The notes under the pieces were generated by a model. It was not told the DNA's origin, searched no databases, and saw only the letters and a list, made by a program, of their open reading frames with translations. A stretch of DNA of 63,995 nt, filler included, from Basidioascus undulatus (lineage: Eukaryota), in NCBI GenBank assembly GCA_000826855.1. It is 9 parts of 9 records of this genome, joined end to end, with 100 filler letters (N's around TTAATTAATTAA, not from the genome) between each part and the next. Parts side by side here need not be neighbours in the genome. Positions count along the whole stretch, not along the records: positions 1 to 25,675 come from JTLS01000208.1; 8 more parts are not named here. One strand, written 5' to 3'. The number at the start of each line of letters is the position of its first letter. Positions within the stretch are counted from its first letter, which is position 1. The translations under genes were made by a program, and so were the position numbers. Positions 1 through 63,995 of the stretch are shown here, piece after piece.

Positions 1-69
1 TCGTTGGTGTAGTGGCTAACATCGGGTGTTCTCACCGCCCAGCCCCGGGTTCGATTCCCGGACGGGGAA
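1..69 (+). tRNA. tRNA-Glu(CTC), first ~3 nt cut off by the window edge
   Basis: D-arm TGGTGTAGTGGCTAACATC, anticodon stem GGGTG/CGCCC with loop TT-CTC-AC, T-arm CCGGGTTCGATTCCCGG, 3' acceptor strand ACGGGGA+A, then a TTTT Pol III terminator at ~72-75. Confidence 0.93.
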
Positions 70-1200
70 GCTTTTGCTCGTCACATTCCTTTTGTTTTGA
101 TCCTCATGGGCAGCCCATGGGCAGCCGAAAACATCGGAAGCCATCCTGCTTGTGCAGTTGTCTGGAAGCTATCTCAGCACGAATCACACGCAGGATGTGC
201 ACTACCAGCTGGGCTATCTTCACAGAAGCATCTGTCCATGCCACACGCCAGTCATCTAACTCTCTCGCCGGAGTGCGTCGGGTATGGCGGCGCAGTACGT
301 TGCCGGCTTGTTTGAGTGTTGGAAAACAGCCTCTAAGCCTAAAAAAGTGTTTTCGGGGCGCAGGCACGTCAACATACAACCCACCTTGGGCCTGCGCCGC
401 AAGATTTCAAGTGCGTGTTAGTTTCAAATATTTATGTACAAAGCACAAATTTAATCTTGAGTAGCATCGTAAAGTTCGAGTGGCGGTGCACAGTTGGTGA
501 CTAACCGAGATATCCGCAGCCCGTATTCTGCGTCTGTGTTCCGGCGCTCGCACGGACAGAACTTGGTCTTCGTCCGGCTCCTACCTTTCCCCGATATGAT
601 GCTCCAGCAGAGTTCTCCTCTATGAGCATCTTCCATTACCTTTTTGTGCTTTGCGCCTCCTTGCTCAGCCAGCGGATCTAGGGTGCGTATTCTAAGTTGG
701 CGGGTTGACAACGATCATCGTCCTTCTGAGTATTTGACGTGGTTTCGTGGGTCATACCGGAATTGCGGCAATGAGTAGGTACGGGGATACTTCAAAGAAG
801 TCCAATTTTCTGCAAGCATCGTCGGAATTGACTTCGTGAACAGATCCAGCGGTCTGCGTGCCCCCTGCTTTTTCGAGGACTCTCCTCAGTTCCTCTTTAC
901 ATTTTTCACCTGGTTCGCCTCGCCACTAACCAATCAACCCCACTACGCTTTCGCAGAACAGTCGCAGGTGGTAGGTTACTTATTTCTGATTGAAGGGGAG
1001 AGCGTTCTGATACTCAACGAAGCTTTCCAAACTGAGACCCATTCAACCCTTTCAATCAACGCCGCGGCGTTCATCTCCCCTGAGCGATACATGCGGGTGG
1101 GGTGTTCCACTTAACTATAATCTAACAAAGAGTCCGTAATGCTAGCATAACAAGAACTTGAAGAAACAGCCCGCAGACTGCTGTCAAGACAGCCGCCCTT

Positions 1201-2330
1201 TCAAGTCTCCTGAGCCCCCTCCGGCTCGTCCTCCATCACCACGTCGCCCGGTACCTCTCCCTCCTTTCCCTCTCTATCTTCCTCCCCTTCCTTGGCCTCC
1301 TGCATCTCCACCCCAATCGGGGCTTCCTCCTCACGTGGTCTCGGCCCCACCCACGCCTCGACCTCCTCCCCGAACGCGTCCCAGTCGTCCAAGCCCGGCA
1401 GCATGCTCCGCTCGAGCGCGCGCGCGTGCGCGGATGTATAGGCGATCTCAATCCGAGCGTAGAGGCCATCTAGCCTGTGTTCGAGAGGTGGTGCACTGTA
1501 CGGGGGAAGGGCGGTCGGGTAGGTGGATGTCAGTCCCTGGGGCTGAAAGGGCAGGGGAAGGCGACGCACTATTCTTCGTACGCCCGCACGCCGACACGCT
1601 TGTCTTGCGCCGGGAGCTGGAGGTCCGAGAGGCTGAAAGTGGAAGGGGAGGAAGAAGAGGTCCGCTTGCGCCTGGAGGTGCGCTTGCTCCGCGAGAAGGA
1701 GGGCGGGTCTCCTGCGGCGGAGAGGGCTGCGGCGCCAGTCTCAGCGGCGCAGGACGACTTGCGCTTCCGCTTCGAGCGGCGTGGCTGCGACTCCATCTGG
1801 CTAGGATGGGGCTCGTCGAGCGCGGCGGAAGGGGTGGAAAGGGGGGAAACGACGGTATGTGCGGGGGTGAGGATGGGAAGCGGGGAGGGCGGCGGGGCGA
1901 GGAAAGTCGAAGAGCGGGATGGGGTTGGAGTTGGGGAGGGAAACTTCGGGACAGGAAGCGGGGTAGGAGATGGGCCAGGGGTGAGGATGCCGGTCGTTGC
2001 CGGCCCGGGCGTCGTGACGGAGGATTGTATTGCGGGGGGGATGAGAGAGGACAGCTGCGCCAGAAGCTCTGTATATCCCGCCCACCAAGTCTCAGCCTGA
2101 ATAAAGGAAGCCTGGAGGTTGGGAAATGCTCATGGAAAGGCGAACGCACCCAGCTCTGAAAACCATTGATAGTTCTGGATCTGCTGCAGCTCCAGCGGTT
2201 GCGACCGCGATGCTGAGCCAGGCAGCGACCGCGCCATCGACTTGATCTCGCCGCCGAGCAGTCCATTGTCAGGGGGCGGCGTCGGCAGCTTCAGCGGCTC
2301 GCTTTGATGAGAGTACAACGCGAGGGACAT
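1201..2330 (-). CDS. Hypothetical Pro/Ser-rich protein with basic NLS-like segment and acidic C-terminus (2 introns; 5' end uncertain, possible frameshift near 2170)
   Basis: GT-AG introns at ~2150-2097 and ~1569-1497 join AETWWAGYTELL...RRSKRKRK...RAYEEYAPPLEHRLDGLY...GAQET*; no family recognised. Confidence 0.45.
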
Positions 2331-4818
2331 GATTGATAGAAGGAAATGTTTGCGAGGATGAAGAGTAGGAAAGTGCGAAAAGGGTGGTTCTGTTGCAGGC
2401 ACGATCGGTAGGGGCTGATAATCGGAAGGGAGGGAGGTCAGGGCGGATAATATGGAAAATACGGTATGGGGGCACGCGAATGCCTCGTGTGATGTGGACG
2501 AAGAAGTTCGACGTCGGTCGTGGACAACGGGTTTTATGAGGGCGAGCGCCTACACGCCGGTCGCCAGGCGTCGGGGTACGTTGTCTGCTTGAAACGCTCG
2601 AAGCTACCGGAGCACTTGTCACCCGTGCACACTCGGTGCAGCATGTCAACTGCGGAAAGCAGTGCCAAAAAGGGCGCTCCGAGCGCGGTGGGGCGCTGTA
2701 GGTCAGCAAGCGTCGGGTATTCGGCATCTGGCGTGGAGGGGAGCGTGGAGGGCGGGGCGGACAGAACGCCGGAACCCGAGGCTGATGCCCAATTCAAAAT
2801 TTGGGACAATACGCAGTTCAGTGTTGCCCAGGAACCGACGGGATTCCAAACTCAAGCAATTGCTTTCTTATATTGCCTCGGCTACATATACCGTGCGTTG
2901 CATATGCAACCAAGAGGCTGTGCCTACAAAACGGCTCGGGATTCCGTGTTCTCTTCGCACGCCAGGAGCTTCGCATTCGTGGTTCTTGTTCTTTACAGAT
3001 TGCCTTTAATGGAAGAGAGGTAATAAACCGCTTGATACAGGATATGATCTGTGGCACAAGGTAATGCACTGCACTGCCATTTGTGAACTTAGCGATGCTA
3101 GTGCACCGCTTGCCCATCGCTCATTTTCTCATCGAGTGCATTATGAGAATTCAGGGGACGGAGGACATTTACATAGTTCTGGATACGGATTAACACACTG
3201 TACACGGTGGCATTAGCAAGCTGGCCGGGCAGCCTGGAGATGGAGAGCTTGGTTACTGTCTGAGAGCGCGTGCTTCCTCAGCCGACTGACACATGTGCAC
3301 GCTCTCAAACACCGAGGACGCTCGGAGTCTTGCTTCCAAGCATTTTCTGTCAGTTGGCATAGGAATCCATCTTTTATGAAGAGTAAGCGCAGAATAAGTG
3401 GCCTCCTCCACTCTCCGCTCATGCCGAGACGAGGCATCGCGTTCCTTTGCCTCGTTGCCTCCGCCGTCTCGTTCAACGAGAGGAGTACACCGGCTTTGCG
3501 TGTGTAATGGTAAGTATGGCTCATATATAGAGGCGTATGAATATCAGGGCAGAATGCAGCATGCCCGGCGCGGCCCGGCGAGACTCCAACATTGTATACT
3601 ACACCCACCCCTCCCATGGCAGTTTTTGGGTACTGCATTCAAGCGACAAATGCTGTGAAAGTGGTTTTATGACTCATACAGCGTCTTGTAGGGTCCCTTC
3701 ATGAGTGCTTGGTACACAGGCTTGACCAAACATCTTGCAAGGCGATACACATCGCGCAACGCAAAGCTCAATCTGTCGTCAATGCAAATCCTCTGTGAAA
3801 AACAATGCGGAAGTATGTATGAGGGCTATAGGATTTAGTCCTGTTCAGGGGATGCAAGAACCTCAGAATGCTCGACCAAACGATGCTACGACAGTCTGCG
3901 CGGACATCTATGAAGCCGCCGGACGCCAGAAACGAAAAATTGAAAGAGGCAACCTCTCTGCATGCCGCAAACACTCAGACCAGTATCTCAATTGTGCTAC
4001 ATGTAAGTGATGGCTTTAATACAGCCTCAACAGCAGTATAGCAAAGGTACCAGCAGGCGAATTGTGAAAGGTCAACACGCTGAGATCCACCGCTGCGCTC
4101 TGCGCACACTCCACGCGGTACACCCATGGGCGGACTGATTGCACTGTTTACAGACCATTGTTGGAAACGCCACTCCTAAGGTGTGAAAGCACCTCAGGCA
4201 TCCTAACTTCCTGTGGCGTGGGGTCATCTGCGCCTTTAAAACCTCAGTTTGAACGTGGGTCACCGTTGGTGCCGTGAGACTGGGCAGTGGGGGCAGTGGC
4301 ATTCGGCATTTCGTGTCCAGTCCCTTTCCGGCAGCTTGTCCCCGTCCTGGTAGGGTTGCCAATCAAAAAGAGAGAATACAGTTCAGATCTAACCAAGAAT
4401 CCTTCCATGCTGGCGTGGCCTGGCAGAAAGAGACTGTCGATCTCGGTGCATCGGCACAGCGTCCAGCGAGCAGGACTCTCGACTGCGTCGCTACAGTTCG
4501 CAGTCCTCCCCGCCATCGTAGGGTTTGAGTTGCGTAGCCTCATTTCATGAGCTGTTCCCCTTACAAGGCAGATGGGGTGTCTTGACCGAGCCGAACAACA
4601 TCCTTAGCAACGACAGTACACAGCAGCGGTCCGTAAGACACCAAACGAAGGTATGCGTGTGCTATGCATGCGGGGACATCTCAATTATAGGAAACAATAA
4701 CGACCAAGAGAACCCAGTCAGGCGTAAAGAACGCACAGAGTGTGAGGGAAGGGGACGTTTGCGCAGCAGTCGGGGGAATCTGAAGTTGTAAATGGGGGTA
4801 TGGCGGTGGGTGAAGGTA

Positions 4819-7800
4819 TCAAGTCGACAGGTGGAGAGGATCCACTTTGTGCCACTGCACGGTGATGAGACGCGAATTCAGCGAGGCGTTCTGCCGAGGG
4901 AAGGGGGGACGACGTACCCAGTCCGCGAGGTCTCGCTCGCTGCCAGCTTGCAAAATGTAGGAATTTGAATGAGAGTACAGGGTAAAGACATTCGAACGCT
5001 GTAAAAAAGCCATGCTCGTGAGCGCGAGCCGGCAAACTGGAAATAGAAGGAGGACATACGCCCAGGAGTGCTTCCACATCCGGATTGCGCTCGAGCTTCG
5101 CAGACGCTACATTGACGACGCCGACCTCGTTGACCTCGTCCGAGCCGGTATAGATATGTAGCCAAGGTCTGAGGGGATCATCGCGTTAGCGCACAATAGC
5201 AGGCAGAGGATCGGATAGCGACTCACCGGCGGAGGACAAAGTACCTCCGAGACCACACGTCGTTGCCGGCGTCGGTTAAGTGGAAGAGGTAGCCCGCCTT
5301 GGCCTTTGTGTCGGTTCGCGGCTGGAGCTGTACTTGAGCGGAGAACATGTTGTTGCCTCCCGCGCCGGTGAAGCTAAACTGCGGCAAGTCCGGCAGCGCA
5401 AGCTCGGCTTCGGGAGGCTCGTTGATGGCGACCTAGAGACGCAGCAACGTTAGATGAGACGAGGTGCCCCGCTATCGAAATAAGGGACGGCGTACCGCTC
5501 TGCGTCCGACCATGCATGATTGCCACGCGTTGAGAGCACGGCCCGCGAGCTCCTCCTCGCTCGATTCCACGGGGCGAGCCGCGCCGGAACCCAGCGCCGC
5601 GATGAAGGCTTTGCTCGCCTGTACGTCGGCCATGAGGTGCTCCAATCGGCGTAGCTTGTCGTGATCTTGGACGAGTGACGCGCCCCTCGCTTTCCACGAC
5701 CCCAGCGCTTCTTCGCCGCGGACGTAGCGGCCGCCGGTGTCGAGCCGCCACAGCTCCTTCGCCGAGCGCGTCACCGGTGGGACGAGACGAAGAGAGAAGA
5801 GCGAGCTGGACTTGAGGAGGATCTTCGATGAGGCCAGGAAGGTCATGATTTTGGAAGGTGAGCGGGCGTCCCGGCCGTTGATCGACACCGCAGCGTCCTG
5901 GAGCGAATGTGAGCAATAGACGAAGACCCGAGGAGCGCAGACTGCTACTCACCATCGTAAAGACGGCAGGATCTTCGCAGTTGTCGATCTCGACGTGCCA
6001 CGTGACGCGCATGAGGACGCGATGTCCCGGCGCGGTAGTCCGATTGAGGAAGAGCGCCTCGTGCTGGCCCGAGTCCCACGAGCAGACGACCTTGAGCTCG
6101 CTCGAGCCGTCGGCCTTATACTCGATGGGCTGGCTGCGGGGCAGCCTGAGCTCGACGCCCTCCTTCGACGATGACTCGTGGATTCGGCCCTTCGGGTCCA
6201 GCAAGCGGACGTTCCCGAGCACCAGCTTGGATATTCTCGTCCACGGCAGTTGACGGCCCGAGTGATGGGCGAGCGTGAGGATGACGCGCCGCTGAAGACC
6301 TTGGCGAAGGAAGAAGCATCCCGGATCGAGCGCGCCTTGCGAGACGAGCTGCACGGGCTGGTACTCGCCGGTGAGGCCGAGCTCGGCGAACTGCAGCCAG
6401 CAGACGACGTCGTGCTGCTCCTCGTTGACGAGCTCGACCTCGGCACGGCGTCCGGGAGGCGCCTGCGCGAGCGGCGGCGGGGACGGCAGCGCTAGGCCGT
6501 TGGCCGGTCTTCTTCGTTCCCGAGCGGAATCGGCGTGCTCGAGGGAGACGAGGAAGTCGTGTTTGACACGCGCGTAGAATCTGCAGAGAATCTCTCAGCG
6601 GCACATCGGCAAACAGCCAGACGCAGATCAACTGTACGCACTCGATCGGAGCGTAGCCGTCGCGCAGATGGGAAGCGACCTCCGGCGTGACGACGAGGTT
6701 GAAGGACTTTCGGAAGCGCAGGTCGGACGAGCTGGCAGCGTCTAGATCGATCGCGCTGGAGGCGAACATGTCCTCAATGCAGGCTGACGGTCCGGCGAAG
6801 GCGGTCAGGCGGACTTGGGTGTGGATCGCCTGGAAGTCGCGCGACGACAGGCCGCGAACCTGGTCGATGGCGACAGAGAAGGTGAGCTTCGTCCCGACTG
6901 GAAGGGTGGAAGGGAGGGGAGAGGCGGAGCGCGTCGAGGAGGAGGAGGGGGAAAGGGGTCGAGAGGAGGACGATTCGGCGAGGGTCGGGCGAGGGGAAGC
7001 GGAACCGTTCAGTCCGCGCGACGGAGGGGTCGCGGAGGTGACCTTGATCTCGACGCGGCACGAGCCGAGCGCTTCGGAGGTGTACCGGCAGAAGATAGGG
7101 ACGTGGCATGAGGCCGAGATGCGGCGAAAGAGAGGGGCGAGAGAGACGAGAGCGGACTGCAGTTTCCTCCGCATCAGGTGCTGCTCGTCCCCCTGGAAGA
7201 ACGAAAGAGATGAAAACATACGCCGATGAAAGAGAATTCGGGAGGATCTTGCGAGTAAAAGGGCTCGAGGGTGGAGAAATGCCGAGAGACGCTCGGGCGG
7301 TCGACGAAGAGCGTGACGTTGCGCATCCGCTGCAGCTGCTGTTGCAGCCGGTCGAGCGACCAGAAGTAGATGCTCTTGTTCCGCTTGTCGATGACCTTGA
7401 CGGCGACGGTCGGGTGCGCGGAGGCTGCCGACGCAGCGTCTGAAAGCTCGCCGAACTCGCCGAGGCCGGCGATGGTCTCGATCGCGGAGACCGGATGCGA
7501 AAGCGACCCGCCCTCGTCGATGGCGAGGTTGTAGGTCACGCCGGTCTTCAGCTCGCGACTCTGCGATCGCAGGGTTAACGATGTCAGCATCGTCGCTGTA
7601 GTGGATGAACGGTGCGCGACCCACAATCACGTTCGCCTCCTTAACCAGGACGGCGTGCGACAGCGCAGCCTCCGCCATAGCTACGCGACGGAGCTTGCGC
7701 CATTTGCCGAGCGTCCATCGGATAAGGCGGAGCTCCTCCTCCGAGAACAGTACCGGCTCGAAGCTATCATTCGAGCCGCGGCGCTTGCGCTCGCGGTGGC

Positions 7801-10800
7801 GCTGGACGAGCATCAACATCTGCTTCTCGTACTGCTGAAGACGTTGCTCCATCTTCGCCTTCTCCGCCTTGACGACGACGAGATCCTCGCTGCCGGCGAG
7901 TGAGTCGAGGTTCGCCTCGTACTCGGCGCGCTTGTCCTCCAGCGCCTCGCGCACGGCGTCGGTCTCGGGGTTCGGGCTCCCGCCCGGGTCGACACTCGTA
8001 TCGTCCGTGAAAGCCTCGCCAGAAAGGTGCTTGCCACCGTTCGAGCCGCTCCACTCGCTCTCGCCATCGAAAAGGCTCATCCGGGACTCGGGCCGCGTCT
8101 TGCGGATCGTCCGGACCTTCATCAGGTCGTCGTAGAGCTTGTCCTGAGGAGCGCGCGCATTCTCAGACTTTAGCGGCGAAGTCACACAGAACCCGCGAGA
8201 TGGGCGCTTACCAAGTCCTCGTCATTCAGCTGATCCAGATTGACGTCCGACCCGTTCAGCTTCTTCAACGCGGCCTCACGCCTCGCCTGCGCCCAGTCGA
8301 AGTCGACCGCGACGCTCTCGGACGGCGAGCCCGGGCGAATGGCGGGCGAGCCTTCAGCACTACTCATGCACTCGAGCTCGGCGGCCGTCAGGCTGAGGTT
8401 GAGCTTGGACGCGCGCGCGTCCCGAGCTTTACGAACGTCCTCGGGGTGGTTGAAGCTGCGTAGTCGGGCGACCCGTCAGCATGTCGTCATGCGGCGAGTC
8501 ACATTCAGCACGAACCGGAAGATGTGGAAGTCGCCGAGAATGATCCGGTATCCAGACTTGAGCTTTTGCGACTATGGCAGCTCGGCGTATGTCAGCACGT
8601 GCGGACTGCTGCGAGCGCCGGACTATAAGGACGTACAGCACTGGGCTCTAATCGGTTTCCGTTGACCATCGTCATGGAGTCCGGCATCGCCTCGAGCGTG
8701 ACAACGCCGTCGGTGTTTGTGAAGACGCAGTGCTCCGACATGATGTTCATGCCGGACAGCCGAATATCGGACGGCTTTTCGGAGTCGACGTTGCCAACCT
8801 GCGTTCATGGTGCGAAGTAAGTAACAGACTACGATGAGTACGTGGAGTCCATAGCATACGATCGTTCGGCCGGGCTTGATCTGTTGAATCACATGGACGT
8901 CAATGACAGCTTATGAGCGTATTTTCGGCGACACTCACCTGGTAGATGAGACATTCGCTCATGAGAGGATCCTCGCTGTTGACGGGTCGAAAGTCAGTCA
9001 CGAGCGTTCAAGCTACTTTCAACGACTACAGACTTGAGGTTGACCAAATGTGGCATCTGCAGCGTCGAAAAAAGTCAGTAAACAATCAGAATATCATTAC
9101 GGACGCCCGCAAGTTGCCCACCTTTTTCGGTGTGCTCACGCCCACCCCACTCTTCTCGATCGTGATCCCCAAGTCCTCTAGCGCCTTCTCTCGCTCCTTC
9201 TGGATCTCCTGCGTCTTCTCCAATTTCTGTCCGCCTCAACCCTCGCATCAGCCCTGTCGCTACAGCACGGACCGTCAGCCTTGCGATTCCCGCATGCACC
9301 TCCTCCCACGTCTCGTTCAAGCTGCTCATGAGCTTCTCGCTCTGCTCGAGCTGGTCTTGAAGCTCCGCCTTGGTGACCGTCTTGATCTCGCCCGACTTGG
9401 TCTGGTACTGGACGATCTGCTTTTCGGGCGGCACGGTCGGGTCGTAGGTCGCCTCCGCCGATGAAGATGTCACGCGCGTCCGGAGCGCTTCGAGCTCCTC
9501 CTTCAGCTCGCGGATGAGCTTCGCGTTCGGGTCTTCGTTCACGACGGCCTTGTTCTTGATCTTCTTGGCCTGCATGTCGGAAGGAAGGTGAGCAAAGCCA
9601 TCGCCACGCAGTGTAGGGATGCGGCGGACCTGATCGGCGTAGCGCAGAGTCGATAGCGTCTCCTCGTAGTCGGCGGGAGAAATGGCAGCAATCATGGCAG
9701 TCTTGGAGTTGCCTCCGAGATTGTCTGTAGGTAGCCAGTGAGCACCGAGGTCTTCCAAGCTTCGCTGCGATCCGCTGCCGGACCTTTCAACAGCCACGTT
9801 AAGACCTACAAAGAGCTAGTCAGCATCATCCCAAGACAGCAGCATAAGTACAACGAACGCACGGAATCACGGTAAGGGATGAAGTCCTCCGCCTTCTTCT
9901 TCTTTCCCTTCGCGCCTTCCGGTGCCGCCGAGGCTGACGCCAGCGCAGCAATGACCTGTTCGCCAAGACTTTAATGAGCATTGCTGACTTTCTGCGTGGA
10001 CGAGATCAATGCTCGAACGGACCTTGCCGAGAGTCGTGAGCGACTTGTTGATGTTGGCGCCCTCCTTCAGCCGCTGGCCGGTTGCGCCGGTGGAATTGGC
10101 ACGCTCGGAACCTGCAAGATCAACGAGACTGCAGAAGTGAAAGACCGGGTGAGTGTGAAGATATTTGCCGCTGGCGGGCGTGAGGCGTACCTTATGCGCG
10201 AGACCTTCTCGCCCTCCATCCCCGTTTGCACATCATGTCGCTTTTGGGTGAGGACTGCGGTGAGGAAGGAGATAGATATCAGTTCAATCTCTTGATCATC
10301 GTGCCTTTCAGCGCGACTCCGCACCTAGCGTGAAGACACCGTGCGACCGAGAAGACGTGGCGTTCATGTTGGTCGCCGCGATCGTTCGCGCCTGTATAAT
10401 CGTCGCATCAGCTCTACCGAAGACAAAAGCATGACCAGCGAGATACAACGCACCTTGTTACCCTCGTCCATCATGTTCATCATCTCGTCGTAGCTCGAGA
10501 CGACGAGCTTGCTGAGGTCCTCGACGTACGGCCCCATCGTCGGGTGCTCGCGGACCTTGAGGTTGCTGTTATTCCGCGGGTTCAACAAGTCCTTGACCTT
10601 CTCGCTGGAAACGATAGCGCATCTCAGCACCCCAAGACATCCGAATGGAAGGCGAGGGGACGCACTTGTAGATCTCCATGTACGAGCACTCGACGGAGTA
10701 GCCGAGGTCAGGGTTTCGGTTGTTGGCGATTCGGTCGAAGAGAGCCTCGCAAGTGAGCGGGATGATGCCCTTGTCCTCTCCATATCCCATCATCGCTGCA

Positions 10801-11627
10801 GCAAACCTCCTGCATCAGCACATCCTTCGCCTGATTGCTCCGATGATCGCAGCTCCTCCTTACAGTACGACTTTCCACTGCCCGTCTGGCCGTATGCCTA
10901 TGTTCCCCCACATTCTGATGAGCTCGCTTAAGCCTCTATCTTCCAGTCACTCCTTCGCTCACGAAGATGCAACAGTGGAATCCCTCGAACGCGTGATCGA
11001 GCAGCTCGGCGCCGAGGTCCTCGTACAGCGTCTGCTGGCTCGCGTATCCAGGCTCGTCCTTCGGCCCCGCCGACCAGTACGACTTGTCGAAGGTGAAGGC
11101 CATGGTCTTCTTCTCCGTCGCCTTCGCCTGCCCCGGCTGCGCTTTCTCGGTCGAGGGCGGAGGGTCGAGGAACGTTTGTTTGCCCTGCATCCGGATCAGC
11201 GGCGTCGCGCCGCGGGCAAGCTCTGTATCGAGGGGAGGAAATATTCAGTTACTTTGTATAGACAGTGGGCTGCTGGGTAGCTGTGCAGGTGGTAAGCGTC
11301 GGAGCACTCTCGCGTGATGCCGCACTGCGAGTCCCGGCGATAGCGCGCTTTCAGCAAGAAGACGCAGCTTTGAGGATGTATTTGCTATGACACCCATCCC
11401 TCAGCAGATCCTTCGACCTTCAGTCCTTCCCAGCTAACGCCATCTGCTACTCTGCGTCCTGATGACCCTTCATCTCGGACAGGCACACGCGCTCGACCAG
11501 CTCGGCCAAGCTCGCTCCTCCGTGTGCGCGTATTGGTTGCCCCTTCACAAGCGGAAGCTAGATCCATTTACTCACCTCTGGAGTTGAGAGGCCGGCACCG
11601 GACCACGACTTTGATATTGCCCGACAT
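4819..11627 (-). CDS. kin3: Kinesin-3 (Unc104/KIF1A/Kin3-like) motor protein, multi-exon
   Basis: [13 protein letters not shown] start; P-loop [63 protein letters not shown] region ([28 protein letters not shown]); C-terminal PH domain (W-RRYFVLRR...[10 protein letters not shown]). Confidence 0.95.
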
Positions 11628-12207
11628 GGCTGCTAGCAGATGCGCTCACGCGCCGAGGAGCGAGGGGGCAGAGGAGGCTGCTGCGATCGAGCGCCGAAGG
11701 AGGTAGCCGGTTAGTCGAGTCTGGGTGAGATGTCCAGCGCCGGGAACGCCAGAAGTAAAGATGATGGTGAGCGTGAAGATGAGAATGTGCAGCACGAAGT
11801 GTTCAACGGCGAGCGCATTCGGGAGCACGCGCATCTTGAAACGCGGCGGTCCGAGCGCGCGCGACAAGCTGACCTGAGCAACGCAAGTCTCTTTCATCTC
11901 CCTCGTCAATGTCTCCTTGTGTCTCCATAATCTTTCGATATCGAGACAGCCATTTTTGGACTTTTTATCAGCTATACTTACCTCGTGCATATAGTCGCAC
12001 AAAGGATGTATCTTGCTGCCCCAGGTCTGACCGCCAGTCCCAAAGTTCTCCTCAACACTTCCTGCCTGCCCCTTGTGCAGTTGCTTGAGGTGGATCCATC
12101 GAACTTATGAGTGCAAACATAGAACAAATGTTCGTAAAATTCATCACAGAGTCAGCTCGTCTTGGCCCCGTTTCATCCCGCGACCTATTGCCCCTTGTGC
12201 TGCGCCT

Positions 12208-13402
12208 CTAGTCAACGTTACTCTTCGCCAGCTCGTTATCCTCGTCGATGAGAACGTCCGGCCCATTCATTCGGGCTGCGAGGCGAAGTATGTAGTCGTA
12301 GGAAGACTGTACTCTCTGCAGCTCTTCGAGGCTGCAGGACATCCTCACATATCGGAGCGACGGCAGCCTGGCTGCAGAGAAGATTGAAGCCGAGTGATGA
12401 AGCGAACTGGAATTGGTCAGAATTGATTCCCGCCAGGGAGATCGTGGAGAGTGTGGGATGTCCGAGGGCGGCAGCGGACGCTTCGGCCAAGATGCACGGA
12501 CTGTACGTCTCTAGCATCGAGCACAAACGTCGAGGTCTTCTAGCGGCGGAGGAGTTTCGTACGTGTAAACATCCAGGACGTCTAGGCGGGCGCCGACCCG
12601 ATCGAGAGCTCGACGCATTGCGTGGGCTTTGAAACCCCACATATACAGGGTAAGACGGCGAAGCTGTGGGAGTCTTGAGCTGACAAGAGCTTGGAGAATC
12701 TCACCATCCCCTACACAACTTGTAATGAGAAGGTCTAGGTCGCGGATGTCGATGATCAGGGACTCTATGCTGCCCGTGTCGAGAGTGGCGGGAAGTGTTA
12801 CGCTGGGGACCATACGCCATGCGGCCAGAACGTCAAGCTCGAGGCACTTGAGCACGGAGAAAGCGGAGATTCAAAAAGCGAGGAGAGAGGAAGATGAGTG
12901 AGCAGGTGAAGCTCCTGCAGCTGCTGGGTCGATGGGCTGACCGCAAGTCCCGCAATGAACACCGACCCGACAGGCTGCCCCTCCATGTAGTACAAAGCAT
13001 CGACGCAGCGGATGGATGCGAGGAAGCTGAACGGTGCGAGGAGATTAGCGTCCTGGTCCCCCTCCGCTTCCCTCTCCTCGAAATCGAAAGCAATGCTTTC
13101 TAGGCACATTGGCTTGCGTAGACGACACGATCGTCGAGCCAGTGCGAGGGTGAAGTCGACCAGACTCTGGCTCTCGCTGATCATGTTAAGAGTACGGGAT
13201 CGACCCGGCGGTTCCCTGAAGAAGAAGGTCAAAAGGTGTCGTTCTGGATGCCCACTGTAGGTCGCTCGACTCACTCTCCACCGTCGGTTGACGAGCGCAA
13301 CGTGCATCAACGGCAACAGAGCATCTGGACCGAAGTACCAATCGCCATCAGTGGCGAGGTGCATGATCTCGAGGAGAGAATATCATCATGCAAGCGGTCC
13401 AT
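12208..13402 (-). pseudogene. F-box/LRR-like protein, disrupted
   Basis: N-terminal LHDDIL-LEIM F-box-like motif broken by an extra TC (~13375); ALVNRRWR then an intron; further stops and frameshifts (~13187, ~12870, ~12511); LRR-like LQELHL, LKCLEL, LPQLRRLTL, LPSLRYV. Confidence 0.6.
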
Positions 13403-14532
13403 TTGGGAGGGCAATATTGCGCAAGATGGAGGGGATGACTGTGCAGGATGTGCGGTAAGGGGGTTGATGATGATGAGGGAAGGACGGAAGGAGCGAACGT
13501 GACCGCGGGCGCAAGTCATCGTTCAATCCCACATCTTGACAGTACTGCATAATCATGCTGACAAGAGAAGCCTTCCCTTCAACTGCCTATGGAACTGATA
13601 GATTTAATTACAGCAACTTGCACTCACTTTTAGCGGGAAAGCTACATGGAGGCAGAGATGTTAGACTGCATAATGCGAGGACGGCGTGAATTGCCGGCCA
13701 GCCGTCGCACCCCGGCAATGCGGAGAACTGATGGATAAAGCACAGATAATATCCCACAAGTTTTGCCTGTTAGAGAAGGAGAATAAGTCCAACAAACGCA
13801 TTGACAAGACCCGTTCAAGATCTTCCCGACGGCTGCAGTACCGGACTGATCAGGTTTGAGCACAGAAGATTGTTTCGTTGGACGGTATAGCATCTACATC
13901 TTACACAATATCCCGGGGTAAGCACAAGTTAAGCTTATTGAATTAGATATTTGTGTACTGTTCAGGTATTGCATGCGGTTCGCTACAAGTGACTAACGGC
14001 CTCCTTGTACAGGCGGCACTGTGCCGCCGGTTACGGTCTGCTGGTGCGTCTGTTTCCAACTGCATTTTGAGCAGGAACAATATGTAGCTCCAAAAGAAGG
14101 TTTCCCATACAGATCACCGCTTGATGGGCATTGCTTTCTTAGCAGGCTAAGAGCAGGTGAAATTGTTGCAGTGCTTAGCTACAACACCTGCACACTACTT
14201 CTCTCCTCTCCAATGAACTTCTTTGTGACTTAATAATATAACATAACATATGCTATTGATTTCGATGATCTGAGGCCCGCGATGATCTGATCCGTCCCAG
14301 TACCGTGTTGGAAGCTATCTCGATCAGCAGAACGGCATAATGCAGACCGAGCTGAAGAGTGCGCCGAGTGTCGAAGTACGACTTTGAGTCTTCATGCCAA
14401 TTAGGACATCCCAAATAATCACAACCACTGAATGATGACAGGCTCCGTTGCTTCCCAGGTGTGCAGGCAGTGATTGAGTCAACACTTCCTGAAGAATTGT
14501 TCCATCAAGCATTGCATTGTTGTTTCTGCCGT

Positions 14533-16523
14533 CTACTGCAGCTCCCTCCGCGACACCTCCTCCAGTACCTGCTTGTTGGACTCCCGAACTGGGTTAACGA
14601 AGTCTTCGTACGGGTTGTCATAAGGATCCTAACACGCCAATGCTCCCCCACTCAGCTGTGATGTCCTGTACCCCGGCAAGCACCGTCCGACCTACCTTGA
14701 TCCCCCACCCCCGTGCATCATTCTCGTTCATAGCGCACCAATGCCAGCCGATAACGTTCTTGCTGCCCAGGAGCGTGCGCACACTCTCGACGTAGTCCTG
14801 CACGCGCTCAGCTTGGCTCTTCAGTGAGCTCTTGCGGTTCGGGCTGAGCTCGGTAGGCTGTTGAAGGAAGCCCAGTTAGAGATTAGGCACATTATTTGAA
14901 AGGAACATGAATATAATGCAGAAATGAGTGCGAGAACCTACCGTCCAGTTCCCGAGGTCGGCATTGAGCACGGGCTTTCCGCACTCGGCTGCCCAGCGGT
15001 CCAGGTCTTGCAGCATCTTCTCGCGGCCTTCCGGAGTGGGCTGAATAAAATACATTGGTAAGTTCCTTTCTCCAGCACTGGGTTACAAAGCGAAACAGCT
15101 CACATCATTGAAATACTGCACGGACAGCACGTCCACGTACGGCTGCATGGCGCGGAGAACGGGCGCGGGGATGCCCTTGGAATATGAAAGTAGGAAAAAT
15201 CAGCAAAACTTCTTGGCCAAGGAAAGAGAGGGAACTGTTCACCTTGTTGCCGTTGAAGCGGTCTGCTCAATTGAGCGTCAGTTCGATCGTCATTAGCGCA
15301 AGGCGCGAAGACGTACCGCCCAAAATCAGGTGGTTGGAGTCCCACCGTCGGATCTCTCGGTGGCGGACCTGCGGAGTGCAATTTCAACAACTCAGGGTAT
15401 AAAGTAAGGGCAGCAATCAAAGCGCGCACCTTATAGTACTGCTCGCGACGTCGAACAGCTTCGCGTCGCGCTCCTCATCAGAGAGGCCCTCCAGCTGCGG
15501 GAAGTCCGTGCCGCTCTCTGCATACGCTCCGCCAGCACACATATCGTCTGGATTCAGGTCTGGAAGACATACGGTGCGGCATCCAGGCGGGGATGTCGAC
15601 GAAGAAGTAGCCTGCGTGCGGTGCTGATCAGCCAACAGCGATTTTCTACGGGAACCTTTGCAGTGATCAGCGAGCGTACCGAGAAGGTTGGTGCTGCTTG
15701 CGTGTTCCTCGCACAAGCTCCTAGCAAGGTAAGCGATCTACCCCCACTTCTTGCTCAGCGTTCTTCAACCCTCAACACCCACCCCGAGAACGAATCTGCT
15801 GCTCAAACTGCTTGCTAAAGGGATCTGCTCCCCAACTTCTTCAGTTCTCGCCTTCCTACTTCCTATTTTCGAGCCACATGCCACTCACCCAAAAAGTGCG
15901 GCTTCCCATTCCAGTCCTGAAAGTCGAGCGCATTAAGCTGGACGACATAGGCTTCCCGAGCGTTTTCAGCTCCTCCGGCGTCCACTGGCGGCCGTTCATC
16001 GAGTGGCTCAGATCCACGGGCGGGCCGAACCAGTCGAGCGCCTCGCCCCAGTCGCCACCGATGTAGTCCTGGGTCCATCCGAGCCTTTTCCCAATCGTAT
16101 GAAGGTTAAGTGAGCTTTCGAGGAGGAGGAAGAGGAGGAAAGGGAAGGAAGAAGGCACACGTGTTGAACCCCCAGTCCTCCATGTCCTTCCCCACCCCGC
16201 TCCGGATCCAGTTCGTGCAGTTCCCATACCGCGCCTTGTAGATGTCGTAGTTGAAGGGAAGCTTCAAGTCCGACTCGTCGAAGTGGTTGATCCCTACCTC
16301 CACGGTCTTGTCTCTCAGTTCATCTCCGGTCAATCAACCTACTTACCAACCCACCGATCGAGATGAACGGCTCTCCCGACGGGGAGACGAGGTTCCACTG
16401 CCCTGTCTTTGGGTTCTGGGCGGTGCGGAAGAAGCCCTTGACCTCTGAAGCAGCAGAAGCAGCAGCCATGGGAACGCTGAGTCCTAGAGTGAGTGTAGGG
16501 AGGGCTGGGTGGTGGAGTCGCAT
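14533..16523 (-). pseudogene. Secreted agarase-like (GH50-related) glycoside hydrolase of bacterial type, with introns and frameshifts
   Basis: Hydrophobic N-terminus (MRLHHPALPTLTLGLSVPMAAASA); motifs GFF..W.LVSP.GEPFISIGINH.DE, WGFNT.GWT, NLLGYFFVDIPAW, NHLILG..FNGNKGIP..VLRAMQPYVDVLSVQYF, GKPVLNADLGNW, IGWHWCA..EN..RGWGIKDPYDNPY; 1-nt deletions at ~15950 and ~15440. Confidence 0.75.
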
Positions 16524-17158
16524 TGTGTTGGATGAGCTTTCGGTGGGCTGGGGAGAGGGATGAAGGAGTCCCACGCTTTTATATCTGGGAAAGAGGCTAC
16601 GAGCTTCGGGTATGAAAAGTAACCACATTCTGTGGGCTGCCAAGAGGCGAATGAGTGTTAGATCGGCGCTGGGCTGACGGTAAGCTGGTAAGCGGAGTCC
16701 GGAGCGAATCGAAGCAGTGGAGGGAGCTCCGAGGGAACAACAGACGGAAACGCGAGCAACTCCGGCGCCACTGACCCGCCCGCGGCAGCGTTTATGATGT
16801 TCGAGCTTTAAGGATAGCCAGCTGACCGAGAGGAGCTAGGAGATTGTAAGGAGGGTCTTCGAGCTCACCTGTGCGAGGAGGTGGAGGTCCGAGAACGCGT
16901 TGCAGTCTGCGCTGCCGATCGCTTTCTCGAGGTTGTTATCGCTTTATCGCACATTTCTGTTATCGGTGCTGTATAATGCAAAGAAGCCCATTTCCAATCA
17001 TAGGAGAAAGCTGCACCTGAAACTGCCTCGACGCTTTAAAGCAAGCCCGGAAAGACCACACAACGGGACTTCGAGGCCTGAGAGGCTCGGTTGCGCACCC
17101 TCACAGCATGCCTCAGTCTCTCCGTATCCAGAAACGATCTATAGTCCCCTCCCCTCCA

Positions 17159-18776
17159 TCACGCAGGCGGCGCGGCCCACCCGACCCCAAAGCTCGCCAC
17201 ACTCCCCAGCCCCAAGCCAGCAGTCAACCAAAACAGCAACACGCTCGCCGCGGTATCCCTCTCCTCCGGCCTCAGCCCGCCCTCCAAATTAAACTCCGCA
17301 CTTGAGCCCGCAATCATCCCCATCGTCGACGCCCATCCATTGCTAACCCCAAAGAGCGCCAGAATGGCGAGGTATGCCGCATCGGAGTTGATCAGCGGCG
17401 GAGAGGAGGAGGAGGAGATGTTGCAGGAGAGGAAGAGGGGGATGAAGAGTGTGCGGGTCAGGGAGACTGCCAGGAGGAGACGGTGCGAGGGGCGGAAGAA
17501 TAGCGGCAGGGAGGGAAGCGAGCGCCCGAGGAGGTCGAAGATATTGAAGAGGAGGAAGTGTAGCGCTGGAAAAAGAGCCGGGGTGAGGAGGAGAGGTTGC
17601 GGGGGCGGGTGTGTCGAGCGGATGCGGGACGTGATGGGGGGGAAGACGGACTGGGTGAAGGCAGGAAGGGGATGTGAGGGGGATGCGGGGTAGGAAGAGA
17701 GGAAAGAGGGGCGCACGAGGGTGACGACAAAAACGAGCATCACCGCCAACCCATACTTCCACACCTTCCGATTCACCTCCCACACGCTGACGTCCCCGCG
17801 CTTATGTGCCGCGTCCGCATCCGCGGACGACACAGCCGCGGCGTACGCGGGGGAGCAGACGAGGCGGACAAAGAGGGCCAGCGCGCCAATCAGGAAGAGC
17901 GCGGAGAGGAGGAAGAAGGCGAGTGTGCCGGGGCCGAGGTCGGCCGGGCGGGAGGGGGAGGTGGAGTGTGCGGAGGCGAGGGACGTGATTAGTTGGAGCA
18001 GGGAGATAAGGACGGCGATGGCGCCTTGGCCTGAGCTGTGAGAGGGGAGATGGTTGAGTGGTGAAGCGGACGGGGAAAGGGATGGAAGATGCGAGGGGGA
18101 GGGACGTACAAGACAGCCTGCATCGCCCCCTGCCCAAAGAGGCTCGCGAGCCCCACACCCGCACTCTGTAGGTAGCTTCCCGCGGCCGCACACGCCGCCG
18201 TATTCACCACAAGGAAAGCGTAGTACCACGCCACCCCCACGCCGCCCCCATCCTTATCTTCCTCGCTCGGCGACCCGAGCGTCGAGAGCCCAAAGAGGAG
18301 CAGCGGGAGGGCGGTGAGGCCGAGTGCAAGGGTGACGCGTCTGCGCGGGTTGGAGTGCGGCGCGGTGGAGGTTGCGTGCAGGAGAAAGAGGAGGTTGGAA
18401 AGTGTGAATGCCGTGGAGAGTGTTGAGGCGAGGGTGCGCGAGTGGGAAGAGTGCGAGAGAACGGAGGTGAAGTATGGGATGGCAACGATTAAGGCTGTCC
18501 TGCCAAACGTGAGTGCCTCTAGCCATCTTCCGACAATTTGAAAGAAAACACACCATTCCAAGGCAGCAATATCGCGCATCCCAGTACAAAGAATGTCCAT
18601 CTCGTCAGAGCATCGATCGTGACCGGCGAAGGTGCGACAGGGACGCTCCCATCCTCATTGGCATCGGGGATCGGCGCATACTCGGCCGAGGGCGCTGGGT
18701 AGGTGTGCGGGAGTCCTGATGATCGTCGGCGCTTCCATGACCACGATGGCAGTGTCGATGCTATCAAGTCGAGCAT
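17159..18776 (-). CDS. Equilibrative nucleoside transporter (ENT/Fun26-like)
   Basis: FFVLGCAILLPWN(intron)ALIVAIPYF; GQGAIAV; FVVTL.VFPPIT; FNIFDLLGRSL; RTLFIPLFLSCN; FGVSNGWAST; many hydrophobic segments. Confidence 0.9.
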
Positions 18777-20070
18777 GGCGGTTGCGGAACAACGAGGCAG
18801 GCAGGGGGCCTGACGCGTCCTGGAGGCTGCCGCGTGGGAATCGCAGCTGACCTGCGACCTGGAATGCGAAACGCATCGAGGTGTTTCTGTAGGATATTTT
18901 ACGATTAAAAAAAGGGCCACGCTGGGTGGAAGTTGATTGTTCTCCTGAGAAGTGCATAGCATAGCCGTGGTCCACCTGGTTGTGGACTTGTCAACGACGA
19001 GGACTTGCCAGACCGCTGCATAGCTGCTATCGTCCATCAGTTCCTCAGTTGAGAGCCCCAAGTGGCTTTCTGTTCCCAACCAACGGCCCTCACAGTGCCC
19101 GTGCAGCCTGTAGGATTCAGCGATTGAAAGGGGGAATGCTCAGATGCGATGCTCTTCACCTTGCTTGGCTAGCAGTCCACAACTACAGTCTGAAATCAAC
19201 CAGCAGCGGATGCCGAATTTTTCCAAGGACTGAGCTCGGATAAAGATTTTTCTTATGGCACTGTTGTAGTCTGCGGCTTGAATGCTAACAGAACACTGCC
19301 AACCTCTGCTTCCGCCGTGCCTCACCACACCTCCAGCAACCGTTCTTGGCACTTCTTCGTCCTTGACCGATCTCCGCGGCATGGTAAGCACAACACAGCC
19401 CAACGACAGGGGGGGCGACTCCGACAATCAGGCCATTGTGCTTGTCCCGGAGCGAGACTACCGGTACCTCCATAAATCGCGGCCGCAAAGGGTTTGTGCG
19501 GCGTGTCACACTCACTTTTCCATCTGTGCCTCCTAGTCCCACTGTAAAGGTTGTACGGGGGTCTGTAGGAAGTCACTGTGACGCCCCTGGATCACATCGA
19601 GGAGGCGCAGGATCCGAGGACGAGGGTCTACATTGCAGACGCACGACACATTCGGGCGACCAGGTCGCACAGGAGTACAGGCAATGGGCACACAAGGCGA
19701 ATCTTCACCTGATTAGAACCTGATTAGCAGGCCCCCAACTACTCGCGTCCGAAGGTGTGCGTTCCTGACACTCCTACCGAGTATTAAACGCTCGCTGCGC
19801 TGTACGCTCGGTTCTTTCACCGGCAAGCAGAGCGAGGACTCAGCTTCGCACAAGACTAGCCTCCGTAGGGATTGGCTTCAGTCTTGGAACTGTACATGAG
19901 TTCAGCATCAGTTGAGCACCGGGCGAAACGAAGAGCCAAGCAGCCGACCCGCGGTCCACTTGCCGTTCTTCCGAGGGCTGAGTCGAGATGCTCCTTTCCT
20001 TCAGTCCACCACCGTCCACATCTGCGCACGCGAACGACCCCTCTCGCTTTGAAGAACTGTTGCACTAATC

Positions 20071-20820
20071 ATGTCCACACTCCTCGATCTCCCCACCGAG
20101 ATCCTTCTCTCTTTCCATCGCGTACACGCCCTACCTAGGCCATCTCGGAGCCTTCACGTCCTCCTACCGCCCTCACAAATACATGTGGCCCTACTCGGCA
20201 GGCCGCCTCTCCGGCCTCCTCATCTGCAAAGAGCTGAAGCTGCTGGTCGAGTCGATCCTCTACTACTCTCTGCATCTCCTGGGGGTCGTCGTCCCGCTGT
20301 TCCTCAACTCCCCTGTCCCCGCAGAGGGCTTTGTCGAATGTCAGTATCTCGCAATCAACAACACCCACTCTATTAGCGACGAGATGGCTTGTACCGTTCG
20401 CTCCTCTGCAGCCCGCTGAAGTCGCCGTCGAACTTGGCGGCTCAACTTTCGGCGAAGACAACCTGAGCTTCATACCGAGCTTCATACCCGCTAGTCTCAG
20501 CGACCTTCTTTCCCTGTGGACGCGAACGCCACCCCTGCGCGAGCTTGCGTTTGATTGCAATTATGGCTACTATGGACACATTCAGCCGCTGCGGTTCGCT
20601 GACGTTCGAGTGCACACAGTGCGGTTCTAGTTATTGGATACAGCTCAAGCTGGAGTGGATACGAGCTCTGGCGACAGTGCGCATCCCGAAGTTATGACTT
20701 TCAATATGAACACAAAGCCCGTTACTTACAGTATCTGCTGTCCACAACAGTTCCGCCTGGAACTGGCCTCAAGAGGGTCTCTGATGGCATCCTTGACAAG
20801 CGGGACTCCTCTTTATGCGG
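20071..20820 (+). pseudogene. F-box-like protein, disrupted (3' limit approximate)
   Basis: MSTLLDLPTEILLS F-box start, then a frameshift (extra TCTT ~20110) before IAY...LLICKELKLLVESILYYSLHL; further frame breaks near 20415 and 20630. Confidence 0.6.
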
Positions 20821-21228
20821 TGCTTTGCTGGAACGATCGATAGGAGTCAGCCCGAGAAGGCCAGCCGCATACATTCTCTGTACACCGCTGCATTGCTGGT
20901 GTGCGGACCATCAGCAGTTTTACGTTTCGAAGGCCACCGATGCGTGTGCATTTTTGGAAAGTACTAAAGGGCTGTCTGTGAAGTATGGACCAAAATACAG
21001 CTTCAATAAAAAGAATTTTATGTTACAATGTCCATATGTTCTTCAGGGACTGCAATGGGAAGCTGGGCGCTAACGGTTGAGAGCATGAAGGAAGGCGGCT
21101 GAGGGGCTCTTTCACACATCCACATGTATACTCAATATTTCCAAGATAATTCAAAAACTCCGATAATTCTCGCTGACCCGGATTCTGCAGGACTGAGTCT
21201 CAGTGTGACCGCACGCAGACCAACTACG

Positions 21229-22870
21229 TCAACCAACTGCATCAACGCTCGAGCTGAGAGTGAGCATGGCATACAGGTGCAGACACAGCTCATTTGGATA
21301 AATCAGGTGTGAAAACCTGAATTCGACACTCAGAACATTACAGGGCTGTGTAGACCACACGCTACCGGTGGCCAGCCGCTTGCAACTGCTGCTGGTGCCC
21401 ACCAACCGACCGAAAGTGAAGCTATGAGCGAAGGAGTGCAAGAGCGCAACAGCATATGAGCGGGAAAGTAAGCGAGTGAAGTAGAAGGATCTGGGGACTG
21501 GGGGAATGTAGGAGAGAGGGGAGAATGAGCCGACAAGCAGAAGTGAGGCGCAGATGAGGAGAAGAGAGGTGGAGCGGAGGTGGAGCAGGCTGGCGCCGTG
21601 CAAAGAAGAGACGAGCTGCCAAGCTACTGCGCCCGGAAGGACGCCTGACTTGAGGTAGGGGTAGAAGGTCTGGCTCGAAGAGGATCGTCAGATGGTGTCG
21701 CGCAGGGCATTATTGCTTGTAGCCGGGCAATAATTGCCCGCTTACACCGTATAGATACTGCGCTACGGGACTATAGCGAAACTCGGGGTCGGGAGAAGAT
21801 ATAGAAAACGTTTTGGTGGGGCGCGTAAGATAGGGATGTGCAGGCGACGCCTCACGCTGTGGCACGCACGGGCAAAGAATGGGAGCTGTTGGGGAATGTT
21901 AGTGAGAGCTTCAGGGTTATCATCAGCCAAAGGACGGTCAGTCCGAGAGCCGGGAAGCGGGAGAAAGGCAGAGATGGGGAGGAGATGGAAAGGCAAGAAT
22001 AAAGGCGGGGAGGGCTGGGCAAGGTGCAGAACGTGGCTGGAGAGCGGGTGAATAGAATTAGAGTGTTGATAAACGCTTCCTGCAGGTTTGGGGAGTGGGA
22101 CAGACGGTTTCAAGGCGAGGAGGGCGGAGGAGAGGGCGGAGAGGGCGGAGATGTGGGGGAGAGGGCGCGATGGAGTGGCTAAAGGAGAACGAGTGCACGG
22201 ACAAGGGGGATACGAGGATGGAAACAACATTGAAGATAGTTCAAGGAAGGAACAATAACAGCTTTCTGATGAGACGAATGGCAAACACGGGGACGGGTGG
22301 AGGGGAGAGAGGAGGGAGAGGAGGGCAGAGGAGCACTCACCTGGCCTTCCACGTCCAGCTCAGCCCTACAAAGCGTCCCCCTTCTGATATACACCAATGC
22401 TGCAGATCCAGGGAGCCCGCTATGCGTCTATGGGAGCGGTAGGGGGATGGAGAGGCGTGTCAGTGAAGGGGGAGGGAAGCGGAGTAGAAGCGGAGGTCGG
22501 GGCCGGCTAGGAGGATGTGGCACGCAGATAGAGACGATAAGAGCGGTCGAAGTGGGTTACATAACGATAAGGGGTGCGTTTTTGCTCGAGGAGGAACTGT
22601 TCCTAGGCCTGGGAAGAGTGGGTGGAGGAGGGAGATGGGCCAGGATGAGGGAAGGGTGAGGGAAGAGCAGGAGGCTGAGACAAGACAGGGAAGCGAGAGA
22701 GAGAGAGTCGTCAAACAGCAATCGGGTGCTTGAAATAGAGTTTGTGGAGGCTTGAGGAGCGGTAGAGGCGGTTTGGAGGAGGGGCAATGGCGGAGAGGGA
22801 CGGACAGGGAAGGGAGAGGGGGATCCAAGCCAAATGCAGGGCGAGGATGGCTTCCTCACCGACTGTAAGC
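21229..22870 (-). other. Possible degenerate multi-exon gene of unknown family
   Basis: Exon-like block ending at a GTGAGT donor near 22340, CT-rich intron-like tracts and fragmentary ORFs; no recognisable motif. Confidence 0.2.
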
Positions 22871-24538
22871 GACAATGAGTGCACTCAATTACGCAAAGTT
22901 GATCGCATCTTCACAATACAGTCACAGAAGGCAGGAACTCAACATTCATATGCACCTCGAGCTGCTGCCCCTTCCGACGCACGCCCATTACTGTCCCAGC
23001 CATTCCACCTTGCCCGACCTCACCTGAACTTCGCGAGAAGCGCAGTTCCAGACAACGAATTTGACTTTTGGCCCTGCTCTGGGGGTGGGGCGATGGATTG
23101 GTGGTGAGTCGGGCGGCGGTGAGGATGAGCGGGATGATACCGTCGCGGTCGAGGCAATCAGGCGAGGCGAGGTCCGCGGTTTGTGCCCGGCACTAGTGGT
23201 CGGTTGTCGGTGCAAGAAATCATATTTTTGCTGCGCGGACGCCTCCGACATCGAAAAGAACGGACGATCAAAGACTTGCCCCACGGGGACGTCTCTTTCC
23301 GCTGCAATCCATCAGCGGCTACCTCGGAAGGGGGGTGGGGGGCCATCCTCTGGAAGGAGTTATCTCATGTATTTCAAAGGGTCTAAAAGCGAGCGAAGCA
23401 GACACTAAAATTCAGCAAAAGCTTTGATTGTCCAGCACTGTACATACCGACCTTTCCGTTGATTTCATTATCAGCAATTCCAGCTTTGCTAGTAGAACGC
23501 GGGTGAACGCAAGCAGATACTGTGATGGACAAAGAAAGCAGACACGCCAGAAAGCATGACGCGTCCCAGCTTGCCTGCAATCATTGGGCCTCCGCTGCGC
23601 CTCCGCCGCCCTAGGGACGTTCCGTCGACGGATTTGGGGACCACCCGCGACGGAAGCCGTGGTCCCCGAGTGCTTTGGAATGTTCCCAGCGCTGAGAGAT
23701 CTTGACCTTCTTCAACCACCATGCTGCCTCCTCCTCAGAAACTTACCCTGCCCGTACTGACAGGCAGCAGCACATGGACTCGTGTCAATCGATATTCGAT
23801 GTTGACATTCCTTCTGACATACGTTCGAGGCGTCATGGCCCGGTTTCGAACTGATGCATTAGCTCAAAAGCGGTTAGATGGCGGGTCCTTGTCGCGCCTC
23901 CTCAAGGTGAGGTAGTGCATCCTTGAGCGCGACATCGCGATTGCCTTTCTTGCGTCTGGGCCGACGCGCGCGCGCACCGGCTTTCAACATCTACGCTCTA
24001 CCTACAGCGCTACTAGCAATTATTCCATTCGTCTCGTCGAACGGGTCCTCGTCCGCATCATCAGCATCATCATCGCATCTTGTTGGCGCTGTTGGTCCGG
24101 CCGGGGCGCGAGGCGAGTCGAAGCCCAGTCGAGCGTGTTCTCCACGTGTTTACAAAACCTGCAGCCCCCTGGCGCTCCCCCTTACCTCTCCCCCTCCCTA
24201 TCCCTTCCCCTCCTCCCACCACCGCTCCATCGAGGCCGGGTGCATCATACTCTCCTCCCGCTCATACCCGCATCGCATTCGCGGTCTCTCGCACACTTCG
24301 ATACCACTTGCATACCCATCCGTTACGCCCCGGTCCTGCGAGTCAGGCTGACTTGACCAGATCCAAGCCTATTTAACGTCTAGACGACTCCGGTAAGCCT
24401 CCCGTCCTCGCGCCGTTGAGTGGATCTCGCCCACTCACTTCTCCGCCTCCTCCCCCGTCTGCAGCCCAAGCCCAATCCGTCGCCGGACGACTTCCTCCCA
24501 TCCGCATCTCCTCTGCCCCTCCCACCGAAGAACCCACA

Positions 24539-25675
24539 ATGTACAACCTCTTCGCGTCCACCGCCCCCTCCACGCCGTCTCCTCAGCGAGCACGGCATCC
24601 CGCCTCCCTCCTCCCGCCGCACATGCACCACCCGTCCCTGCTGGCGCTGATGCGCTCTACTGTGACGCCCGCGATGATCTGTATGTCCCGTTCCGCAATC
24701 TGTGTTATGTGAATGGGGCGGCTGACCCTGGGATACGCAGCCTATATCGCCCGCAAGGCAACGTCCGTGATCGACTGTGGCCCTGAGCCCGACGTATTCT
24801 CGCCGCCGACGACGCCGGACCGCTCCGAGTTCGACCTCTCACCGATGTCAATGGGCCTGCCTAGCCTTGAGACGTTCATCCGCCAGCTCGTCGAATGCAG
24901 CAATGTGAGTCGCGTCGTCTCAGTCTCAGTCTGTCGGGCATCGTCAACAGAAGGTTGGTCCTGACTGCGACTGGATGGATCGACGCGCAGGTGCAAACCC
25001 CTACCCTCCTCACCACCATCATCTACCTCTCGCGTCTCCGCTCTCGCCTCCCCCGTGTCGCGACGGGCCTTTCCTGCACGCGTCACCGCGTCTTCCTGGC
25101 AACGCTCATTGTGGCCGCCAAGTACTTGAACGACTCGAGCCCCAAGAACCGGCACTGTGCGTCCCATCTCCCCCATCTCCACTCCCCACGTCTCATCGCT
25201 GACTTCTTGCTCCTCGATCTCCGCCGATAGGGACCCGCTACGCTGGTTCGTGGTTCTCGTGTGCCGAGGTCAACCTCATGGAACGCCAGCTCTGTTTCCT
25301 CCTTGACTACGACCTCTCCCTCTCCGAGGCCGAGGTCATGGCGCACTTCTCGCCTTTCATGGTCGGCGTCTCCCCGCTGCCGTCCCCGACGACGTCCCGT
25401 TCCCGCCCGGTCACCCCGACGAAGCCGCACTTCAGCAGCGAGGCGCTCGCGACGCCGCCCGCCACGCCGCCGCGCCAAGTGCGCAAGAGCATCGAGCTTC
25501 CCCCGACGCCGCCGTCGAGCTCGCGCATCGCGCCGCTCCTCCGCGCCCAGGCTTCCCGGCAGAAGGTCCTCGCGGAGCGGGCGGCAGCAGCGGCGCTCGC
25601 GAGCCCGCCGGAGACGCCCGAGCTGCGTATGTCGCGCGGCATGTCCTCGAGCTGCGCCTCGTCGGTGTCGTCCTC
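24539..25675 (+). CDS. Pho85-type cyclin (Pcl1/Pcl2-like), 3' end truncated by contig end
   Basis: [37 protein letters not shown]...[31 protein letters not shown]...[21 protein letters not shown]-like tail; probable 5'-UTR intron 24393-24463. Confidence 0.92.
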
Positions 25676-25775
25676 NNNNNNNNNNNNNNNNNNNNNNNNN
25701 NNNNNNNNNNNNNNNNNNNTTAATTAATTAANNNNNNNNNNNNNNNNNNNNNNNNNNNNNNNNNNNNNNNNNNNN
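25676..25775. other. Artificial contig linker (N44-TTAATTAATTAA-N44); identical linkers at 30533-30632, 35383-35482, 40229-40328, 45071-45170, 49905-50004, 54739-54838, 59570-59669
   Basis: Exact 100-nt spacer with a six-frame stop core, repeated 8 times; genes are cut at these points. Confidence 0.99.
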
Positions 25776-25805
25776 CCATCCACCCTCCCCCCCACCGTCC
25801 CCGCC

Positions 25806-26472
25806 CCCGTCCCTGCGTCTCATACACCGACACAACAGTCTTCGTATACCAAGCCTACTCCTCCTCTATGGCTGACCCCGCGCTCGAGGCGCAGACGTTC
25901 GTCAGCCCGCCGTTCAAGATGGAGCGGATGACGTGCAAGTTCCATTTTCGCCCAAGAATGCGTCTTGAGCTGAGGATTACGTGAGGGGTACAGTGATTAA
26001 GCCCTCCTTTTTGTGGATTCGGGCTATGCGGCCAAGGACGCGCGCCCGGAGCACGTCCTCGCTATCGCCTGAAGCGGGAGGGGTTCGAGGAGGTGCTCAG
26101 GCTGTCTACGCCGGCCGCTGAATCTAGTGCTTCAGTGTTAGCTCGTCTCCAATGGGTAAGATCCAAATTAGCTTCCTTTCTGACTCTTGAGCATTCCCTC
26201 ATGTCAATTCTCCGCTCCCACAGGACCCCGAAAGCACCCTCGATCGCGCCCTCCTGCGCTGGCGGTCGTTCCAGCTCGGGCTGGGCCCAGCGCTCGTGCA
26301 GCGCTATGTGGGGGAGTGAATAGCGGAGATAGTGGATGTTACAGAGCTGGTGAAGCGGGTTGAGCAGCTGGTGAAGGAGGAAAGGTGGGAGGAGGCCGCG
26401 GAGCTGTTGCCGAGGGAGATGTATCCGCTTGGGAAGGAGGGTAGGAAGATTGGGGCTTCGGTGAGGCAGTGA
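25806..26472 (+). pseudogene. DUF4291-family protein, disrupted
   Basis: YTDTTVFVYQAYS...PPFKMERMT-IKPSFLW-[MMYR missing]-SGYAAKD...EHVLAI-RLKREGFEEVL...ARLQW|DPE...WRSFQLGL...RYVGE*IAEIVDVT...LLPREMYPL; ~10-nt deletion ~26018, frameshift ~26065, TGA at 26317. Confidence 0.8.
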
Positions 26473-27277
26473 TGGGATATGAGGAATGATGGCAGGCCGA
26501 AAAGCAACACCCTCGCGGACAGGAAGTTTCTGGGCAACTGCACGTCAAGCAGATTGAACTCTGAGAGATTTTGACCGCCCAAACAAACAAGGGTCCTTGT
26601 AAGTCCATCAGGCAGGGAAGAAAGAATAAATGGACCCTTCAAAATGAAAAAGGTTCAATATTCAAATAGATCTCCTTGCCGTATGTTGGAAGCAAGGGGA
26701 ACGAAGCCAAAAGAAGACCGGTGGGAGACGACGAGCAACCGACGTGCAGCGTCCCGGAGCGCAGACAGGCAAAAGGGCCTGAGCGGTTGATAAACCATCG
26801 AGTAAGGATGGTGCTTGGCCAACATTGACTTTGTGCTTGGTCCGGTCTCGAACTATCAGCTGGTCTGGTCCGGTCCGGAGTTCGAGAGGCGAGTGGTCCA
26901 GTTCTTTGGGCCAGACTTAACCACAAAGAATGCGCAATAGCCTCACCATACATACTTATGGGCGTCGGGGCAAGCGAGCGCAATATCTGCCGACGCAGTG
27001 GCCGTAAAGTCTTTGCATTATCGTTTTATTGTTGGACGCCGCTTGAAGCTTAACGAATTGTACTGAAAGCGTGACGGGAAAGGCGAGGTAAAGAAAAAGG
27101 TTCAAGGGGTTACGACGCGAAACGACCGGAAGGACGCCCAAAGAAGACGCGGAAAACATGACGGGGGCGAGCGAGTTTGAAAAGTGGGAAGAGGGGCGTT
27201 GGTGGTGGGACAAGGGTGAGCAGGTGATTTGGAGGGGGGGGAGGGTGGAAGGTGAAAAGACAAGATTGGAAAAGCCT

Positions 27278-28897
27278 TCATGCCTTCTTCGCCTTCGCCT
27301 TTGCCGCGCCCGCGCCGCCGAAGACCCTGCGGCGTTGCTTGATCATGTGGGTGTACATGATGTACAGGCCTGTCCCACCGCCCCCACACTCACAACGCCG
27401 TCAGCGCCCAGCCTCTCACACTCAGTCCCACTCCGTCTCACACTCCGCGGCCGTTTACGGGCGATCGAGAAACCGGGAAGAAAGCGGGAGAGGAGGTAGA
27501 GATAGAGGAAAGAAACGCACCAGGCCACCAAATCGCGAACAGCGTGACGCGCCCGATGTCGCCCGGCCACCAGTTGACCGTGTCCGGCAGGCGGGCGGGG
27601 AGGGTCGAGAAGATGAGGAACGCCTCGGAGCCCGCGCCGGAGGGGTAGAGGACGTAGAAGGTGGTGTAGCTGTGGGGGGGGGAAGGGGCCAGCGGTCAGG
27701 TACGGGCGGGCACGGAAGGGGAGATGCAGTGGCAGGAGGGCCTTAGAGAATGGGAGGAGGGAAGACGACGAAAGTCGGGAGAGGAGAGCGAGTAAGATGG
27801 AAGCAGGGAGACGGGGCGAGGGAAGACGGTGGGAGAAGAAGGAAAAAGGTAGAAGGCAGACAAAAGCTGGGAAGAGAAGAGGGAGAGGTGGGAGAGGGAG
27901 AGGGAGAGGGAGGGGAGGGGAGGGGAGGAAGGAAGCGGCAGAGGGAAAAGGGAAGAGAGACGAACCGGAGCCAGTTGAGGAACGCGGGCTTGGACCCGAG
28001 GAGATTGCATGCGTAGAAGGAGTAGCGGATAATCTCCGTCACGGACCAGGAGATGACCATAGTCGCATAGATGGGGTTGTAGCGTGCCTGTCCATCCCTC
28101 CACACGATTAGCATCAACTCCCCCTTCCTCCGCCTCACTCTCAAGCTTGGGCTAATCACCTGCTCGAACTGCAGCCCCTGCATCTCCGTAATCCTCCAGA
28201 CCAAAAACAAGCGACTCGCAACCTGCATCGCCGTAGTCACAATCGGGCTGCGCACGAGCCCCAGCAGGACATGCACGACTTCGAGCGCAGCGGCGGTCTG
28301 GACGACGCGCACGAGCCAGCCGACGGCGGTGTAGGTCGTGCGCGCGCGGGCGAGGAGGGCGGCCGAAGAGCAGGAGGACGAGGAGAGGGAGGCGAGGTAG
28401 GCCTTGGAGGCGGTGAGCGGGGCGGCGCGGAGGGCGGCCAGGGAGGGAGCGGGCGAGCCGGAGAGGAGGTGCGTGAGCGTTAGGAGGAGGACCGCGGACC
28501 ACCCCAGGGCGGATAGGACGTTGTAGGTGACAAGGTAGAGCGTTGCGAGGGGCGTGGGGGCTGGTTGAGCGTGGGAGACCGTCAGCAGTGTCGTTCCATC
28601 AAAAGACTTCGGGTGAGCTCCAAACGCACCCTTCGTCTTCCTCAGCTCCCCACCCTTCTTAACCGCGACCTCCTTCCCCTCCTGAGATTTCACATCCTTC
28701 TGCTGTAGTGCCATTGTCTGCGGCTGTGGCTTCGGCGTCTGAGGAACGAACGCGCTCGATTGCTTCTCCCTAAACGAGTATAGCGTTGGGTCCGAGTGCG
28801 GGCCGACCTGGTGCGCGGGCGTAGGGGGCTCGGCGCGGCGGCGGTGCGGGGCGGGCGTGAAGGGGACTTGATCGGCGGGGACGGAGCGCGGGGGCAT
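27278..28897 (-). CDS. PHS1: Very-long-chain 3-hydroxyacyl-CoA dehydratase (PTPLA/Phs1)
   Basis: YLVTYN; QTAAALEVVH..LGLVRSP; MQVASRLFLVW; WSVTEIIRYSFY; WLR|YTTFYVLYP.GAGSE; YTHMIKQRRRVF; Lys-rich C-terminus. Confidence 0.93.
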
Positions 28898-29207
28898 CCG
28901 AGGAGGAGGAGGTGATGAGGGTGGACAATAGAGAAGGCAGGCGGCCGAAACGCGTCGGGCTGGCTGGAGGAGGGGAAGGAGGCGTTGGAGCGTCAAAGAA
29001 GAAGAGGCGCGTAACGCGGCTATCGCGGCTGTTTGGGACCGGTTAAAGTCCAGTGCCGCTTGCTTGTCTTCCTCGTTCACGCATCATCCACACCGCCCAC
29101 TAACACCCCCAGACTCATACTATCAAGCCCCCATACATCCCCTTCGACCGAACCTCTCCTCATCAAGCCACCCACTGACCCCCTCGAGCCTCAGCCTCTT
29201 GGTCGAT

Positions 29208-30368
29208 ATGACCGCCCCCTCCTCCAGCGATAACGACGCCGCCCTCGCTGCGCTTTCCGAGCGGGAGAAGATGGCCCGCGGGCTCGCGTACGACGCGATG
29301 CAGGATCCGTCCCTCCTCGAAGCGCGTCTTCGGGCACGGCACTTGCTGAAGGCTTACAATGTGCATCTTCCTTCACGTCCCCCCTCCCTTTCTCCTCCCC
29401 TCGCCTCCCTCTTCCTTTTTCACAGATGAAGAGAGCTGACAGAGATGGGAGTGTGCAGGACTACCCCCCCGCAACCTACTATCCCGGAATGCCCCCCGCG
29501 GACTACTTCGGCCCCGACAGCAGGTTCCAGATCCTCGCCGACCTGTTCCGCGTCCCGCTCGAGAAGGCACGCTTGATCTGCGTCGAGCCGCCGTTTTGGT
29601 GCGATTATGGGGACAATATCGAGTTCAAGGTGCGTTTCCTCACATTTATCCGTCCGTTCTCGGCATAAAAGACGAGATACTAAGTGCTGCGACGAAGAAC
29701 AGGGCGACTTCTACTGCAACTTCAACTGCACGGTCCTCGGTACGTTTGTCACTCTTCCTTATCCCCTTCCTTGTCATCTCCAAACTTACCCCACGCTGTG
29801 TGTTTCCCACAGACTGTGCAAAAGTGACCTTCGGCCACCGCGTGATGCTCGCGCCGAACGTACACGTCCGTTTCCTTCTCCTCACCTTAACCCCTTTCCC
29901 TCTCCGCTCCCCCTCTGTTCCCTCCCGTTTCCCTCTGTTCCTTCTCTCCTGCTCCCCTCCCCTCCCTCCCGTGCTTCCCAAACTAACTGCCTGAGTTTTG
30001 ACGTGGCGGAAACAGATCTACGCCGCCACCCACTCTGTCGACGTAGTCGAGCGCCGCGCCGGGCTGGAGCGGGCTTACCCGGTGGTGGTTCGTCCCTTCC
30101 TCCTCTTCCCTTCCCTTCCGCTCTCCCTCCTCCCTCTTTCCATCTTAATTCCCTGCTAATATTCTCTGATACGCGGTGCAGATCGGTGACGACGTGCGTC
30201 CCTCTCCCTCTCCCTTCCCTTCCCTTCTTTTCCCTCCCCTCTTCGGTACTCTGAGATGCTGATGCCAACGCACACCTGAAACGAAAACAGGTCTGGATCG
30301 GCGGCAACGTATCCATCATTGGCCCGTGCACGATCGGGGACGGGTGCACGATCGCTGCTGGGGCGGTG
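29208..30368 (+). CDS. Maltose/galactoside O-acetyltransferase (trimeric LpxA-like), 3' end truncated
   Basis: EREKMARG..Y; VEPPFWCDYGDNI; FYCNFNCTVLDCAKVTFG; APNVHIYAATHS; AYPVVIGDDVWIGGNVSII; IGDGCTIAAGAV. Confidence 0.92.
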
Positions 30369-30965
30369 GTACGTCCCTTTTCCTCCTCCTTCCCTCTCCC
30401 CTCTTCCTCTCCCCCCTCTTCTTCTTCTCCCTCTTCCTCTCCCCTCCTCTCCTCCCCTCTTTTCTCCCCTCTTCCCTCTTCCTTATCCCCTCCCTCCCTC
30501 CGTCTCGAAACAAACTGAAACCCCAAAACCCGNNNNNNNNNNNNNNNNNNNNNNNNNNNNNNNNNNNNNNNNNNNNTTAATTAATTAANNNNNNNNNNNN
30601 NNNNNNNNNNNNNNNNNNNNNNNNNNNNNNNNAAATCTCGACTGGTTCAGTGCACAAGAGGTATTGTCCGAATGCTGCAACAGTGTTTCATGGAGACTGT
30701 CAAACTGTCGACACGACGCTAGGACCATGAGGCGCTGTGTTCCTGATTGCGACGGGCGGCACAGCCTCGCTGCTCTTGCTCACCTTTTCCCAGCGACAAA
30801 GAGTCAGGCGAAGCAGCCTAAAGACGACTTGGGGTTCGTCAGCACGTGCGCCTGCAGCAGCATGCCGAAGGCCGAGCCTGCTGACTTCGAAGTTCTTCCA
30901 ACCCGGGTACACAATCACACTTCGTCGCTTCCCTTCACTTTCGACAATCATCACCTGAAACCGCC

Positions 30966-33745
30966 ATGCCTTCATCTAACAAGAGAAGGATCGCGTACGG
31001 CGCAGCGTGTCTGCCGTGTCGGGATCGCAAGCTCGTGGGCGTCGTCATTTCTTCACATCGGCCGCAGCGCAGTGATACTGACCTGTTGCATGTTTGCTCG
31101 TCTGGAAGAGATGCGATGCCGCTCCTCTGATATGCTCGCAATGCGTAAAGTCGCAGCTTGGTCTTGAATGCAAGTATGGGAGAAGCCAGGGGAACAAGGT
31201 GGAGCGGTTGGAGAGGAAGATCGGTGCGTCGACGTGTTTTGCTCGAGTGCAGTGTGCCGGGTGATGGCTCTAATGACTTAAGAACATTGCATCCGTATCA
31301 TCACGTATAGCCGAGCTCGAGAAGGCCTTGGAGGAGATCAAAAAGGACGAACCGACCGCGGGGCCTGCGGCTATCCGACCTTTGCCCTGTGCGTCTCTTG
31401 CGCTCATACGCGTGAGAGTGGCGCAAACCCATGGCCCGATGCGTTGCAGTGTCTCTTTCCGAAAGCTCTTCCTCGGAGAACGCTTCCGCTGAGAGCCCTG
31501 TGCTTGAAGGTACGTCATGCGACTTTGAGTTTTTCGGCTTCATTGCTGTGAGGCTGACCCGACACTCATCAGCGGTACCGATAGTAGGGATCTTTCCTCC
31601 CTCCGCCCTCGTCGAATGTGCGCCGGGCCGAGGGCAGCTCCCGTACATGCTCCGGGACTGTCCTGGACTGTTCGAGCTCGACGTCAGCGACCACTTTCCC
31701 TACGACCTGTCCACGAAGCTGTAAGCAGCCGCACCCGCTGCTCAGACAGAACGTAGCTGAATTGCGAACCTCTCCTGAAACAGCCTCGACATTTTCTTCT
31801 CAAAGTGCTTCGTGTCGCACGTCTTCCAGGCTTCTTCGCTCTACGCTTCCCTCTTCCTCCCTCTCAAGCATCCCGATCGGCCTCACACGAGCGTCTTGTT
31901 CGCCATCTACGCGCTTGCCGTTAGCATCAGCTGCGACTCGAGCCTCCGTCTGCTTGAGTACCCTTTGGTTCAACGGGCCAAAGATTATCTCTACAAGGCC
32001 TTGGATCAAGATGGGTGTGTGCCCGTGCTTTGGTAACCTTCCTGCGTATGGCGTGCTGACAGCGTGGACTACAGCCTCTTCGGCGCGCTTCAAGCCTACT
32101 GGGTTCTTTCAGTGCGCATGTCCTGATATGTACTGCTCTGCGCGCACTCAAAGCTCGGGATGCTTGCCAGGAGTACTACGAGCTCTCGTCCCTCTACATG
32201 TTCGAGGCTGCGGGTGCGCACGTTGGCAGCTCGTGCGACGCTTCCCATCTTACCACTTCAAAACTAACAGGATTGAAGCTCTCGGTCGCCCTCGGATTCC
32301 ATCGTCTCACTCCAGCGAAGCTCATTGCGGCTATCAAACGACGCTGCTACAAGACCAATGACCGCACGTCAGCGCGGTGGTTCGGCCTACCTGGGACGCA
32401 CGTCACTCTGCACCGTGTACCCGAAACGCCAGAAGAGCAAGCGTGGGTCATCGACTTTCATTTTTCTAGTCATTTAACTTCACGAAACAGGTGGTGGCTG
32501 ACATGATTGTGTACGCTGCGATGCCCGGCAGGCTGTCGTTGTCGCTGTTCTGGGGATTCTATTACCTGGAGTAAGGACTCCCATCTATGCTATCTTACAT
32601 TTTAACATGGAAGAGTCGCACTAAATCTTTTGATGTCTCCCGATCGACAGCCGTACCTGTTGTGTGGCTACCTATCGGCCAACGTGCGCCACGCACGAGG
32701 ACGATATTTTGACTGCGTTGACACTGCCCTGTCCTCTGGTGAGTTCCTCGTAAGAAAACCTGGACACAAACACAATTTTAGCACTGAAATGTTAACCTCC
32801 TTGCAGCTCAGCGATGCTGATGGTGGCGACACCGCAGTCCAGACGCTGCAAGACCCCGACTGCTACACGCGCCACCCGCAGATGGGCTCGCATACTTTCC
32901 TGGTACGTGTGCAATTGGCCCACGGGGGATGGAGATCTTCTTGTATGCTGAGCCTGAAGTCTCGGTTCCTCCAGATTAAGGCCGTCTCGCTCGCCTGCCG
33001 CGCTTCCCGTCTGAACGACTCCGACGCGACCGACATCGCTCACGACGATCCGCATGCGATGTCCAAGATTCGCACAAGCGAGGATTTCGCCGCGCTGGAC
33101 AAGCTCCTCGTCGCCTTTCGGGAGAGCTTGCCAGACTGCCTGACTGGACCGCCACGCCTTGGCCGCACCCCCTGCTCCTTCGATGAGGAAGCTCGGATAA
33201 CGGCGAGGTTTTTTACGGCCTTGTGCGTGTACCTGATTAATTAATACGGTATGCCGTCATCTAAACCAGCCGAAAAATTCCAGGGGTCCGCTCCTGCTAC
33301 ATGCGCCTCATCTCCGCACGAACGCCGTTTCCGAGGCGGTGTGCGACCGTGCTGCAGCTGAGATCGTCGAGCTCATCTCCCTCGTCCTGGCCGTTCCGAA
33401 CTACGACGTCTCCCGTCTACCGTGTGAGGCCCAGTACGTCCATGTGTAGCACTTCCATTTAACTTTGATCATGGTATTCAACCGGACGAACGGAACAGTG
33501 GGCCTTGGTATCGCGCTGGTCAGCACTCGATTCGCGCAATGCGCAGAGCGCGGCGCAGGAAGCTGTGGGGCGAGGAGGCACGCTTGCGAGCATCCGCCAC
33601 GCTCTGTATATCTGTGCTGATGCAGTTTGGAAAGACCTGGAGTTTCACAGGTGGGCAAGCTCTGTCGTCGGGTCATCCCACCATCACGCTTGGTCTGATC
33701 GCCGTATTGCAGTTCACCATGCGCAACTTCTCGAGCAGGCCATGA
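30966..33745 (+). CDS. Zn(II)2Cys6 fungal transcription factor, multi-exon
   Basis: ACLPCRDRKL|RCDAAPLICSQCVKSQLGLECKY, then coiled coil VERLERKIAELE; middle region with HPDRPHTSVLFAIY; exon boundaries in the 3' half approximate. Confidence 0.85.
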
Positions 33746-34290
33746 GAGTTGTGCCCTAATAGCGTCAACAGAATTCTGGGGGTAGCTTGGTATTCTTGAC
33801 GGTAGCGATAAATCCGTGTCGAGATGGAGATGTGTGCTTGTCGCGTAAAGATGGGCAGTTGTTGTGCAAGATGGATGGCTGGATGGACATGACCGCCAGT
33901 CACTTTCAAATTAGACATGCACCGACCGATATCGCTCCGGGAATTGGAAAATAAGCGTATTATTTTCGGTCGCATAAGGGGACATCTCGACCAAGCAGAG
34001 TACGGAAGCTCGGCAGATGCTCACATGCCGCCGCTGCAGGCTGCGCAGCGGAATCGCTACATCTTGCCAGCAGGCGCCAGGCCAGATCGACTCGCCCATA
34101 TTTCGGTGAAGACATCGGGAGGAGGAAACACCAGAATCATCGAAACCGGCATCGTCACGCTTGCGGTCCCCCATCGGTTGCCTCTTCCCTACCTTGTCAA
34201 CCTCGCCCGGCACGCACAAAATCCCATCCGCAGCACACGCATTGTACACGAACGCAATCGATCCCGCGCGCCCCTCCCATCCCCTGGAAT

Positions 34291-35382
34291 CTACAAGAAG
34301 AACCTCCTCCGGCTCGTCTCGAGCTCGCTCTTCCACTGCCACTCGAACCCGCCGACGTCCTCGGCGTCCTTGGCCTCCGCGGGGCGGTTGTCGACGGCCA
34401 TACGCACGCCCGGCGTGCCCTTCTTGAGCCACCGCAGCTTGAGCGTGAAGCGCGGGCCGATCTCCTGCAGCGCTGTCTTCTCGGTGGACTTAAATGCGTA
34501 GCTGTTTGTTCGAAGGGGTTGGTAAGCGTTCGGTTCGGCGGATGGGAGGGAACAAGGGAGGAGTAGGGGGGAATAGGAAGGAGGAAGGGGGTGTGGGGAA
34601 GAGGGAAGGTGGAGTGGGGGAAGAGACGACGAACCGATGCCGGCGGAAGAATATGAAGTCGCGCTGAACATGGAAGGTGACTACTTGGCGGCCCTCGAAG
34701 TCCGGCACGGGCGGGAAGAGCGCCTGGAACATCCGCCCGACGGTGTGGCCCAGGCGCGTCACAAAGTTGTTGAGCACCAGCTCGGGGTGGTGCGGCGTCG
34801 GGCGCGCGTGGCCCTGGAAAGGGGAAGTGAGCGGGGGGAGGGGTGGGAGGGTAAGAGACGTACCGTGATGGATTTGGAGGTTTGGATGGAGGTCAGCTTG
34901 AAGTATGCCGTGGGGCCGTGGGGGAGGTGGATGAGGGTGATAGCATCTGTCCCCGCCGGTCAGGTCAAATGAGCACCAAGCCATCCACCCCCGCAAAGCA
35001 GCCCACTCACTCGGCGCCTTATGGTCCTCATTAACGACGACCAAGTCGGAGTACCCCCTCCCGCGCGCCCACCCGGCAATGCGGCCCACCTCGAACCCCT
35101 TCCCTTTGAGGCGGCGCACGAACTCGGACCCGGGCAGGACGCCGACGAGCTCGTCGCAGAACTCGTACGTCGCCTTGCTCGCCTGCGCGGAGGTAGTGAT
35201 GAGGATCTTGGGCGGCAGCGGCGGGGAGTCCGGGTCGTTTGGGTCCGATGGCGTGGGCGTGAAGTACGAGGCGAAGGCGTCCGTCTGGAGGTCGAAGGCC
35301 GTTTCGGGGTCGTCGGTCCCTAGTGGCATGGAGGAGGGGTCGGCGGGGGTGGAGGTCGGTTCGGAGGTGGCGTCGGCGGAGG
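34291..35382 (-). CDS. RPF1: Brix-domain ribosome biogenesis protein Rpf1, 5' end truncated
   Basis: PKILITTS; HLPHGPTAYFKLTSI; GHARPTPHHPELVLNNFVTRLGHTVGRMFQALFP; GRQVVTFHVQRDFIFFRRHRY; LQEIGPRFTLKLRWL; ends RRRFFL*. Confidence 0.95.
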
Positions 35383-35482
35383 NNNNNNNNNNNNNNNNNN
35401 NNNNNNNNNNNNNNNNNNNNNNNNNNTTAATTAATTAANNNNNNNNNNNNNNNNNNNNNNNNNNNNNNNNNNNNNNNNNNNN

Positions 35483-36215
35483 ACAGTTCATCGGATATCT
35501 TTACAACGATAACCCGTTCGGGCTTTTATAACCCTGACCATGGTAAGATCACTAGCCTTCGGGTCTAATTCTAGATACTAATTCATTTTTTCATAATTGG
35601 TTTATCTACGTATCTACCTCCTAATTTTATTAATAAATTTACATACCAATATTATCATTAGACATAATGTCTAATGTTCTAGATGTAAATGCTTATAAAA
35701 GAGATGTTACTTGCATCTAAAATTAACTTGCTGACCCATTATGCAAAAGGTACGCTCTTATTATTTATTTAAATTTTAACTTGAGCTGCTTATAAAACTA
35801 CTATTTCAGGGTATTTCCCTCACGGTACTGTTACTCTATCGCTTATATATTTTTTTTAGCCTTAGAGGAAGGTTCCCCTATTTTTCAACAGATTTTTTTC
35901 CGTTATACTTAAATATATTTTATAATATATTTACTATAAACAATTATAACCTATATTTGGTAAATATAGTAATTATTTATTAAGGCTTTTGCTATTAAGA
36001 AGACACCTAATAACAATCTCGTTTGATTTCTTTTACTAAAGTTACTAAGATATTTCAATTCACTTTGTCTTATAATTAGATTTCTCTATGATTTCTAGTT
36101 TATATTGTTCCCTAGATATAAATATCTTGAAATATATAGCTAACCATCCATAATAGTTTCTTTATATACTTGTCTTGATTTGTCAAGATGTATATGGTAC
36201 ATATCATCTTTATTG
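35483..36215 (-). rRNA. rnl: Mitochondrial large-subunit rRNA, 5' portion (5' end approximate)
   Basis: Minus strand has LSU motifs GTGAATTGAAATATCTTAGTAAC, AGTACCGTGAGGGAAA, TTTTGCATAATGGGTCAGCAAG, GACCCGAAGGCTAGTGATCTTACCATGG. Confidence 0.92.
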
Positions 36216-36243
36216 AGCCATATTATTAGACTTTTTTTAGTTA

Positions 36244-36315
36244 TCAGGTTATTATGATTCGAACATAAACAATCTCCAACCCAAATGAAGCGACCAACCA
36301 TCGGACACTAACCTG
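36244..36315 (-). tRNA. trnP: mt tRNA-Pro(TGG)
   Basis: Cloverleaf CAGGTTA...TT-TGG-GT loop...GTTCGAATC...TAACCTGA. Confidence 0.9.
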
Positions 36316-36428
36316 TAAGACCTATAATGTATTTACATTAGTTTAATTTTATTATATATATAATAACATGTTAATACATTATTATACGCAATTTTATTTA
36401 ATTAATTTTTTAGATACATTATAGGTAT

Positions 36429-36514
36429 CAGAGAGTATATGATTCGAACATATGAAAGTTTATATCTTTAGCTAGACTCAAGCTAGCCGCCTTAAACCAC
36501 TCAGCAAACTCTCT
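36429..36514 (-). tRNA. trnS: mt tRNA-Ser(TGA)
   Basis: GCTAG-CT TGA GT-CTAGC anticodon arm, long variable arm. Confidence 0.9.
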
Positions 36515-36522
36515 TTTTTTTT

Positions 36523-36594
36523 TGATTCTTCAGTGACTCGAACACTGAACATATCCTTATCAAGAATACACTTTACCAGTTAAGTTAAAGAACC
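36523..36594 (-). tRNA. trnI: mt tRNA-Ile(GAT)
   Basis: TATTC-TT GAT AA-GGATA anticodon arm; GTTCGAGTC T-loop. Confidence 0.9.
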
Positions 36595-36605
36595 TATAAT
36601 ATATT

Positions 36606-36677
36606 CAAGAGCACTTAGATTTGAACTAAGAAATATAAGGTTGAAGCTTACAGTTTTACCTATTAAACTATGCTCTT
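36606..36677 (-). tRNA. trnW: mt tRNA-Trp(TCA), reads TGA as Trp
   Basis: GTAAG-CT TCA AC-CTTAT anticodon arm; matches in-frame TGA codons at conserved Trp positions of cox3 and nad6. Confidence 0.9.
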
Positions 36678-36758
36678 CGGAAAAAAGATGAATCGAACAT
36701 CTAAGTGTTAAAACACAATATTTAGCAAATATCTTACCCTACCAATAGCAACTTTTCC
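36678..36758 (-). tRNA. trnS: mt tRNA-Ser(GCT)
   Basis: GATAT-TT GCT AA-ATATT anticodon arm, long variable arm. Confidence 0.88.
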
Positions 36759-36777
36759 TTTAATTTATATACATATA

Positions 36778-36850
36778 CGAGTTAGACCGGTTTTGATCCG
36801 GCATCTATTTTCTCGACAAGAAAACCCTTTACCAATTAAGTTACTAACCC
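36778..36850 (-). tRNA. trnD: mt tRNA-Asp(GTC)
   Basis: TTTTC-TT GTC GA-GAAAA anticodon arm; acceptor GGGTTAG/CTAACTC. Confidence 0.88.
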
Positions 36851-36854
36851 TATA

Positions 36855-36925
36855 TATGGCTAGCTGAATTCGAATCAGCACACTTTACTTGGAAGGTAAA
36901 CAGTCTACCATTAACTTATAGCCAT
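36855..36925 (-). tRNA. trnG: mt tRNA-Gly(TCC)
   Basis: TTTAC-CT TCC AA-GTAAA anticodon arm. Confidence 0.9.
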
Positions 36926-36959
36926 TATGACAATTTTAATATTTAAATTATTTACTTAT

Positions 36960-37030
36960 TATGACTAGCTGAATTCGAATCAGCACATCTTATATGGTAA
37001 ATAAGCAGTCTACCATTAACTTATAGTCAT
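36960..37030 (-). tRNA. trnG: mt tRNA-Gly(ACC)
   Basis: Near-copy of the adjacent trnG with anticodon arm CTTAT-TT ACC AT-ATAAG. Confidence 0.87.
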
Positions 37031-37064
37031 TTTCGGAATTTTAACTCAGATTATAGTAATCTAT

Positions 37065-37136
37065 TAAGACCTATGGGATTTGAACCCATATTATAATGAT
37101 TAAAAGTCACATGTTTTACCATTAAACTAAAGTCTC
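37065..37136 (-). tRNA. trnK: mt tRNA-Lys(TTT)
   Basis: GTGA-CT TTT AA-TCAT anticodon arm; GTTCAAATCC T-loop. Confidence 0.88.
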
Positions 37137-37617
37137 TAAAGAATAGATTTACTATGATCATTAGCATCTATTCTTTACTCATTTAAATATCTAAAGCATG
37201 TACCTTAATCTGTACTTATTATTAATTACTTAATTTTCCTTAGTAATCTAATTATAATATTAATTTTAGACCTATGGTTATACCAATGCTTTAGTATCCT
37301 TAATCTATCTTCAGATTAACACTCGTACTGGAAACTACTCTATTTATAGCTATTCTAAAATATTCATTAATGAATAGCTAAATTACAATTATATCTTCCA
37401 CTTCTGATATAATTTTTTAAAACTTTTTAATTAATTCATACTTAAAGAATTAGTTAAAATATATCCATGCATTTAATGCACAATTAATAAATATATAATT
37501 TATGTTGTAAAATAACAGGTCTATATAGACCTGTTAAAACAAATATATCTTATTATTTATCTATATTTAGATATTATACCTTAGGTATAATAAATAGATA
37601 TTTAAACATATTTATTT

Positions 37618-38427
37618 CTAATAACCTCAGTAGTATACAGAAATATATAAGAATAATCATACTACGTCTACAAAATGTCAGTATAATATACCTGATTCGT
37701 AACCAAGATGATGGTGATCTGTTAAATGGTATGCAGCTAAACGTCATAATCCTACAGCTAAGAAAGCTGTTCCAATAATAACGTGTATACCGTGGAAACC
37801 AGTACCAAAGTAGAAACATGAACCATAAACACTATCAGAAATAGTGAAAGAAGATACTGAATATTCAACACCTTGGAAGAAAGTAAATATTACAGCTAAT
37901 GTAATTGTTACAGCTGTACCATATAAAGCACCTTTTCTATTACCTTGTATTAAAGAATGGTGAGCATATGTAATTGTCACACCTGAAGATAATAATAATA
38001 TAGTGTTTAATAATGGTAACTCAAAAGGATTAACAGCTTGTATACCTAATGGAGGTCATTGTGCACCTAATTCAACACTAGGTGATACTGCACTATGAAA
38101 GAATGCTCAGAATATAGCTAAGAAGAAGAAAACTTCAGATATAATAAATAAACCTACACCTAAGTTTAATCCTTTTTGTACAGCATTAGTATGATTACCT
38201 AAATAAGTACCTTCTGAAATTACATCTCTAAATCATAAAGCCATAACGTAAATAACGTTAAATACAGCTAAAACTACTAAATATTGGAATCCTTGGAATC
38301 CATGCATAAATAAAACTGCAGTTGTTGTTAATATAAATAATGACAAACTAGTAAACAATGGTCAAGGTGACGGAGATACTAAATGGAAAGGATGATTTTG
38401 AAAATTACTTTTTGATTTATATATCAT
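37618..38427 (-). CDS. cox3: Cytochrome c oxidase subunit 3 (mitochondrial, code 4)
   Basis: 810-nt ORF when TGA=Trp: [12 protein letters not shown]...[20 protein letters not shown]...GTGFHGIHV...YWHFVDVVWLFLY; no introns. Confidence 0.97.
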
Positions 38428-38465
38428 ATTTTAATTTAATAATTAATTGTTTAAGCTTTATCTTT

Positions 38466-39116
38466 CTATTTTTGTTTTATTGTGATAACTATAGCACCTA
38501 CCATACCTAATAGTAAAATAATAGAAGTAACAATTAATCACATAGAATAACTAGTATACATAATATTACCTATACTAGCTATATGTGTTGGTTCTATTAG
38601 TGAATTATCTCAACCTTTACTACTTGCATAACCAATTTGTTGTTTTAAATCAACTATATTAAACAATTCATTATCTAATTCTACATTATATATATCAGAG
38701 TATGAATTAGATAAATAAGAAACAATACTATTTTCTGTAAAATTTAGAGGTAATACTTGTGCCATTATATAATAAAAAATAATAATAGTTAAACCAGCTA
38801 AAGGTAAGTCATTATTAGTATCATTAAATAATTCAGAAACTCTAATGTTAATTAACATTAAAATAAATAAAAATAAAATAGAAACAGCACCTACATAAAC
38901 TAATATATAAGCTAATCCTATAAAATTATATCCTACTAAAATTAATAAACCTGCAACATTAACAAACAAACCTATTAAAAATAAAACAGATACTACAGGA
39001 TTTCTACTACTTATAGTAAGTATACCTAATAAAATAGATACTAAATAAATAATATCTACAAATTCTATTCTAAATCCATTAGTAATAGAATCATTTAATA
39101 AAAATATATTATTCAT
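38466..39116 (-). CDS. nad6: NADH dehydrogenase subunit 6 (mitochondrial, code 4)
   Basis: 651-nt ORF through the TGA at 38610: NPVVSVLFLIGLF...LVYVGAVSILFLFILMLI...IGNIMYTSY...LLLGMVGAIVIT. Confidence 0.95.
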
Positions 39117-39192
39117 AATAAAAAAACTAAATCTATTAACATATTATACAAATAATAATAAATGTCTAGATAGGAATAGATAAAGATCTAAT

Positions 39193-39277
39193 TAGGGAGA
39201 AAAGGAATCGAACCTTCGATAGCTTATAGCTATTGAGTTTACAGCTCAACCCGTTAACCAGCTTACGGGACCTCCCT
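39193..39277 (-). tRNA. trnY: mt tRNA-Tyr(GTA)
   Basis: TTGAG-CT GTA AA-CTCAA anticodon arm, long variable arm. Confidence 0.9.
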
Positions 39278-39374
39278 ATTTGATATATATATATATTTAA
39301 TCTTTAACTGGAATTGAACCAATTTATTATATACCTATATTTTGATTTGATAATATATATACTATTATTTTTTT

Positions 39375-40228
39375 TTTAAATTTTATACTCCCCGTGCAAT
39401 TTCCATTACACGAACCTTATTTCGACTTAACACCAATCAAAGTTTTGCATACGAAAACTATCCTGCATATTTATATATCATAAATATATATAATTTTACA
39501 CAGAAAAAATCAAACTTACTGCATCTTCTTTTTTCAGCGCCTGACGAGTGGTTAGTACCTAACTAAGATAAAATTCACCGTGACGTTGGTGATTCACGAT
39601 TACTAGTAATTCCTTTTTCATGTAGTCGAGTTACAGACTACAATCCATATTATTTCCTTTTTTGGGGATTAGCTCCATTTCACAATATCGCATCCCGTTG
39701 TAAAGGCGTATGTGGCACGTCTATAGCCCACAGCATTAAGGCCATAATGACTTGTCTTAATCCCTTTTATCTGGTCCGATGTAGTAGCGAACCACTTTAT
39801 ATAAACAAATAAAGTGAGGGTTTTCGTTAATTAAAGGAATTAACCAAATCTCACGACATTAACTAAAGACAGCCATGCAGCGCTTGTAACAATTTTTTAT
39901 AATCTGCTATACAAGCTGTGGTAAGGTTTTTCGCGGATCATCGAATTAAATAACATACTTCACTACTGGTTTTAGAAACGGTCTAATGATTTCAGTTTAT
40001 ATGTTGCCATAGTACTCTTGAGGTGGAATGCTTACACTTTCGTTTATACATTAAATATATATCTAATGTATGACATTCATCATTGTCTGCTTGGACTATT
40101 AGGGTATCTAATCCTGTTTGCTACCCAAGCCTTCGTCTCTCAACGTCAGTTATTACATAGAAGGACGCCTTCGCCGTTGACAGTCCTCCTGGTATCATCA
40201 AATTTTATCTCTACTCCAGAAATTCTTC
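39375..40228 (-). rRNA. rns: Mitochondrial small-subunit rRNA, 3' portion (3' end approximate)
   Basis: Minus-strand SSU motifs AACAGGATTAGATACCC, TTAATTCGATGATCCGCG, GCTGCATGGCTGTC, GTCGTGAGAT, GTGTTAAGTCGAAATAAGGTTCG. Confidence 0.95.
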
Positions 40229-41008
40229 NNNNNNNNNNNNNNNNNNNNNNNNNNNNNNNNNNNNNNNNNNNNTTAATTAATTAANNNNNNNNNNNNNNNN
40301 NNNNNNNNNNNNNNNNNNNNNNNNNNNNTGTCCTATTGTCCTCCTGTTCACCTCCTCGCCTTCCTTTGTCCCTTCCAACTCCCTTTTACCCTCCAGCTGC
40401 CTCCCCTATCTCCCCGGCTCCCTATTTCTGCCCCTCCTCCTCACCCATCTCCCAGGCAGCCCAACGCCCAGGGTTACCGCACCTCCCCACCCCCACGCTC
40501 CCGCCCGGCCCCCACGCGCGAGCAGTTCCAGAACAAGAGGGCACAACAGAGGTAAGCGATGTAGCGTGGCGCGGGGACGCAGCAAAAGAGGAGGGGGAGG
40601 ATGTCCATTTGCTGGCTTGGGTTGTGTATGCGGTTCTGGGGATCTGGCCCTGGGTGGATGGGGTGGAATTGGGTTGGGAGAGGTTCATTGAAAAAGGAGA
40701 GATATGTGAATGTGAGATAAAGGTGGGCGTGCGGGTGGGTCCCCGGAGAGTTACGCTGAGTCGGAGTGTCGGACACGTTGCAGCGGCGGCAGCCGCGGCG
40801 TCGACGCAGTGGACGCCGCGGGCGGGGGCCGGGGAAGGGCTGAAGGAGCATTAAACGGCAGGCATGTGAAATTCCACATCGAAGCGCGCCGTCAGTTATC
40901 GTGCTTTGTGATCGTGCTTTGTGATCTGAATTCCGGATGTGGAAGAGAGAGAGTGTGCGAGCTGTTTGGCGATTTGGAGTGTTGGATGGATGGGCATGGG
41001 ATGGGCAG

Positions 41009-41591
41009 AGCGACAAGTTCCCGGGCTTGCTGGGGCTTGTTAATGCCTACTTGGACACGCTGGAGGCGAGCGAGAAGACGCTGAGGGAGCTGCGGAAATA
41101 TCTGGATCTCATTAAGGGGAGGGCGGACGGTCAGTCGTCTTCTTCGTTCCTCTCTATCCCCAACTCGTCCATCCTTCCCTTGCCGTGGACGAGGTGTTGA
41201 CGTTGGTGGTGGGTGCAGGAACGTACGAGACGACCGCCACGTGGATACGCAAGTTTGTGCGCTCGCACCCTGCGTACGCGCACGACTCTGTCGTGAGCCA
41301 GGAGATCAACTACGATCTGTGTGTAGCACTAGACGAGATGTGCGTCCCCCATCTCCTCATTCCTCTCTCTCCACGCTCCCCATGCTGAGTCTTCTGTCCC
41401 CACGCCGGACCAGCGAGCGCGGCGTCCGCCCCGCGCCGACACTCCTCCCGCCAACGTACCTTGGCTCTTCGCGCGCGCGCGACCCCGAGCTCGTCGAGCT
41501 CTGCGCGAGTAGCACGCCGGGGCACACGCCCACGCCGGAGGCGCCCCGCACGCCGCGCGCACCGGAGATCGTCAACCCCGCCCTTGCTTGA
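41009..41591 (+). CDS. GSH1: Glutamate-cysteine ligase catalytic subunit, last three exons only
   Basis: FPGLLGLVNAYLDTL...YLDLIKGRADG...TTATWIRKFVRSHPAYAHDSVVSQEINYDL. Confidence 0.9.
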
Positions 41592-42283
41592 CCTCGCTCC
41601 CCGCCCTCTCTCTCACCCTATCATATCCTCGCTTCTCTTGCATGTTATTTCCGTTCCTCGTTTCCCTTTTTTGTTCTGAGTGGGTTCGTCTAGATCTGCT
41701 TGCGCTTGATACGCACTTGCTTGCTGGCCTTTTTTCCTGTGCGTTCGTTTCTCTTCGCTTCTGCTCCCCGGCGTACCGGTAGATGGGTCATTTGATCGTG
41801 TTCCCTTATCATTCTTTTTTTTTCTGTTCGGCTTGCTTCGGGGGTTGCATGCGCGATGATGATGGATGATGTTCACGACAAACCCTCGTTCGTAGACGTT
41901 GGCGCATTGTCACAGGCTTGTGAAAGCCCTCAACCCTGGAGAGCTGACTCCTTGTGCTGATGTAAAAATACGGACCAGGCAGCTTGCTTTACACCCAGTC
42001 TTTCTTTTGCCAGAGGTGCAGCCACTCGTTCTTGTCGGAAGCCCACATGTCGTCCAGGACAAGGCAACTTGTCCTATGCTTACTATGTACGTCGCCATGC
42101 CGACACTTTGCACGACATCCTTGAAATTCAAATCGAAGTTTCAGCGAAAATCGTCATCAGAGTCCGCCCCGCTCCGTGAATCCACAAACTGCATCCGCCG
42201 CTCTGGCTGCACAGCGCACACATTGTTTGGCTTTCACCTCGATATCGTCTCCTCCATTCACGCATCTGGCCTACGCAGTTATC

Positions 42284-43457
42284 ATGAACCCCTCATCTCT
42301 CCCTCCAGAGATATGGGTCCGGATCTTTGAACTCATTATCGGCAACATCCACGTCCGTGGCAAGTTGGCGGCAGAGCGAAGCGTCAGCGCGCTTTCACTT
42401 GTGTGCCGGTACTGGACCGTGAGTTGCTCCTCTCAAACCCTTTGCAAAACGATGGCGAAATATGACCGCGTGCCCTTTCTCTACAGCTACTCTTGGAGCA
42501 GAGCCGCTACCGCTCCATCGAGCTCAAACGGGCGAACTCGATCGAGAAGTTCGACCAGATCCAGACGCAGCTGGAACGCTTCAGGCGTCGGCCGCTCAGC
42601 CACACCCGCACGCTCTGCGCATCCCACTACCCCGAGACCCCCATTTTCTCCTTCGATCAGACCCGGCTGCCGCACATTCTCTCTCTCACTACCCAGCTCA
42701 TCGAGGCCAGCTTCGTCGCGGTAACTGTGGGGCCTCGCACTCTCGACGCACTCACCACGCCGCACGCTTCCACACTCACCCACCTCAACATCACCGTCAA
42801 CGCCCTCCTTCCCGAGAGTATGGACACTGTGGGCCGTCTCACTGAGCTGCAGGAGCTCACGCTCCGAGTCCACATCATGACGTGCCGCAAGCCGTCTTCG
42901 CGAACGCCGTGCCTTGGGTGCTCGCGAGACTGCATCGGCTCAAGATCGCGAGTTTCGTGGAGTGGGCGGACCCCGAGCTCCTCCTCCATCTCTCGAGTTG
43001 CAGCTTCCCCGCCCTAGAAGAGATTCTCTTTCACATCATCCAGTTCCCGATGTTCGCCATTCGGCGGTTCTTCGTCTCTCACGGTGCGCGGCTGCGGCAC
43101 GTCTCGGCCTTCTTCACGGACGAAGGCATCCTCCCGGACGTCCTGCCCTTTTGCACCGGTGCTCGATCGCTCTGGATTCCGCTAAAGACGATAGGCAACA
43201 TCGAGAAGCTCGTCGATGCCCTTCCACCCTCCCTCGGACAAATCCACTTGCACTTGTTCCACTACAGCCAGACGGACATTTTGCTGGCGGCGATGAAGGC
43301 GATCTTTCGAAGGGGGCTACCGGAACTACTTTGCCTGGACTTGCCGTTAACGAGGGGAGAGCTGTCACACCATGCTGCGATTAGGGCGACTGCGAGGAAA
43401 CTCGGTAGTTCTGGGATCGCGGTGGTGTACGAGAAAGACGTGAATGTTGAGGAGTGA
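42284..43457 (+). pseudogene. F-box/LRR-like protein with a single frameshift (~42875)
   Basis: SLPPEIWVRIF...LSLVCRYW, intron 42419-42486, LRR-like LTHLNI, LTELQELTL, LHRLKI, FPALEEI; reading frame changes at CACATCATGAC with no intron to explain it. Confidence 0.65.
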
Positions 43458-44244
43458 CGGATTTGATGTATTTTCTAATGCTTAATATTCGGCTGTAGAG
43501 TACAACCTGTTCGTCGAATGCATTGATTAGCAGGATTGCCAGTTGAGTCGATGCAGGGAGAATGAACCGGAGTTGCGGCTGCAAACGCGCTTGGACAGGT
43601 CAAAATGCTGCATCTGTGGTTTTACTTAAGCATGTGCCATACTGGCAAGGGGCTTGAGAGCTCTGACTGGGACTTTTAGTAGCTGGTAAAGGGATGCCTT
43701 TAACCAGCGCTGCGAGAACCGTTCATGCTGTCTGCCCTCATAGCTCGTACTTGTGGGTAGCCAGCTAGTTCATTCATTTAGCTCCTGCTAGAATCTTCAA
43801 ATTCTATCACTGAGTATATCCTATGCCTACCCTATGTTGGGTTTTCCGTCCTAAAGTCCGACTCACGGCGGCGCCACAGCAGGCCAGACATTTGGACCTA
43901 TAGCAGTGATGGACCGCTTCCTAGGATGTTTGAGCAGCAATCATAGAGTACCACCAAGCACGAGCTATAATACGTGAAGAACGCGTCTTGATCAGTGCAG
44001 TGTGTTGCTTGACGGCTCGAAAGACCGCCTGGCAGACCGTTCCATGTAAAGTCTTATGCATCGTAACAGCGTTGAATCCAGAAAGCCCAGAAGAAGGACA
44101 AACAGTGGCAGACCAGTATTACAAGGTAGGATTTGGGTGAGGGTATGTTTCGGTAGACGTTCCGCGTGATAGTCCACAGGCAAAGAATCCCGCAGTGCAA
44201 GGGAAGAAAGAAAGGAAGAAAAGGGGGTCGCAGCGCAACTCCGT

Positions 44245-45000
44245 TCAGTGCACGGATGACTGCTCGGACGGCGAATCCTTGATGACGGGCTCAACGGTGG
44301 GCGTCTTCTCGGCGGAGTCGGTGGTCGCCTCAGGGTCCGTGTCGGCCAGAATGAGGCCCATCCGGCTTGTGTCGTAACCGTGGGCTTCGAGGTACTCGCG
44401 GAACTACGTTTGTAAGAAGAAGAATATGAGCATTCGATTTTTGTAACGGATAAGCGTTCGAGTGCAGGGCTCACCTTGCGATCCTCCTCAATCATGCCAT
44501 CGGGAGTTGGGTTGGGGATAAAGAAGAGGGTAGCTACGGCAGCAAGCAGACTGAGCGCAGAGCCGATGTAAACGGGCACCTGCGCAGACGAGTAGCTAAT
44601 GTCAGTCCTTCGGGATTTCATATTGCCAGGAATAGAATGAGAGCACCTACTTGGTAGCCAAGCGTTGGGCTCTGTGCGCTGTACTTGTCGATGATCGGCT
44701 GGTACACGTCTGGCCCAAAACCTTAAGATGAGCACACGGACACGAAGAATTAGAAGAAATGTAGCTTAAAAGTCCCCACGAAAGCTCCCACTTTGCCGAT
44801 AGCTGCAAGCGCAAGAGATGAATCAACTGAGCGTTGATCCGTATGGACAAGTGTCGCCGCAACGCACCAGCGCAGATGCTGTAGAAAATACCACGAACGG
44901 CCGTCGGGCCGGAGACCTTCGCCGCAAGAAGTCCAAGGTTGTTGCCCGGTCCGAACTCTCCAAAAGTGAGGTAGACTGTCGAGCCCCTTGTGGTCAGATA
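44245..45000 (-). CDS. MFS permease, Git1 (glycerophosphodiester)/phosphate transporter-like, 5' end truncated
   Basis: [14 protein letters not shown]...[23 protein letters not shown]...[20 protein letters not shown]. Confidence 0.88.
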
Positions 45001-45649
45001 TGTCGTCTTGGGAAACGAAGAAATTGCTGATTCGATCGGCGAAACTGTGATGACAATGATCGACACGAACNNNNNNNNNNNNNNNNNNNNNNNNNNNNNN
45101 NNNNNNNNNNNNNNTTAATTAATTAANNNNNNNNNNNNNNNNNNNNNNNNNNNNNNNNNNNNNNNNNNNNTCGTCGTGGGAGCTGCGCTACTGAATGCTC
45201 GAGTGGGGAGAACAAGAGGGCAGGTCTCCTTTTTTCCATCCATCGGTCCTCTCACAGCCTCGTGTGTCTTACCTGTCAGGCACAGACCCTCACCTCATAC
45301 AAGTACTTCAGAACGCAAGGTTCATGGTTGGCATCCAGATAGCCCCGCATTCAATTTAATACCATATATAGGTAAGAGAACTCCCGGAAAGTGCCAAGCA
45401 ACGCCAGGTGAACCGATAAAAGACCACGTGAAATAAATAACTTGAAAGCGTTGCGCTGCCGTAGTTGTCGTCTTCTGTTTCCTCGAAAGGCGGGGAAGGA
45501 CATAGCTGAACATCCGATTTTCGCAGCATGGGCCGAAGGTATTCTTCCATGCGTTTCGTGCAAGTAGTCCCCGTACCTTGGTTGACAGTTACGGACAGGC
45601 GAACCCCACCATGCACAGCGCAAGATCTTGTCGCCGGTCTTCTCGTACG

Positions 45650-47512
45650 CTTGCAATCTTCAGTTGACCGGTCAAATTGCAGTTCTGTCATTGTTCGGTT
45701 CGTAGGCCAGCGCCTGTCAAGAACATGTCTCCCGTTTTCTACGACATCGCCGACAAGGTGCGTCGGTCTTCGAGCGAACCCCTCCACGCTCCGCTGACAT
45801 TGGAATGCAGCTTGTTAGGCGCTGGGACGACCTCCTTGCTTCGGAGCCTGACGGCAAGGTCATCGACGCCGCCGAGTGGATGACCAAGGCCTCGTGGGTT
45901 GTTTCATTCTACCATTGCCTGCATAGACTGGAAACTGAGAGCATTGCTGCGGTCCAGCTGGATGTCATCGGCCGCGCCGGATTTGGGTGGGAGTTCGAGT
46001 CCCTTGATGGAAAGCAAGGCCACTTGGCGAAACTCATGGAACTGGTACATCCTCACAACTCCAAATGTTTTCCCGCCTGCGCCGTCTCAGATGTCCCCCT
46101 TTCCACCAGGTCAACGAAGGCGAGATCGGTTTCGGTCCCTTCCTCGCTTTCCTCGGAGCGCGGGCGTTCCCCTGGCTCACCGCGCTGCCGATCGAGGCTG
46201 TCGAGCTGCGCTGCAGAAGGCTGTTCCCCGTGCGCTCAAGCCCATCCCGGAGACTATGATTGCTGCTGCACGCGCCGGCACACACGAGGAGGTCAGAAGG
46301 GGAAGGACGTGTTGAGCGTGCTTGATGAGTGGTCTTGCCGGGTTTAAAGTGAAGACGAGGAAGCTCTACTGACTTCGGTACTTCCCTTTTCAGTCAAAGA
46401 AAGCGACCGGTCCGAAGCCGGAAATGGACGAGACAAGCTGGTATTATCGATTTGCAGCATCCCCTGAACGTCCACCGTGCGCTGAACAGCCTTCTGCAGA
46501 TTGGCAACATCACCACTGTCACGCCGGACACGACACGTTCGTCTTCTCTTCCATACCCCCTAACCCTAAACGCCTTTATATTACAAACCATCTCATCATG
46601 CCTTCAAACATTTCAGTTCCGCCGGCGTCCTCACCTGGCTCCTGCACCACCTCGCGCACGCTCCCTAGGGTCCAAAAGCGCCTGCGCGAGGAGCTGCTCG
46701 CCTCTGGACCCGACATGCCTGCCGTCGACGAGCTGGGCTCCGCGACGCGCTTCCCTTACCTCGAAGCGGTGTTGAGGGAGGCGCTCAGGCTTCACCCGCC
46801 GACGCCGCAGTTCTTCCGGACGATGCTAAGGTGCGGGGAGGAAGTAGGAAGACGTAAGAGTTTTTGGATGCTAAAGGAGAATGGAAATATAACAGGACAC
46901 CTCGGTTCCTCTGACGAAGCCGATCCGCATGCCTGGCGGGAAGCTCGTGGATCAGGTCGTCGTGCCGGCCGGTGTGGTTCGTTATCTTCCCCTGCTTTAC
47001 ATAGTAGGCCCTAGATATTACTGAACCTTGATTTCAGCCCATCCAGTATCAATGACCACCGTCTAAGTACGTGCCCCACCTTCCTCTCCAGCGCTTTGCA
47101 GACTGTTGAACGTCCTCACCTCCCGTTCCAGCACCGCCACCTCCCTCTGGGGCCCGAACGGAAACGAGTTCGACCCCTAGCGGTGGATCAAGCCTGAGGG
47201 TATTCCTGAGGCCGCTCGGGGTACTTCTGGCGTGTGGGGCGGATCGACAACTTTAGGGGACAGGTGCTGGCACTGCGAAAGTCTTTCTGCAGCGACTCCG
47301 TCTTTTCTTGGCTGGTCGATTTTATTCCCTTCGTGAAGACTGGCTACCGCTTCGGTAAGTCCCTGCTCGATTTTACGTCGTTAAGGAGGCAAAGCCGCTA
47401 AAGAATTGAACTCTCCAGCTCTTCTGGAACTCCGCGTCCTGATCGTCGCCATCGTCCGGAACTTCAGCCTGTCGCCGCCCAGGGACTAAGGAGTCGACCT
47501 TGAGTTCCTGTA
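45650..47512 (+). pseudogene. Cytochrome P450, disrupted
   Basis: LDVIGRAGFG; GKDVLSVL; VQKRLREEL; FPYLEAVLREALRLHPP (ExxR); WGPNGNEFDP*RW (PERW with TAG at 47178); no intact FxxGxxxC heme motif; several frameshifts. Confidence 0.85.
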
Positions 47513-49174
47513 AGCCATCTCTACCAGGCTCTCTGTTGAACAATATGGCTGATTGATCGGCATGTTCCAATACGCAGCTTCTCCACCTCTGGCCTCCTCA
47601 AGGCCCGCGTTCGCAGCGCGTATGACTTCCGGGTGCCTGTCAAGATCCAGAAGTTGGCTTGAGCAGCTGCCTTGGCGCTTGTTTGAGAAATGGGGAGCTT
47701 TCGTATCATGTGGCCATGGAGATTTTCTAGGTGGTGCTAGTGGAATAGAAAGCGTCTTCTTGCGGTTGTACGTCCTGTTGCACGGTTGCGGAACCGATGC
47801 TGCAGGCATCGGTGGGTTCCCATTACGCTTGTAGAAAGTGAAACTCTTGTCCACTGTCCAGTTGAAGCCTGGTTTTGGAACTTAGTTGAAGAGGGTTTGA
47901 AAGTAGTTGTCAGCGCAGTGCCGAGAGCACCACTATGCTCTGTTCGCCACATGGTCTTTTTATACCATGGAACATCCAGTTGCATCAAGTCTCATTGATA
48001 TTTGCGTAGGAAGACCTCAAACTGCAGTTTGACTCGGTGAAATTGTCCTTGCTGTCAGACGCGAAGGAAGACAAGGAAGACAAGTTTCCGCGGATCTTCC
48101 CCGGCAGCTGTGGCGAGAATGGTGAGACGATGCCTTCGGACGACCTTTGCCTTCTTCCCCAACCATCATCACCGTCGCATCCATTCCCATGCTGACCATC
48201 GCAAGGCTGAAGTCCATACTCTCGGTATTTGATCGAATGCGAACCAAACCTCCGCTCATCTCAACTTTCGTGTATTGTCGACCGCTGGGGCCTTGGCGGT
48301 CGAGCTCATCGCATTTCCCTCCCAATCCCTTCTCATGCGGCTCAACATCGCCCTCTCCTCTCCCATCTCCCTCTTTTCCCCCACCTCCCCCCTCCCCTCC
48401 CCTCCGTTCCCTCTCCTCTGGTCTCCCCTGCTCCCACAAGGTGCCCATGGGTCCCAAGCTTCCCCTCCCATGCGTGGCGTATCACGGAGCGCATATCGAA
48501 GCAATCACATTCGCAGTTGTAGGCGGTGTGGCTCGCCCGGGCTGGCTTCGTCGCCGTCTTTAATGTACTGGGCGGGGGCATTCGCTGGTGGGTGGTGGAT
48601 TGGAAGCCAGGGACCTGGAAGGGTTTCTGGTGGGATGGGACTGCTACATTCGCATTGTTCGTTGTATCCGTCGTATGCATGACCTTCTCGGCGATCTCAG
48701 CGCCGTTCAATGTGAAGATCTCGTGAAGTCGCGGCGGTTGCTCTGCGTGCCCGAACGTACAGCTCTGCCACTCGTCATGCCCAGCAGCCGCGAGCTCCGC
48801 AGCTGCTGAACTTCTGCATCCTGGGCCCATGGTAAGACAGAGTCGGGCTTGGCTGGATGGAAAACGCTCAGCTAAGGCCAGCCTGTTGCGACCTCGTCTG
48901 CTCGTCTGTGTTCCGCAAACGCCAGAAGGTACTCCCGTGCACAAGAATGATCCTTGGAGTTGTGCCAGCGCACACTCGTGCTTTGAGCGGAACTTGAGCG
49001 GTTTCAGGGCAAGCGATGTGTCCTGGCAGGATTGGAACATTGCCGTATCCTCCAGCCCGTGGGAGATTGCTTAGTAGTCCATGCAGGCAGCAAATGCAAC
49101 GCGCTGCCAGCGTACAGACGGTACCTTTTCCTGAAGACACGCTAGACACGCTGTGTTTCCGCCGAAGTCCATCG

Positions 49175-49226
49175 CAGTGTATCCAACCACGCGCACGTTC
49201 CGGCAACCAACAAGAAGAACGTTCAA
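49175..49226 (+). repeat. Left arm of a perfect 52-bp inverted repeat
   Basis: CAGTGTATCCAACCACGCGCACGTTCCGGCAACCAACAAGAAGAACGTTCAA; exact reverse complement at 49853-49904. Confidence 0.97.
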
Positions 49227-49326
49227 GCGTCTTTATGGTATTGTCTACCAGCCCATCTTCTATCATTAGCATACCTCCCTCGCCCTTCACCCTGGTGCTC
49301 CCGTCCTACTTCTAAGCCCTTGCACT

Positions 49327-49852
49327 TCACTTCCCAAGCATCACCTCCTGCACCGCCCTGAGCACCTCCGCATGGACGTCCTTGTGCGCGACGATAACAC
49401 CCTGGTTGTTCTTGAGCGTGCGGCCGAGTGAAAAGTCGAGCAACGCGCCGTGCAGGTCTGTCACTTTCCCGCCTGCCTCGGAGACGAGGAGGCGGCCGGG
49501 GGCGTGGTCCTGTCGCCACGCAAGAGAATGCATCAGTACTTGGTGAAGGGAAGGAAGGTGGAGAGGAAGAGGGGGAGGAAGAAGGTAGGAAAGAGACCAC
49601 GCACCCAGATCTTCTCCTCATACCCCTTGCCCACCGGCAGCCTCAAATAGACATCCCCATCCCCGCGGGAGACTGAGCAGTACTTGGCCTGGCTGTCCAT
49701 GCGCACGGGCGGGCGCGTGATGCCCAGCTTGGCCGCGATCGCCGCGGCGTCGCCCTGCGAAGAGTGCCCGGCTTCGACAGACTCGCAGAAGGATGCTTGC
49801 CCGAGGAGGGAGGGGGTGAGGGGGTTGAAGCGGATTGGAAGGAGGGGGGCGG
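49327..49852 (-). CDS. MET22: 3'(2'),5'-bisphosphate nucleotidase, 3' fragment broken within an exon
   Basis: SFCESVEAGHSS...RMDSQAKYCSVSRGDGDVYLRLP...YEEKIW|DHAPGRLLVSEAGGKVTD..G..LDFSLGRTLKNNQGVI. Confidence 0.92.
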
Positions 49853-49904
49853 TTGAACGTTCTTCTTGTTGGTTGCCGGAACGTGCGCGTGGTTGGATAC
49901 ACTG
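49853..49904 (-). repeat. Right arm of the 52-bp inverted repeat, running to the contig end
   Basis: Exact reverse complement of 49175-49226. Confidence 0.97.
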
Positions 49905-50004
49905 NNNNNNNNNNNNNNNNNNNNNNNNNNNNNNNNNNNNNNNNNNNNTTAATTAATTAANNNNNNNNNNNNNNNNNNNNNNNNNNNNNNNNNNNNNNNN
50001 NNNN

Positions 50005-53000
50005 CGGTCGTCGCCTCGTCAGACGTGAAGACGATCTCGCGGACGTTAAGCTCCTCGCGGACGTAGCCCTCGAGCGAGCGAACGTCGTCGAGGAACTCAG
50101 CTTCGGGGTGGAAGATAATGAGCTCCTTGAGCGGCGTCTACAGAAGGTGGAACCGCAAATCAGCGTCTGCGACCGACACGCTACACCAGTAATCAACCGC
50201 AACGCACCTTGAGCGCGACCTTCTGCTTTTCGCGGACGAAGCGGCCGAGCTCGATGACGGCCTGCATGCGCTTGACCTGGCGCTGGATGACCGGGTCAAA
50301 GTACTCGGTGCGGACCTCCGGGAAGGGGAGGAAGTGGACGGAGCGGTTGTCCTCCTCGGAGGGCGGGAGGTGCGGGCGCAGGCTTTGGTAGAGGTTCTCG
50401 GTGAGGAAGGGGGTGAAGGAGGACTGCGAGGACAAGGCAGCTTTCGCGTTAGCCAAAAGCTGAGAGAAGCGGGCAGGGGCGTGAGCGGCGAAGGACGGAC
50501 CATGGTGCGGCAGAGGGTGAAGAGCGTCTCGAAGAGCGTGTTGAGCGCCGCGACGGTGTCCTCTGTGCCGCGCTCGCCCTTCAGGCGTTTGCGGTTGAAG
50601 CGGATGTACCAGTTCGTGAGCTCGTCGATGAGGTTGAGTAGGCGGGGGATGACGGTGTAGAGGCGGTAAGCTGCGTTCAACCACATAACCGTCAGTACGT
50701 CTGCGCGCCAACGTACCGCACCACGCAGGCGCTGGGGGAGGGGCGGCGGGGGGTGAGGATGACGGGGAAAAACGCACCAGCCATCTCCTCTCGCACGAGC
50801 TTGATCAAGCTCTGGCAGCGGGCGAGGACCCACCGGTCCATGACGTTGTCCGACTTTGGCGCAGCGGGGTCATATTTGAACTCGATGCCGTGCTCCTTCT
50901 TGAGGAGCGCGACCTGGCCGAGGAAAAAGCGGAACGAGTTGAGCCAGGGGAGAAGCACGCGCGAGATGACCTCCTTGACGCCCTCCTCCCGGAAGCGCAG
51001 GTTCTCGCCGCGCACGATAGGCGAGTTGACGAGGAACATGCTGCGAGTGCGGGTACAATTACCATCAGCATTGCAATTGCTCAGCGCACGTGGGTGGGGA
51101 TGGGACACGTACCGAAGCGCGTCCGCACCGTACTGCTCCATGATGATGCCCGGGTCGGGGTAGTTCTTGAGGCTCTTGCTCATCTTCTTGCCGTCGCTGC
51201 ACCCCTCTCACGCACATCAGCCCCGGAACCAGCACCCAACATAACCTTCCGACACGCACGCAGCTAGGACAAGACCGGTGGTGATGAGGTTCTTCCACGG
51301 GGCCTTTCCGAAGAGGTGGGTCGCGAGGACGAGGAGAGTGTAGAACCATCCGCGGGTCTGGTCGATGCCCTCGGAGACAAAGTCCGCCGGGAACGACTTC
51401 CCGAACTGCTCCTTGTTCTCGAAGGGGTAGTGCGCCTGGGCGTACGGCATCCTGTCCCGCATTCAACATTAGCCACGCACACGTGGGAACGGAGGAGGTC
51501 GGGGAAGGGAGGAGGGGAAGAGGGAAAAAGGGAAGACGCACGACCCCGACTCGAACCAGCAGTCAAACACCTCCTCCACGCGGCGGAGCGTGCCCTTGCC
51601 CTTCTGGGACGGGATCGTGATGTGGTCGATGCGGTCGCGGTGGAGGTCCGTGATGCCCGTCACGCCCGACAGGCGCTCGAGCTCCTCGATCGAGCCGACC
51701 GCGACGACCTGTCCCGCCGCCCCATCTCATCTCATCAGCCGCGCACATGCGAGGAGGGGGGGTGGCGAGGTGGGGGTATGAGGGGAGAAGCCGCACCTCC
51801 TCGTAGTCGTCGCTGACCCAGAGCGGGATCGGCGTGCCCCAGTAGCGGTTCCGGGAGATGTTCCAGTCGCGCGCGTTCTGGAGCCAGTTGCCGAAGCGGC
51901 CCTCGCCGACGTTGGCAGGGACCCTGAGCGTCCGCCCGTCCTCTTTATCAGTACCTTGCTCGCTCTTTGCCACAAGTGGAAGGGCTGGGAAGGGAGAGGA
52001 GGTGGAAGGGGGAGGAGCGAAGGACGCACCAGAGCGTCTCGGCGTTATTCTTGACGAGGTCCCCGACGATGTCGCCAACCTTGACGAACCAGACGGGGAT
52101 GGCCTTGTAGATGAGGGGGGTGCCGGAGCTGTTTGCGACGTCACATCAGCCTGCGCGCAGGTGAGAGGGAAGACGGGGGACGCGACGCACCGCCAGCAGA
52201 AGGGGTACTGATGCTGGAGCGTAGACTGGACGATGAGCCTCCCCCGGGCCTTCAAGGTCTTCTGGATGTCCTTGTCCGCCGTCTGTCTCGTCCCCCACAC
52301 CCCAATCAGCCCCTCCTCCTCCTCCCCTCTTCCCCTGCCGCCCCAAGCCAGCCCAAAGACAAACCTTCACATGCACGCCCTTCCAATCCGGCACGTCGTC
52401 GGTGAAGCGCCCGGACTCGTCGACGGGGCACGGCGGCATCTCGTCGGGGCGGATGACCTTGTTGGCGATCGCGATGCGGTGGTCGTCGTCGCCGAAGGCC
52501 GGGGCTTGGTGGACGATGCCCGTGCCCGAGTCCGAGGTGACGTACGTGTCGACGAGGACTTTGAAGGCCGTGTCTTTGAACTGTTGGCCCAGCGAGATGG
52601 GCATCAGCAGCATGCTGCCGTGAAGAGGGAAATGGAGAAGGAAGGGCGGGGAAGACGAAGGGAAACGGAAAGGAAGTAGCGCACATTCTCATAGAAAAAG
52701 TTGAAGATCGGCTCGTACTTCCACCCCTCCATCTCCTTGCCCTTCAGCGTCTGCAAGACCTTGTACTTGGCCTTCTTCGGGTCCTTGTACAGCGTCCCGA
52801 GGAGCTTCTCGTGGAGGATAAAGTTGATGCCGCGCTCCTCGTCGTGGATCTTGACATACGTGAACTCGGGGTGCACGCAGAGCGCGAGGTTCGAGGGCAG
52901 CGTCCAGGGCGTTGTCGTCCAGGCAAGGAGGGACGTGGTGGGGTCAGAGAGGAGAGGGAAGGAGACGGTCACTGGGGGAGGGGAGGGTAAGAGCGCAGAA

Positions 53001-53933
53001 GGGAGGGGGGAACGGATGACGGGGTGGGGAAGAGTGAAGACGGAAGAGGTGAAGAGGAGACGCACCGGCCGGGTCGGACACATCCTTGTACGCCTGGCCC
53101 GCCTCAAAGTTGGACAGCGGCGTCGTGCACGCGGTCGAGTACGGCATGACCCTCAGCCCTCGATAAACCAAGCCCTTCTTGAACAGCTCCCCAAAGACCC
53201 ACCACACGCTCTCCATGAACGGCGTGTTGAGCGTCTTGTAATCGTCATCAAAGTCGATCCAGCGGCCCATGCGCTCGACGGTCTTGCGCCAGTCAGACGA
53301 GTAGCGCATGACGATCGCGCGGCACTCGGCATTGTACGCTGCAATCCCCATCTTGAGCACGTCCTCCTTGCCCGAGATGCCTAGCTTCTTGTCGATCTCG
53401 TGCTCGACGGGCAGACCGTGCGTGTCCCACCCGAAGCGACGAGGGACGTGGAAGCCTTGCGCGCAGGCATGGCGGGTCACGATGTCCTTGGAGAGGGGCG
53501 GTGTGTCAGTGTTCTCCTCTACCCTGCCCGTACTTTCTACCATCCCTCCCGGCCCCTCCCCCACCCCTTTAACTCGCCCCTCCCGCTCACCTTGACCGTC
53601 CCCGCAAGCAGATGCCCATAATGCGGCAAACCCGTAGCGAACGGCGGTCCGTCGTAAAACGAGAAGAGGGGCTTGCCCTCGGAGAGCTGGAGCTGAGTCT
53701 TGAACGCGTCGATCTCGCGCCAGAACTCGATCACTTTCTTCTCCTGTCCTCCCATTCACCCCACCCACATCAGCCCCCGTCCTTCCCCTGCCCTATGTCT
53801 GTGAGCCGCAGACCTCAGCGGGGAAGTTAAAAGGCGCCGAGACTGCGTGGGCGGCGTGAGTGCAGGGAAGACGAAGACGAAGGGAGAAGACCGAGCGCGA
53901 GGGGGACGGACTGTCGTGTGCGGGGAACGCCAT
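50005..53933 (-). CDS. ILS1: Cytoplasmic isoleucyl-tRNA synthetase, 3' end truncated
   Basis: [14 protein letters not shown] (HIGH); [64 protein letters not shown]. Confidence 0.97.
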
Positions 53934-54622
53934 GATGGGGGCGCGATGGGTGCGGGGTCAGAGACGAGGGTGGCGAATCGAAAGGTCGACTGCGGCCTCG
54001 ATAGTCGTCTACGACCGAGTCAGTGCGATGAGAGCGAGATAGCTAAGGCTGGGATGCTGACTCGAAATTGGAAAGGCAAGGTGAGTCTTCCCCGGACAAG
54101 TCAAGGAGCTTTCGGCGATCGCGTTTCCGTTTCGGCGGGCAGCCCACATCGTCTTCCTCTACTCTTCCTTTTCTTCATCTTACTGTCACGAAGTCTTTAT
54201 CTAATATACCAGCAGGTCTACACAAAACAATCTGGATGTTATTGTTCCGAGAACGCGTCGTCCTGACCCTCAACCCCGTTTCACATCTCCCGCTCACCCC
54301 CTCCGCTGCCACTCTGCTGCATGTTCGTCGTTGCGCAACGACCGAACACCCACCCGCGCCGTGATCGGGCAATCCTGCCCCTTCCTTCCACTTCCGCTTT
54401 CCAGTAATTCTAACTCTCACGAGCATGAGGGTGTCGAGATACGCTCACGCTCACTTAACCGTCGACCTTCGCTCGCTCGCTCGCTCGATCGTTACTCCAG
54501 CGTCTTGAGCGCTCCTCCTCCGTCCCTCTTTCCTTTCTCTCTCATTTTATCCTCTACAGCCTTCTTACTCACCCCTCAAACTAATCCCATCCCCTCCAAC
54601 TCTCGTCCTTCTCACACTCATC

Positions 54623-54738
54623 ATGCCCGTCCTCCAGCGCTCCCCCGCCCAGGCCCACGCCTACTCCTACACTCCCCTCCCTACGACCCCGACCTCCCCC
54701 TCATTTTCCTCCTTCCCGCGTTCGCCCGCCCTACCCCC
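54623..54738 (+). CDS. Possible start of a gene divergent from ILS1 (Pro/Ser-rich N-terminus), truncated
   Basis: ATG in CATCATG context after a CT-rich leader; open to the contig end (MPVLQRSPAQAHAYSYTPLPTTP...). Confidence 0.35.
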
Positions 54739-55929
54739 NNNNNNNNNNNNNNNNNNNNNNNNNNNNNNNNNNNNNNNNNNNNTTAATTAATTAANNNNNN
54801 NNNNNNNNNNNNNNNNNNNNNNNNNNNNNNNNNNNNNNGGGGCCGGGGTGGATGGCGAGGACGACGTCGGGGATAGCAGCGTCGGTGGCGGGAGATGGAT
54901 TGCGGCGATGGAACGGGACTCAGAGAGCGTCGGGAATGGGCAAAGCTCCGATAAGGCACGAGGTGTGAGCGTGGAATGAGTTGATGGTGGGTGTGAAGCA
55001 GAACGGACGCGGCTGCATGCACCGAGCAGTCATGCGCAGGCGGCTTGCTTACTGCCTTAGTAAGCCTAATATTATGCCACAAAGGGCTTGCAGCGGCCTG
55101 GCCTTATTTGGCCTTATCGTGCACGGCTCCTTGCAGCCTGGCCCCTTTCTCCACAAATGGTCACATTTCAACAGAACACAGCCTCAGAACCTGTTCACGT
55201 TCCATCAGCTCGTGAGCAAGTCAAGCGAGTTTGTTCATGCCGAGGAGGAGGAGCCGGAAGCAGCAGAAGGAACCTTCTAGTCACCAGCGGAACCGCGTGC
55301 TATTGCACCCTACAAACCAACAAGTGCAAATTGCTCGCGCGATAATGGCGATCGATCAGGCAATGCCGACACACGTTGTTAGGTGTCGCGTCATACGCAA
55401 CGACGCGCGTCTTGCCGCCAACGCTCGGCACAGCGGCGGCGGCCCTCGCTGAAGTTTGAACGACTTGAAGGCGCATCGCTGCATGTCGGCGTGGATGCAA
55501 TTCTGTCCACCTGTAAGCCCAATTCGGGCAGACGAAAGATATATCCGGCCCAAACGGTGCTTGTTGGAAGGCAGACAGACTGTCGGAGTGAGATGCAAAT
55601 TTTCACCGCATTGTTTGCCTGCTCGTGGGTGTCGCATTACTAATTGGGATTAATGCACTGGCTATCGGAGCATTGGATATCGAGATCTGTCTGTCGAGAA
55701 GAAAGGAAACGTTAGGCTGGCAAAGGGTGCAGTCCCCGTGCCGCACTTGGGTTCTCCTCAAGGACCTCCGCCTCCGCATGTTCCAACTAGAAAACTTCTG
55801 ACGTTCCCTTTCCTGTTTCATGGAGCTCTCAATGTTCCTGGATAGCTACTACTGACTCAATCCGGGAGTACGACGATGTAGTACATGCCTTTTAAATGCG
55901 GCTGCAGCCCTCCTTCAACAACCCATCGA

Positions 55930-57126
55930 CTCGCTAGAAACGTCCATATTTCCCTCCAGTCGGCTGAACTTTCACTCGCGGGAAACTTCTCCCAAACCCC
56001 AGAAGTGCATCATCTCCAACCTGGGCAGGTGCTGAGCGAGCACGAGCGCCTGTTCCTCGCTGCCCAACCCCGATGCTCCGACCTCCTACAACGCCTTTCC
56101 AAGACAGATTTCCCGCCGGGTCAGATCCGGCGTTTTGCTTCCGCGCAATGGAGGGACGGTGATCTGGTTTCAGCAAGCTGGACCTTCAGTGACCGACATC
56201 AGGACCACCAAAAAAAAACGCAAGTACGTACCAGGTAGAACTCCTCCCCTGTACCGACCAAGTTCTCCCCGAGCTTCAGCGACTGGAGCTTCGGGAACGC
56301 CCAAAGCAGCTCCAGCGCGTCGCTGTACTTGGGGTACAAGAGCCCCTCGATCCTGAGCTCGCCCACCCTGCTCTCGCGGGCGTCAACGCCTTTGCTCCCG
56401 CCCACAAGCGACCCTACCAAGCACCATCCCTCCTTGCCCGTCCCCGCGCGCCGCGCCCTATACGACGGCGCCCCGAAACCGAAGGTGCGGCTGCGCGCGT
56501 GGATGTGGATGCGCGTGAGGCGCGCGCACGCGTAGAACGGCAGCGGCTTGGGCAGGTGCGTCCCACATTTGTCTCGGAAGGGGCGCACCCCGCTGTATCC
56601 CCTCACACCGTAAGGGAGAAGGTGCGCAGGTTCCGGCTTGATTAGTTGAGGTTAGAAAGCGGACGGATCTCGAGCTGCTGGCTTGGAGGAAGGTGAAGCT
56701 TGATGTGTCTGAGTGGAGTGTGCAATGACCGTCCTGTCAGCTACAGTGAGGGGTACAACTTCGCGTCGAAAGGAAGAAGATACTTGATATATCTGCAAGC
56801 CTCCCACCTCGCCATCTCCCTCATCACTCTTTAGAAGCATAGACCCTCCGCAAAGCCTTGGAGTTTTCCGTCTCCTGGCCCCGCTCCTCCGCCACGCCCG
56901 CACCCCTTTGCGAAGCCGGGACGTCCGCCCACCCGACCTGTATCCGCTCCCACAGGACCGAGAGTGCGAGATCCCCCATGTTGCGGCTGGTCAGACAGAG
57001 CGCAGCGAGCGCGGCGCGAGTGGCGAATGAGGAACTGCCGGCGTCCAACTCGAATGCCAGATCCGCCCGCAGGTGGGAGACAATTCGGATGAGGATGATG
57101 TCGTGATGGAGGGGCTGGGTGGGCAT
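55930..57126 (-). pseudogene. F-box/LRR-like protein, degenerate (3' limit approximate)
   Basis: PLHHDIILIRIVSHL...ALAALCLTSR...ALSVLWERIQV, stop at 56824; downstream LRR-like pieces LLWAFPKLQSLKL and LAQHLPRLEMMHF in broken frames. Confidence 0.5.
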
Positions 57127-58155
57127 GGTGGTGGTGGTCGTTGTGGTGGTGGTGTAAGGAACTAAACGGCAACGTGAGTGGAGGACGGGCTTTGTGCATT
57201 GTGAATGTTGGATGTCCGCGAGACATTGGAGCATTGCGCGCACGAAGCACCTACCTGTGCGTTCTTGGGCCGTGGAAGCCGTGCAAGATTTTGTGATTGC
57301 GTTCTTTTCGCTTTTGCTTGCTCGGGAAGTTACGCGAAGTTGCAGCGCGCTCACCGCAGTGGGTCAGCGTGGGGGTGCCCTCATGCGCGCTATTTTTCGA
57401 ACGAGAATACCAGACACAGCTATAGAGCCATACAACCTAGAGTACTGATCTTTGAAAGTTCAAGTCCTTCAACTACGGCCTTCAACTGCCACGATAGCCA
57501 TCCATTTTCCGGCGCCACTGCTGCTTGCGCTCGTTCGCACCCGGAAGCCACGTTCTCTTCACGGAGGAGACCCCGCAGCGTTCATACCCACTTGGAGTGT
57601 GGTCCCGGGGCCCCCGAAGGGCGCCACGAAAAACAAACAGTTTGTAAACCGGGTCTTTCTCCCATGAAACGTAGGGCAGCCACGCGACAATGCCGTGCGT
57701 GCATACGGCCAGTGCAACGTACCAGTAGGAGTGCGACCGCCATGGGACTTTATCTGGGTGGCATCTGTGTCGGGTTTGAAATGGGTTCAATTGAATGACA
57801 AAATGGTCACATCGACCAACGTATTTCTGCCAGCAGCGGAAAGGGTCGTTGTATGGTCGCTGCGGATTGCAGGTCCGCAATCGGCAGGAGCCACTGCAGG
57901 GTTGGTACGGTGGCCCGGTTCGACTTGCTGCATTTCCCCGTTTTCTCTCAACATGACTAGTGAAATAGCTTGTTCACACTGCAGAGCTTATGCATATGAA
58001 CAAGCTGTCTAAGAAGAGGTGGGCAAGGTGCAATGCTGCCAATAGAATGGAATTTCATATCGGTCGTAGCAACGCCGATAGGGGGAATCCGGCAGCTTCC
58101 CGGCAGTTGGCTTTGCCCGCATTCCAATTCCAACGCCTGTCCTTGCCCATTCTCC

Positions 58156-59569
58156 ATGCCGAGTTCGCCATCAACAACAGCGCGGGTGCCATCACCGCCG
58201 GCGTCGTCGCGGTGGCACTCGATCCGGCCCCAGCTGTCGCTGACAGTCCGCGAAATCACATCGTGCGCAGCTCCCAAGCTCCCTTCCCACTGCCGCTCCA
58301 GGCTTCACGCGTCTTCCACCCCAGAGTCTCGCTCGTCCTCGCATGGTCCATACGCGGGCTGCACCCTCTCAAACCCTCCCTATCGACCCCCACCTCCTCC
58401 ACCCCTACGGCCGGCACGTCCCCAGCCAAGCTCCTGCGTCGGCGGCACCGGACCGGCTCGGACGATGGCGATGCGGATGCGGAGGGCGACGACTCGGGCG
58501 ACTCGACTGCAGTGGAGGATGAGCTCGGGCTCGCCGGCGTGGCGGTCAGCGTGAACGGCCTGCCGTGGAAGCAGGCGCATCTGGCCCATGTCGGCGAGGA
58601 GGAGGCCGTGCTCGTCGTCTATGGCTTGGGCCCGGGCATCGAGTATAATGTTGAGCTCAAATGGTTGGGGAGGACGGGGTCCGAAGCGGTCAGGACGGAT
58701 GGGGCGGGCGGTGAGTGCCTTTGACGCTTGTGGAGTGGGAGGTATGTCGTGCTGATGGGGCGGTGGCATCGGTACAGCACCCGCGTCGTCTTCCTCGACC
58801 CCTGACCCAGCCGGCGCACCCCTACTCGACGCTCTGCCCATCAGCAGCTCGGGTACCCCCCAGCCGGCGCGGTCACGCGCACCCTCATCCTCCGCACTCC
58901 TTCCCCCTCTCGAAGCGCAGCTCGCCTCCCTCCTCACCACGCGCGACGCGCTCGCCGCCGAGCTGAAGAAGAACCGACGCGAAGCGCAGCGGCACGGGGC
59001 GTCTCTGCAGTCCGAGATCGACGCGCTGAAGCGCGCGCTGGAGCGCACGGCGTCGGCGGACCAGCGGGGGCGGCAGAAGGTCCTTGCGCTGCAAGAGGCG
59101 ATCAAGCGCGCGCTTGCGGCGGGGGAGGAGCTGGAGGCGCAAGCGCAGGAGGTGGGGGGCGGGCAGGAGGCGCTGGAGCGGGATGGGAAGGCCGTGGAGA
59201 GCGAGTGGGGGGGCGTCGTTGAGCAAGGGAAGGCGAGCGATAGCGCCGCGAGGGAGGTCCTCGGCCAGAACCGGAAGGCCGTGGAGGGAAGGGAGGCCGA
59301 GCTCAGTGCGCTCACGGCTAGGCTAGAGAAGCTACTGGCGAGACGGGACAAGCTCGAGAAGGACACGCTGCCTGAGACGGAGGACCTCCTCGCCCAGCTC
59401 CACCGCGACGTCGAGGCGATGGAGCTCGAAGCGCGCTTTGCTCCCCCTCGCCCTCCCCCTCCCCCGCCCATGCACCACGCGCACCTACCCCCGCACTCCA
59501 CTACCTCTCCCTTCGACTACGCCCCCCACTCCCACTCCCACGCGCACCACCACTTCCGCACGTTCGGGC
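58156..59569 (+). CDS. Fungal FN3-like plus coiled-coil protein (AcrB-like architecture), 3' end truncated
   Basis: LTVREITS|RVSL; VSVNGLPW...VLVVYGLGPGIEYNVEL (FN3-like); long heptad region LKKNRREAQR..ASLQSEIDALKRALER..ADQRGRQKVLALQEAIKR. Confidence 0.65.
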
Positions 59570-59669
59570 NNNNNNNNNNNNNNNNNNNNNNNNNNNNNNN
59601 NNNNNNNNNNNNNTTAATTAATTAANNNNNNNNNNNNNNNNNNNNNNNNNNNNNNNNNNNNNNNNNNNN

Positions 59670-60902
59670 GCCTCAGTCCATCGCCGCCTCATCACCCCAC
59701 CATCACCCAATCTCCATCCGTAAACGATAGCAAGGGAAACGCACCCTCTTCATCTCTCCCCTCCGCCTCCTCCCCATCCCCCCCAACAAGCTCATCCCTA
59801 TACCTCTCCCCATACTCTCCCCTAACCGTGCGCTCCCTCTCCTTCATCCTCGCCCGTCTCTCAACCCACCACGTCCCCACCACCACGACGCCCACATACG
59901 CAACATAGAGCCCCACGAGCCCCGCGCCCTCCCAAACCTCGATCTGCCCGTCGATGAGGATGCCGAGGAGGAACGCGACGGAGACGGTGAAGAAGCCGAC
60001 GTCGCGCAGGAAGGGGAAGGGTTGGGCACGGAAGGGCTTGACGAGCGACATGGAACCCGCGACGACGGAGACGATGAAGGAGCCCGCGCCGAGCAGCTCG
60101 CCGATCGCGAGGGAGCCGGACCCCGCTTTCATTGCGGAGAAGGTGCTAAACACGTCGGGGGAACCGTTCCCGAAGGCTAGGAGGGTCGCGCCGGCCTGGG
60201 GGTCGGGGGTGAGGGGGTGAGGGGGTGCAGGGCGGAAGGGAGAGAAATCGAAAGCACGCACAACACTCTCGTTCAGCCCCAAGCGGTGGGCGATCGTCGA
60301 CAAATTAGGGCAAAAGAAATCAGACGCGACGATTCCAATCGTCGCAAAGAGCTGTCCCCCATTCTCCGTCCCGCATCAGCCTGCCATCCCCGCATGCCCC
60401 CCAGAACGAACGCAGCGCAGGCACGCACGAAAGCCATCCAGACCAGTCCCCCGGCAAAGACGAACGGCCTTGCGGGCTTGGGGGCGCAGTAGTACATGGG
60501 GAGGTAGGGCGTCTGGCCGGGCGGGACGCAGTGCGTTCGCGTCCAGCGGCACAGGTCCTTGTCCTCGGGGGAGGGGAGGGCGGGGCACTGCACTCCCACC
60601 ACCTCAGTCAACTAACTCTCCCCGTGACTCGTCTCATAGCAGGAAGAAAGCAAACGCACCTCCTTCTTCTTCAGCACCGACACATCTCCCCCACTCCAGT
60701 CCCAGTCCGCTTCCCACTCCGTCTCGTTCGTCCAGCTCCGCCGTGCGAGCCGCGCCAGGCCCGCCCCACTGGAGCCAGAGGGAGCAAGGGAAGCGAAGTC
60801 GTGCGCGGCCCCGAGACGCACGGACGTCCGCCAGCCGAGAAGGTTGAGTGCGGTGCAGGCTGCGAAGAGGAGGAAGGTCGTCGAGCGGGTCGGGCGGCGC
60901 AT
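59670..60902 (-). CDS. Cation/Ca2+ exchanger (CCX/NCLX, Ecm27-like), 3' end truncated
   Basis: IGIVASDFFCPNLSTIA; alpha-1 repeat AGATLLAFGNGSPDVFSTFSAM; GELLGAGSFIVSVVAG; FLRDVGFF. Confidence 0.93.
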
Positions 60903-61381
60903 GGGAGGATGCGCGCGCGGGGGCGGGTGGGCTAGGGGTACGAGATGATGGCGGTGATCCTTGGGTAAGTAGTGTCGTGTGCGGACGGGGTGAGGGAGTG
61001 ATTAATGGGCGTAAGAGCGGAAAAGAGTGTGAGTGTGGGAGGCGGAGGCTGTGTGGATGGGAATGGGAATGGGAAGGTGCGAGTGGAAGGATGCGACTGT
61101 TCGGTTGAGAAGGAGGAATGCAGGCGAGCGTGAGGCGTGAGGCTGTCAACTGCCGCCGGATGACGTCTGGCTGCAAGGAGCGCGATAACGCTCGTCGTCG
61201 ACGTTCGGAATAGCGTCCACTGGGCTTTCAATGCTGATTATGTGTGAGTTATGCGTGTAATCTGAGCGTCGAGGGCGGTGTACCAGACGTCAAGCAGCAG
61301 TTCCATGAGGCGGAAGGAAACACGTGAACATGCGCCCTTGCTCGCGTGTGCTTCCCCTGCCCTCCCTTCGCTCTCTTCCTC

Positions 61382-63843
61382 ATGCGCCGTCCTCCTCTTT
61401 GTCCCTTCCTCTCCCTCATAGCCCTCCGCACGCTATCCCACCGCTCCACCCATCTCCCCACTGCTCCCAAACTCTTCCTGCGCCCCCAGCAGGTTAGACA
61501 CACCCATAACCGACTCATCATGTCCGACTCGCCCGCGCCCAGCGCCCCGCACGCGTACGCCCCGCTCGAGCCGTACGATAAGGGACGGCTGCAGGTGGAT
61601 GGAGTGCATTCCCTTTAGTGCGTGGTCCCATCCCTCTATCCACCCCACCCAACACCTTCGCTGAATGGACGCGTGCGCAACAGCTATGAGCAGTCCGGCG
61701 ATCCTAATGGCCCGGCAGTCATCTTCATCCACGGCGTGCGTCTTCCCCTTCTTCCCACCCTCTCCCCTCTCATCTTCTCCCCCACCCACCCTCTTCTCCC
61801 CAGGGCCCCGGCGGCGGTACCTCCCACTCCGACCGGAAGTACTTTGCCCCCACGTACCGGACCATCCTCCTCGACCAGCGCGGCGCAGGGCAGAGCACGC
61901 CCTCTGCCAGCCTGGAGAACAACACGACCTGGGACCTCGTGGAGGACCTCGAGCGGCTGAGGAAGCATCTCGGCGTGGAGAGGTGGGTCGTTTTTGGGGG
62001 GTCGTGGGTGCGTTGCCTGCTCGTACTTTTTCTTTCCGTTGGAAACTATATAGACTGAGATGTTGGGGTGGAACAGGGAAGCACCCTCTCGCTTGCGTAC
62101 GCGCAGAAGTATCCGGAGGTCGTTAAGGGGCTCATCCTCCGGTGCGTCTCTGCGTTCCCCTTCTTGCCCTTCCTCTCCTGCGCTCATCTTCCCTCTCAAC
62201 GCAGTGGCATCTTCACCCTCCGCCGCTCCGAACTGCTCTGGTTCTACCAGGCCCGTATCCTTCTCCTCCTTTCCCTGGCCCACATCCCGTCGTCCCCTTT
62301 CCCTTTTGACAACCTCTCCTTCGGAAACTAGGACGGCGCGTCCCACATCTTCCCCGACGTGTGTCTTCCTCCTCTCCCCGCTTCCCTCCCTCTCCTCCCT
62401 ATCCCTTCTCCCTACCCTCCTCTGTATTCCTTACAACTGACAGCGTATCGATGCCATCCCGCCAGGCATTCGATGACTACCTCGCGCCCATCCCGCCCTC
62501 TGACCGGTCTGACCTGATCAGCGCATACTACGCGCGCCTCACCTCCGATGACGCGGGCGTAAGGGTGCCGGCTGCGAAGGTCCGCTTCCCCACCTTCCCT
62601 CCACCTCCTACCTCCCCACCTGCCACCTGCCACCTGCCACCTGCCACTTCCCTCCTCGCCCTTCCCTCTCCCTCTCCCTCTTCCATCGCAGTTTGCCCGC
62701 GGATGCTGATGAAGGATGGGTTGGGCCGGTATGGAATTGGGGATGCGGAGCCAGGCCTGGTCCACTTGGGAGTTGCAGACCTCGCGCCTGTACGTCAACC
62801 CGGACGATGTGAAGAAGGCGGACCAGGACGAGTGGGCGCTGGCGTTCGTGCGTCTTCCATTCCTCCTCTTCCCCTTCCCTCTCTTTCCCATCCCTCTTTC
62901 TTCCCCTTCCCCTTCCTGCTCTCCTCTTTTACTCCACTCCTCGCTCCTCTCCTCTCCTCTTTCTCGCTGTCCGTCTGTGAGTGTCCCTGGGTTGGATGCG
63001 GGTATTGATGTGGGAGGCGGTGGGACAGGCACGCATCGAGGCGCACTACTTTGTGAACGCTGTGCGTTGGCTCTTATTCGAGATTGAGGGGGGAGGATGG
63101 GTGCTGATGTGGGAGAGGGAGGGCAGGGGTTCATGCGTGATGGGCAGCTGTTGGAGAAAGGTGCGCTGTCCTCTCTTGCTCCCTACCTTCTTCTCTTCTT
63201 ACCCTTCATGCTCACGCACCCCAACTTTTTCAGGGGAGGTCGACAAGATGTACCCCCCCCCCTCTTCTACCCTTCTCCCCTTCCCATTTCTTTTCCATTT
63301 TGGCGCGTAGTCGCTGAGATCCGAGCTTCTTGGGATGGGACATCCGCAGCCGCCACATCCCGACCGTCATCGTGCAGGGGCGGTACGACCTGGTACATCT
63401 TCCTTCTTCTTTTTAGGCAGTGTTCTACAGCGCCCGCTGACCGACCGACTGGTACGCGGCGACAGGTCTGCCCGGCCAAGACAGCGTGGGAGCTGCACAA
63501 GGTCCGCCCGCTGCTCCCCATCTCCAACATTAATCCCCGAGCCCACGCATCCCTTCCTTTTCTTCCGAACCCACTCCTTTTTCCTCTGCTGCTGCAGGCA
63601 ATAGAACGCTGACTGACTGATGGTCCTGCGTGGGCGCAAACGCAGGTCTTCCCCGAAGCAGAGTTCCACATCGTCCCCGACGCGGGGCACAGCGCGAAGG
63701 AGCAGGGAATTACGAAGCTGCTGGTGCAGGTGCGTTCGCGACGCCGCTCACCCTAACTCCACTCTGCTTTTTCATCCGGCCGTGGCTGAGGGCTGTATGT
63801 ACTGGGCGCCGGGCAGGCGGCGGACAAGTTCAGGACGCTTTGA
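61382..63843 (+). CDS. Proline iminopeptidase (peptidase S33), about 16 introns
   Basis: IHGGPGGG; DQRGAGQSTP; VFGGSWGSTL (catalytic Ser); GIFTLRRSEL; ARIEAHYF; QGRYDL.VCP (Asp); DAGHS (His); in-frame ATGs at 61382 and 61520. Confidence 0.95.
62616..62647 (+). repeat. 7-bp tandem repeat (CCACCTG)x4.5 within an intron
   Basis: Read directly from the sequence. Confidence 0.9.
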
Positions 63844-63995
63844 GACGCGAGGTAGACGGGGTGTGGGGACGGAGAAGGGGTAGGCGGTAGAAGATACTCG
63901 AGAGCAGGGGGGAGGTAGCGAGGTGGGGATGTACTGATGAGAGAGGACTGTAGGACGCTGGGGGCGGCCGTACTTGCGATGGTGGAGAACTATAC

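Follow-up and report, generated by a model that had tools for sequence, protein, structure and literature searches.

A minus-strand gene of Basidioascus undulatus, located in a 63,995-nucleotide stretch of joined genome parts (the window, filler included), encodes a protein collinear with bacterial proteins that carry the NCBI name 'agarase' and resemble glycoside hydrolase family 50 (GH50). We consider it probable that this is an old, bacterium-derived gene which became fully intronised in its fungal host and was recently inactivated. Newly reported here is that three single-base corrections are needed to recover the conserved reading frame.

Gene structure

All motif blocks described in the initial annotation were found on the minus strand, confirming that the gene is real (Table 1). 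Removal of 12 GT-AG introns, 45-84 nt each, gives the colinear protein that had been proposed, with full-length similarity to the family. For comparisons, the exons were joined by script with X placed at two breaks, yielding a window protein of 408 residues. The first 26 codons have no counterpart in bacterial or Penicillium-type homologues. They are moderately hydrophobic (mean Kyte-Doolittle value of ~1.3 over residues 7-25 by hand calculation) and have small residues at -3/-1, making a signal peptide plausible; judged from these features, the product of the gene may have been secreted.

Table 1 Features of the agarase-like gene and its surroundings, in window coordinates.
Feature	Position	Strand	Remarks
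Whole gene	14533..16523	-	ATG (at 16523) to TAG (ending at 14533); 13 exons, 12 introns, 1226 nt of exon; collinear with bacterial homologues
TATAAAA box	16577..16583	-	54-60 nt 5' of the first ATG; read from the sequence; putative promoter element
N-terminal leader	16446..16523	-	26 codons; candidate signal peptide
Exon 1	16355..16523	-	
Exon 2	16161..16293	-	43-residue piece, the query that found the family
Exon 3	15889..16084	-	holds lesion 1
Lesion 1	15950..15951	-	CC, two-base remnant of a Pro codon; one base lost
Exon 4	15783..15824	-	lesion 2 at its donor
Lesion 2	15783..15783	-	one surplus G in a run of Gs next to the exon 4 donor site
Exon 5	15680..15737	-	
Exon 6	15573..15611	-	strand-4 motif; apparent Asp versus Asn-Glu of GH50
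Exon 7	15430..15517	-	holds lesion 3
Lesion 3	15439..15440	-	AG, two-base remnant of an Arg codon; one base lost
Exon 8	15317..15368	-	junction to exon 9 present in the contig of run X3
TGA, codon 256	15326..15328	-	reached when the uncorrected exons are read
Exon 9	15243..15262	-	20 nt; both junctions present in the X3 contig
Exon 10	15104..15175	-	homology-based
GT..AG skip	15017..15140	-	124 nt; observed in the X3 contig; donor GTACGT at 15140
Exon 11	14942..15040	-	invariant Asp at the GH50 nucleophile position
Exon 12	14696..14857	-	
Exon 13	14533..14628	-	TAG stop at its end

Family membership and fold

The joined window protein matches 136 retrieved family proteins. Its identity to family members is 52-58%, with similarity spanning residues 27-405 (E ~1e-160); as a sequence comparison, this is far beyond chance. 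The best matches are P0105 (58% identity over 365 residues, 3.7e-160) and P0043 (56%, 6.8e-161). In a 56-sequence family alignment, the window protein retains each of the 31 invariant columns and 68 of the 79 near-invariant ones. The family is mostly bacterial, its proteins are ~380 residues long (363-404), and 1876 of 2575 candidates belong to it at E<=1e-3. It could be reached solely by an exhaustive search with the exon 2 piece: single exon pieces gave no useful match in Pfam, NCBIfam or the PDB, and exon 12 found no match among longer proteins in a word-indexed search, for which short pieces are too weak. Six ~380-residue members likewise matched no family model in Pfam or NCBIfam, and no characterised member of the ~380-residue family was found in the literature.

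The family is predominantly prokaryotic. In contigs representing one genome per prokaryote species, 329 of 354 pattern matches are family relatives, spanning Actinomycetota, Bacillota, Alphaproteobacteria and more distant phyla, and Bacteria make up 96-100% of the nearest ESM Atlas clusters. Members named 'agarase' at NCBI include WP_375489884.1 from an uncultured Jatrophihabitans sp., which belongs to the P0119 cluster, as well as proteins of Halalkalibacter, Paenibacillus athensensis, Cryobacterium and Modestobacter; they are collinear with the window protein over their full length, 50-58% identical to it and share the same invariant residues. The bacterial genes have neither introns nor a leader, whereas the window copy has both and a broken frame. 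They are often found beside genes for sugar ABC importers, Gfo/Idh/MocA oxidoreductases and xylose-isomerase-like barrels.

The resemblance to bacterial 'agarase'-named, GH50-related proteins noted in the initial annotation is borne out by both sequence and fold. P0105, to which the window protein is most closely related, was modelled with AF2 at a pLDDT of 95.5. The top Foldseek matches of this model are all GH50 structures (5z6p, 4bq2-5, 5t3b and 6xj9; TMq ~0.72, E 4e-19 to 1.5e-15), and GH2 and GH5 come next. Searching the PDB with family alignment A1 (hmmsearch) returned Aga50D at 2.6e-27, and phmmer of P0105 gave 6.6e-9. Judged on P0105 and the family profile rather than on the window protein itself, the family has the GH50 (β/α)8 barrel. 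This barrel is shared with the Saccharophagus degradans exo-β-agarase Aga50D (PDB 4bq2-4bq5), as are an N-terminal hairpin motif preceding strand 1, the strand-8 His-Trp and, by index count on the profile alignment, an Arg aligned with Aga50D Arg752 (Aga50D numbering as in PMC11079163). The other solved GH50 enzymes among the best structural matches of the family are AgWH50C (5z6p), BpGH50 (5t3b) and PfGH50B (6xj9).

The differences from Aga50D are substantial. Family members are half its size (~375-408 versus ~750 residues) and align only with residues ~253-745 of the 750-residue chain; the N-terminal CBM-like β-sandwich domain of GH50 and the loop bearing Glu757 are missing. At the position of the strand-7 Glu nucleophile (Glu695), the family has an invariant Asp, D282 of P0105. 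The acid/base pair with which strand 4 of Aga50D ends, Asn533-Glu534, appears to correspond to Asp-Ile by ungapped extension, the printed alignment ending three residues before the pair; Asp169 is the final residue of strand 4 in the P0105 model. According to PMC11079163, the GH50 members PaBglu50A and Fsa16295Glu are not agarases but β-1,3-glucanases and retain both conserved Glu residues; compared by this published description, they differ from the family at the nucleophile position. A GH50-type barrel therefore does not imply agarase activity.

The initial annotation thus held for family, GH50 relationship, fungal contig, introns and transfer, but the action on algal or other galactans that it raised as a possibility is not supported. 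Agarase activity is unsupported because the N-terminal domain of GH50 is missing from the family and Asp occupies the nucleophile position; further, bacterial members have no leader and are located with small-sugar importers and oxidoreductases. The ancestral enzyme was probably glycosidase-like and would have acted on a small soluble sugar derivative rather than on agar. A more specific proposal, which we regard as speculative and rather doubtful, is that these proteins form an unrecognised glycosidase-like family with an Asp nucleophile. In the cytoplasm of bacteria, this family would process small sugar derivatives after their import, with Gfo/Idh/MocA dehydrogenases and enzymes resembling xylose isomerase as partners, along the lines of 3-keto- or anhydrosugar pathways. 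Fungi would have captured it from actinobacteria, and before its death the window gene would have acquired a leader for secretion as well as 12 introns within 1.2 kb. Any link to levoglucosan is a mere analogy of gene context: no 'agarase' family gene is among the genes of the B. smithii lgd cluster in the available portion of PMC7676230, and no literature pairing 'levoglucosan' with 'agarase' was found.

Phylogeny and proposed transfer

The window protein forms a clade with a small group of intron-bearing Penicillium-type sequences. This clade has an SH-aLRT of 95 in a 103-row tree (LG+C20 PMSF) and support of 98.9/98 in a finished 63-row run (LG+F+G4), and a C20 search that did not finish recovered it in 924 of 1000 UFBoot trees. 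This fungal clade groups with sequences of Jatrophihabitans, Pseudonocardia, Actinomycetospora and Geodermatophilaceae at 84.4/88 (LG+F+G4) and 963/1000 (C20), which amounts to moderate support (84-96) for an actinobacterial sister group. The C20 figures represent the saved best tree and a bootstrap snapshot of the unfinished search, and all trees were rooted on a distant bacterial subfamily by assumption. The end branch of the window protein is long (0.84 versus a median of 0.15-0.18). As anticipated from the initial annotation, maximum-likelihood trees built with bacterial and fungal matches place the window protein in a mostly bacterial family beside actinobacterial sequences, and its position near Jatrophihabitans, Pseudonocardia and Geodermatophilaceae backs a bacterium-to-fungus transfer. 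The predicted patchy distribution in fungi, nested within bacterial diversity, is also seen, if provisionally, in that one named fungal relative, from Penicillium psychrofluorescens, is present among the matches listed (two lists of 120).

We propose that the source was a bacterial gene of the ~380-residue, single-domain, GH50-like (β/α)8-barrel family and that it entered a fungus, most likely from an actinobacterium; we infer both the direction and the age of this transfer. The gene would then have gained a promoter, the 26-residue leader (maybe a signal peptide) and 12 short introns at host density, and would have spent a long period under purifying selection. With the three single-base lesions now present in this genome, the conserved protein would no longer be made, leaving a recently inactivated relic that appears to be weakly transcribed and mis-spliced.

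Less probable than a single old, vertically inherited transfer, though a serious contender, is the acquisition of the window and Penicillium-type genes by two separate transfers from related donors, or by one transfer followed by a second between fungi. The Penicillium-type genes (P. psychrofluorescens PFLUO_LOCUS5731, here P0106, with relatives P0135, P0139-P0147, P0153 and locus L079) belong to the same family and have a fungal setting, but they have no leader, an intact frame and one intron compared with 12 in the window gene. That intron is near the same 3' region, 7 nt upstream of window intron 12, and no intron position is common to both. Locus L079 and the window have no neighbour gene in common within 10 kb, and the two fungal groups are 54-59% identical, which is not above the fungal-bacterial identity of 56-58%. 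When the window protein was constrained to lie outside the group of Penicillium-type and actinobacterial sequences, the resulting tree was not rejected by an AU test (p 0.70), although this compared the constrained tree with a poorer quick tree and was not a clean test. The unfinished C20 search later arrived at a tree in which the window protein lies next to the Penicillium-type clade, its likelihood exceeding that of the constrained tree by 9.4 units. Against separate acquisition stands the union of both fungal groups in one clade in all three analyses above.

With an intronless donor, each of the 12 introns in these 1.2 kb must have been gained. Their density resembles that of the motor region of the neighbouring kinesin gene, which is divided into at least seven pieces, in line with the earlier remark that the introns match those of flanking genes. 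An introner-like origin was rejected, as the 12 introns show no resemblance among themselves or to other sequence in the window, and just one of them, intron 4 (z -3.2), has a more stable fold than its shuffles.

Frame lesions and transcription

The initial annotation had already spoken of a frame-corrected protein, and the corrections required are those of the three lesions in Table 1. The Pro codon hit by lesion 1 is kept before Tyr in homologues, and the Arg codon hit by lesion 3 before Tyr-Tyr. Lesion 2 offsets lesion 1, with 35 codons (15951-15783) out of the conserved frame; these take the place of barrel strand 3 and helix 3, including ten near-invariant columns. All three lesions are within or beside short runs of the same base. 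Once corrected, the conserved frame has no stop codon and retains every invariant residue.

Contigs of two read sets, X1 (depth 18.8; 24,453 records) and X2 (depth 50.6; 16,194 records), which come from different studies and years, carry identical sequence at all three lesions and show 0 differing letters and 0 gaps over positions 14400-16700; this comparison is one of read-set contigs rather than raw reads. The window assembly may itself derive from X1 or X2 and both may represent one strain, so the lesions could be strain-specific. An intact paralogue could exist elsewhere in the genome. Frame disruptions of the kind that define a pseudogene are present in the DNA, and a loss of function would be expected. 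Since the three breaks are common to two read sets, the window copy is probably dead, and given these lesions it would be unable to make the conserved protein.

Transcription of the locus is seen in a 151-nt contig of run X3, from which introns 8 and 9 have been removed. The same contig contains a third splice (the GT..AG skip in Table 1) that differs from the homology-based intron 10 (15103-15041) and deletes 61 nt of exon. X3 covers 4 of 30 bins and bears on introns 8 and 9 and the third splice, not on expression level.

We regard it as unlikely that the gene is alive, the breaks being consensus errors shared by the read sets, or else tolerated or bypassed, and a secreted enzyme of ~400 residues being made. 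Such activity would be compatible with the transcription of the locus, the retained invariant residues, the mutual offset of lesions 1 and 2 and the position of all lesions at same-base runs. Further, splicing from a weak alternative donor at 15449 (GTCGCG) would leave out lesion 3, and the frame would then be open over 401 codons. However, GTCGCG makes a poor donor next to the other twelve, the sole spliced contig found is itself out of frame, the 35 shifted codons fall on conserved barrel elements, and X1 and X2 agree letter for letter despite differing in depth, year and study.

Genomic setting

The gene sits between a kinesin-3 gene and a nucleoside-transporter (ENT) gene on a eukaryotic, fungus-like contig, in agreement with the fungal nuclear setting first described; a PTPLA gene is also among its flanking genes. 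One 21,577-nt contig in each of X1 and X2 covers approximately window positions 47-21623 (by arithmetic from record coordinates) and thereby links the gene to both its kinesin-3 and ENT neighbours. Flanking genes, these contigs and the splicing observed in X3 all indicate a gene with spliceosomal introns integrated in a eukaryotic chromosome.

Elsewhere in the window, at ~35.3-40.4 kb, there is a foreign-looking mitochondrial block. RIP was rejected as the origin of this AT-rich block, which is mitochondrial-type DNA. Its presence means that the assembly is perhaps not chimera-free.

That the family is ancestrally eukaryotic or vertical in fungi, or that the gene stems from contaminating bacteria or a chimeric assembly, is highly improbable and close to refuted. 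Although an unrooted tree alone gives no direction of transfer and the mitochondrial block leaves some room for chimerism, the gene contains 12 spliceosomal introns, of which two are confirmed, and is joined to both neighbours in single contigs of two read sets. The genomes of at least 329 prokaryote species from many phyla have relatives, versus one named fungal protein among the matches listed, and fungal sequences are far nearer to a single group of actinobacteria than the subfamilies of bacteria are to one another (35-38% identity).

Implications

Bacterium-to-fungus transfer of genes for carbohydrate enzymes is well known, and the type of event described here is not new. The reading we favour, an old bacterium-derived gene intronised and recently broken, gives the window copy a different interest, as it would represent the end stage of such a transfer: domesticated, then broken and still transcribed. 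With 12 introns gained here versus one in the Penicillium-type relatives, intron gain can be compared cleanly between fungal lineages, and if the tentative proposal of an Asp-nucleophile family captured by fungi were true, the window gene would be a dated record of that gain. For annotation, we advise against labelling the locus as a working secreted agarase. The 'agarase' family itself is large, has no Pfam model, deviates from GH50 at the nucleophile and is probably misnamed.

Gene structure and identification of the family

All motif blocks of the initial annotation are present on the minus strand, in a gene of 13 exons that begins with an ATG and ends with a TAG codon. Its 12 introns are 45-84 nt long and bounded by GT..AG in 12/12 cases; their donors are of the fungal type and their branch sites resemble CTRAY. 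A TATAAAA box precedes the first ATG by 54-60 nt. Single exon translations did not match Pfam, NCBIfam or PDB entries, and a word-indexed search with exon 12 likewise gave no match. An exhaustive phmmer search of 1.84 billion representatives with a 43-residue piece of exon 2 yielded 19 matches at E<=1e-3 (best full-span identity 60%), including full-length proteins, for example P0008 (385 aa), which is collinear with the whole gene. The top-ranked non-family matches, P0001 (4672 aa) and P0004 (596 aa), each match a stretch of only ~20 residues in the query, 8-9 times over, and look like unrelated repeat proteins.

At E<=1e-3, 1876 of 2575 candidates are relatives of P0008. Among the 120 listed, all named proteins are called 'agarase' or 'hypothetical' and sources include Halalkalibacter, Bacillus, Paenibacillus athensensis, Bacillus smithii, Cryobacterium, Modestobacter, Rhizobium and several MAGs, together with one fungal entry, Penicillium psychrofluorescens PFLUO_LOCUS5731 (P0106), on a 4.46 Mb contig. 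No family was assigned to six members searched against Pfam and NCBIfam, and a literature search for a description of this ~380-residue 'agarase' family in fungi found none. When one genome was scanned for each prokaryote species, 329 of 354 pattern matches proved to encode relatives. Their identity to P0105, the closest relative of the window protein, is 45-81% in Actinomycetota, Bacillota and Alphaproteobacteria and 34-38% in Planctomycetota, Bacteroidota, Verrucomicrobiota, Acidobacteriota and others.

Joining the exons by script, with X at two breaks, gave a 408-residue protein that matches family members over nearly its full length, with 58% identity to P0105 (E 3.7e-160), 56% to the family protein P0043 and 54% to the Penicillium protein (rank 50/136). 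It retains all 31 invariant columns of the 56-sequence family alignment and 68/79 of the near-invariant ones.

Features of the gene and its surroundings, in window coordinates
Feature	Position	Strand	Description
Agarase-like gene	16523-14533	minus	exons of 169, 133, 196, 42, 58, 39, 88, 52, 20, 72, 99, 162, 96 nt
Lesion 1	15951/15950	minus	Pro codon before conserved Tyr reduced to two bases
Lesion 2	15783	minus	one extra G ahead of intron 4 donor
Lesion 3	15440/15439	minus	Arg codon before Tyr-Tyr reduced to two bases
Kinesin-3	5374-11250	minus	motor, Kinesin_assoc, FHA, DUF3694 domains
ENT nucleoside transporter	17162-19139	minus	directly upstream of the agarase-like gene
PTPLA	27746-29083	minus	
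AT-rich block	35300-40400		GC 19-39% (flanks 55-67%)
nad6 ORF	38613-39143	minus	PF00499, 7.9e-23
P450 fragment	46373-47011	+	
Class I aminoacyl-tRNA synthetase	50141-53792	minus	
Na/Ca exchanger domain	59695-60375	minus	

Genomic setting and intron gain

Bacterial contamination is excluded by a 21,577-nt contig, present in each of two runs and spanning approximately positions 47-21623 (by arithmetic from record coordinates), which links the gene physically to both kinesin-3 and ENT. Introns resembling those of flanking fungal genes had been proposed, and the transferred gene does match its kinesin neighbor in intron density; the motor domain of the latter (327 profile positions) is divided among at least 7 exon pieces over ~1.4 kb. 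The kinesin tail has ORFs of 701 and 406 codons, thus intron density varies strongly inside one gene. Since the bacterial relatives lack introns, all 12 introns of the window gene are gains. They resemble neither each other nor other parts of the window, and only intron 4 folds more stably than its shuffles (z -3.2), which rules out introner-like copies as their source. The proposed signal peptide, which is plausible, would correspond to an N-terminal leader of 26 residues, of modest hydrophobicity and not present in any homologue.

The ENT, PTPLA, P450, aminoacyl-tRNA synthetase and Na/Ca exchanger genes have no evident tie to the transferred gene. The AT-rich block, located in a nuclear-looking contig, is mitochondrial-type DNA carrying, all on the minus strand, nad6 and 10 tRNA genes, of which one has a UCA anticodon; RIP was therefore rejected as its cause. 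It represents either mitochondrial DNA inserted into the nuclear genome or a chimera of the assembly.

Phylogeny and fungal relatives

Maximum likelihood trees support the proposed bacterium-to-fungus transfer, joining the window protein to a Penicillium-type clade with an actinobacterial group as sister. In a 103-row tree (LG+C20+F+G4 PMSF quick search; L053 and L058 left out as too short), the window protein groups with the 12-row Penicillium-type clade at SH-aLRT 95, that clade alone receives 99, and the actinobacterial sister group has support 87. The latter comprises Jatrophihabitans, Actinomycetospora, Pseudonocardia, Geodermatophilus and Modestobacter as well as P0105, P0108 and P0119. 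A finished LG+F+G4 tree of 63 hand-chosen rows, from which the long rows L029, L035, L040 and L064 had been dropped along with partial rows and near-duplicates, gave 98.9/98 for the fungal clade and 84.4/88 for the split with the actinobacterial group. The saved best tree of a careful, unfinished C20 search has the same arrangement, and its bootstrap trees contain the fungal clade in 924/1000 and fungi plus the actinobacterial group in 963/1000 cases. The donor was likely actinobacterial.

The window gene and the Penicillium-type genes may stem from one transfer event or from two. An AU test against the poorer quick tree did not reject (p 0.70) a topology that unites the Penicillium-type rows with the actinobacterial ones to the exclusion of the window row, whose branch is long (0.84); the careful C20 search reached a likelihood of -23658.1, better than the constrained tree at -23667.5.

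Penicillium-type genes contain a single intron, compared with 12 in the window gene. L079 (10001-11175) holds a Penicillium-type orthologue with 92% identity to P0106; its 656-kb contig comes from metagenome records. Here a 53-nt GTAAGT...TAG intron lies exactly at a common Gly-Trp-Gly, in phase 2 of the Gly codon of this motif. ORF callers consequently truncate these genes: 11/15 unnamed ORFs (the 12 clade rows plus cluster members) end just after this motif. Lying 7 nt upstream of intron 12 of the window gene, the intron gives the two genes no position in common, and the L079 locus and the window have no common neighbor genes within 10 kb.

Frame lesions and transcription

Alignment with homologues showed that the conserved frame is interrupted three times. 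Lesions 1 and 2 cancel, leaving 35 codons out of frame that span strand 3 and helix 3, with ten near-invariant columns among them. Owing to lesion 3, the frame runs into a TGA at codon 256 (15328-15326); if this lesion were bypassed by way of a weak GTCGCG donor (15449), a frame of 401 codons would stay open. Contigs of two runs differing in study, year (2014 vs 2025), depth (18.8 vs 50.6) and records (24,453 vs 16,194) match the window sequence exactly over 14400-16700 (0 differing letters, 0 gaps). As one run may be the assembly source, these contigs, which are not raw reads, independently confirm the lesions once at most.

A third run (X3, same sample as X2, one of the two read sets) contains one 151-nt contig of depth 2.2 on the gene. 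It leads from the end of exon 8 through exon 9 into exon 10, with introns 8 and 9 removed exactly as predicted, and continues from 15141 directly at 15016; the donor of this third junction, GTACGT, lies within exon 10 and its AG within exon 11, so that 61 nt of exon are lost. Its three exon joints argue for spliced RNA, the run type having been guessed as 'DNA?', and hence for at least weak transcription of the locus. This single isoform (n=1) is out of frame. The window copy is most likely a recently inactivated relic.

Fold and catalytic residues

The structural check was carried out on P0105, modeled by AlphaFold2 with the family alignment. The model is a confident eight-stranded barrel (pLDDT 95.5, pTM 0.93) whose top Foldseek matches are all GH50 (AgWH50C, Aga50D, BpGH50 and PfGH50B; E 4e-19 to 1.5e-15, TMq ~0.72), followed by GH2 and GH5 clan-A barrels (E 1e-9 to 1e-7). 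The family profile matches Aga50D at 2.6e-27, collinear from the hairpin preceding strand 1 to the C-terminus. The family is thus GH50-like by fold and descent.

In the available text of PMC11079163, the nucleophile of Aga50D is Glu695 and its proton donor Glu534, the active site also contains Asn533, Arg752 and Glu757, and beta-1,3-glucanases are also found within GH50. Family residues were mapped to Aga50D by index count on the profile alignment (chain index plus 43). Arg752 corresponds to an invariant Arg, the nucleophile position (Glu695) is an invariant Asp, the loop bearing Glu757 is missing and Asn533-Glu534 align with Asp-Ile by ungapped extension of the alignment. GH50 enzymes (~750 residues) also have an N-terminal domain that the ~380-residue family lacks. 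The Asp at the nucleophile position counts against membership of GH50 itself. With the GH50 nucleophile replaced and this domain missing, the agarase or galactan function initially suggested is unsupported.

Bacterial gene neighborhoods

Gene context in bacteria is the only functional clue to the family. Among 28 loci (batches of 10 and 18; genes within ~4.5-5 kb), 16 encode a monosaccharide-type ABC importer component (Peripla_BP_4, double ABC_tran or BPD_transp_2), 12 a xylose-isomerase-like TIM-barrel protein, 10 a Gfo/Idh/MocA oxidoreductase and 7 an Abhydrolase_1 protein. None of these four types occurs in 7/28 loci (L007, L015, L032, L055, L056, L061, L067). A recurring cluster (L009, L013, L020, L021, L027, L028 and others) combines a CUT2-type sugar ABC importer, 1-2 Gfo/Idh/MocA oxidoreductases, 1-2 xylose-isomerase-like barrels and an alpha/beta hydrolase. 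The context of L015, a Jatrophihabitans MAG locus carrying the closest named bacterial relative, is unlike these clusters; a GH35/GH42-like beta-galactosidase gene (4187-6268) lies ~1.7 kb upstream of its family gene.

The gene set resembles small-sugar oxidation-elimination pathways such as the levoglucosan lgd cluster (PMC7676230), as well as 3-keto-sugar or anhydrosugar pathways. The 'agarase' family gene is not among the lgd genes given in the available text of that paper, and literature joining levoglucosan with 'agarase' was not found. Bacterial family proteins begin at the conserved hairpin, without a leader. We infer that the bacterial enzyme may work in the cytoplasm, on a small sugar derivative brought in by import.
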